From: Hormiphora californensis
Lineage: Eukaryota; Animalia; Ctenophora
NCBI GenBank assembly: GCA_020137815.1
Contig: CM035352.1
Location: 8,680,001-8,744,000 of the forward strand
Direction of reading: 5' to 3'
DNA: 64,000 nt
In this document: in pieces, positions 1-64,000 of the stretch
Position numbering within the stretch: the first letter of the stretch is position 1
Layout of the letters: each line of letters begins with the position of its first letter
Position numbers and translations under genes: made by a program
The notes under the pieces: model-generated
The model's input: only the letters and a program-made list of their open reading frames with translations
Told to the model about the DNA's origin: nothing
Database searches by the model: none

Positions 1-255
1 GCTGAACCCACTGATATTAAAACGGAACAAAAGCAGTAATTTTTATTTAGTTTAAGTTTTTAATTTATTTTATTTGTTAAAGTTGTTAAAAAGTCTTATA
101 ATAATATTAACAAAACGCATTTACCCTCAGTATTATAACTATTCTTCCCTCACACATAGCAAGGATGATACATGCTAAAGATATGGCCTAGAAGCTCTGA
201 CACACCGCACCGACTCGCTGCTCTGTTTGAGGATATATCAACTGTCTGATAATAT

Positions 256-7913
<7,658 letters not shown>

Positions 7914-9082
7914 GCTCAGATTCAGAACAACTAGATTTTTCTCGATGTCTTGTGAAATTTGTTCTCTGTTTCGGTGAATTCGAATGTAGGGGGAGTATGT
8001 TGATAGCACGTTGTCTCAGCGAGTATTAGTTACCTTGTCAAAGACACACTCAGTCGAGAAAAATACTAAGAAATACTTAGAAAGCTTATCACCCCGTGCC
8101 TGAACAAAGTTTAACCTCGGATGAAAAATGTACACTAAGCGGACTTCACTAGGGTCTTCAGATAGGTATTTGGAGTGGAAAAATGTAAAAAAACACCCCA
8201 ATTTTATGAAAAGTTTTTTCTCTACGTGGATTTTAAAATGGGTCGTTTTGACTGTCAAAACGGCTTGAAAACCATGCTGTCTGCAGATTTATAGTCCTTT
8301 TCCGGTAAAAAGGTTGCACCTGACCGTTTTTTGCACGTAGAATCGATTGCCGGTGAAGAGAAATCTCTAAAACGACTGGAAAATGGTCAAAATTTGAATT
8401 TTTGACGTTTTTTGAGGGTTTTTTCGCCCCTAACCCCATCAAGACATCAAGATAGAAAATTTTCACTAGTGTCAAACGTTAAAATGGACATTTTTCTACC
8501 GGATCCCAAAGTTTCAGATAAATCCAATAACAGGGTAAAATTTGGCTAGTTATTGAAAGTGGCTAGATGAGAGAAAGTGAACTTGAACTTAATTTTTTCA
8601 CAATTTTGGCCTTTTTGACCAACTTCTGATTGAAATGGCCAATCAGGACCATGCTCACGCTAAAGAAGGGACAATTTCCTACTAAAATACAAATTTTCAT
8701 GCCGATACGACAACAGGTCATGGATCTGTAGCAAATTTAAGCGAGCTAACTAGGCTATTTCTACTGTCAAAAAAGGTCAATTTTTCTTATTTTCGGGTCG
8801 ATTGGTAGTAAAAAAGGGTACCCGACCTATTTTTGCCCGTAGAATTGATTTCCGATGGAGTTGGACCTCTAGATCGTCAGGAAAATTGAAGAAAACGAAT
8901 ATTTCAGTTTTTCGGGTAAACAGCCAGAAAATGGTAATTTAGTATCAATCGGCAATCAAAAGGGTTCCCAGCCCAATTTTTCACGTAAAATTGGTCTAAA
9001 ATGGAATTGGAGCTCTTAATCTACGAGAAAATAGGTCAATTTCATTTTTTGTTTGTTTTTTTACTCATTTTCTGGCTATTTA

Positions 9083-10410
9083 TGTTATCTTGTTCCAGCT
9101 TTTGTGCCGTTTTGTGAGCTCCCTTATCAGTCAAGTTCGCAAGCATCTCTCCAATTGTAACATCCTGTGCTCACCTCGTGCTCACCTGTCATGAGTGGTA
9201 GTACTGCTTCTGGAAACAGCTTTTCTAACCGACTCAGAGTGAACAGTGATGAAAGAGTGACAAAGGTGGTATACCGTGAGGTTCAGAGTGAAGTTGTGGA
9301 CCTAGTGCGAGAACTGTTTGTTCATGTGAAGGAGGCAGATTCATTCCCCAAGAAATGGTCTGCTAGTTCAGCTTCCTGTTTCTGGGACAATCTGAAGTGT
9401 CCTAGTAAGAGTAAGATCAAGGGAGTGGGAAAACCTGAACTTGCTGAGTTTGCTGAGAAGGCCTGTCGCTTGCTGGTTGAGCGTTGTTACCCGGCGATTG
9501 ACAAGCTGTCTATTGAAACTGAGGAGTGTGAGAGGAGAATAATTAACTGTCAAGAGGAGCTTATCACCGCACAGCGATTGTTGGTTGAGGCCCAGGACCG
9601 CTTAGTCAAACTACAGTGTGAGCTGTTGGAGAAGAGAGACGGTGAGATCATTGCCGTGCAGTCTACCGCTGAGAAGGAGATTAAATCTTTTGCTGGTGTT
9701 CTCCAGAAAAACTGTGAGACTGCCCTAGCACCGCAGCGGGTACGTCATGCTATTGCTGTAGCGACAGAGGACAGGGCGAACAATGTTATTGTGCATGGTC
9801 TGTTTGATGACCGGGCTGAGAATGATGAGGATCTGGAGAACGAAATTAAGCGAGTGTTTAACAGTTTGGGTGCGTGTATTACTGGTGTTTCCAGTATGAA
9901 GCGACTTGGGAAATATAAGGATGGCTCTGACCGGCCTGTAAAGCTACGTTTATGTGGCAAAGACTTCCGAGATCAAGTACTGTCCAGTAAGAAATCTCTG
10001 AAGAACTCTGATAGGCACAAAAGTGTCTACATTTCCCCTGACCGTTCTCCAGAGGAGAGGGAGGAGAGGAGGAAGCTGGTGGTAGCGTTGAAGGAGAGGA
10101 AAGATGCGGAGCCGGGGAAGACATTTGGGATTCGAGGTGGCAAGGTGGAGGAAGTGTGAGAAACAGTATGTGACTGCTGTGTTTGAGTTTGTGTGTTGAT
10201 TTAAATTAAGTTAGGTTTTTGTGACTGGACTTTTTGAGCATCAGAGCACCGGACTTTTAATTTGGATAAAGAACATTATTTTTACTTTATATACTCTAGA
10301 TATATTTGCAATGGTGAACCGCTCTGATTGCCGTGTAGTTTTCTAGTTATTTTTTCTAGTTACCTATATGGTATGAGCGTGTATACAAGTACGGATATTA
10401 TTATTATTAT
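9083..10410 (+). mobile_element. ORF1-only non-LTR retroelement (non-autonomous LINE derivative)
   Basis: TSD TATTTA (9077-9082 / 10411-10416), (TTA)n tail at 10396-10410, one intact ORF and no ORF2. Confidence 0.8.
9191..10159 (+). CDS. LINE ORF1p-like protein (coiled coil + RRM + C-terminal domain; CR1/L2/L1-type), 322 aa
   Basis: Heptad coiled coil, then NNVIVHGL...KRLGK...RPVKLRL...VYISPDRSPEEREERRKL motifs typical of LINE ORF1p; intronless. Confidence 0.85.
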   Translation: MSGSTASGNSFSNRLRVNSDERVTKVVYREVQSEVVDLVRELFVHVKEADSFPKKWSASSASCFWDNLKCPSKSKIKGVGKPELAEFAEKACRLLVERCYPAIDKLSIETEECERRIINCQEELITAQRLLVEAQDRLVKLQCELLEKRDGEIIAVQSTAEKEIKSFAGVLQKNCETALAPQRVRHAIAVATEDRANNVIVHGLFDDRAENDEDLENEIKRVFNSLGACITGVSSMKRLGKYKDGSDRPVKLRLCGKDFRDQVLSSKKSLKNSDRHKSVYISPDRSPEEREERRKLVVALKERKDAEPGKTFGIRGGKVEEV

Positions 10411-11553
10411 TATTTACCCGAATAACTGAAATATTCGTTTTCTTCAATTTTCCTGACGATCTAGAGGTCCAACTCCATCGGAAATCAATTCTACGGGCAA
10501 AAATAGGTCGGGTACCCTTTTTTACTACCAATCGACCCGAAAATAAGAAAAATTGACCTTTTTTGACAGTAGAAATAGCCTAGTTAGCTCGCTTAAATTT
10601 GCTACAGATCCATGACCTGTTGTCGTATCGGCATGAAAATTTGTATTTTAGTAGGAAATTGTCCCTTCTTTAGCGTGAGCATGGTCCTGATTGGCCATTT
10701 CAATCAGAAGTTGGTCAAAAAGGCCAAAATTGTGAAAAAATTAAGTTCAAGTTCACTTTCTCTCATCTAGCCACTTTCAATAACTAGCCAAATTTTACCC
10801 TGTTATTGGATTTATCTGAAACTTTGGGATCCGGTAGAAAAATGTCCATTTTAACGTTTGACACTAGTGAAAATTTTCTATCTTGATGTCTTGATGGGGT
10901 TAGGGGCGAAAAACCCTCAAAAAACGTCAAAAATTCAAATTTTGACCATTTTCCAGTCGTTTTAGAGATTTCTCTTCACCGGCAATCGATTCTACGTGCA
11001 AAAAACGGTCAGGTGCAACCTTTTTACCGGAAAAGGACTATAAATCTGCAGACAGCATGGTTTTCAAGCCGTTTTGACAGTCAAAACGACCCATTTTAAA
11101 ATCCATGTAGAGAAAAAACTTTTCATAAAATTGGGGTGTTTTTTTACATTTTTCCACTCCAAATACCTATCTGAAGACCCTAGTGAAGTCCGCTTAGTGT
11201 ACATTTTTCATCCGAGGTTAAACTTTGTTCAGGCACGGGGTGTTATAAACTACTCTCAAGAACTCCATGTTTATTAACTCTATGAACTTGGCTGTATTAA
11301 ATATGCCCGGATGGGTTACTGGGTTAGAATTGATATTCTAGGAAATGAGCCTAATTCTAGATAATTATACGCCTAGATATATCATTACGCTGCCTTTATG
11401 CTCCATTTCCTTCTCTCGAAATTAATGTTATAAGTAAACTCATCCAATTTTCAAATCTCTCGTAACTCACTCACTATACTAGCTCCCCAGTCTCCTTACT
11501 CTTTCTCCTAACTGTCTCTCACTCCTAGCTCTCATTTCCTAGCTTATCCTGCA

Positions 11554-12512
11554 GCCAGTCGAAAATCAGTGAGCATTATAAATGCAGCAAGTTGCGTGTA
11601 ACTCTTCGTCTAATCGGAAAAGTTCACAAACCACTGGATAGTGCTAGCCTGTGGTTTGTGAACTGCTCAGAGATTTGTTTCTGAGCTCATTCTCACTTCT
11701 TCCCAATAACATAATTGTTATTAAATTAAGAAGCTTTTATTAAACAATTTGGAGTTAATATTTACTACCACTTTCCTACCTTTCCTCTGTGCCTGAATTT
11801 ACACGCACCATTCCCCACCTAACCATTTCAACTTATACTGTATCTGATATCTAGAGCAAAACTAAACACAATTGAAACGATCACACTATTCAAAGCACTT
11901 ACGATACTTAACTGTTACTCAAGTGAGAGACAGTAGCAGATAGATACAGATATCAATGTGTATCTCCAATGGTTTCCTATCGAGCTGAGATCTTTTAAAC
12001 CATCTTGTTTCACTAAGGCGGTACGTGGACAATGGAATAGAAGGGGAGTGTGTAAATTTGAGATTGTTTGAAGTTAAAACCACACAGTCTCCTCTCTCTC
12101 GCAGTAGATTGGAGTGTTCAAAGTGTACATAACAAGGGGGCAACTGTTAGTGCGTGATTATCAGCAGCTTCAAGCTGAATGGAGTCATTCTTTTTTCTCG
12201 TGTGCATAGTACACACTCGTGTAATCACGTGGTTTTGTGTGATTCAGTTTGTTTTTAAAGTGGTCGGCGTATTCAATATGTTCTAAAAGAGTAAGACAGA
12301 GATGGCTGAGGGGAGAGAGATTGGCCACTACAGGACTTGATGGGTTATACCAGCTGTCGAGGGAAGTGCTGCAGGCGAGACTTGCAGAATCCAATAATCC
12401 ATGTCTAGTGTCTCGATGCAGAATCCGTCTCTCGTTGTATTATAATGGCTGCAGTAGTAAGAACCAAATATGTGGCAGGTTCATGCTACAGCTCCATTAT
12501 AAAGTCAAATGA
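11554..12512 (+). CDS. Possible small multi-exon gene of unknown function
   Basis: Candidate exons ~11554-11652, ~11940-12019, ~12108-12145 and ~12248-12512; the last three join in frame (IDTDINVYLQWFP...IGVFKVYITRGQLLFLKW...); no recognised domain; 5' end unresolved. Confidence 0.3.
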
Positions 12513-12654
12513 TTGATGTCTTATAAGGTATAAGCAGTAAAAGATAGACTGAAGTGATAAAGCTGTAGAGTTTAAGCTGTTATAGTACCCTACATATTTT
12601 ATTCAATGTCTATCCTTAAAGCTGTTACCCTACATATTTTATTCAATATCAGCG

Positions 12655-12764
12655 ATCCTCTTCTTTTTTATCAGCTTCATTTTCTTTTTTATCAGCTTCA
12701 CTTTCTTTTTTATCAGCTTCACTTTCTTTTTTATCAGCTTCACTTTCTTTTTTATCAGCTTCAT
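12655..12764 (+). repeat. 21-bp tandem repeat (CTTCACTTTCTTTTTTATCAG) x5
   Basis: Directly visible. Confidence 0.9.
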
Positions 12765-13066
12765 TCCCTTCATTCATTCTCCGAAACAACCTTTAACGTA
12801 TGTTAGAGGTGTTATAGATTTCGCTGAAGATCTAAGTTCTTCTTTTTTCCTTCCTCCATCTCTATCTCTCTCTCCATCTCTCTCTCTCTGTCTCACTCTG
12901 TCGACTGTCTCACCCTCTCTCTCACACAAAATATATATATATATATCTCTCCCTCACTGATCTCTCCATCCCTCACTCTCTCCATCTCTCTCTCGATCAT
13001 GTGACCTGTCAATAAAGATGCGTGCTAACATTCGCTTGTATAAAGATGGAGAGAGAGGAAGAAAGG

Positions 13067-13131
<65 letters not shown>

Positions 13132-13375
13132 AGAGAAGGCAGAGGTAGAGACAGCTCGATTATATATTGTTCTGCACACACACTGTATTAGTATAACACA
13201 ACCGTACGCTCTGTCAATCACTTTTTTCTGGCTTTTTTTCATGGGGGGCTTTTTCATCTATAATCCATGATTAGATACTGTTATTGTAGTTCATTTGATC
13301 AATATTTGAATAATATTGACAAGTTTGCTCACCTCCCCTCTTCCCCCTTAGCTTAGTTAAGTGGACCTGCATAAG

Positions 13376-14301
13376 ATGAAACTACAGCTGGGAATCAGTA
13401 TGATCGTTCCTGTTATCTATGCTAACCTCGCCCTTATCTCTCTACCCTTCATGATAACTCAGGTAATTAATTGTTAATCTAATTAATTAATTCTTAATTT
13501 ATTCTAAAAACATTATTAGACTGGGCTTTGAACTCTCGGGAGTTGGACTCTCCATGTTATTATTTTGCCACATGAACAAGTTATGGTGAAACTTATATTG
13601 GTTCAGTATCGATCTGAACACTAACACGGCTCTGATCCCTTTTCAGTTGTTAGTAGCCTATCATGGCATGGAATCTGGACTGTCTGCCCTACAGGTCGCC
13701 TTTCTCTTCTGCAACGCACCTGTAAGTTCAAATATTCACGTGGAATTTCCACCACAAAATATTTGTCAAATATTAGTACAGTTGGGTACCATTAGTTGGA
13801 CCATTAATAGTGGGAGACCTATCCAACAATACAATTCGTTATTGAAGTTGGCTTTGGGACGATTTATTGAACAAAACCCCAAAACAAGAAAATATTGCTT
13901 TGATTACCATGGTAACCATTTCCCCCCTGGCAGGTTGTGTTATCTTTTCTGGGTAGCTATTTCAAATATAAAGCGGAGGACTACTACATTTGCGATCTGG
14001 TGTGTCTCAGCTCGACACTACTGGCTTTCACAACTGCTTTCCTTTCCTGTGTCCCTTTATCTGGAGGTTAGTTTGGAGAAAACACAAGGATTGTTTCTAT
14101 CCCGAATTTTGAATCGAAAATGTCTTCACATCTTTTGCCCAAAATTCTCTTCCACCCTAGAATTTGCGTGATTACCTTGCGCCCCCACCCCAATTATTGA
14201 GCAATATACTAACTCAAGTGCTCAACAACTCACTACTGCCATGTCATCTCACAGCTGACAGCCCCCATTGTTTCCTGAAGCCCTCAGACCCCCCGCCATA
14301 T

Positions 14302-14361
<60 letters not shown>

Positions 14362-15850
14362 AGTTGGTCCACCTGCCACCACCTCCAATCGGTTTCCCCC
14401 GGGCAACGGGGTCACACGGAGTACCTTTTTCCCCATCCCCTTTTCCCCCTGTTCGATTTCCAGGTCCGTGTGGCCGCGGCTGAGCGTGGCTGTGTATCAG
14501 AAATACGGAAAAAAATCAGAAAATACAAAATACAAAAACATCTTGGCAAGGCTAGGCGGCCCACAGTGTATTATCGCCAACTATTATGTTCCTACCCCGC
14601 CTTCACCGGCTTAGGGTTACCCGTGGAACAGGCATCTTCCAGCCAACTGTGGACCCCCAACGCCCCTTTATCCACTAACCCACTAACCAATACTGTTTTT
14701 GTTCTACTGGCCCCCCTAAACCACTTCTTCCATTTTTGATAGGGTTCTACATCGGAGATGATTCTTTGGAGCGTGGTGGCTGTCCTCTCTGGAGCGGGGT
14801 CAGCTGTCCTTACTGGGGCGGGGTCGGCTGTCCTTTCTGGAGCGGGGTGACTGTCCTCTCTGGAGCGGGGTCAGCTGTCTTTACTGGGGCGGGGTCGGCT
14901 GTCCTTACTGGAGCGGGGTCAGCTGTCCTCTCTGGGACGGGGTGGCTGTCCTCTCTGGAGCGGGGTCAACTGTCTTTACTGGAGCGGGGTCAGCTGTCTT
15001 TACTGGAGCGGGGTCAGCTGTCCTTACTGGAGCGGGGTCAGCTGTCTTCTCTGGAGCGGGGTGGCTGTCTTCTCTGGGGCGGGGTCAGCTGGCTTCTCTG
15101 GAGCGGGGTCGGCTGTCCTCTCTGGAACGGGGTGACTGTCGTCTCTGGAGCGGGGTCAGCTGTCTTTACTGGAACGGGGTCAGCTGTCCTTACTGGAACG
15201 GGGTCAGCTGTCCTCTCTGGAGCGGGGTGGCTGTCCTCTCTGGAACGGGGTCAGCTGTCTTTACTGGAACGGGGTCAGCTGTCTTTACTGGAACGGGGTC
15301 AGCTGTCCTTACTGGAACGGGGTCAGCTGTCTTCTCTGGAACGGGGTGGCTGTCTTCTCTGGAACGGGGTCAGCTGGCTTCTCTGGAGCGGGGTCAGCTG
15401 GCTTCTCTGGAACGGGCTGGCTGTCCTCTCTGGCTCGACATGTAATCATCATCCATTTGTATTTATTTATTTTTTTTTCGCTCGAACCCGTTCCTGCTTG
15501 TTTTAGGCTGCCTTAGATTTAGACGGTTTGCTTCTTCAGTTCCTGATAAGTTGTCTCTTCTTAGAATTCATTGTAGCAGATTGGGCTTCTTTGCAGATAG
15601 TTTAGGAGGTCTTGTGCTCCGTCACCTTGAGCTTTAATCCCACTTTACTTCCCCCTTTTTAATATCATCCCCTTTACTTAACCCATATGTACATTGTTAA
15701 ATTTACCCGTATGTACATTGTTCTACCTACCCTACCTTTACTCCGCAGGCCCTCCGGGCCCTCAGATCCAACAGGATCCGGGTCCGGGGGATTTAACCCT
15801 GCTCTCGCATGGGGCCTCACGGCCCCATGTGGGAGTGGTGCGTGTAGTGG

Positions 15851-15888
<38 letters not shown>

Positions 15889-17136
15889 AGTGTGAATAAT
15901 AAGATCTCCACCCTCTCCACTACTATCAGACTACTATTATACCTATCAGTGATTAGTTTCTACTGCAGCTGCTGTGCTTACAAACAATAAGACGTGAAAT
16001 TAGCCTGTCCATCCAATAATTAGTTATTGAACTATTGTCAATTACTATAGTAGTGGTGACGCAGGCGTAGAGAATTTTGTAAGAGTTTTAGAATTAGAAA
16101 CACAATTCATCCCTTCTTGGAACTCCCCCTGTTATTTGTTGAGTAACAAGTTGTTATATGGTGCGCTAGATTCAGTCTTCGCTACCGTGTTATGCTAGTC
16201 GTAAGGGCTAATTATATCTACCCTCGTCGAATTAACCATAATTATAAGAACAATGTAATTATATATGGCATATATGCAAGAATATATCTGGTACACATAT
16301 ATCGCAAGAATATGTGCCCCAATATACCCAATATATGTGCAATTGTACTTGTAACTCCTACTGTATATGGTGCAGTAGACCCCCTCTCCCTCGTCATAGT
16401 AGACTGAGTCCCTCTTGCCTTGCTCGACCCTCTCTACCCCTCGTCACATATAGTAGACTGAGTCATCTCGACCCTCTCTTGCTCGACCCTCTCTCCCCAT
16501 AGTGTAGTTGAATGAGTCCCTCTTGCTTTCCTCTCCCCTCTCTCCCCACAGTGTAGTTAAATGAGCCCAATTCTTGCCTTGCTCGACCCTCTCTACCCCT
16601 CGTTACATAGTAGGCTAAGTCCTCTGTACCCTCTACCCTCTCTTCCCCTCGTCGTACTTCCCATTATTGAGAACACATGGAAATGCGTGCGTTGAACGCA
16701 CTGCGTTATAAAAATGTTGAGGTACATAAACTTGCGGAGAATGGTCCACTTGTCCAATTTTTGCACGGCCTCAAAATTATTTAGTGGTCATCGCATTTAT
16801 ATTAAAAGTCTTGCTTCTAACTGCAAAGTAACGGTCCCCCTACTAGTCCTAACCTAATACCTCTCGTATAACTATTTCTGACATGATTTTTGGCCCGCGG
16901 CCAAAATGATTATTCATGTCCCGGTCCCTCCTGTATTATTCCCTCTCTTATTTTATTTACGTAAAGAGAATAAGGTTGAACTTGAAGCGCATCAATTTTC
17001 ATCCTCTTGGAATTCGAATTGCGTACAATAGATTAGTAATAAATCAATATGACCGTAGGAATATTAACTGAACTTACACAGCGGCCTCAACTTACAGTAT
17101 CTGCTGAGTAAAGCTTTCTCTCTCTCTATATATGTA

Positions 17137-17228
<92 letters not shown>

Positions 17229-20200
17229 TCTTCTCTCTCTCTCTCTTCATAAACCACTCCTTGATTCTGCTGCTGATTCTGTGGTCATTGCCGATAATTC
17301 TTCTCTACTGCTCAAGAAGCTAGTTGCCTTAAATTCGAAAGAAACTAAATACAGTCGGACCCCGATTTACCGGGATGCTCGAGGGTTTTTGCCTGATAAA
17401 TCGGGGTGCCCGGTAAATCGGGGTCCGACTGTACTCCTTTCTTACGGACACCTTGTGAGCAGCCAACACCTAGAATCTGTTCAGATTATACAAGCTGCTA
17501 GTACAATATGTGTGGTCACTCGTATTGATTCTGAGTTGAGTAATGCTGCATTACTGAACTAACTTTGGCAATGAAATTACCCCTCCGCAAAAGCTCACAT
17601 TATATATATACCGCGAGTGCACATATCACTCCCGCTGTGCGCGACCATTTGCACGCTGAAATATGCACTGTGCTTCCGCGGGAGCGTGCAGATATAGAGG
17701 GAGCGGGATATAAGTAAGAAATGTGTTCTCGCTGTGTTTTTACACCTTAATCACACACAAACACACAGAATATGACTGACAAGGTACTACACGACACAAA
17801 GTCTGTCAAATTACACTCACTCTCCCTCTTTCTCTCACTAATTATCCCCTTATCACGTTTTGTTGTTTGCTATTTCCAAGAATTCCAATCTCCCTCTCTC
17901 GCATCTCTCTCTTCATCTCTCTCTTCTTTTCACTGTTTCAAACTATCAGACGTTGTTTCCCTTGTGTGTAAGAGTTGCAGTAGCGTCTGTTAGTATTTTT
18001 GAGTGTGTTTTTGCTTAGTTTGGACCTTGTTTTGTCACATCTCTGTGTGTGTAACCACCCAAAATTAAGATTGTTTTGCTTGTAAAGTGTTTTCTCGCGG
18101 AATATATACTCAATAACGTCCTGCACGGCATGTGCAAGCGCCCCTATATCGCACTCGTTTCACTCGTGCAATATAGGTGTGAAATGCACTCCAGCTCCGC
18201 TGTCGTGCATTTCACCTCCATATACGCTCTGCAGTGCAGAGCGTATATGGCGCGCTTGCACTGCGTGCAGAACGTTATGTACTATATAATAACAGGGGTG
18301 ACTTCGTAACCAAGAACTAACTAGGGTCTGACGGTGTATAAGGTCCAAATGAGCCTGAACTCCCCGTATTTGGAGACAAAATATAAATATCGACTTAGTG
18401 ACACTATATTTTAGTGGTCTTTGTGAGTGATGATGTTATCTGATATCTCTATATCGATCCTGCTGCGTTGTATCTGATATTGTGCTAAGTAGTCTCCATT
18501 TCTTTTTTATATAAATTTCTAAGTTATTTCTCTCAGTCTGCTTGTCCCGTTATCTGCATTCCAAGTCTATAAATAGCAACTTATAAAAAGCATTAAAAAG
18601 CAGTATAAATAATAAATATTATCATCTCGATTATGCCCCCACTAGTTTCTGAAAATATCACCTCTCTCCTTGTCCCCTCTATCTGTCTCCACAGACAGCT
18701 GCTCTGTAGTACACGTGTGGTGATCATGATTACAAAATTTATATTCCATGACAGGAAAACCTCATGAGAAATATGGACCGCATCAGCACCAGCCGTATCT
18801 TTGCTCCTTTATAATTTGTAACGGCCCACTGATTCTCCCTCTATATTGTTGCAGACAGTACCAGTGATTCAGATTAATAATCTCCCTCCAGAGTACTCCT
18901 CCCCCGCAGCTCTCAGCTGTATAAATAATCAGCTATAGTTACCAGTAATCCAACCAGTCAGTGATGATGTTCTTTCTACCCTTCCTCCTCCTTCATCTCT
19001 CTACCTCCATCACCATCAACACGCCTCTAGGAAGAGTGACCAGTTTAGACCTCAAAACAACCAGAGGAGTCATCCACGAATTCTACGAGCTCCCTTACGC
19101 CGCCATACACCGCCGTTGGACACACTCCACCCTGCGAGAGAAGCACTGGAAAGGAGTTAGAGATGCATCCCAATACACTGGTATCAAGTGTATCCAAGGT
19201 TACTACTCTGCAAACTTTGGGAGTGGTACAGAGGACTGTTTGGTCCTCACGGTCCGAACTCCAAACACCACTCCATCCACACCCCTCCCCGTTATGGTGT
19301 GGATCCATGGGGGTTCACTCCGGGTCGGATGGGGAGAGGAACCCGGGTATGCTCCTGACGCAGACCTGACAGGTGAGGTTAATGCTGTAACAGTCACCAT
19401 TAATTACCGACTTGATGTCATGGGATTCCTTCAGACTGCAGACCTAGCAAGACGTGGCCATTTGGGGAATTATGGGATTGGTGATGCTCTAACTGCTCTC
19501 CGATGGATTCAGGCTAATATAGCAAGTTTCGGGGGAGACCCAGGGTCTGTTACCCTCCTGGGGGAGAGCTCAGGTGGGGCGGTTATCTATGGGTTGCTAG
19601 GCTCGGAAAAGGCAGATGGGATGTTCCACAAGGCTATTCTGTTATCTGCACCCCAAACCCTGATCACAACCCCTGCACAGGCCTGTACAACACGAGCGAG
19701 CTTTACCCGAGATGCCGGATGTGATTCCTGTAACAAAACGGAGAGAATCCAATGTCTGAGACAAGCCAACACCACTACCCTCGCTAAGGCATTCTTTTCT
19801 TACCGCGGCTACGGGTTTTACGACTTCCCCTATGGGTACGAGGGTCTCTATGGGGAGAGCATGGACTTTGCGGTTCTTGATGGGACTCTAGTGACAAGCG
19901 ATCCTTTTGGGGTAGGATCTCGAGCAAGAAACGGCAAGGTAGAGCTGTATATCTCAAACACGGCACAGGAGACTGCCTACAACGTGTTTTATGGAACGAA
20001 CGTGGTCACGACATGGCTAGATGCGACCAAACTGCTCATGGAGAAGCGGGATAACCTCATACAGACATACAAAGGGGACCTGTCAAAGTTTCCCAAAACT
20101 GCACTAAACAAAGTTGCTGAGATGTACTATTGGAAAAATACATCGGAAACTTGGTGGCCTCAACTCTCTATCGATACCGTCCTGACAGACATCCGAACCA

Positions 20201-23200
20201 CATGTCTGAACAACAACCTGGTGAAATCCCTGAACCAAAACCACAACATCACAGCTCGGCGGGTCTACATCTCTCAGCGTGTGAATGAGACGTTTAATGT
20301 TGGTGGGGGTGTCTCTGTACCCTGGAGTTCCATGCATGGTTGGGATACCGAGGCTCTCTTTGGATATGGATACTACACACCCCTCTACAACCTCACCACA
20401 ACCAACCAAGACCACAACCAGAGATTCCTCCGTAACCTCAGGGATTTCGTGGGTAGTGTAGTGTGGGACAAGGTATCCAATGAGACATGGCCGAGGGGGG
20501 AGACTCTACACTTTACAAATGAGGACTTCCCTGGGTCTCTTAGGCTGGAGGATGATCCACCACAGGAGGACCAATGTGAAATGTGGGAAGAGTTGGATAT
20601 GCTTAAGTTTGGATGGCAGAACTAACAAGTGTGTACAAGACTGAATATGACCTTATATGGTCATCACGTGGTTTTTGTGTTTTGATGTCTTTCACACGTT
20701 GATTTTGATCGCAAAATATTTCCCTCTATTGAATTTCGTTCTAAACTTCAGTCACTACGAATCATAAGATACATTCATTCTTCAGTCTTCACTCAATCGA
20801 CATAAGACTTTAGGATTAAATTCCCTGGCCTAGTCGACATAAGTAGTCAGTAGTCTACAATTTACCTGCAGCTAACTAAATCCTCCACCTCATTTCAGAT
20901 TTTGGTATCTATCTAATATGGATGGCCCTATTAACCCTCATCTCAGTCTGCTCATTCTTCTCCCACCTGGCGAGTGTGGCCCTGATATCTCGACACGGTG
21001 CCAGAACTGGAAACCCGCCCCTACCTGGCATCCTAACAGTGGATCTAACCCATGCCCTCTCTGCGGTGTTTGGTATTGGGGTGCTGTGGTTGGGTAGTAA
21101 CCAGTGTTTTACACTACTCTGCACTGCCGCTCTTGTCTCCCTTCCTCCGGCTATCCTCTGGGTAAGGAGAGCCTGTGTGTGATTTTGTTTGACAGGTTCA
21201 AGTTTATGGAAGTTGGAATTAGAAACTGATTGATTAGATCTTTGAGCGCGAACCTTGGTCACTTACCTCGCTCCAATTTTCAGATCGGTTGTTCAAACGA
21301 TGAACTGATACCATGTACTGATCCGGACTGTACGTCAATTGAAAAAGCGGTGGCAGCATGTGACACAACTAACGTCAAGGAATATTTCATTGATGAACGG
21401 TAGGTGAATATCTTAGTGCTTATATGTATAGTGAAACGTGAAGTAAAGAGAGAGTAGTTTGATTTGTTTACTCTGAGATATTGGTTTATATCTTGATCGA
21501 CCTAATAAAATGTGAAGGTGGGCTTTTTGATTACTAAACTTGAGTCGCATGACACTGTGTCCGTACTTTTAAAATAAAAAATGAAGTTCGAACAATTTAA
21601 CTCTAACCACAGTTATCTCTGTAACTTTACTTGTTCTATATGTTATATCATGATTCCTTCACATTGACTTCATCATGTACGCGGAGAGATTACATCATGC
21701 CTGGGAACCACAGGATGGCTACGATGATATTGGATACCTCGAGGAGTACCTACGTCAAGCGGAATCGATCTGAGGGTCACGGGTTCGTGTCCCGTATCAG
21801 GCTCCACTTGTTAAGGTGGTTATGTGGTGATGTATGGGTGAGTATAGTTTACTGGTTTTAGGGAATAGGGTACACGAGACAACTACAGGTTACAGCAAGG
21901 TAGAAGTAATCTTGCTATCTCAATCGGGTATCCGTGGGAAAGTCAAGGTGGATAGCTTGGCGGTCCAGGGGAGGTAGGGGTCTTCGTTCCGCTATAGGGA
22001 TGGTGTGGGGTAGTAGCGGATCGGTCCTCTTCCCAGTTCTTCATCTCGGTTATATAGTGCAGTGCCTTGTTTCCTCTGTCATCACGATAGACATAACAAA
22101 GATGGTAGGTAAAACATCTTATCGATTCCGCTTGACGTAGGTACTCCTCGAGGTATCCAATATCATCGTAGCCATCCTGTGGTTCCCAGGCATGATGTAA
22201 TCTCTCCGCGTACATGATGAAGTCAATGTGAAGGAATCATGATATAACATATATCTCTAACTAAAACATGTCACTGCCTCTCAGGTTAACTACTAACTAG
22301 CCCTAACCACAGTTGCTTGTTCAGATTCTCTCTCTCTCTAGCAATCAATTATCATAACCTCATGTGAATGAGACCTTCAATTCACGTACTTTTAAAATAA
22401 AAAATGAAGTTCGAACAATTTAACTCTAACCACAGTTATCTCTGTAACTTTACTTGTTCTATATCTCTAACTAAAACATGTCACTGCCTCTCAGGTTAAC
22501 TACTAACTAGCCCTAACCACAGTTGCTTGTTCAGATTCTCTCTCTCTCTAGCAATCAATTATCATAACCTCATTTTCAGGTTAAAGAACGACCTCTCGAA
22601 AGACTACCCCTACCTGCTAATGGAAAACAGTAACTTTGGAAAGAATCTAATTGATACGGATGCCCAAGTTATTGTCATTGCCAATCTAATTTATGTGGTT
22701 TTAGTTGGTAAGTAATGGAAAATAGTATCGTCTTGAAGACTTCACAAGCTATCAATCAACTTAATCCCTAGATGATCTAATCCCCCTATATTTTGTTCTA
22801 TGATCTAATCCCTTCTCATATCAGTAGTTTACCAGCTATGATCTGACCCCCCTCTCATGATGATCTAACCCCTCCTTCCTCTCCCAGCGGTTTGTCACGG
22901 TCTACACTGTTTCTTTCTGGTGGGACTAGGCCAGAGGTCAGATGAACTAACTATAGAGAGATGTGGGTTGATATACTCTGCTGGTGTTGTGCTGTCTAGT
23001 GCGGTGTGCATCGTGATCCGGCCCATCATCTCAAACGATGCAATATGTTACAAGGTAAGTACTGCTGGAAATTGTGCGCATGACAATGATGCAGACGGCA
23101 GACGGATACAACGGTACCACTGCTTTGTGCTCTTTTTCAATATCGAACCTGTATTACAGGATTCGTCTTCTGATTCAGAAGAGCTCTGTGCCTTATTTGG

Positions 23201-23972
23201 ACCTTATACACGGTCAACCACTAACCTGCCATTCTCTAGGTGTGTTGCATCCTTCTCATCACATGTGGCACCATTGCCTCCCTCTTCTTCCTGAGCGAGA
23301 CTGATAACTATCTGGGGAAATACATCCTGTCCTACTGTACAATCATCTCGGCCTGTCAACTTATGGTATGTATTACGTGTTAGGGTTATATAGTTACTAC
23401 GTTGAGACTCTTGAGAGAATCGAGACCGTGCCAATACCTGTCTGGCGGCGCCGACCCGATCTGAGCACACTGGGAATAAATACGGGGTCTTGTGCCGCTA
23501 GTTTAAGATTCTCAGAAAGCTCAGGAAACCCTTGGAATCTAAATCCCCAATTCCAATTACAGGAGGACTTTATAGAAGTGGCAATTACGAGATACTATGA
23601 CTCCATAAACCTACCAGCGTTCAAAAGTTTCTCCGTCCAAGACTATATTAACTCAAAGGTAGGATATTGTTTCATTGTTGTTATTTCTCAACTAGACCTT
23701 ACTTTTTATTTTTCATAAAGCCCTCCAGCTCCCCCTCTCTGTGTTTCCTGAAGCCCCTCTCAATTAATTAATTAATTAACTAATTAATAATCTCTTCTTA
23801 GGTGGGTTTTCTGCACGGTATTGGGGCTGCTGCTGGGAGTCTCATTTTCGGGCTCCTAGTTAATGACATGGACATTGAAACTGCAATTTTTACTGTCACT
23901 GCAATATTCACCACTCTAGCTGTGGTCACGGCACCCCTCTCCACTCTGTTTATAGCCGCTGAACTGAGATAG
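13376..23972 (+). CDS. Major facilitator superfamily membrane transporter (MFSD6-like), 10 exons
   Basis: Phase-consistent exons starting near 13376, 13647, 13934, 20899, 21284, 22580, 22888, 23240, 23564, 23802; many hydrophobic helices; C-terminal GFLHGIGAAAGSLIFG motif; stop TAG at 23970-23972. Confidence 0.75.
14362..15853. mobile_element. Unclassified non-autonomous element inserted in a (GA)n microsatellite
   Basis: (GA)n on both sides; imperfect terminal inverted repeats GGTCCAC (14366-14372) / GTGGACC (15847-15853); internal minisatellite. Confidence 0.6.
14768..15432. repeat. 23/24-bp GC-rich minisatellite (CTGGAGCGGGGTCAGCTGTCCTTA)
   Basis: Directly visible; mixed unit lengths break any reading frame. 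Confidence 0.95.
17352..17431. mobile_element. Tc1/mariner-pogo type MITE (CAGTCGGACCCCGATTTA family)
   Basis: TIRs with TA TSD; relatives at 27196-27782 and 39251-39422. Confidence 0.85.
17565..18313. mobile_element. Mutator-like non-autonomous element
   Basis: Same TIR family as 3630-3706; 9-bp TSD GAACTAACT on both sides. Confidence 0.8.
18918..18926 (+). promoter_or_regulatory. Candidate TATA box of the nested carboxylesterase
   Basis: TATAAAT about 40 bp upstream of ATG 18964. Confidence 0.4.
18964..20625 (+). CDS. Secreted type-B carboxylesterase/cholinesterase-family alpha/beta hydrolase, intronless
   Basis: Hydrophobic signal peptide, EDCL, PVMVWIHGGS, INYRL, GNYGIGD, FGGDP, nucleophile elbow GESSG; candidate triad Glu (NTAQE) and His (SMHGWD). 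Confidence 0.95.
   Translation: MMFFLPFLLLHLSTSITINTPLGRVTSLDLKTTRGVIHEFYELPYAAIHRRWTHSTLREKHWKGVRDASQYTGIKCIQGYYSANFGSGTEDCLVLTVRTPNTTPSTPLPVMVWIHGGSLRVGWGEEPGYAPDADLTGEVNAVTVTINYRLDVMGFLQTADLARRGHLGNYGIGDALTALRWIQANIASFGGDPGSVTLLGESSGGAVIYGLLGSEKADGMFHKAILLSAPQTLITTPAQACTTRASFTRDAGCDSCNKTERIQCLRQANTTTLAKAFFSYRGYGFYDFPYGYEGLYGESMDFAVLDGTLVTSDPFGVGSRARNGKVELYISNTAQETAYNVFYGTNVVTTWLDATKLLMEKRDNLIQTYKGDLSKFPKTALNKVAEMYYWKNTSETWWPQLSIDTVLTDIRTTCLNNNLVKSLNQNHNITARRVYISQRVNETFNVGGGVSVPWSSMHGWDTEALFGYGYYTPLYNLTTTNQDHNQRFLRNLRDFVGSVVWDKVSNETWPRGETLHFTNEDFPGSLRLEDDPPQEDQCEMWEELDMLKFGWQN
21563..22573. repeat. Local ~190-bp intronic tandem duplication (first copy interrupted by the Ginger-like element)
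   Basis: 21563-21640 plus 22254-22363 matches 22387-22573. Confidence 0.9.
21641..22249. mobile_element. Ginger-like non-autonomous DNA transposon
   Basis: TGT...ACA termini, ~129-bp perfect TIRs, 4-bp TSD TATA confirmed by the empty site in the adjacent duplicate (~22460-22463). Confidence 0.8.
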
Positions 23973-24292
23973 GGACAATTTCTAATTCTTGAAATGTTGA
24001 GGTAGTAGATTGTTTAATTACCCTTCTTTTCTCGTGGAGAATTATCCATTATTTTAGGAATGAAGCGCATCAATTATTGATCGAATTGGTTTGTAATATA
24101 TAGCTGGTTTAATTAGTTCTATTACTTGTTGGGGAGTGTGTAAACATTAATTGCATGAAGTTATGAAATTGGGTTTGTACATTATGATTTGTCTATTGCG
24201 TCCTTCTTGTAAAGTCATCGTGTTGTGTTGTAAAACACAAGGATTTCTGCTATTCCAAATTTTAAATACACACACTGATGCGCCTACAGGTT

Positions 24293-24459
24293 ATTATTAT
24301 TATTATAAAAATTCAACACTACTTTAAATGAATTAATTTGAGACTTTTTGGACGGCCACGGCTCGTTAGCTTATGAGGCTAATGAGTTGGGCCACACAAT
24401 TAAAAGCCAATTAGTTAATTAGGGCACCCCACGCCACCCTACTAGGGCGGGAGCCGGGA
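24293..24459 (-). mobile_element. Short retroposed element with a (TAA)n tail and antisense spliced-leader-like 3' end
   Basis: TSD ACAGGTT (24286-24292 / 24460-24466); tail at the left end; internal hairpins; TTCAACACTACTTTAAATGAATTAATTTGAG at 24312-24342 on +. Confidence 0.7.
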
Positions 24460-25260
24460 ACAGGTTTTCGGGGAGATATGTCGTGATGATGCCCGATCCA
24501 AATTGCACTCACCTGTAGCTTTTACCTGTGAAGGTTTTTTCCCGTGACAAATTCAAAAGGATATTCCCAAAATTACCATAAAGCAGAAATCCTTTTAGTA
24601 CAAGTATTGCAATAATGGAGGTCAAAGCCATCGTTTTGAGCTGGCCGGATAACTGAAATGATGACAATGTAATCATGCCGTTCCATTTTCCAATACTAAT
24701 GGAATTTCTATTGGAAAGGCAGATACTTCGTCCCTATTGTCTGGAGGTTAGAAAATGCTCGAGCAGATCCTTTACATTTCAAACAAACGTGTAGGGCTTA
24801 TCAGGGAAGGGGACTATGACCATGAGAAATTTAGATAACCAAAACGCAGGCTGTGATCTCCCTTGGGCCCGGGACCGTTTCCTTTCAATGGCCCAACCCG
24901 GGGTCGGCATGGCAGACATTTGCAGCTGGGTCTGATTTTATTCCCACGGCGCGCGCTCCGTGGGAATATTGCGCGACATTCCCTACCCCCACTGCACCGC
25001 GCCATCCAGATGTGTGTTCTGTGAAGAGCGATACGGAACCGGACCGGGACATTTTCCAAGTTTTATTTTGGGAAATCAGCACATTCACACTCGGTTAATA
25101 TGGTTGTTACTAAAAAGTATAAAAAGAGGATAAAATTTAATATACGGCGTAAAAAGTCATTTTAGTTGGGACCAGAGCCTGCTGATTCGATCAGTGATTC
25201 CATTCTTCGATTGTTTCCGCTCTATTAACAATGTTCAACAACTCAAAGCGGTATAAAAGT

Positions 25261-28200
25261 TCATTCATTCAATCCGGGTATACCAGTATACCATTGGTCG
25301 GATCTAGAGGCCGGTGAATACCCGAAAACTTCTGAATAACTATAAATCTCTGACATTAGTTGGGGGAACACACTAAGATAGCACAGCTTCATCGATTCTT
25401 CATTGTTTATGTTCGATTGGAGGAGCTCCACTATTTGGTGTTTATAGATCCTGTAGTCGCAATCCCGGGCTTGGGAACGAGGTCCGACACTCATTAGGGA
25501 GTCCAGGTCACACTGCAAAGATAGATGGGCTAAATGTTGGGAAATTCTGGGATAATTATGGTGGCATTGATTCAATAAGAAAAGAACAATAATTATGAAT
25601 TGGAAACTAGGGTACATAATTTGAAATTTAATTATTAAATCGATGCTAATTTCCACAAAGCTAGTATGTAGTTACATACCTGTTTATCAGTTAATATCTT
25701 GTAAAACTTGTACATAATCTCAGATCCCAGTTCACTGACAAGAGAATACTTTACATATTTCCAAAGATCCGCAGCTCTATCAAAAGGGATAAGAGACACC
25801 CCTGAGACACCCCACACCCGGGATAGAATTCCGTTCATTCCGGTCCTGTTATCGGCATAACGGGCCACCATTCCTGTTTTCCGGGCTGGGAAAATGTAGC
25901 AACACAGCGAGTTCTGAAGAGATTTAGTTAATTCAATTGGGAGTTTAGCTAAAAACAGGAAATTCAGCAAGGATTAGATATGGCATATCATAAGTTATCA
26001 TAAGCTATCAAAAGGGTTAAAAGGGTGGAGTAAAATATTGATAGGGTAGGGTTGAATGGAAGATTAGATAGGGTGTCAGCTGTATACCTTGGCGTACATT
26101 TGCAGTTTTTCAATGTTCCCTGTTTGGTACCGTATTAGCGTGTACTGAGCAAGTCCTTCTGTCGTTAGATCTGGGAACAAAATCATCATCAGCTTACTTG
26201 ATACTGAGCAGTTTATTAAAGTATTATATTGTTAAAGTATTTATTGTTGAATACAGTTTTCTAACTAGTAGCAGCCTTGTAATAACAATTTCGCAAATTA
26301 CCATTCACCTCAAGTCATTAACGTACCATGTAAGAGACTTTTGCAAATCCGGGCAGGGTTAGTGACGAACAGAGAAAGGGCATTAAACATAGCGTTGGCA
26401 GTGGTGTCCTCTATCGACAACATTACAATAACCACTGGCCTACCACACAACACAGAGTAAATCAAGTCACGAGAGGGTAAACCTGTAATAATCGGCGTTT
26501 TTAATGTCAATCCAATTCTCATAATATAATGACAGACAGGATAATTATCGGGTAATTAGATATCAGATGGTTCAGAGACAATTCACATATCGTTATCTAG
26601 CTTACGCCAGTCCAGTTGTCCAACATATTAGGATACTAAAATCTACAAAATACCTCCTTTCTCCCTCAAAACCCAAAGATCCTCTTGAATCGTGGTCTCA
26701 GAATAACAGGACACTTTCTGTATCTTCCCATCCGTTCCTAAAAAACAAATTGTGATGTCATGTGACGTCATGTATGGGATGTCATGTGATACATGGTGTC
26801 GAACCCTAATTTACTGGCCCCCGATATAACGGGCAAGTCAATCCCCATGAGCAATGCATCATGAGTCATACACCGATTTACCAGAGTACTAATTGAGCAT
26901 CCTGGTAATTCAGGGTCTGTCTGTTTCTATCTACCTGTATCAACAAGAGGTGAAAGAAAGTCAGGTGCACTTCCATCGATAGAACACTTTAGTACATCCT
27001 CAATGAGATGAAACCCCTCCTGATCCCCTCCATCTCCCTCCCCTACACCCTCCTCAAACGTGGGCCGGGTGAGGGTGAGAAGATGTGCCCCCAGACACAA
27101 ACGGTAACATCTGGAGGTATGTCAATTAAAGAAAACAACAATTTAGTAGTACAGTACTCAGAAACTATGCCAGACGTCATCACGATTTAGTAGTACAGTC
27201 GGACCCCGATTTAGCGGCACCCCGATTTAACGGCAGGATAAATTTCCCCCAAAAAATTGAAAATTTTTTTTGGAAAATTTTTATGAAAATTTTTCAAAGG
27301 TTTTATCAACCACTACACGTCCGAATCGTGTTTCGAATCGATGCATCTTATTGCATGTCTTGCCGGTAATTAGACAGTTCGAAGCGAACAGATATGTGAT
27401 CCCCATGGGGCCCATCGAATCGCAAGTTATCTAAGCGTCAAAATTGCGATTCAATGGGGATCACGTGTCGGTTTGTTTCGAACCGTCTAATTAGCGACAG
27501 GGCGTGCGATAAGATGCACTGATTCGAAACACGATTCGAACGTGGTTGGTAGTAGTGTACCTTAGAAAATTTTTCATAAAGTTTTTCGAATTTTTAAAAT
27601 TATTTTCATTTTCTAATCAGAAATGATTATATGTATAATCAATACAGTGTGTTTTAGTATAGCATTTTGGACAAAAATAGGGTTTTATGGGCCAAATAGG
27701 CTCTACCCCGATTTAACGGACACCCCGATTTAACGGACAAAACCCTTTCCCCCGAGGGTGCCGTTAAATCGGGGTCCGACTGTACTAAAATTCAATCAAG
27801 AATCAGAAACTATCGGGTGAACCCGGTAAATCGGGGCCCGGTAAATCGGGGTCTGACTGTACTAAAATTCAATCAATAATCAGGAACTATCGGGTGAACT
27901 ATCGTCAGGAGTCATCTCACCTGGGAGTTTGGAGGGACCGGGCAAGTAAAGTATATCCATGGTCAGTGGTACTAAGTTGTTCCATGGTGTCAAGTAAGAC
28001 CTCATGCATAGTCGGCAGGAGTTCAGCTATACTTCTCATTGTCCCTGTAGATGGTTTTTAGTATTACACACGCTTGAGATAGGATGACGTCATTATCATA
28101 GCTAATTCTGAGATGGGCCGAAACTAGTCCAAATACCCCGTATGCATTATATAGTCAAACCTTTTGGTGGCTTAGTGAGTTGCTGGGGTTGAAGTGGTCC

Positions 28201-31200
28201 ATGATCATTTGTTAGGACAGTTTCGGACTTTCTGATCTCCCCCAACCACCAGTCAACTTGGTTTCTCTGCGAAATAATTAGGGAGATAAAGGAAAGGGTA
28301 ATAAATGGGTGTTATAGATCACGTGGTATATGCCCATATATGGCGTTACTCAGCTTCTACCTTATGCCCATATATGGCGTTACTCAGTTTCTACCTCATG
28401 GCCATATATGGTGTTACTCAGTTACTACCTCATGCCCATATATGGTGTTACTCGGTTTCTACCTCATGTTCAGCGTCCTCGGGAAGGGTGGCCCGTTTGT
28501 GTCTCATCTCGTCATAAAACAGGAAAATGTTTCGTCTGTGACACTGTGCTGTTACCTGCAGTTATAGGACAGATATCACGTGGTGACCAGATTTGGGTAT
28601 GTAGGGTAGCGACTGTTATATAAAGGGTGGGATCGGTGGGTAGCCGTCCGGGTGTGCACTAACACCGGTACAATATGACAATTCGAATTGGGGTTGGACG
28701 GCCGCCGCTGCATCTCATTTCTGCTAACTAGTGTTACAACTGTACGGAACCCTCCAGCTCCGATACCCTGTTTACAAGCCGTACAGCAGGGATCTCGGCC
28801 AGATTCATCTCGATTAGGCACATATTGCTTCACACTATCAGCAGATTGATCGTAGTCTTATACCATGAATCTCTGATAGAAACAAACGTTGTATTCTAAC
28901 AAGAGTCTAATCAACCTTCTCATGTGCTAGTCAGTAGGCTCCAGTAACATGGTATTTAACACAGTTCTCCCCCAGACAGTGCGATTAAACAACTGTTATA
29001 TAAAGGGTGGGTTGGGGGTAACTGATCCTAAACTGGCCAACACATGGTAATGAGAGCGGTGGGTAGCCGTCCGGGTGTGCACTAACACCGGTACAATATG
29101 ACAATTCGAATTGGGGTTGGACGGCCGCCGCTGCATCTCATTTCTGCTAACTAGTGTTACAACTGTACGGAACCCTCCAGCTCCGATACCCTGTTTACAA
29201 GCCGTACAGCAGGGATCTCGGCCAGATTCATCTCGATTAGGCACATATTGCTTCACACTATCAGCAGATTGATCGTAGTCTTATACCATGAATCTCTGAT
29301 AGAAACAAACGTTGTATTCTAACAAGAGTCTAATCAACCTTCTCATGTGCTAGTCAGTAGGCTCCAGTAACATGGTATTTAACACAGTTCTCCCCCAGAC
29401 AGTGCGATTAAACAACTGTTATATAAAGGGTGGGTTGGGGGTAACTGATCCTAAACTGGCCAACACATGGTAATGAGAGCGGTGGGTAGCCGTCCGGGTG
29501 TGCACTAACACCGGTACAATATGACAATTCGAATTGGGGTTGGACGGCCGCCGCTGCATCTCATTTCTGCTAACTAGTGTTACAACTGTACGGAACCCTC
29601 CAGCTCCGATACCCTGTTTACAAGCCGTACAGCAGGGATCTCGGCCAGATTCATCTCGATTAGGCACATATTGCTTCACACTATCAGCAGATTGATCGTA
29701 GTCTTATACCATGAATCTCTGATAGAAACAAACGTTGTATTCTAACAAGAGTCTAATCAACCTTCTCATGTGCTAGTCAGTAGGCTCCAGTAACATGGTA
29801 TTTAACACAGTTCTCCCCCAGACAGTGCGATTAAACAACTGTTATATAAAGGGTGGGTTGGGGGTAACTGATCCTAAACTGGCCAACACATGGTAATGAG
29901 AGCGGTGGGTAGCCGTCCGGGTGTGCACTAACACCGGTACAATATGACAATTCGAATTGGGGTTGGACGGCCGCCGCTGCATCTCATTTCTGCTAACTAG
30001 TGTTACAACTGTACGGAACCCTCCAGCTCCGATACCCTGTTTACAAGCCGTACAGCAGGGATCTCGGCCAGATTCATCTCGATTAGGCACATATTGCTTC
30101 ACACTATCAGCAGATTGATCGTAGTCTTATACCATGAATCTCTGATAGAAACAAACGTTGTATTCTAACAAGAGTCTAATCAACCTTCTCATGTGCTAGT
30201 CAGTAGGCTCCAGTAACATGGTATTTAACACAGTTCTCCCCCAGACAGTGCGATTAAACAACTGTTATATAAAGGGTGGGTTGGGGGTAACTGATCCTAA
30301 ACTGGCCAACACATGGTAATGAGAGCGGTGGGTAGCCGTCCGGGTGTGCACTAACACCGGTACAATATGACAATTCGAATTGGGGTTGGACGGCCGCCGC
30401 TGCATCTCATTTCTGCTAACTAGTGTTACAACTGTACGGAACCCTCCAGCTCCGATACCCTGTTTACAAGCCGTACAGCAGGGATCTCGGCCAGATTCAT
30501 CTCGATTAGGCACATATTGCTTCACACTATCAGCAGATTGATCGTAGTCTTATACCATGAATCTCTGATAGAAACAAACGTTGTATTCTAACAAGAGTCT
30601 AATCAACCTTCTCATGTGCTAGTCAGTAGGCTCCAGTAACATGGTATTTAACACAGTTCTCCCCCAGACAGTGCGATTAAACAACTGTTATATAAAGGGT
30701 GGGTTGGGGGTAACTGATCCTAAACTGGCCAACACATGGTAATGAGAGCGGTGGGTAGCCGTCCGGGTGTGCACTAACACCGGTACAATATGACAATTCG
30801 AATTGGGGTTGGACGGCCGCCGCTGCATCTCATTTCTGCTAACTAGTGTTACAACTGTACGGAACCCTCCAGCTCCGATACCCTGTTTACAAGCCGTACA
30901 GCAGGGATCTCGGCCAGATTCATCTCGATTAGGCACATATTGCTTCACACTATCAGCAGATTGATCGTAGTCTTATACCATGAATCTCTGATAGAAACAA
31001 ACGTTGTATTCTAACAAGAGTCTAATCAACCTTCTCATGTGCTAGTCAGTAGGCTCCAGTAACATGGTATTTAACACAGTTCTCCCCCAGACAGTGCGAT
31101 TAAACAACTGTTATATAAAGGGTGGGTTGGGGGTTAGCAGAAATGAGATGCAGCGGCGGCCGTCCAACCCCAATTCGAATTGTCATATTGTACCGGTGTT

Positions 31201-34200
31201 AGTGCACACCCGGACGGCTACCCACCGCTCTCATTACCATGTGTTGGCCAGTTTAGGATCAGTTACCCCCAACCCACCCTTTATATAACAGTTGTTTAAT
31301 CGCACTGTCTGGGGGAGAACTGTGTTAAATACCATGTTACTGGAGACTACTGACTAGCACATGAGAAGGTTGATTAGACTCTTGTTAGAATACAACGTTT
31401 GTTTCTATCAGAGATTGATGGTACCGTAATCTGGGGTAACTTTGGTTTGCAGGGTAACTTTGGACACTTTCAAAATTTGGCTTTACTCCAAAATTACCAA
31501 CAGATAACGAGAGATTTGGAAAAAAATTTTGGTGTACAAGTAACTGACCCACAAATGTCTAACTAATGGTACAATTATTTTTTCCAAGTCTATGCTAATT
31601 ATCTCCTAATTAGGGTCAAACATAATTGAAGTCAAATTCGCTAAAAATGTTCAAATCAAAATGGGTACCATAGATCTGACCGGGCAAATGACCGAATCAA
31701 GTTTGCTCTATAGAGTGGAAGGGTTTCGATCAAATAATTCGGGGCACCATTTTTCAAACCCGATCAATTACTTTAATTGAGACTAATTGGGGTGGCTAAT
31801 GTTACCCCGCCATATTTTGAATTTTGGGGTAACTTTGGACGGGGTGCCAAAGTTACCCCACACTACAGGTTTTGATCTTTTGATGTCGTCAGAGTTGCCT
31901 TAAACCCTCTCTGACTTGTTTAGAATCATTTGACCAAGATTCAGCCCGATTTATGCCCATTTTCATTTATCTATTCGCTAGGGTAGTGAATAAACCAGAA
32001 AATGTGTTCTACTTTATGGAGCTAAATCACAGAAATCCGACCTGAAACCCATCAAACTTCAATAATTTGGGGTCACTCTTCCATCCTGTAGCTTGGTAGA
32101 TGGTATTGACCCTCTATCATAGAGTCTATGTGAGTGTATTAGTTCTTGTGGACAATCTATGCAGGAACACAGGCAGCAAAACTCCTTTATTTAGCCAGTA
32201 CCCATATTAGTGGACAAATTGCTGGCGGTCAAATTCAGTAAAAAGAACTAATACTGTCGCCTAGGGAGCCAATACCACCTACCAAGCTACTGCAGGGTGG
32301 ATGAGGGACTCCAAATTACTGAAGTTTGATGGGTTTCAGGCCGGTTGTTTGTGATTTAGCTCCATAAAATAGACCAAATCCTTGTTTATTCACTACCCTA
32401 TAGGATAGATGGATGAAAACGGGCGTGGATTGGGCTGAATTTTGGTCATATGGTCCTAAACAAGTCAGAGAGGGTCTAAGGCAACTCTACAAACGCTCAT
32501 ATCGAAAACCTAAACATTTAATGTTCATTTATTTGTCATTGCAAAATGTGTCCAAAGTTACCCCACCCCGATTCCAAAGTTACCCCATGCCCTAAAACTC
32601 CACTTACACTAAAGTACACGTTAATTAATGTAATTAAATGAAAGGGGGCCAAAAATTTCACTAGTTATATCTGGTGTACTGGGTCTGGAACGGGATTATT
32701 TGGTTCAAAAATTTTCGAGTGTGGTTCTGGCAAGGAGTTATTTTAGGAGAATGCTAAAAAGTGGTACAAAGTTACCCCAACTTACGGTATAAGACTACGA
32801 TCAATCTGCTGATAGTGTGAAGCAATATGTGCCTAATCGAGATGAATCTGGCCGAGATCCCTGCTGTACGGCTTGTAAACAGGGTATCGGAGCTGGAGGG
32901 TTCCGTACAGTTGTAACACTAGTTAGCAGAAATGAGATGCAGCGGCGGCCGTCCAACCCCAATTCGAATTGTCATATTGTACCGGTGTTAGTGCACACCC
33001 GGACGGCTACCCACCGCTCTCATTACCATGTGTTGGCCAGTTTAGGATCAGTTACCCCCAACCCACCCTTTATATAACAGTTGTTTAATCGCACTGTCTG
33101 GGGGAGAACTGTGTTAAATACCATGTTACTGGAGCCTACTGACTAGCACATGAGAAGGTTGATTAGACTCTTGTTAGAATACAACGTTTGTTTCTATCAG
33201 AGATTCATGGTATAAGACTACGATCAATCTGCTGATAGTGTGAAGCAATATGTGCCTAATCGAGATGAATCTGGCCGAGATCCCTGCTGTACGGCTTGTA
33301 AACAGGGTATCGGAGCTGGAGGGTTCCGTACAGTTGTAACACTAGTTAGCAGAAATGAGATGCAGCGGCGGCCGTCCAACCCCAATTCGAATTGTCATAT
33401 TGTACCGGTGTTAGTGCACACCCGGACGGCTACCCACCGCTCTCATTACCATGTGTTGGCCAGTTTAGGATCAGTTACCCCCAACCCACCCTTTATATAA
33501 CAGTTGTTTAATCGCACTGTCTGGGGGAGAACTGTGTTAAATACCATGTTACTGGAGCCTACTGACTAGCACATGAGAAGGTTGATTAGACTCTTGTTAG
33601 AATACAACGTTTGTTTCTATCAGAGATTCATGGTATAAGACTACGATCAATCTGCTGATAGTGTGAAGCAATATGTGCCTAATCGAGATGAATCTGGCCG
33701 AGATCCCTGCTGTACGGCTTGTAAACAGGGTATCGGAGCTGGAGGGTTCCGTACAGTTGTAACACTAGTTAGCAGAAATGAGATGCAGCGGCGGCCGTCC
33801 AACCCCAATTCGAATTGTCATATTGTACCGGTGTTAGTGCACACCCGGACGGCTACCCACCGCTCTCATTACCATGTGTTGGCCAGTTTAGGATCAGTTA
33901 CCCCCAACCCACCCTTTATATAACAGTTGTTTAATCGCACTGTCTGGGGGAGAACTGTGTTAAATACCATGTTACTGGAGCCTACTGACTAGCACATGAG
34001 AAGGTTGATTAGACTCTTGTTAGAATACAACGTTTGTTTCTATCAGAGATTCATGGTATAAGACTACGATCAATCTGCTGATAGTGTGAAGCAATATGTG
34101 CCTAATCGAGATGAATCTGGCCGAGATCCCTGCTGTACGGCTTGTAAACAGGGTATCGGAGCTGGAGGGTTCCGTACAGTTGTAACACTAGTTAGCAGAA

Positions 34201-37200
34201 ATGAGATGCAGCGGCGGCCGTCCAACCCCAATTCGAATTGTCATATTGTACCGGTGTTAGTGCACACCCGGACGGCTACCCACCGCTCTCATTACCATGT
34301 GTTGGCCAGTTTAGGATCAGTTACCCCCAACCCACCCTTTATATAACAGTTGTTTAATCGCACTGTCTGGGGGAGAACTGTGTTAAATACCATGTTACTG
34401 GAGCCTACTGACTAGCACATGAGAAGGTTGATTAGACTCTTGTTAGAATACAACGTTTGTTTCTATCAGAGATTCATGGTATAAGACTACGATCAATCTG
34501 CTGATAGTGTGAAGCAATATGTGCCTAATCGAGATGAATCTGGCCGAGATCCCTGCTGTACGGCTTGTAAACAGGGTATCGGAGCTGGAGGGTTCCGTAC
34601 AGTTGTAACACTAGTTAGCAGAAATGAGATGCAGCGGCGGCCGTCCAACCCCAATTCGAATTGTCATATTGTACCGGTGTTAGTGCACACCCGGACGGCT
34701 ACCCACCGCTCTCATTACCATGTGTTGGCCAGTTTAGGATCAGTTACCCCCAACCCACCCTTTATATAACAGTTGTTTAATCGCACTGTCTGGGGGAGAA
34801 CTGTGTTAAATACCATGTTACTGGAGCCTACTGACTAGCACATGAGAAGGTTGATTAGACTCTTGTTAGAATACAACGTTTGTTTCTATCAGAGATTCAT
34901 GGTATAAGACTACGATCAATCTGCTGATAGTGTGAAGCAATATGTGCCTAATCGAGATGAATCTGGCCGAGATCCCTGCTGTACGGCTTGTAAACAGGGT
35001 ATCGGAGCTGGAGGGTTCCGTACAGTTGTAACACTAGTTAGCAGAAATGAGATGCAGCGGCGGCCGTCCAACCCCAATTCGAATTGTCATATTGTACCGG
35101 TGTTAGTGCACACCCGGACGGCTACCCACCGCTCTCATTACCATGTGTTGGCCAGTTTAGGATCAGTTACCCCCAACCCACCCTTTATATAACAGTTGTT
35201 TAATCGCACTGTCTGGGGGAGAACTGTGTTAAATACCATGTTACTGGAGCCTACTGACTAGCACATGAGAAGGTTGATTAGACTCTTGTTAGAATACAAC
35301 GTTTGTTTCTATCAGAGATTCATGGTATAAGACTACGATCAATCTGCTGATAGTGTGAAGCAATATGTGCCTAATCGAGATGAATCTGGCCGAGATCCCT
35401 GCTGTACGGCTTGTAAACAGGGTATCGGAGCTGGAGGGTTCCGTACAGTTGTAACACTAGTTAGCAGAAATGAGATGCAGCGGCGGCCGTCCAACCCCAA
35501 TTCGAATTGTCATATTGTACCGGTGTTAGTGCACACCCGGACGGCTACCCACCGCTCTCATTACCATGTGTTGGCCAGTTTAGGATCAGTTACCCCCAAC
35601 CCACCCTTTATATAACAGTTGTTTAATCGCACTGTCTGGGGGAGAACTGTGTTAAATACCATGTTACTGGAGCCTACTGACTAGCACATGAGAAGGTTGA
35701 TTAGACTCTTGTTAGAATACAACGTTTGTTTCTATCAGAGATTCATGGTATAAGACTACGATCAATCTGCTGATAGTGTGAAGCAATATGTGCCTAATCG
35801 AGATGAATCTGGCCGAGATCCCTGCTGTACGGCTTGTAAACAGGGTATCGGAGCTGGAGGGTTCCGTACAGTTGTAACACTAGTTAGCAGAAATGAGATG
35901 CAGCGGCGGCCGTCCAACCCCAATTCGAATAGGGTAGCGACTGGCTATTTGAAACGCCTGCTAACTTGAAACAGTGTCTGATAACTTGAAACACGTGCTC
36001 TGGTTATTTGAAACAAATGCGCGTTATTTGCTCTCTGATTGGTGTCGTGTGTGTGCTGTAGCACAGTGAAGAGAGTCTGGTAACTTGAAACACTGAGGAG
36101 GGCTATTTGAAACAATTTTCTCCGATTGGATTGTCGAAATTTTTGTTGTTCAATATGAGCATGAGGCAGGATATAAACTATGATTTGAGTCATTTCCGCC
36201 AAAAGTTGGCCGAATATGAGGCAAAAACTGTTTTCCTGCTAATTTGAAACAGTTTTTGGAAAAGGTCATTGCACCAAGCACGTTCAACAAAATTCAGATT
36301 TCAGACATGGAATGGCTCTGCACAACCCTTTTCTAACTATTCAATGTCAAAAATTTTGGTTTCGTGGAGAAATTGAGGGAGATACGGGTGTTTCAAATTA
36401 GCAGACCGAGGCGGGTAAATTGAAACACCAAATTTGGATAGATATCACGTGACCCCGACCCCGGAAGACAAAATGTGACATCTCCAACCACCCAAAAAAC
36501 TACCCAGGGACTGTCTCGGTAACACAAGGTCAAAAAAATTTGGGTTCGACTTGATTTGTGGGCAGGCAAGGGAAAAAAGTGAAAAACTGTTTCAAATAGC
36601 CAGTCGCTACCCTATGTCACGTGGTGACTATATTTGGGTATGTATGTCACGTGGTGACCATATTTGGGTATGTATATCACGTGATCAAATAAACTGCACA
36701 CGTGATATGAAGCCAACTTACAGTTTCAAAGGATTGCTTGATTTCCTCAATGTTGGTAAGGTCCTTCTCAAATGAGACGTAGGATAATGTGAACACTCTG
36801 CTGTAACCTAGAGAGGAATATAATTATAGTTGCCTTACTCGACCCCCTGACATTTTAAAGTGAGAGGTGCACGAAAACGAAAGTTGGAATAATTACTAAA
36901 CAAATTGTGTGTAACATTCATTGGTGTCCAATTAAAAGTTTGGTGAAAAGACGACATCCCAATGTTGTGTTTGAAATTCATTGATAACTAGGAACGTGCA
37001 TGCACGTGCAAGCTTCAAACACAAGTTAGAAGCATGGGACCTTCACTAAAGTGTTCCTTGGATCAAAATAAACAAGTTGGATCCTGTGTCCATTATCGGT
37101 GTACCCCCAGTTGAAGGTCAAGTCTCCACCAACACCAAATATAGGATCATCTCCAAGATGTTCTCTGCCTCATCCGCTACCTCTTCTTGGATGGGTCCCC

Positions 37201-38906
37201 CACTGGTAACAACCCACCCATGATCCACCTTCCCATCCACCAACAAAGCCCATAACATGGCCATTGGCCATCCACAGGGTTCATACTGTTATGTTCTAAC
37301 CCTCCCTTTACAGAATCAATAAGTTGACCAATCGCCAATCGGCTGTTTTCGAGTCGCTTAGTTCTGATACAATGAAATAGTGTTTATTTAGGACTGCAGA
37401 CGACTCGAAGATTTTATTTCAGGAAAAGATAATCGGGACGGTTTCGACGTGTAACGTCATCATCAGCTCAAAATGAGCATGAAACACAGTCTAGCTAGGC
37501 AAGGTCCAGATTCATGGCCAGTTGCCATACAGGGTTGAAGGGGGCCGCGGCAGAAGCCACCACCAATACAAACACTAGGCAGAGTATCTTCATCATCGGT
37601 TGCTGATTGCTGGTCAGAGAGCTGGTGCGAGAGCACGAACACAGTGTCAGGCGACTCAATTAGGCGACTCTGATTAGCAAATATTTATAGTTGGGAATAA
37701 TATTACTGTGCCGTCTCTTGAAGATGACGCCTAACCGCGTAAAAAAGGGGGGGGGGCCAGCTGTCAAGTACAGGCAAAGGATCGAGTAGGTCGGACCAAT
37801 CATAGTATTGATGAGGGAGCTGTCACGTGATGGGGTTGATCGCCCAGACAGGATATCTATAGCCTGAGTTTAATAGCTATACGGGCTACTAAACCTCTAG
37901 TGAGATAAACCTATCTCTGTGCAGGCTACGAGGCATGTCACTCGGCATACAGAGTATAATTATATTCTAACTTAGTATAATATTCAAGTATTGCTGAGCC
38001 GCCCCCCGTGCAGAAGAGCATTACACAGATCACCACATAGAGATGATTTAAAATTAAAATAACCTGTATAATATATTATCCTAACAGAGCAGTTTAGGAG
38101 GGGGTAGAGAGAGACGCGTGTCAGGCACCCTCTACTAATTATTAACTAACCTCGGGCGTATCTATCATGGAGGTTGAAGTAGTGAACAACTGCGTAGATC
38201 TTCCACTTGGTACAATTGTAAACTAGGGTAGTATCAGCTGGGTTGAAGGTGGGAACACCTGCGTGACTTCCCGTGTAGTCCACTGACATGACCTGGACTG
38301 AGGGGGGATATTGTAATGAGAGCAGGAGAGCTGCTGCTTTAGTAATCTGGACTGGGGGAGATATTGTAATGAGAGCTGCTGCTTTAATAACCTTGATTGA
38401 GGGGCAGGGGATAATGGATATGATATATTTTATGAACAATTATGACTTTTTCGGAGCTATGGCCTCATAATTTATGGACCACCCTGCATATGAAAGTTAC
38501 TACAGGTGCAGCAAATCACCCCTTATACTTGCTACCACGCATCATAGCGCTGGCAAGCGCCCGGGGCCATTATTTACCTATGAAGTTGTTGATAATCTCC
38601 CTCCGTTTCTCATCCACCCCCTCAGGTATGATCCTGATTGCCTCAGGTCCAGTCAGCTCACTGAACTCGGCCAGCACTGTTATGGGGTTAATGTCTCCAC
38701 CCGTGGTAGGGACACGTGGGTTGCTGGCCTGAGAGAGGAACATTAGAAGGAGAAGTACATACTGTGAGAGAAGCATGAGTGATGTGTAGATATATATTGG
38801 GAGGGGGGTGAGGTGCTGTAATAGTGGCCGTGTATTGCTCAATTGGTGTGCAGGGTACCTGACGGATTCTATCCATTATATTGGGCAGCACTATACTGGG
38901 TAACAT
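25261..38906 (-). CDS. SMCR8: SMCR8 (folliculin-family longin/DENN protein, C9orf72 complex partner)
   Basis: Spliced exons give VLAEFSELTGPEAIRIIP, VMSVDY, YAVVHYFNLHDRYARGYSRVFTLSYVS, resembling SMCR8 motifs ISEFSEQVGP / IMSVDY / HHLTLYDLEARGFVRPFCMAYIS. Exons near 38906-38859, 38729-38578, 38297-38150, 36807-36722, 28556-28464, 28267-28161, 28025-27921, then several down to the stop at 25261; 3' exon boundaries approximate. Confidence 0.85.
27196..27782. mobile_element. Tc1/mariner-pogo type MITE
   Basis: CAGTCGGACCCCGATTTA TIRs, TA TSD, internal inverted repeats; partial re-duplication at ~27820-27860. Confidence 0.85.
28330..28468. repeat. 34-bp tandem repeat x4
   Basis: ATGCCCATATATGGCGTTACTCAGCTTCTACCTT-like units. 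Confidence 0.85.
28615..35930. repeat. 423-bp tandem array in two inverted arms (~6 + ~8 copies) within an SMCR8 intron
   Basis: 423-bp period; inversion junction at 31133-31134; flanked by direct repeat TAGGGTAGCGACT(G) at 28602-28615 and 35930-35943. Confidence 0.95.
31424..32787. mobile_element. Non-autonomous Tc1/mariner-pogo type element inserted in one 423-bp unit
   Basis: TIRs CCGTAATCTGGGGTAACTTTG / CAAAGTTACCCCAACTTACGG, TA TSD; uninterrupted units show the empty site ATGGTATAAG. Confidence 0.9.
35932..36612. mobile_element. MITE with TA TSD whose left end was the target of the 423-bp array
   Basis: TIRs GGGTAGCGACTGGCTATTTGAAAC / GTTTCAAATAGCCAGTCGCTACCC; sits in a ~30-bp tandem repeat (TATCACGTGGTGACCATATTTGGGTATG) seen on both sides of the composite. 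Confidence 0.85.
37307..37480 (-). mobile_element. Truncated Penelope-like pLTR fragment with a hammerhead ribozyme-like core
   Basis: Minus strand CTGATGA-T-GACGT(TAC)ACGTC-GAAAC-C-GTC then AATAAA; splits a motif that is contiguous at 6859-6891; helix I does not pair. Confidence 0.5.
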
Positions 38907-39058
38907 ATCTCGAAATGAATAGTAAACACAGTACAATTACGTTAACGTCCCTTACAGAGAGAGCCAGTCGAGGTGCAAGAATTGTGAGAAATGAATCACT
39001 CAAGCTCAGTTCAAAAGGCAAAAACAGTGTAACATTGATAAGCAAGAGTTGTAAGTGT

Positions 39059-42000
39059 TTATATTTCTGTTATCTCAGTGACATGAAATACTAGGGCAGC
39101 TGCTATACCATAAAGTTGGGATAGTGTTTCACTTGAAGTAGTCATTACATTGTAGTGGCTGTACAATGATCTACTGTAGTTGATGAATTTAATGGAAAAC
39201 TGCACGGATACAAACTTAAAAGTCTATGTTATTAAAATCAGAGATACATACAGTCGGACCCCGATTTACCGGGATGCTCAGGGGAAAGGGTTTTGCCCGG
39301 TAAATCGGGGTGTCCGCTAAATCGGGGCAAAATACCGTCAATATCCTATATCGGGGGAAGATTATCCCCCCGGTAAATCGGGGTTCCGGTAAATCGGGGT
39401 CCGGTAAATCGGGGTCTGACTGTATTATAATTCGCTCCTTACCTTGGTTGATCAACATCGTTCTGTGAAAATGGGACTTGCCACCCAAAATTAGCTAAAA
39501 CAGGAATTACCTTGGTTTGTGAAGGTCCTTCAATGAAAGCAGGGACATCACTTGCTATGTCCCCATATATCATTTCACTATAAAATATTACACCGGTGTG
39601 TTGTACATTTCAGGTTAAAAGTATCTGGTTCATCTGAACTCAATTGCAATTGACAATTGATTGTCACTTACAATGCAGTGAGACTGATCAGAGATCTTGA
39701 CGAATTCTTAAATTAAAACAAAAGCATTCATATTATAACAGAATATTACCTCACAAAATAATAACAAAAACTACAAATTACGAAACTCATTATCAATACT
39801 AAACTCATTATCATGTTTAAAAGCTAATTTATTTTACTTATCCCTCAGTTAAATAGACACAACAAAAAGATATATATCGGGGGCTACAAACTGCGAACCA
39901 GGAAAGGGTTACCATGGTAACCAACAGATAGTAGTTCCCCTCACCGCCATCCATGTCCAGATCTATCGCCCGGATCCCATCCATGTGCCGACTCATCTTT
40001 TGGACTGGATGTGGGGAGGAAACATTGTGTTATTTTGACTTGCACACGGCCCCACTTAAGGGTACACCTGGCGTTTTTCATCATCGAGTGCCCAACCAAA
40101 TGACTTCACCAGGGTTTAGGCCATACAAAATGGACCTCAAATATGCAATTTTAGCCCTAAAGTCGAATTCATATTTTTGCTACAGCCTATTTTCAAAGTG
40201 GCGTTTTTTCAATTTTTGTTGAAATTTTTAACCTCAGGACCACTTTTTTTGAGATAGAAACATTAAATTCTTGGAATTTGAAGAGAATATAAAGGTGAAT
40301 AAGCCCAAAGAAGGATTTCTGAAATGGAGCTTATTTCTGGCCATGAGAACGGTTTACTTTTTTGCTTCTTTGACACGCTGGCTGAGAATGTTCCCATGCT
40401 TCATTAGAGATGAAAATCTGGAAATAGTTGCTCAAAACGATTATCTATGTGGCCCAAAAATTTTGGAACTTTCCCGCCAAAGATGTGGTGTGCAGAGCTT
40501 TTTTTGTGAAACCTGTCTTTTTGAAAAAGAGGGAAATTCCCTGTATCTCAAAAACGGATGATCGTAGAGACCTGGGACCAAGCTTAATCGATTCAGAAGG
40601 TCCGATTTTGGGGGGGTCTTCTGAGAGACATTTTGCTCCTACTCCAACCGATTTTGCTGTAACTGCAAAAAACCAATTCTATGAAAAGGGGAAACAACTC
40701 TATTCCAGTAGCATGCTTCGGGCTGATTTCCCCCTTACTTGCTGATACCTTTTTCGCAATTACAGCAAAAACGGTTGGAGTAGGAGCAAAATGTCTCTCA
40801 GAAGACCCCCCCAAAATCGGACCTTCTGAATCGATTAAGCTTGGTCCCAGGTCTCTACGATCATCCGTTTTTGAGATACAGGGAATTTCCCTCTTTTTCA
40901 AAAAGACAGGTTTCACAAAAAAAGCTCTGTACACCACATCTTTGGCGGGAAAGTTCCAAAATTTTTGGGCCACATAGATAATCGTTTTGAGCAACTATTT
41001 CCAGATTTTCATCTCTAATGAAGCATGGGAACATTCTCAGCCAGCGTGTCAAAGAAGCAAAAAAGTAAACCGTTCTCATGGCCAGAAATAAGCTCCATTT
41101 CAAAAATCCTTCTTTGGGCTTATTCACCTTTATATTCTCTTCAAATTCCAAGAATTTAATGTTTCTATCTCAAAAAAAGTGGTCCTGAAGTTAAAAATTT
41201 CAACAAAAATTGAAAAAACGCCACTTTGAAAATAAGCTGTAGCAAAAATATGAATTCGACTTTAGGGCTAAAATTGCATATTTGAGGTCCATTTTGTATG
41301 GCCTAAACCCTGGTGAAGTCATTTGGTTGGGCACTCGATGATGAAAAACGCCAGGTGTACCCTTAAATCTGAGTAGTGGTCAGATTTATCACGCGAGAGA
41401 GAATCTGAACAAGCTGCAATATAGTTTCTGAGAACCTAGTATAGTAGTATACATTTAATGATATACTTTACCTTGGCCATCCATGTCCGGGCACGTTATC
41501 CCCGACCCTGCTGACACGGGGAGCAGCATGGGGAGAGTTGGTGTAGGGAGGTGGTCTATTAGTTGAAGGGATGTCATCAGGGACCACCGCGTTAGATCGG
41601 ACAAAGTAACACGTCTTCCGGCACTTTCTACACACTTGGGCAGGTTCCTGATGAATTAGGATTCTTTTTCACAAATTGAACTTCAAAAAGAGAGAGCATG
41701 AATAAGTCTGATTTGTTTGTTTCTAAGGACGTAAGTGTGAGAGTCTGAAAAATGTGTTACCTTGACGGATAAGAAGAAGCCAGTTTTAACTCGACATGTG
41801 GTTGCTATGGTTACTATGGTTACCAGGGTATTGGTTACCATGGTTACTATGATTTCAATATGTTACCTTGACTGATGAGAAGAAGCCAGTTTTAACTCGA
41901 CATGTGGTGACCTGGTGGGGTCCTATATCAAAACACTCTGGACAACTAGCAGAACCCATCACGGGGAATGCCCTGTTCTTGGGGATCTCCACCTGTAGTG

Positions 42001-42885
42001 GACAGGGATTTGTTAATGAGAGAGGAGTAAGAGACTTCGTTAGGATTTGAAATATGCTGGTACAAACTCGATATAAAGTGAAGACTGAATCTGTTTGTAT
42101 GGTATTCTCTGACCACTCTCTCTTTCTCCCTCCTACGCACCTTCATAAGTGATGGATTAACACGACTGAATTTAGCTCCGGGGTACTGACGAGAAAACTC
42201 TATCTTCCAAAGTTCGTAGGGGTTACCACCGCTACTACCAGCTACCGGCTGCTGTTAGGGATGGTAGAATTATTCCAAACAATTGTCTAAAGACAGGAGT
42301 GAAACTTGTGACATCTAATCCGGCCTATCCTCCTAATTAAGCGAATTACCTGGGGATGTGGATGGGAAGGTCCAGGATACTCATAGCTGGGATACTGTGG
42401 AGGTTGTGTGTTGCTGTGGTTACCATGATATTGGTTGCTATGGTTACCGGGGTATTGGGGAGGTTGGTCGGGGTTACTGTTCAGTGACCAGTTGATTCCT
42501 TTCGTACCAGCACCTACAAAAGATAATTCTATTCGACAACTTGTTTCAGACTTCTGGCGGCGTTTTGATTATCAAATCTGCGCTCAGATCGGGTCTACAG
42601 ACAATAAAATATCATGATCACCTGGTGCTATGTCATCCTTTACTGGAGCAGATGCAGAAGAAGAGTGGTCGGTATTCAGTGACCAATCAATACCCTTTGA
42701 ACCTGAACCTAGGAAACGGTCAGAGGATATTGTTAGCAGCGTCCTTGGGCACGTGGGATTGAGGAACCTATAACATATACCATCTCTTCTATCAAAGATA
42801 GAGAACAGATACCTGGTACAGAAGAATCAGGATCAGGGGCTGAAGGAGGGGCTGAAGGTGGTGGAGGAGCCGGTCTCTTGCTCAT
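39059..42885 (-). CDS. Unknown proline-rich protein with a CxxC...CxxC putative zinc site
   Basis: In-phase exons: MSKRPAPPPPSAPP, GIDWSLN, GINWSLN...PQYP, NPYELWKIEF, SCPECFDIGPHQVTTC, VCRKCRKTC, HGW repeats; the 3' end is tentative. Confidence 0.6.
39251..39422. mobile_element. Tc1/mariner-pogo type MITE
   Basis: CAGTCGGACCCCGATTTACC TIRs, TA TSD. Confidence 0.85.
40060..41362. mobile_element. Palindromic non-autonomous Kolobok-like DNA transposon
   Basis: ~610-bp near-perfect inverted arms, GG...CC termini, TTAA TSD. Confidence 0.85.
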
Positions 42886-43446
42886 TTGCTTCACATCCTA
42901 TAATACAGGTAGAAGAGTTACTACAGATAATATTTTCAACTAATACATCTTGGCACAAACACAAAAACAATGTTTTCCAATTACACACACACAATTGAGT
43001 CATACACATGTGTACAATTGTGTGTCAGACGCATGGCCATATAACGAGAACAATACAATACACATGGGAGTAACAGGAAACGCTGAATAAAATACTTGTC
43101 AGCATCTCTTATCCTTGTTCTCTCCTCTGTCTCTCTACCAAATCATATTAATTACCAGCCTAGATGTAACATGTTTTCAAATAACACTCCACTCCAAAGC
43201 TGTTACTGCCCCCCCCTCCCCCGGCCCCCCGGTTATTGGACCGAAGTAGATCGAGATTCGAGAGCCACCGCAGTCCACGGGTCGCAATTATTTGATTGAC
43301 ACCGAACAAAGAATCCTCTCTCTCTTTATAGAATGACTACTACTACTACAACTCCAGCTACTCGTGATTCAATCACCGTTTTATGTCAGAGAGAAAGTTG
43401 ATTGTAAGGTAAATTCCTAATTAGTGCATCCCCACAATTTTCTCTC

Positions 43447-43494
<48 letters not shown>

Positions 43495-43576
43495 ATCCCT
43501 TTCTTTTTCTGTCGACTGTCAGCCAAAATGACATAACTGCTCTCAATCAGTATTCCGACACCGCTCATTTTGCAAT

Positions 43577-46500
43577 ATGCCCTCCACAGGAGAGAAATCT
43601 GCCTTGGTGACGGGGACAGCCACCTACACCAACTTGGACAAATCTACTGCACCGAAACAGGTTTGTGGATTGTTTGTTGAAATGTTGATGTGTATAGCAA
43701 CACAAGATTCAGAGTTGCTGCTTTGCCTAGATACCAAAGTGTACCCGAATAACATTGCAGTTTTACGTTGGTTAGCTACCTTATTTTGTTCAAACCCAAT
43801 GCAATAGTTCCAAGTTGATTTAGTGGCATCGGGGTCCGACTGTAGTTCCAAGCTGCTAATTGAGCTCTCACACATCACTAGTTACAGGCTGCTGAGAGTG
43901 CTGGAGAGCTGATTGAAAGGGTGGGATGTGGCGCTTACCAGATAAAACATGGTCTTATACTTGGAGTAGTGGTAACATGCGACTCAGCACAGGTACTTCC
44001 ACAACAGCCATCTTTCTTTCTTTTTGTTTCTCTGACAAGAATGATCAGTTATGATCTTCCATCTTAGTGCAATCTTGAATCTTAGTCAAACCGTTTGACA
44101 CCATCTCTACTTCTGTCTGCTGTGATCGCCATGATTTTCTGCCTAGAGATGCCTTATCATTTAGGTGCCGGCAGGCACCTCCGACCCGAAGAAAACAGCA
44201 AAAAACGAAAAAAAAAGAAAAAAAATTTTTTGCCCCTGCACAAAAACCCAAAAATGCCGGCCCTATTAAGAACAAAGAAAGGTCTTTTTTTGGGGGGGGG
44301 GGGGGGGGGCAAAAAACATGTCAACGATTGTGGCCACACCGTTTGAGATATCGACTTGAAATTTTGTAGGCATGTTCTTGTAGTATTCCTTTGTGTCATG
44401 ACGTTGGCGGATTTTTGAATTTTTAATTAATTAATTAATTATAGGTATGTAATTAAAAACGGTGCAAGGGCACCGTGCCCCTGCACATTGCGTGTTCTGT
44501 CCCTTGCACCGCGCCCCTGCACCAAATTCTATTTTCCGTTCTGCTTAAAATATCGACTTGAAACTTTGTAGGAATGTTCTTCAATCATAAAAGATGATGT
44601 TCGAAAAGTGGGAATAGTCAAAATTAATTAATTAGTTAGTTAGAGCCGTGCAAAAAATGGAATTTGGTGCAGGGGCAGGCAATGTGCAAGGGCAAATGGT
44701 TCAGGGGCTGCCCTTGCACCAATTTTATGATCGAACTGTGTCCACACCGTTTAATATTTTGACACGAAACTTTCTATGCATGTTCTAGTAGCATAACTAC
44801 GAGTACTAGAAGAGCCGTATGATTAATATATCAATTAGGTAATTAATTATAGGCAAATTAATTAAAATTTGCCCCTGCACAATTTGTGCAAATTTCCCCT
44901 GAACATGTGCCCTTGCACCATTTTGTTTGCCCCTGCACATTTTTTGCAACTTTGATATTCAAACTGTGGCCACACCGTTTGAAATTTCGAAATGAAACTT
45001 TGCATGTATGTTCTAGTAGTATAACTACGAGTCATAACGGAGCCGGATTTTTGATTTTCTAATTAATTAATTAATTATAATCAATTAAAACTTTTGCCCC
45101 TGCACCAATTTGCCCCTGCACAGTTTTGGCAAATTTGATATTCAAACTTTAAGCCTTTGTGAAAGTACCTAATGAAAATTATTTATTTCAGGTTATGATG
45201 AACAATAAGCTATAAAAACGCCCCTTTTTGTTACACAAGCCTGTGCTTGGTATCGAAGACACCTCACACTCTGTCGCCGGGCGACCTTCGCGTGCACACG
45301 CTGGCAAGGGGTAACTTCGTAACCAAAGCCTGTGCATTGTGCATAATGAAATGGATAAATTTTCATCCAGTTGCTGGCGATAGAACTCGATAGAGTTCGA
45401 TTGATTTACCATGACAACGGAGTTGGTTACCATACTAACCAGAGAATTCGTTGTAAAATAGTCCTTTCTTGCTATAAACTCGGCCTTTAGATAGAAAATT
45501 GATTTTATTCTACTCGCACTAATGCAAGGGCATTTCACAGTTTGGTGCCGTTATTTTTGTCTCTATTTTTAATAGGATTTTGGGATTAGACTGAAAGTAT
45601 GGGATCATTTGAGAAGTAGTGAAGATTTGAAACATGTTAGCAACTTGCCGGTTCGACAAACTAAACCCATATGATTCCAACTTCGGGTCGGACGAGGGGA
45701 AGCTTGCCTTTTGCGAACATATCTTATCATATCTTGTCACAGGTGTTCATGTTATCCATTATCGGGCCCTTGTTGGCATGTCAATGGGACCTGTCTACCA
45801 CCCAGCTGACATCAATTGGAGTCACCTTCATGCTGTTCTACATGGCGGGTAATGCAGTACCTCAATCAATAACTCCTTGTCCCCCTCCCCACTGTATCAA
45901 TATCTTCCCGGTCACCCCTCTTATTTGGTAGTTTACACACACCTGATAATCACCTCAGGGGCATCACTAGGAGGGTATGCCTCAGATAAGTACGGCCGGC
46001 GACCAGTATTAATTCTCAGTTCCTTTCTGCTCAGCATATCAGAACTCTTGGTGCCCGCAGGGGAGACTTACCCCCTTTTCCTGATCTTATATGGGATTAC
46101 TGGCCTGTTTGTAGGATGCAGGTATTCAACTTGACCCTCACAAACATTTCTCACAGATAAACCTCCGGGCGATTCGCTGCCCGAATGAAGGTGATTCGCC
46201 AGGAGAATCTCGAGATCGGATCAGTTATCATCAGGCATATATAAAGAAGTAACTAAACATCTTGTGTTTATACAGGTACTCCCTGGCAGTCACCTACCTA
46301 ACGGAGATAGCCCCAATTCGACAGAGAACATTAGCGGTGCTTTCCGTTAAAATGTTCTGGGCCGCTGGGGGAATCTTTGAAACCGCTCTGGGATATTTTG
46401 TTCTCCCCGGCCTAGGATACAAATACCAGGTATTTGCTGATCTCCCTTTCCAATTATACGTGTGTTTTTTACTGTAAATTATAGCTTAGATAGGTCTTCC

Positions 46501-48325
46501 GATTCAAATTTAGATGTGTAATTTACTGGTCAATTCTCTAATTTTGAACACCCCGACCACCCACAGGTATTCTTCACTTCTCTACTCTGTTTGGCTTCAT
46601 TCGGAGGTAGCTGGTTGCTATTAGAATCGCCCCGATGGTTGTTAAGTAGAGGGCAGGTTAGGGAAGCACTGGGAGTTCTCAATCAGGCTAGCCAGGCTAA
46701 TGGAAAGGGGCCAGTGGGACAGATGGATTTCAGTCCGGAGCCTTTCAAGGTATAGGTTCCTGGTTCAATTAGAAGCTGGAAAATTCCACGGAATTGCTGG
46801 AGAATTTTATTCCATAGAAGTGATTGTTCTTTGTAAATTATTTCTGTAATCATCTATGTCAGAATAATTAACAAAATTACAGGCCAATTTCTATCCGATT
46901 GTCGACAGATACAACCGTATTCATTCAGTTGAATTATGTAACACTGCACGTGTATAATTCTACAGAATGATGAGGATGGGATATCACGAACAAGTGGTTT
47001 AAAGTGGTTACTAGGAGCTGAACAGCGTTCCGTTACCATAGTAACATCCTTGTTGATGTTCTCCGCAACCTCCCTTTACTTCTCATTGATCTATCTTAAC
47101 ACAGACCTTCATATCATCAATTTCTGTGGTGTTGGGTAAGTGTGACAAGATGACGAAATACGGTAAGAGCCCTATTTACCGGGAAAACCGAGCATCTCGG
47201 TATATCGGGTTCCAAAGATATCTGTTTAATATGTTCATGTTGTAACTTTCATTCCAGTTAGTGACTTCGTAACCAATTATTTTCTCCTAAAAAGGGCTGG
47301 AAACTCGAAAAGGATGGCTGTCAATGGTACTGAGTTTTGTCGCGTCCTGGGGAAGGAGGATTACAGAGACCTGCTTATAACTTCTGTCGTCGAGGTATCC
47401 GTCACTTTAGCTATATCAATTCAATCATTAGTAATCACTTAAATTTGACACCCTACAATAGTGGACGCCCTTACGGTTTTTCCCACGTGCGCCGCGCGTG
47501 TGCGGCTCAAATCCTAAGCTGTGATTGGCTGAAATTTCGTGGCACTGAAGAATGTTGATCAGATCACATTCGATTTTTATCTTTTAATAATTTCCGAGGT
47601 CAGGGAATTGTGTGACCATTTCCACTAGCATCACCTTCAGGTACCTGTCATGCTACTTGGCATTTTAGCTGCGGATCGGATTGGAAGAATCAAGACTTTC
47701 AAACTTGTCTCTCCACTTGTCTTGATTTCAGTCACCCTACTTGCTGTGTGTGTCACATCTGGTAAGATATATGATCGGGCTGAACTTGAAATGTTTTATA
47801 CGCCCGCTTCCAATCTTCTTGAGCTGATTCGTCCTCTTCTCAGCCGGATCCGCTTACCGAACTGTTCGTGCTGCACGGTCTGTCCAGACTCAGGACGAAC
47901 AGTTGAACAGCGACTGGTAACACATGCAATATGCATTGACCCAAACTCATCTTTCAGTGACTGAGGAACTGCAGTTGTATATTTCAAGAGGTCTAACTGA
48001 CTGCTTTCTTCTTGTGTTATGGGTCTATGTCCCAGAAATATTTCCAACCCGAGTGAGAAACATGGCAGTCGGGCTAATCAACACAACAGGAAAACTTGGT
48101 GCCGTCTTTGGGATCGTTTTTGTACAGGTAAATAGAAGACTGTTTGACTGTAATATCTTAGGCAAGTCTATTTTAATAACTAAAGATATGATTTGATCCC
48201 ATCAGATGTTTGCGATGGAGAACCCAAGGGCCATACTAGGAGTTTTTATTGGCGTATCTCTCTTCACATTCGCAGCATCATTCCTGCTCAAGAAAGAAAC
48301 AAAGGATCTGCAACTTGATGAATAA
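43577..48325 (+). CDS. SVOP: SV2-related MFS transporter (SVOP-like)
   Basis: Exons encode ELIERVGCGAYQ, LSIIGPLLACQWDL, GGYASDKYGRRP, YLTEIAP, ESPRWL, EDYRDLLITSVVEVP, ADRIGR, VYVPEIFPTRVRNMAVG; stop at 48323-48325; start codon tentative. Confidence 0.85.
44158..45722 (-). mobile_element. Helentron-associated (HINE/DINE-like) non-autonomous element, copy A
   Basis: Subterminal inverted repeats CCGACCCGAAG / CTTCGGGTCGG, 3' hairpin AGGTGCC-TGCC-GGCACCT, internal GCCCCTGCAC repeats. Confidence 0.7.
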
Positions 48326-48594
48326 TTTTGTGTTTATTTAGTGTTCTAAAGTTGGAAATTACTGTTAAGGACACGGGACACTTCATTGTTTGTGCCAGTA
48401 GAACACTGAACAGTGAACACACAGTGTTCAACACTGTTATACAATTGTCAATTGTGTTTTATTCCCAATAAAAATCCATTCTCCCGGATTTGAATCACTG
48501 ATTGTTAGCTGTAAACTTACATCATGAGTTTTTCTTGTATTCCTAAATGATTTTGAGCAATTATATTTTAGAAACAAAGTATGGACAAATGTTA

Positions 48595-48819
48595 CAGTGG
48601 TCATCCGACATATTCCGACGTGAAATTCGACCTGAATCTCGACCTGGAATGAGGCGCGCATCAGAGAGATGTGCCGCAGTAAGCAAATGATGTCGCGCTT
48701 CAACTCTTCTCTCTCGTTAGTCTTTGTGTCTCTCTCACTACGAATGCGCGCCTCATTCCAGGTCGAGATTCAGGTCGAATTTCACGTCGAGGTATGGCAA
48801 TTATGTCGGATGACCACTG
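48595..48819. mobile_element. Palindromic MITE (CAGTGGTCATCCGACATA termini)
   Basis: ~80-bp inverted arms; TA on the left only. Confidence 0.7.
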
Positions 48820-49111
48820 TCAATCAAGTGTACAAAGTTAAAAATTGAAAATTCAGGCGGCAAAGGATGCCAGCCGCCAGGTGAAAATCGGGTTAAACCG
48901 CTTTGGGCTCATCAAAAACCAGATGTTTTATTACGAATTTATCCTCTACGCTCTAAAAAGTTAGAAAGCCGGTCGCCGGATGGATTTTTACGGTTTTATG
49001 TTGGCCTATGCTACAGGCCCTAAAGGGCCTAGGGGGTCGTACGCGCGGTTATCAAATGCTGACTAACATGGACTTTCGATAAGAGATTTAACAAACGCGC
49101 GCGACGTAAAG

Positions 49112-50760
49112 ATATGATCGCAAAAGGCAAGCTTCCCCTCGTCCGACCCGAAGTTGGGAGATTCGTCGAAACAGCAACCTTCAGGCTATTAAAATATTTT
49201 TTGATGCGCGGCGGCCTGTTTATCATAGTAGGGTCGGTTGTGGGAAGTTGGGTCTGGAATTTTAAATTTGACTTTCTGATATGATTAGGGACTCTATAAA
49301 AAGTCCAGGTCTCTACCACCCCCGGTTCACTAATTACTAATAAATCACATAATTACGACTAATTAGTAATTAGTCGTAATTATGTGATTTATGACGTTAT
49401 CGCCAATTAGCACTAATAATGCCAGTTCCTGGTCACTTAGAGCTTAGATTTTGATACCAGCTGATAGAGGATCACTAGATTTTTCCGTTTGGCTGGCGGT
49501 TGGCTGGCACCACGTGGGATTAGGGGTTTAGGTCGTCGTGGGAGGTCGACATTGGTCGCGTTCGATCGGGCTCGATGAGGTGATCAAAAGCTAGTGGGCC
49601 AGACCTTGGCCCCACCCCGTTCTTGGCTTATTGGGCTTTTTCGGTTTCCCGCCAAAATATTTTCCCGCCATATATATGCTTTATTTTTTTGCCCCTGCAC
49701 TGCCACTGCACATTTTTTTAATTGCTTATAATTAATTTGATAATTAATTTTGAATATTCCCACTTTTTGTAGGCCTTTCTATATGCTTGAACTACATTAC
49801 TGCAAAATTTTACGCCGTTATTTATAGCAGAACGGAAAATATTTTCAAATGCTCAGGGGCAATGCTCAGGGGCACCAGAAAAATGTCCATTTTTTAATTG
49901 CTTATAATTAATTGGATAATTAATTTTGAATATTCCCACCTTTTGTAGACCTTTCTATATGCTTGAAGAGCATTCCTACAAAGTTTCAAGTCGATATTTC
50001 AAGCAGATCGGGAGATAATTGCGGCTCAGGTGCCCCTGGGCCACTTTTGTTAGTGCGAGGGCAATTTTAAAATTTTAATTGCTTATAATTAATTAATTAA
50101 GTAAAAAATCAAAAATCAGGCTCCGTGGTGACTCTTAGTTATACCACTAGAACATGCCTACAAAGTTTTAGATCGATATGTCAAACAGTGTGGCCACAGT
50201 TTGAATTTTAAAATTGCCCAGGGGCAGTTTTTTCAAATGCTCGGGGGCAAAATTCAGGGGCACCAGAAATGTCCATTTTTGCATGCCTATAACTCATTGA
50301 TTACTTAATTTTGACTATTCTAACTTTTTGTAGATCATTTTTTATGCTTGAAGAGCATTCCTACAAAGTTTCAAGTCGATATTTCAAGCAGATCGGGAGA
50401 TAATTTCGGCTCAGGGGCAATGCCCAGGGGACAGAACACCCCATGCCCAGGGGCACGGTGCAGGGGCTACTTTTTAATTACCTATAATTAATTAATTAGG
50501 CAAAAAATCAAAAATCCGGCCACGTTATGACACGTAGTTATACTACTAGAACACGCCTACAAAATTTCAGGTCGATATCTCAAAAAATGTGGCCACAATC
50601 GCTGCCTGAAATTTGCCCCCCCCCCCCCCCCCCCCCCGAAAAAAAGACCTACGTTTGTATATATAGGGCCGGCTTTTTGGATTTGGTGCAGGGGCAAAAA
50701 ATTTTTTTTCTTCGTTTTTTCTGTTTTCTTCGGGTCGGAGGTGCCTGCCGGCACCTAAAT
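49112..50760 (+). mobile_element. Helentron-associated (HINE/DINE-like) element, copy B
   Basis: Same 5' end (GCAAAAGGCAAGCTTCCCCTCGTCCGACCCGAAG), subTIR and 3' hairpin as copy A, in opposite orientation. Confidence 0.7.
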
Positions 50761-51402
50761 ATCAAACTGTGGCAAATTGGACATGAGGGCTGCTGGAAAA
50801 GTGATGCCAATCGGTGTTGGGGTTGTTTTTAAAGACATCATGAGCAACTTTCTTGCCTTGTTCGAACAAAACAACAATTTTCAAGGTGAAGAAACTAAAC
50901 TTGGAAAAATCATGTTACAAAAAAATACAGGTTTACAGGTTTACAAATAAAGTAATGGTGACACTATTATATATATAGATCTTCCCTTTATGGGTCCACC
51001 TAAATTAAAATTAAAATACTCGTCTCCTCAAGCCCTCTCTCTAGACACATACAGCACATTGAGGGGAACTATTATTGGGAAATTACGAATATACAAGAGT
51101 CACTCTTACACATTAAACTTGTTCATCGGGCTCCAGGATAGTAGATTTGACAATCAATGTCTCCACTGCACTGAAATCCTTGCAGTTTACAGTCATCAGC
51201 AGAGGTAGGGCCATCTAAGGACCAATGTTAGCTTGATGCACAGCAGGGAGATTACGGCTTAGCTCCGTGGGTGCCTTAACCGACTTCAACAGTCCTGTGA
51301 TGATGAAACAACATGTTCCCTCCCTCCCTTGATTGTGGGAACCATAGGAAGAGTGAACTCGTCTGCCGTAATGATCACACCTGAATTGAAAACCGTTACA
51401 TA

Positions 51403-52039
51403 CAGGGTGTTCATTTTGGATCTTTACAAGCGTTGGGCTTCACCCAGAAAAAAGTTGACAAGATTAGGTCATGAAACTTCATACTTGGACTAATCTATAC
51501 CCTCATTCAAGGTTCCTGGGGGTTTTGGAGCTTTAGGACCCTGGGAAGTGTGTTTTTGGCATCAAAACTACCAGAAGGAATTTTTTGCTGGTGCTGAGAC
51601 TTTGCTAAAATGTTTTTTGGGTATTTTCTATGTCGATCCTAAAGTTTCATAGAGATTGGATGTGTTTTTCAGACTCAAAATTTCGTAAAAAGTGGCTGGA
51701 AAGACTCAATTTTAGCCGTTTTTGAGCCGTTTTCGAGCCTTTCCAGCCACTTTTATCGAAATTTTGAGTCCGAAAAACACATCCAATCTCTATGAAACTT
51801 TAGGATTGACATAGAAAATACCCAAAAAACATTTTAGCAAAGTCTCAGCACCAGCAAAAAATTCCTTCTGGTAGTCTTGATGCCAAAAATACACTTCCCG
51901 GGGTGCTAGAGCTCCAAAACCCCCAGGAACCTTGAATGAGGGTGTAGAATGGTCCAAGTATGAAGTTTCATGACCTGATCTTGTCAACTTTTTTCTGTGT
52001 GAAGGCCAACGCTTGTAAAGATCCAAAATGAACACCCAG
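51403..52039. mobile_element. Palindromic mariner-like MITE
   Basis: CAGGGTGTTC...GAACACCCAG termini, TA TSD, ~300-bp imperfect arms. Confidence 0.85.
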
Positions 52040-52859
52040 TATTTGAGAGATAGAGAGAGATAGTGCACATAAAATAACGTTGTGTCACGTGACTCCCACG
52101 TGAATTTTGGCCGCTCCCACACTGTACTGGTTTTGTTCGGGGAAGGAGGGTCGAACAAGACAACACTGTACCTGGAAAATGGCGATTTTCAGGTGTCCAT
52201 GTTGTTTTAGTTCATCACAAACCTTGGCAATTTAAAGTTTTCGTGGGGAAGGTCATGGAAGGTCTAACGTGGTCAATAATACCTGAGAAAAGACAGAGAT
52301 TTTAGTAACGATGTTAGTGTGTGTCCGCTTGTAAGAATGACATGGTGTGATAGTGTCCGTTCGTGAATAATGCTCTGAGGGGTATTTTGTAGAGTCCGAC
52401 GGGTTTCTAGTGGATGTATTGGTGTATTTAGGGGGGTTTTAGGGGCATCTAGCAAAATTTCATAGGTATCTAGCAGCGTGGGGGACCCAACGGGTAGGGT
52501 GGTAGAGATGCCGGGTACTTGAGACATAGTGTTTGAGTAGGTGAGAGTGAGAGGTGATGTGGGCTAATTGTTGGGCACGGTGTACCCTCTCTTTTTGGGA
52601 AGGGGGAGGGAGAGAAATAGGGTACCTGACTCCTGGGTAGTTGAGAGTGAGAGGTAGCGTGGGCTAACTGAGAGATGGGTTAATAAAATGATGATGGGGT
52701 AGCCGGTAGCTTTAAAATTAGGGTGGGGTACTAACATGAATGTTGGAGATGGCGATGTTGGTCTTGATAGCGATGTAGCATTTAGCGATGGAGAGATAGC
52801 ATCTAGGGATGCAAAGATTAGATCTCTAGATAGAGAGATAGAGAGATAAAAGGTGATGA

Positions 52860-54690
52860 GAGGTGCAGTAGGTTAGAAAGGGTCAAGAGATTTGGTGGTT
52901 TGGTAGGGGTCGAGATGTGGGTTAAAAGAGGTCCAGAGATGGGATAGAATTGGGATACGAGAGATGGGTTGGAAGGGGTATGAGAGATGGGTTAGAAGGG
53001 GTTGAGAGTTGGGTTAGAAGAGGTCGAGGGGTGAGTAATAACTTAGAAGGGGTCGAGGGAAGGGATACGAGAGGTAGGTTAAAGGGGGTCGAGACTCGAG
53101 AGGTGGGTTAGAAGGGGTACGAGAGGTGGGTTAAAACTTAGAAGGCTAATGGGTTCACGGTGAGTTACTACGGGTCGAGAGGTGGGTTAGAAGGGGTCGA
53201 GGAAAGGGTAACTACTTCGTAGGGGTCGAGAGGTGGATTAAAAGGGGTCGAGAGGTGGGCTAAAAGGGGTTGAAAGATGAGTTAGAAGGGGTCGAGAGGT
53301 GGGTTAGACGGGGTCGAGGGAAGAGTAAGTACTTAGTAGAGGTGGAGAGGTGGATAAAAAGGGGTTGAGAGGTGACTTAGAAGGGGTCTAGGGGTGGGTT
53401 AGAAGAGGTGGAGACCCGAGACTCGTGGGGTGGGTTAAAAGGGGTTGAGAGGTGAGTTAGAAGGGGTCTAGGGGTGAGTTAGAAGAGGTCGAGGGGTGAG
53501 TTAGAAGGGGTCTAGAGGTAAGTTAGAAGGGGGGGGGTCGAGAAGTGGGTTAGTCGTTAGAAGGGGTCGAGGGAAGGGTAAGTACTTAATAGGGCTCGAG
53601 AGGTGGGTAAAAAGGGGTCGAAAGGTGGATTAAAAGAGGTCGAGAGGTGGATTAAAAGGGGTCGAGAGGTGGGTTGAAAGATGAGTTAGAAGGGGTCGAG
53701 AGGTGGGTTAGAAGGGGCCAAGGGTGGCCGTGGGTTAGTAGGGGTCGAGAGGTGGGTTAGAAGGGGTACGGGAGATGGATTAGAAGGTCCGACCCCTTCT
53801 AACCCACCTATCGGAAGGTGGGTTAGAAGGATGGGTTAGTAGAGGTCGGGAGGTGGGATAGAAGGGGTTAAAAGGGGTACGAGAGGTGGGCTAGAACATA
53901 GAAGGGGCCAAAAGGGGGGTAAAAGGGGCCCAGAGGTGAGTTACTAGGGGTCGAGAGGTGGGTCAGAATGGTACTAGAGTTGGGTTAAAAGTGTTCAAAG
54001 GGTGGTTTAAAAGGGGTCGAGAGGTAAGTTAGAAGGGGTCCGGAGGTGGGTTATTAGGGAGCTGAGAGATTTGTTAGAAGGGGTTGAAGGGTGTGTTGGA
54101 AGGGTTCGAGGAGTGGGGTAGTAATTAGTAGGGGTCGAGAGGTGGTTTAAAAGGGATTAAGAGTTGATTTAGGAAGGGTTCAGAGTTGGGTTAGAAGGGG
54201 CTTCAAAGGTGGGTTAGAAGAGTCGAGAGGTGAGATATAATAGAGAGGTTTCAGCGGGAGTTAGTAAGGAGCTGACTGCTGAGGTAAAAGGACTCAGAGG
54301 TGGGCTAGAAGGGGTCCACATGTTGCTTAGTAGGGGTCCAGAGGTGGATCCATACTAACCCAGTTCTAGACTAGAACCACTTACTAGGGTCTGTGAATCC
54401 ATCAATAAAGATCTGCTGGCGATGAGAAGCAGCTGTGAACGGTTCCCCTACTCAGGTGTTTAGCTCATAGTACGTTGGCCCAGTAATATTAGTATCTTGA
54501 CCCAGTAATTTGGTTTCCGGAACGGAATCTGAGAGAGTATTTTGTTACTAACATTTGATTAAACTATCAGAGGGGGTTCAAAGGCGGGTCCAGAGTTGAG
54601 CTAGAAGGGATTCAGAGGTGGGTTAGCAGGGAGCTCAGGTAAAAGGGCTCAGAGGTGGGTTATAAGGGGTCCATATGTTGATTAGTTGGG
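52860..54690. repeat. Degenerate G-rich ~22-bp minisatellite (GGGTTAGAAGGGGTCGAGAGGT)
   Basis: Directly visible; interrupted near 54350-54570. Confidence 0.9.
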
Positions 54691-54879
54691 GTCCAGAGAG
54701 AGAGAGAGAGAGAGATAGAGATGGAGATCTATCTATCTATCTACGGAGTGCCTGGGCTTTCCAACGGCAAGCCTACAGGGGACTATCGCGAAGCGATATT
54801 GCCGGCTCTAGGAGAACACCCCCCCTCCCCTCCCACCATCAGGAACTACACAGGCAGGTTCACATTATAGGTTGGGGAA

Positions 54880-55262
54880 TGGAGATGGAGAGATCTAGAG
54901 AGAGAGATCTAGAGAGAGATGGAGATCTAGAGATGGAGATCTAGAGATGGAGATCTAGAGATGGAGAGATGGAGAGATGGAGAGATGGAGAGATGGAGAG
55001 ATGGAGAGATGGAGAGATGGAGAGATGGAGATCTAGAGATGGAGATCTAGAGATGGAGATCTAGAGATGGAGATCTAGAGATGGAGATCTAGAGATGGAG
55101 ATCTAGAGATGGAGATCTAGAGATGGAGATCTAGAGATGGAGATCTAGAGATGGAGATCTAGAGATGGAGATCTAGATGGACATGGAGAGATCTAGGGAG
55201 AGATCTAGGGAGAGATCTAGAGAGAGGTCTAGAGAGAGATCTAGAGAGAGATCTAGAGAGAT
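54880..55262. repeat. Compound 7/12/14-bp tandem repeat (GAGATGG, GAGATCTAGAGATG)
   Basis: Directly visible. Confidence 0.9.
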
Positions 55263-55881
55263 AGAGAAAGAGATGAGGTGAATAAATCAAGGAATTCAAC
55301 TTACAGTTTTAAAGAGAGTAGTACAACTCCAATTGATCGCATTGAAGATCAGGAGCATCAAAGCAACGATCAACGATCTTGGTATCTTCTTGGATGGTAT
55401 CTTCCACACCACTGACCACACCTAGTGCTCATCACATTCATATCGATTACCGAAGCTTTTGTCATCCAGTAGCTACTTTGAAATTGGAATTTAGTATTAT
55501 ATCATAGTATTATAGTATTATGTTACAGTTATTCAAGGATGAAAATTGAAAGGTAAGGATACCCGATAAAGCTACACAACAAAGGTCGGACAGTGTAAAG
55601 TGAGTGAACCCTAGTGGTGGCAGCAAGGTATTACGTACTCTCAACGTACTGTGAGAGGTCACCCGACCCACTGCTCTCTCATATGTCATCTTCAGGTGTC
55701 CTAAAGACATTTTAAAAGTGTCCACGGGTCGACTTTGGCCTATGCTACAGGCCCTAAAGCCTAGAAGCCGTGGAAAACGCGCGCACTTGGGGTCTGCAGC
55801 GCATGCCAAGGTTTTATGGGGCGGTTTAAGTTTTTTGGAAAATCGAAAAAAATCTGGTTCTGATTTCAAACTTCAATATAC

Positions 55882-56096
55882 TCGGATTTTTTGAAACTGT
55901 CACCCCCCTGAAATAACAAAATTTGTCATATCTCCGGTTCCTGATAAGATAGAGACTTTAAATGTGGAGGTTCGGAAGAACTTAGCAAGATCTTCGTAAC
56001 TTCCAAATTTCAAGTCTCTATCTCATCAGGAACCGGACTTATGGCCATTTAAAGAAATTTGAAAACCCTATGGGGGTGACAGTTTCAAAAAATCCG
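55882..56096. mobile_element. MITE-like inverted repeat
   Basis: TCGGATTTTTTGAAACTGTCACCCC / GGGGTGACAGTTTCAAAAAATCCGA. Confidence 0.6.
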
Positions 56097-56100
56097 ACCT

Positions 56101-56325
56101 TAGGGATCCCTAATAAAGTTGTGACTTGTCACCAAACATGTGGTTCCCGTGGCGGCGCGGCTTCAAAATGCGCGATTGTAACTTGTCACCGCATGGTTTG
56201 CGCCGCGCCGCAGCTACGCGCAGTGGGAACCACGTGCGTTTTGGTACGCGCACACGCGGTGACAAGTCACAACCGCGCCTCCGCAAGACAACAGTGACAA
56301 GTCACAACTTTATTAGGGATCCCTA
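56101..56325. mobile_element. MITE with ~32-bp perfect TIRs
   Basis: TAGGGATCCCTAATAAAGTTGTGACTTGTCAC and its reverse complement. Confidence 0.8.
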
Positions 56326-58069
56326 TTCGCGAATCGGTAGAGCGAGTAGAAAAACGTGCACGCGCATAAAGTTTGACGTTTAAGAAATAACTTTACCGCG
56401 CGTTACGTTTATTTTGGACAAATGCATCGATCATTCGCTCGTTCGAAGACTCGAAGATCGTGATCATCACCGCGCCGGCAAGCGCTAAAATCTCAAGGAT
56501 TTTTAGAGAGTTTAATGACAAATTTAACATTCCAACACAAGTGCCAAGTGGAAGTGGAACCATCTTTTTATCGAGTAGTAATCACTCACTCATAAATAAT
56601 CATGACATGATAATTTGCTTGCTCCTCCTTTGCATATGATTGGCTCAAAATTGCAGTGACCGAAAATCTAACTAAGTATTTCTGAGCTTCAAATATGATT
56701 ATTCGTTATTTATATCATGGCATTGTCAATTTGAAATGGCTTTTACCTTTGAGGAATTGAAGAAACAGATACTGGTATTTGGACTAATGGCAAAATTTCC
56801 CTCCTCACATACACAGGCAAATCTGTTAGCGCCGTTAGCGCCATCATTTTGCCCAAAATCTGGTCATTACAGCTAGAGATAGTTATATGAGACAATTTGT
56901 TGCTGCTTCTCCTGTTGGCAAGTACGGCGTGGTACGTACAAAGCCGCCATTTGGTGTTTCTTTTCTTAGGAAACAGAGGAATTTAATGTGTCTTGATGGA
57001 TTGCGAACCATCTAAAACTATGTTACTTGGAAATTGGACTCCGTTTAACTTGCAAGTTCCATAATTCTGTTCCAAAAGAGCGGAAAGCGGCCGGAAGGTC
57101 GAAGGAAGTGCTGAAGAAAATGAACATGAAAGTCAACAGAAGTTGCACTTATATAGTTGTTTGTTTAATTCCCGCCCTCCTTCCTGATACTGCCCCACGA
57201 GAGAGGTGCAGTGTAGTGTGTGGTTTCTAGTCTTGTTTTTGTTACAAAAGCACACCTCTAGTTTTTATAGCACCCCAGCCTTTGTGTCCACCGTCTCATG
57301 GCCTCCTTTGTACCTGATTTCACACATACTTGATAAAATCCTGTCATGAATTTACAATTTATTGTTGTATTTCAGTCGACTGTGTCTGTAGTGCAGTATT
57401 AGCCGTGTAACAACAACATACTCCGTGTGTCATTTTAATGTACAAGTTTTAAAAGTTTCAGGAAAACCCGGAATGTCTTCATATCCTGGTCCCCACGGTC
57501 CACAGTAAAGCCGAGGGTGTACCTCTAATACTGGTGCATTGTACTAATATTAGAGGTAAGGTGCAGTGCAGTAATGGACCTCATTTTTGATCAAAACAGG
57601 ATCTTGTTGTGCCCATGATATGTGACAACATGCCAGGCTGACATATTCTTTCTCTCCTCCTCTCCTGTGCACACATACACACACAACATGTACAACTACT
57701 TTGCCGCTCTTAGTAGCGCGGTACTCCTTCTCTGATCTTGATATGTCGATCTACCAAGCAGCAGTTTTGATTTTGAGAGAGAGAGCCTGTTGTCTAGGTA
57801 CAGAGTTTATAAGTTGTACTTGGTTGGCGTACACCTTGCCATAAACCTACCACTGCTAATTGCTAGATGCTACAGCAAAAGTGGTCTGTCTGACTCGACC
57901 GCTGTTCGCTCGAACGCTCGAACTAAGAATAGGGTCAGGCCAATGATATGTCAGCTGACAACTTTCGGCAAAAACAAAGGGGTAGTTGAGTTTCATACTT
58001 TGGTATCTAGGAAAGAAAACTAGACAAGGTTAATAGTTCTCATTAGTTCAGGGATATAATAGGATTCAT

Positions 58070-59870
58070 TGTCTGCACAAAAAAAGGGGTTTTTCTAAAA
58101 AATTTTTTTTTTTGGGCTTTCGTGAAAAAGGGGGTTTTGGGGGAAAAAAAAAAAAAAATTTTTTTTTTTTTTTAAAAAAAAAAAACCCCCAGGGGGGGGG
58201 GGGCCCCAAAAAAAAAAAAAACCCCCCCCCCCCCTTTTTTTTTTTCCCGGGGGGCCTTTAAAAACCCCCGTTTTTTTTTTTCCCCCCCCCCCCCTTTTTT
58301 TTAAAAAAATTTAAAAAAAAACCCCTTTTTTTTTTTTTTTTTCCCCCCAAAAAAAAATTTTTAAAAAACCCCCTTTTTTTTTGGGGGGCCCCCCCCCAAA
58401 AAAAACCCCCTCCCCCCCCCCCCAACCCCCCTTTTCCTCTTCTACAGTCTTCTTTTTTTTCCCCTTTCCCCCCCCCCTTTTCTTTACCTCTTCTTTCCCC
58501 CCCCCCTTTTTTTAAAAAAACCTTCCGCCCCCTTTAAACAGCATTATTACAAGAAGGGGTTTTCGGTTGTTAGGGGAAAATTCCGGTAACCGGGCCCCGT
58601 TTGGCGGGAAAAAGGAATTTTAATAGGGCCCGGTTTTTGGGAAGGGAAGGGGGGGGAGAAAAAAAGGGGAAAGGAAAAAAAAAGGGGGTTTTTTAAAAAA
58701 AAAAAAAAAAAAAACCCCGGTGGGGCGGGAATTTTGGGATTTTTTACCCAATTAACCCCAAAAAAATTTTAAAATTTTAAAAGGTGGGGGAAAGGGGGGG
58801 GGAAAAAGGGGGGAAAAAAAGGGAGGGGGAAAAGGGGGAAAAAAAGGGGGGCAAAAAAAAGGGGCCCGGGGAGGCGGAACCAAAAAAAGCCCCCCGGGGG
58901 GGGGGGAAAAAAAACCCAAAAACCCCGTTTTCCTTTCCCCCCTGCATCTTACCCCCTCAGGGATTTATGAGTTGTTTTATTTTTTTCCCTTTTTCTTTTT
59001 TTTGCCCTTTTCCCCCCCCCCTTTTTCCCCTTTTTTTTCCCCCCCCCCCTTTTCCCCAAAATAAATTTTTTTAAAGTAAGAAAAGGACAGGAGAAGGGGG
59101 GCCAAAAATTTTTTTTAATTTTGGGAACCCCCTTTTTTTTCAAATCCGTCAAAGCGATTTTTTTCCCTTTTTTTAAAAAAAAAAAAATTTTTTTTTTTGG
59201 GGGAAAAAAAAGCTTGTTGAGGGTAAAAACCCCAAAATTAACTTTGAGGGTTTTAAAAATTTTTTTAGTTTGGTCTTTTTTCCCCTAATCCCCCATCTTT
59301 CTTTCTTTCTTCGCCCCCCCCTTTTTTTTCCCCTTTTTTGTTTTTTTTTTTTTCCCCCCCCCCCAAAAAAGGGTTTTTTTCCCCGGGGTTTTTATTTTCC
59401 CCCCTTCCCTTTTTTCTTTTCCTCTCTTTTTTTCTTTTTCTTCTCTGTTCCCTGTCTCCCTTTCTTCTTTTTTCTTTTTTCTTTTTTTTTTACTTTTAAA
59501 AACCCCTTAATCACTTTTTTTTTCCTTTTGTATTTATTCCAAGGTTGTCCTACATTTCCCCCCGAATTTTCATTTAATTATTTTTTTAAAGGGGGGGGGC
59601 CCTAGTCTTTTAACGGTTTCTTTTATCCTCTCCTTTTTTTTTCCAAAAAATCCTTTTTTTGCCTTATACTTTTTTTTTGCACTATGGCACCAGCGCTCGG
59701 TTTGTCCGCTGACCAAAACCGTTTCCCCCCCCTTTCGGTTTTTTTTGTTGGGAATTTCAAAGTATTTCTGAATAATTTTCCCCCTTTCCCCTTCAAGGTT
59801 TCCCCCTTTTTTCCCTTTCATCTTCCAAGGCCCTTTCTCTCTCACCCCGCGTTTAGGTAGTTTTTCCTGA
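58070..59870. other. Homopolymer-inflated low-quality assembly segment
   Basis: Runs of all four bases back to back, typical of unpolished noisy long reads. Confidence 0.85.
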
Positions 59871-60199
59871 CAGGACGCCAATCAGCTTTACCCAATCAGC
59901 GGTTTATTTGCTAGCTAGCTGTTATTCAGTCGAGAGGCCCCAAGTTGCCGGACGTTGCAGTTGTTCAAGTCCCAATATCAAATCGGCTTAAGTCAGAGGA
60001 GCTCCTAGTAGTTTCATTTCTTCTGCCAATACATGAACTGCAGCAATACCCTCCGGGCCGTTTATGCTGTACACTGCACACTATGTGCAGCTGTCTGGCG
60101 ATTAGAGTCTTTCTGTCATTAACCGCAACACAGTCGTTAACTAGGCGCCATCTAATTAGCGAGTCTGTCAATTATCGGTCATTACTGTGTTGTAAATGT

Positions 60200-60260
<61 letters not shown>

Positions 60261-60893
60261 AGAGGGGAAGGAAAAATTTGTTGAATGTTGCTGACAACCA
60301 GGATCTCTTCTTCCTTGAGTCGACTGACACTGTGCCTCCTTCCCTAATTCTGGGAGTATTCTCATCTATTGGAGCTGTTTCTGACAGGTAAACGTTCAGT
60401 GATCCGTCTCAGCTCCACTCGCCAGACCATTACGTAATTGCAATACATACATGGTTCACCAATTTGTCAATCTATATTTGCATCGTGTTGTACTGTACCC
60501 ATCTTCCTGCAGATCAGCCAATAGCCATCCTCCTCTGTGGTACGTTCTATTTGCGCTGCTTCATTAGTAATAGAAATTGGAATAGAACAGTAATGGAATA
60601 GTAATAAATTAGTCCCTAACGGAACCTCCTGCTGCTCCACACTAGACTCCTAATTACAGTTCCCCATATATGTCAACTCATTGTTACAGTTAGTCTACTG
60701 GTTCGAGTCTACTGCTGCAGTAATGAATTATCACTCTTTAATTTACCAGTTAATTTTATGAAGGAGCAGTTGTTATAATCAACACATCCTTATCCAGACA
60801 CGCCGTTGTAGCAGGTGTTGGAGGCTGGTATCCGGTCAGACGTCGTAACAGACAGACTAATATGCTGACTCGCCATAGGAATAAAAGTGGAGT

Positions 60894-60969
<76 letters not shown>

Positions 60970-61568
60970 GAGAGAGAGAGAGAGAGAGCGTTATGCATCA
61001 TGTAGCACGCCATATGCCTCACTAACTGCACCTTTATTAGTTCCCTCGCCCTGATGCTGCATCTGTAATATGTGTGGGTGTTTGTGCGAGAGTGGTGCTA
61101 GATACCTCCTAGTAGCAGTGGTAGTGGTAGACTATTCCACTTGTCTGCTGCTAGTGCGGCATCCCAGCAGCTTTGAATTATAACAGACGTCCTGGTTTTC
61201 AGGACTTTTCTACGTCCAATCCAATCTATTAGAGGTCATCATGGTCCTTACTTCATAACCAATATTCAATAAATGAATCTATTAGAGGAGTTAATATATT
61301 AGGAGAGTTGAGATGTCCAGAGAAAGGGAGGAATACGAGCTGCATGGAGTAAAAGGAAGAGACATGTAAAGCAGTAAAGAAAAGTTGTTGCTGGTGGATC
61401 TCAGCTATATTTTAGTGCTTCCCGCTACTCACACTGTACTCCCCTCTGTCATATGTAGTAGTAGTAGTAGTACAGTCTGCTGTCAGTATCTTGTCCGCCA
61501 CCTCCCTCTTCTTGTCAAATCTCTCTTTCTCTATCTCTCTCTCTCTCTCGCTCTCTCTCGCTCTCTCT

Positions 61569-62516
61569 GGAATTTTCGCAGATGACTCCAAACTCCAGAA
61601 AGCCATACGATGTGATCAAGATAGGCAATTACTCCTAGAAGATCTCAAGGAAGTAATAGCATGGGCGGAGGAGAATAGCATGGAACTCAATGATACTAAG
61701 TTTCAACTTCTTCAACATGGAAAGACACATGAGCTCAAGTCCCCCTACATTCTACCATCAGGGATTGAAGTTAGTGGGGATGAAAATGTAAGAGACCTTG
61801 GTGTCATCGTGGATCCCGACCTAACCTGGAAACCCCACATATCAAAGATAGTGACCAAAGCTTCCAACATGGCCAGCTGGGTGTTGCGTGTGTTTAGAAC
61901 CAGGGATAAAGACCACCTTATGACACTTTACAAGACCTATATAAGATCGCATCTAGAGTATTGCTCCCCACTCTGGTCCCCCTACCTGATCGGAGAAATT
62001 CAAAAGCTAGAAGCGATACAAAGGTCGTTTACTGGAAAAATCGAAGGGCTCGAGGATCTGAACTACTGGGATCGTCTGAAGTCCCTTAGAATTTACTCAC
62101 TTCAGAGGAGGCGAGAACGCTACAAGATTTTGTACCTTTGGAAGATGTCCAAAGGCCTGGTACCAAAATCACCCTACATCGTGTTCAAGCACTCACCAAG
62201 GCGGGGATTAGTAGCAACAAGACGCCTTGGAAAGTCCAAGCTAAAAAGCGTCAATACACAGATCTACAACTCCTTTGCATCATCAGCAGTTGGCCTGTGG
62301 AATATTATTCCTTCGACAGTCAAAGACCAATCGACGATCGAGAGAGCGAAATCAGAGCTTGATAAGTTCCTCTCTAAGATCCCTGACCTACCACCGACAC
62401 GAAACTATACAACCCCGAACAATAACAGTTTACTGGATTGGATGGGGCAAGGCGCGGTCTGCAGTCCGTTAGCCTGATGTCGCTACGACCGAAGAATCTC
62501 CAAGGTGACTCCAAGG

Positions 62517-62519
<3 letters not shown>
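61569..62519 (+). mobile_element. 5'-truncated CR1/L2-group LINE (RT C-terminus) in a (CT)n microsatellite
   Basis: IFADDSK RT motif, VRDLGV, RSHLEYCSPLWSP, LEAIQRSFT, SLQRRRERY; open frame to 62477; tail (CTCCAAGGTGA)x2. Confidence 0.92.
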
Positions 62520-62592
<73 letters not shown>

Positions 62593-62699
62593 GCATTGCT
62601 TTGCACTCTTTCGTTTAAAAACTGCTCTCTCTTCAGCCATACCCATATAAGGGATAAACTGTCTCCGTACCTGTGCACCTCCTTGCTCTGTGTTGTACA

Positions 62700-63118
62700 A
62701 TGACCGAATTTCAAGCAAATTTACTGGGACAAGTAAAATCCTCTACAAACTGTAATCTGACAAAATCAGTACTGGACGTGATATACGATCCAACCACTGG
62801 GACTGTCTGTAAAGAGTGGTGGAATAGACCCAATGTGAAAGTGCCTCAACTCTCTAAGACAATTCAAACTATAAACGAGTTTATCAAGTATCGGTTTGTT
62901 GGCAGGGCATTCCTCCAGACTGACAACAAAGATACAAAGAAACAACTTGGAGTGAAGATTACCAACTTCTTCACTATTAAGATCAATGACTGTAGGGCGT
63001 GCTCTCACCCAATTGAGGAACTCTCACTTAACCCGACAGTGTTTGTGTTCTGTGTTGCTTGTGGCGGACCTGCACATTTGAACTGCTACCCACAAATTGA
63101 CTATAGCCGGGGAATTGT
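62700..63118 (+). CDS. PHD-finger-containing ORF, probably ORF1 of a second CR1/L2 LINE; runs into the gap
   Basis: CRAC...CVACGGPAHLNC zinc-ligand pattern; intronless; begins ~110 bp after the (CT)n tract. Confidence 0.6.
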
Positions 63119-63218
63119 NNNNNNNNNNNNNNNNNNNNNNNNNNNNNNNNNNNNNNNNNNNNNNNNNNNNNNNNNNNNNNNNNNNNNNNNNNNNNNNNNN
63201 NNNNNNNNNNNNNNNNNN
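63119..63218. other. Assembly gap
   Basis: Run of N. Confidence 1.
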
Positions 63219-64000
63219 TCTTTCGTCTAGCAACATGCTACATAGTAAACATGTGACTCATGGGGAAGAGGGAGGACTAGTGAGTCCTGCACAGCTGGTG
63301 CCATGTATTATTATGGCGACAATCTGGGCGGAGAGAGGGTGGGAGAGATAAAGATAGGGAAAGAGGAAGAGAGGGAGAGGGAGCCGAGAGGGATGATAGA
63401 TGCGAAAGTGAAATAGAAGAGCGATTTGAGGGGAGCATAAATAGTTTCGATGGCCTCGGTTCCTTGAACCAAATCGATTCGATTATTTAGTTCAGACCCG
63501 TTTCGTAAATTAATTTAGTACTTTGCACTTGCAGCAGCTTTTGTCGCAGCATTGCAGAACAAAATTTGATACCTTTGTTGCAGTTTAGTAGAAATTTTTG
63601 GGATGTTTTTAGGAATAAAATGACCTTAAAGATGTTAAATCTCGATGCGGCATTTAGGAGAAGTGCCGATGAAAAAAGTGATGAGAGGGGTTTTCACATA
63701 TTATGTACACCTCGCATGGGGTTTTTCCCATTAAAAACTTTCCTTTGCATTGTTAGTTAAAATTTAGCCCCTCCCATATATATTTAATCCCCATTTCTCC
63801 CCCCCCCTTCCCCCTTTTCGTCTCTTTTTTAAATCCCCATCCTCTCTTCTCCCCTGCCCATCCTCTCTTCTTCACTCCCCCATGTGTATAATATGCTCAC
63901 TGCTGGTTATAATGCCAAACCATAAAACGTTTGAATCACATGCCCCCTGCGCTCTTTCGATTAAATGTAGGCTTCATTGCTCTCCCCCACTTATAATCAC

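Follow-up and report, generated by a model that had tools for sequence, protein, structure and literature searches.

The window, a stretch of 64,000 nucleotides from Hormiphora californensis, contains a tandem block of a 423-bp repeat amounting to 14.18 units. The units form two inverted arms and a single 14-bp target site duplication (TSD) surrounds the whole block. Positions within the unit are given as u1-u423, corresponding to window 29057-29479 on the plus strand. The features are listed in Table 1. The left arm holds 6 units and 28 nt, counted before a net 43-nt deletion, and its units are 100% identical. The right arm is the reverse complement and runs from 35930 (u48) inward to 31133 (u95), covering 8 units and 48 nt. 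Only two substitutions were found in the whole block and both lie in the right arm, within the 291 bp nearest the inversion. A nested DNA transposon with ends CCGTAA...TTACGG separates this piece from the outer part. The transposon, which we take to be Tc1/mariner-like, is a later insertion than the block. An earlier note on this DNA had described about 14 nearly identical units in two inverted arms, which was correct, and had overlooked the transposon.

Table 1. Window coordinates of the 423-bp block, the elements around it and its junctions.
Feature	Position	Strand	Description
Left TSD copy	28602-28615	+	TAGGGTAGCGACTG; its final ACTG (4 nt) is unit sequence as well
Left arm	28612-31134	- (putative RNA sense)	u359-378, AT, then u1 on to u386
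AT filler	28632-28633		stands in for u379-423 (45 nt); 20 nt inside the left junction
Reference unit	29057-29479		non-coding; TATATAAA at u364 on +
Inversion junction	31133-31134		2-nt overlap (GT), u386 / u95
Right arm, innermost 291 bp	31133-31423	+	two substitutions, 31346 and 31417
Nested non-autonomous DNA transposon	31424-32787		1,364 bp; imperfect CCGTAA TIRs; TA duplication 31422-23 / 32788-89
Right arm, outer part	32788-35930	+	u229 down to u48; 7.4 identical units
Right TSD copy	35930-35943	+	TAGGGTAGCGACTG; first T in common with the unit
Host MITE	35932-36612		24-bp identical TIRs; TA-flanked; older than the block

The TSD consists of TA and the first 12 bp of the left terminal inverted repeat (TIR) of the host MITE; the earlier note had traced it to the left end of this MITE. 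Elsewhere in the window this sequence occurs only in inverted form, at the far end of the MITE. The MITE itself sits inside a 30-bp minisatellite. No alignment above shuffles was obtained between the unit and the other inverted-repeat elements of the window. The window also encodes a carboxylesterase, for which 5/5 named homologues were from ctenophores.

Microhomology was present at all three junctions. The 4 nt (ACTG) on the left and 1 nt (T) on the right had been reported before, and 2 nt (GT) at the inversion were added here. No poly(A) or other A tract was found in the block. Near the left junction 45 nt of the unit are exchanged for AT, a net deletion of 43 nt, which bears out the deletion of about 42 bp noted there previously. 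The arms start at u359 and u48, in agreement with the earlier reading of ends at different internal positions, and stop at u386 and u95. Neither start coincides with the stop of the other arm, the gaps being 85 and 264 nt modulo 423. The two outer ends of the block are approximately 110 nt apart on the unit. Both arms come close to being integer multiples of the unit (P 0.013 one-sided, 0.05 two-sided, post hoc).

The unit is non-coding with 3-10 stops in each of the six frames. Rolling translation was considered as 423 is divisible by 3, and was rejected on these stops. TTTT is absent from both strands. The hammerhead core CUGANGA was absent from both strands, as previously stated, and the best relaxed candidates had 3 core mismatches. 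Rfam gave no match at E<=10 for 2.5 units and none at the gathering score for the whole window. Motif scans found no HDV topology and no HDV/twister loop motif in the unit; the HDV descriptor was loose, matching 13 and 21 of 30 shuffles, and the unit was still negative. A tRNA-like fold at u1-78 forms a three-way junction (local z about -2.4 to -3.3). It was rejected as a tRNA as the anticodon arm is absent and ARAGORN made no call. A tRNA-derived SINE or RNA-gene array was not indicated in the unit by ARAGORN (0), Rfam (0, with tRNA, 5S and snRNA homology in view) or A and B box motifs (chance level). An exon-intron repeat, or splicing as the source of the 43-nt deletion, was also rejected; although GT..AG can be matched to u378-423, 3 extra bases then lack an explanation. 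A possible pseudoknot at u108-160 was set aside as chance alone would give about one 8-bp complement of this kind.

Contigs from 4 of 22 listed public sequencing runs (X1, X5, X6 and X15) were compared with the left flank and first unit. The 423-bp unit forms a multicopy family; several variants of it occur, and other samples show further insertion junctions. The family is probably dispersed; the earlier note had asked for a search for other loci. Small unit shares in the remaining runs, among them RNA runs and a second species (0.12), are no evidence. In run X1 near-identical unit contigs had a depth of 337-463 compared to 28-30 for flank contigs, while variants at approximately 92-97% identity had a depth of 589-907. 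Contigs of X1 overlapped round the whole unit, that is, the family is continuous across the unit ends. Other junctions appeared as loose ends at u361, u71, u100 and u165 (X1) and u53 (X6), among the 14 listed of 113. The flanks of the u361 and u53 junctions were not found in the window. Among the junctions listed, 2/4 of the outer type lay within 5 nt of the ends of the block (P about 0.02); with a 3-nt tolerance P was 0.17 for these 4 junctions from the 14 listed of 113 loose ends. Position u206 is C in all 14 units of the block, in both arms, and T in every compared contig of the four runs. The metatranscriptome run X15 contained a relative approximately 88-93% identical at a depth of 5-7. 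The break between two X15 contigs, near u48-56, coincides with the right end of the block (one study, depth 5-7). Two unit patterns returned no other loci in JGI metagenome contigs, and viral contigs gave a single 18-mer match to the unit which does not extend.

It is very unlikely that the block is in part an assembly artefact, with its copy number or identity created by consensus polishing or its inversion by a chimera. The left junction is without contig cover (28616-28623 bare in X1 and X5) and an error-rich homopolymer stretch lies at approximately 58300-59600 of the window. However, X1 and X5 look like other individuals, with the X1 flank contig departing from the window at 28590. A chimera would not give an exact TSD restoring the TIR of the MITE, a nested transposon flanked by a TA duplication of its own or a base private to all units. 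A satellite embedded in a Helitron, also named for checking, was looked for at the block. Helitrons have TC...hairpin-CTRR ends and no TSD. The block has its 14-bp TSD and outer ends which are not CTRR or TC.

The block is probably the work of an autonomous Penelope-like element (PLE), most plausibly of the Naiad type, whose reverse transcriptase-endonuclease acted on a multicopy ctenophore family. The TSD, inverted arms, internal ends, missing poly(A) and microhomologies of 1-4 nt all support such an insertion. A purified PLE protein nicks both target strands, starts in an AC-rich stem-loop inside the RNA and extends both strands, mainly using unprocessed multi-copy RNA without hammerhead cleavage (PMC11167929). 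The outward-pointing strand of the unit has only two CCAACCC motifs, each adjoining one end of the block. In 25-nt windows the A+C content of the left end ranks in the top 0.5-4% and that of the right end in the top 12% (post hoc). The AC-rich ends and these motifs fit the published mode of initiation (PMC11167929). Naiad and Chlamys insertions have tandem and inverted arms with no canonical hammerhead, and earlier work has described non-autonomous PLE derivatives that lack a hammerhead and insert as multiple head-to-tail copies (PMC8557442). Two ctenophore species appear in the list of Naiad hosts.

In the mechanism proposed the enzyme would make nicks in the two strands at the MITE end, 14 bp from each other. 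The free 3' ends would then prime cDNA from within the unit RNA, at AC-rich sites near u360 and u50. The two cDNAs would run through 6 and 8 unit lengths and be joined through the 2 nt of microhomology, with the DNA transposon entering the right arm afterwards. The unit RNA would be the outward-pointing strand, an assignment based on PLE geometry and the AC-rich starts. The earlier note had remarked that the shared strand of the arms points outward; the observation is true but holds for one strand in any inversion, and is no evidence by itself.

The earlier note had also proposed L1-style twin priming. L1 twin-primed insertions resemble the block in a TSD of approximately 14 bp, an inverted arm and microhomology at the inversion. 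They carry a poly(A) tail at one end and the second primer begins where the first cDNA ended, whereas in the block there is no A tract, both arms are multimeric and starts and stops do not coincide. A single TSD-flanked insertion of reverse transcriptase type from a dispersed family was upheld and the L1-style geometry was not. Arms that are tandem and inverted, starts inside the unit and the lack of both poly(A) and a hammerhead make up the published PLE signature, and neither L1-style twin priming nor a circle is necessary to account for them.

A number of observations count against the PLE reading. Ten unit motifs of 10-12 nt gave 1 match, once, to published Naiad, Chlamys and Hydra consensi, in a ctenophore Naiad 3' UTR, which is near chance. 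One ctenophore Naiad 3' UTR resembled the unit only in an 11-mer and an 8-mer with conflicting polarities. The distance of approximately 110 nt between the ends on the unit does not agree with the 30-40 nt of a PLE tail, and the target is neither a (TA)n tract nor an ATT site. A TATA box lies on the strand opposite to the putative RNA, and the unit share was 0.00 in the single RNA-labelled run of the host species (organism A). The TSD starts exactly at the TA of the MITE, which a transposase-made break would explain as well. This last point also favours repair at the DNA level, in which both ends of a double-strand break at the MITE end, made for example by its transposase, copy a 423-bp extrachromosomal DNA circle or array by microhomology-primed synthesis. 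The short microhomologies and the local deletion with filler are typical of break repair, and identical units would be explained without a ribozyme. This route is nevertheless quite improbable, as other loci repeatedly have their junctions near the same positions of the unit, pointing to a template-specific start, and with a double-stranded template nothing would make both ends copy one and the same strand from AC-rich starts.

The unit copies could alternatively derive from a short insertion whose arms, at first one to two units each, grew into a local satellite and became homogeneous through unequal crossing-over and inter-arm conversion. Such a route is proposed for retrozyme arrays in 10.64898/2026.07.22.740005. 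In its favour, the isolated 291-bp piece contains both substitutions (P 0.002 if uniform), the block has existed long enough to take in a transposon and the near-integer arms fit growth from unit-plus-overlap monomers. We give this history little likelihood as two separate expansions and inter-arm conversion are needed to leave zero differences in approximately 5.6 kb.

In the PLE reading the template was likely a multi-unit RNA. An unprocessed transcript reading through an existing array is slightly favoured over a circle, though only tentatively, since the unit has no ribozyme with which to produce monomers; such a transcript accounts for the anatomy about as well as a circle does. The other form of PLE insertion, somewhat unlikely here, starts from a covalently closed RNA of 423 nt, produced by host enzymes or an unrecognised ribozyme and read round repeatedly from both nicks. 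The private C at u206 is expected if one molecule templated everything, but could be fixed in the source array of the lineage. The phase at which the arms begin differs, and their lengths are close to integer multiples of the unit. Circular folding gave z = -3.1 for the plus strand and -2.0 for the minus strand. At 423 nt the unit is similar in size to the animal retrozyme circles of PMC7229834. Against the circle stand the negative hammerhead, Rfam and HDV/twister searches, and the X15 contigs, which fail to join at their break and close no ring, although contigs cannot decide circularity. The fuller proposal, a ctenophore 423-nt mobile circular RNA cut and closed without a known ribozyme, one circle of which a Naiad-type enzyme copies from both staggered-cut ends to give the two-armed concatemer in one step, is distinctly unlikely. 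The earlier note had suggested a different processing mechanism on account of the missing hammerhead; the lack of this motif does not require one, and processing may be absent altogether.

MRC1/Chlamys-N of Chlamydomonas and Naiad insertions are similarly non-coding, with multicopy head-to-tail units, an inverted truncated arm and no canonical hammerhead (PMC8557442). The block has the same tandem and inverted truncated arrangement without poly(A). It differs in that both arms are long multimers and in having no 30-40 bp tail, which is optional in PLEs, and no microsatellite target. The non-autonomous cases on record come from algae and have 3' sequence in common with their autonomous family (PMC8557442), whereas the PLE link of the block is putative. 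Animal non-LTR retrozymes are likewise short non-coding tandem units with TSDs of >4 bp, dispersed multimers and a proposed PLE dependence (PMC7229834; 10.64898/2026.07.22.740005). A type I hammerhead in each unit defines them and circles are demonstrated for some, whereas the 423-bp unit has no hammerhead and its circle is putative. The retrozyme sample of 10.64898/2026.07.22.740005 included no ctenophore. Titles and abstract beginnings of literature on ctenophores with hammerheads or Penelope mentioned no such element.

The block bears on how PLEs make tandem and inverted insertions and on the part that hammerheads and RNA circles may play in this. With no hammerhead, two recurring start sites and long homogeneous arms, the minimal unit offers a clean test object. 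If the unit forms no circles, linear transcripts can yield retrozyme-like arrays and array structure alone proves no circle. If it does form circles, circularisation can do without known ribozymes. A mobile circle lacking a known ribozyme would, if true, amount to a retrozyme with a new ribozyme or none, in a lineage for which the titles and abstract beginnings of the literature mention none.

The block is a two-armed inverted array of 423-bp units totalling 14.18 units. Unit positions are numbered u1 to u423 (window 29057-29479, + strand). The left arm contained 6 units plus 28 nt, counted before a net 43-nt deletion, and the right arm 8 units plus 48 nt. This bears out the two-armed block of about 14 units described in the earlier note, whose deletion of ~42 bp in the first unit was present with its size corrected to 43 nt. 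The flanking direct repeat was attributed there to the left end of a MITE, and this was confirmed at 14 bp. The repeat is target-derived because the other terminal inverted repeat (TIR) of the MITE is intact. Microhomologies of 4, 1 and 2 nt were present at the block junctions. The right arm was as described except for an overlooked nested transposon. The units were indeed near-identical, with only two substitutions in approximately 5.9 kb, but their clustering had been missed: both lie in the 291 bp between the nested transposon and the inversion (P 0.002 if uniform). Possible causes are a change to a variant template, subsequent homogenisation of the arms and assembly polishing.

Coordinates of the block, its insertion ends and other features of the window
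Feature	Position	Details
Left arm	28612-31134	u359-378, AT, u1 ... u386
Right arm	35930 (u48) inward to 31133 (u95)	opposite strand to left arm
14-bp duplication	28602-28615 and 35930-35943	TA + 12 bp of left TIR of MITE
MITE	35932-36612	681 bp; other TIR intact
DNA transposon	31424-32787	1,364 bp, TA-flanked; nested in right arm
'Before' junctions	u53 (X6); u71, u100, u361 (X1)	among 14 of 113 loose-end rows listed
'Behind' junction	u165 (X1)	among 14 of 113 loose-end rows listed
TA-flanked element	8087-11245	3.16 kb
Intact frame	9161-10159	332 aa; inside 3.16-kb element
Carboxylesterase	18949-20625	PF00135; 558-aa frame, intronless
Tandem duplication	21562-22573	~190 bp, 100% identical, 21-bp filler
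Foldback element	40056-41366	TTAA-flanked; 617-bp arms at 99%, 77-bp spacer
Low-complexity stretch	58300-59600	homopolymer-rich
Frame	61416-62477	no Pfam match
Gap	63119-63218	100 N

Several other elements were found in the window. The 3.16-kb element, with terminal inverted repeats of 834 bp (99.5% identical), appears to be a young foldback transposon that has captured an ORF. Its 332-aa frame had no Pfam match and presumably resembles LINE ORF1. The frame at the right of the window presumably resembles the reverse transcriptase of a CR1/L2-type LINE, specifically its C-terminal portion. A TA-flanked element of 617 bp interrupts one copy of the tandem duplication; its inverted ends match perfectly over 133 bp, and its interior contains a motif resembling a tRNA T-arm. 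TGTTATAT occurs both in the ends of this element and at the left end of the 423-bp block, with no wider similarity. The carboxylesterase has ctenophore homologues at 42-58%; five of its 25 homologues carried an organism name and all five were ctenophore.

No hammerhead core was found in the unit, as previously reported, and neither an Rfam match (E<=10) nor an HDV-like topology was detected. Folding was modest, with z scores for the two strands of -2.0 and -1.3 (linear) and -3.1 and -2.0 (circular). Stops in all frames left no open frame through the unit. In the available text of PMC7229834, animal retrozymes are defined by type I hammerheads and their circles are demonstrated. The block works like a retrozyme, but its unit has no such hammerhead. 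In the earlier note the absence of a hammerhead core had suggested that processing may differ from that of known retrozymes. The inverted arms, internal ends, lack of poly(A) and lack of a hammerhead need no new mechanism, given published work on Penelope-like elements (PLEs). As far as the sources consulted go, PLE insertions are partly tandem, with an inverted copy truncated at its 5' end (PMC8557442), and a purified PLE cleaves and extends both strands of the target; synthesis begins within the RNA, in an AC-rich stem-loop, without primer homology (PMC11167929). A PLE-type insertion probably made the block. A PLE-type enzyme would have inserted it by reverse transcription; we infer this origin, the enzyme, the RNA strand and the nature of the template. 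The anatomy, the membership of a family, the junctions at other sites and the absence of known ribozymes are directly observed.

The template may have been a linear multimer RNA, a tentative reading consistent with the absence of any element to cut monomers and with the PLE preference for unprocessed multi-copy RNA, hammerhead activity being dispensable (PMC11167929, in part). An RNA circle is a slightly less likely template. It is favored by permuted arm starts, a near-integer number of units per arm and one private base in both arms: u206 (window 28839) is C in all 14 window copies versus T in every compared contig of four runs. Identical units would also be explained by a DNA circle, although break repair copying from DNA is unlikely, and by later expansion of a smaller insertion, which is less likely still. 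An assembly artefact is improbable. The low-complexity stretch resembles unpolished long-read sequence and bears on assembly quality.

Assembled contigs of four sequencing runs (X1, X5, X6 and the RNA run X15) were compared over the left flank and first unit. Five loose ends inside the unit with at least 19 unlike letters were found among the 14 of 113 rows listed; one X15 row of 10 letters was left out, as were six from X5 (8-22 letters) that read as variants of the unit. The flanks of the u53 and u361 junctions are absent from the window and these are therefore other loci. Two of the four 'before' junctions lie at most 5 nt from the block's ends (P 0.02; 0.17 at 3-nt tolerance; among 14 of 113 rows listed). 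On the outward-pointing strand, the putative RNA sense, the unit's only two CCAACCC motifs each directly precede one block end, and the left end lies at the unit's most A+C-rich window. The opposite strand carries the only TATA box, which counts against that polarity. TTTT is absent from both unit strands (likewise in 3.6% of shuffles), a weak pointer to permitted Pol III read-through.

In X1 and X5 the block junctions had no independent read support and 28616-28623 was uncovered; the X1 flank contig diverges from the window at 28590 and that of X5 ends at 28615. Such a pattern is consistent with the insertion being polymorphic and these samples lacking it, though holes prove nothing. Part of the unit was present in 20 of 22 listed runs and half or more in four, all from a single common sample. 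The six RNA runs with unit sequence were marine metatranscriptomes (shares 0.05-0.10). A seawater metatranscriptome contained a relative at ~88-93% identity, in two contigs failing to join near u48-56; low depth and carried-over DNA are possible causes of both observations.

The block works like an MRC1-type PLE parasite (MRC1 being among the hammerhead-less PLEs and non-autonomous derivatives). Active autonomous/non-autonomous PLE pairs are confirmed in the portion of PMC9977147 available, and animal retrozymes are derived from PLE pLTRs according to part of bioRxiv 10.64898/2026.07.22.740005. Homology to an autonomous PLE was limited to one 11-mer in the 3' UTR of a ctenophore Naiad, near chance, which is too little to prove the block a PLE derivative. 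X1 depth, a rough guide as all run data are contigs, was 28-30 in the flank, 337-463 for the near-identical unit and 589-907 for variant units, and several variant types occurred in X5 too. Summed depth at u99-152 (window 28732-28785) was several-fold above most of the unit in both runs, and the match between the unit and a 706-nt X5 contig is confined to u89-189 (~89% identity). X1 contigs overlap round the entire unit, crossing u48 and u360, so most family copies are probably in multimers. The u99-152 region is possibly a conserved core common to other families or to the autonomous partner.
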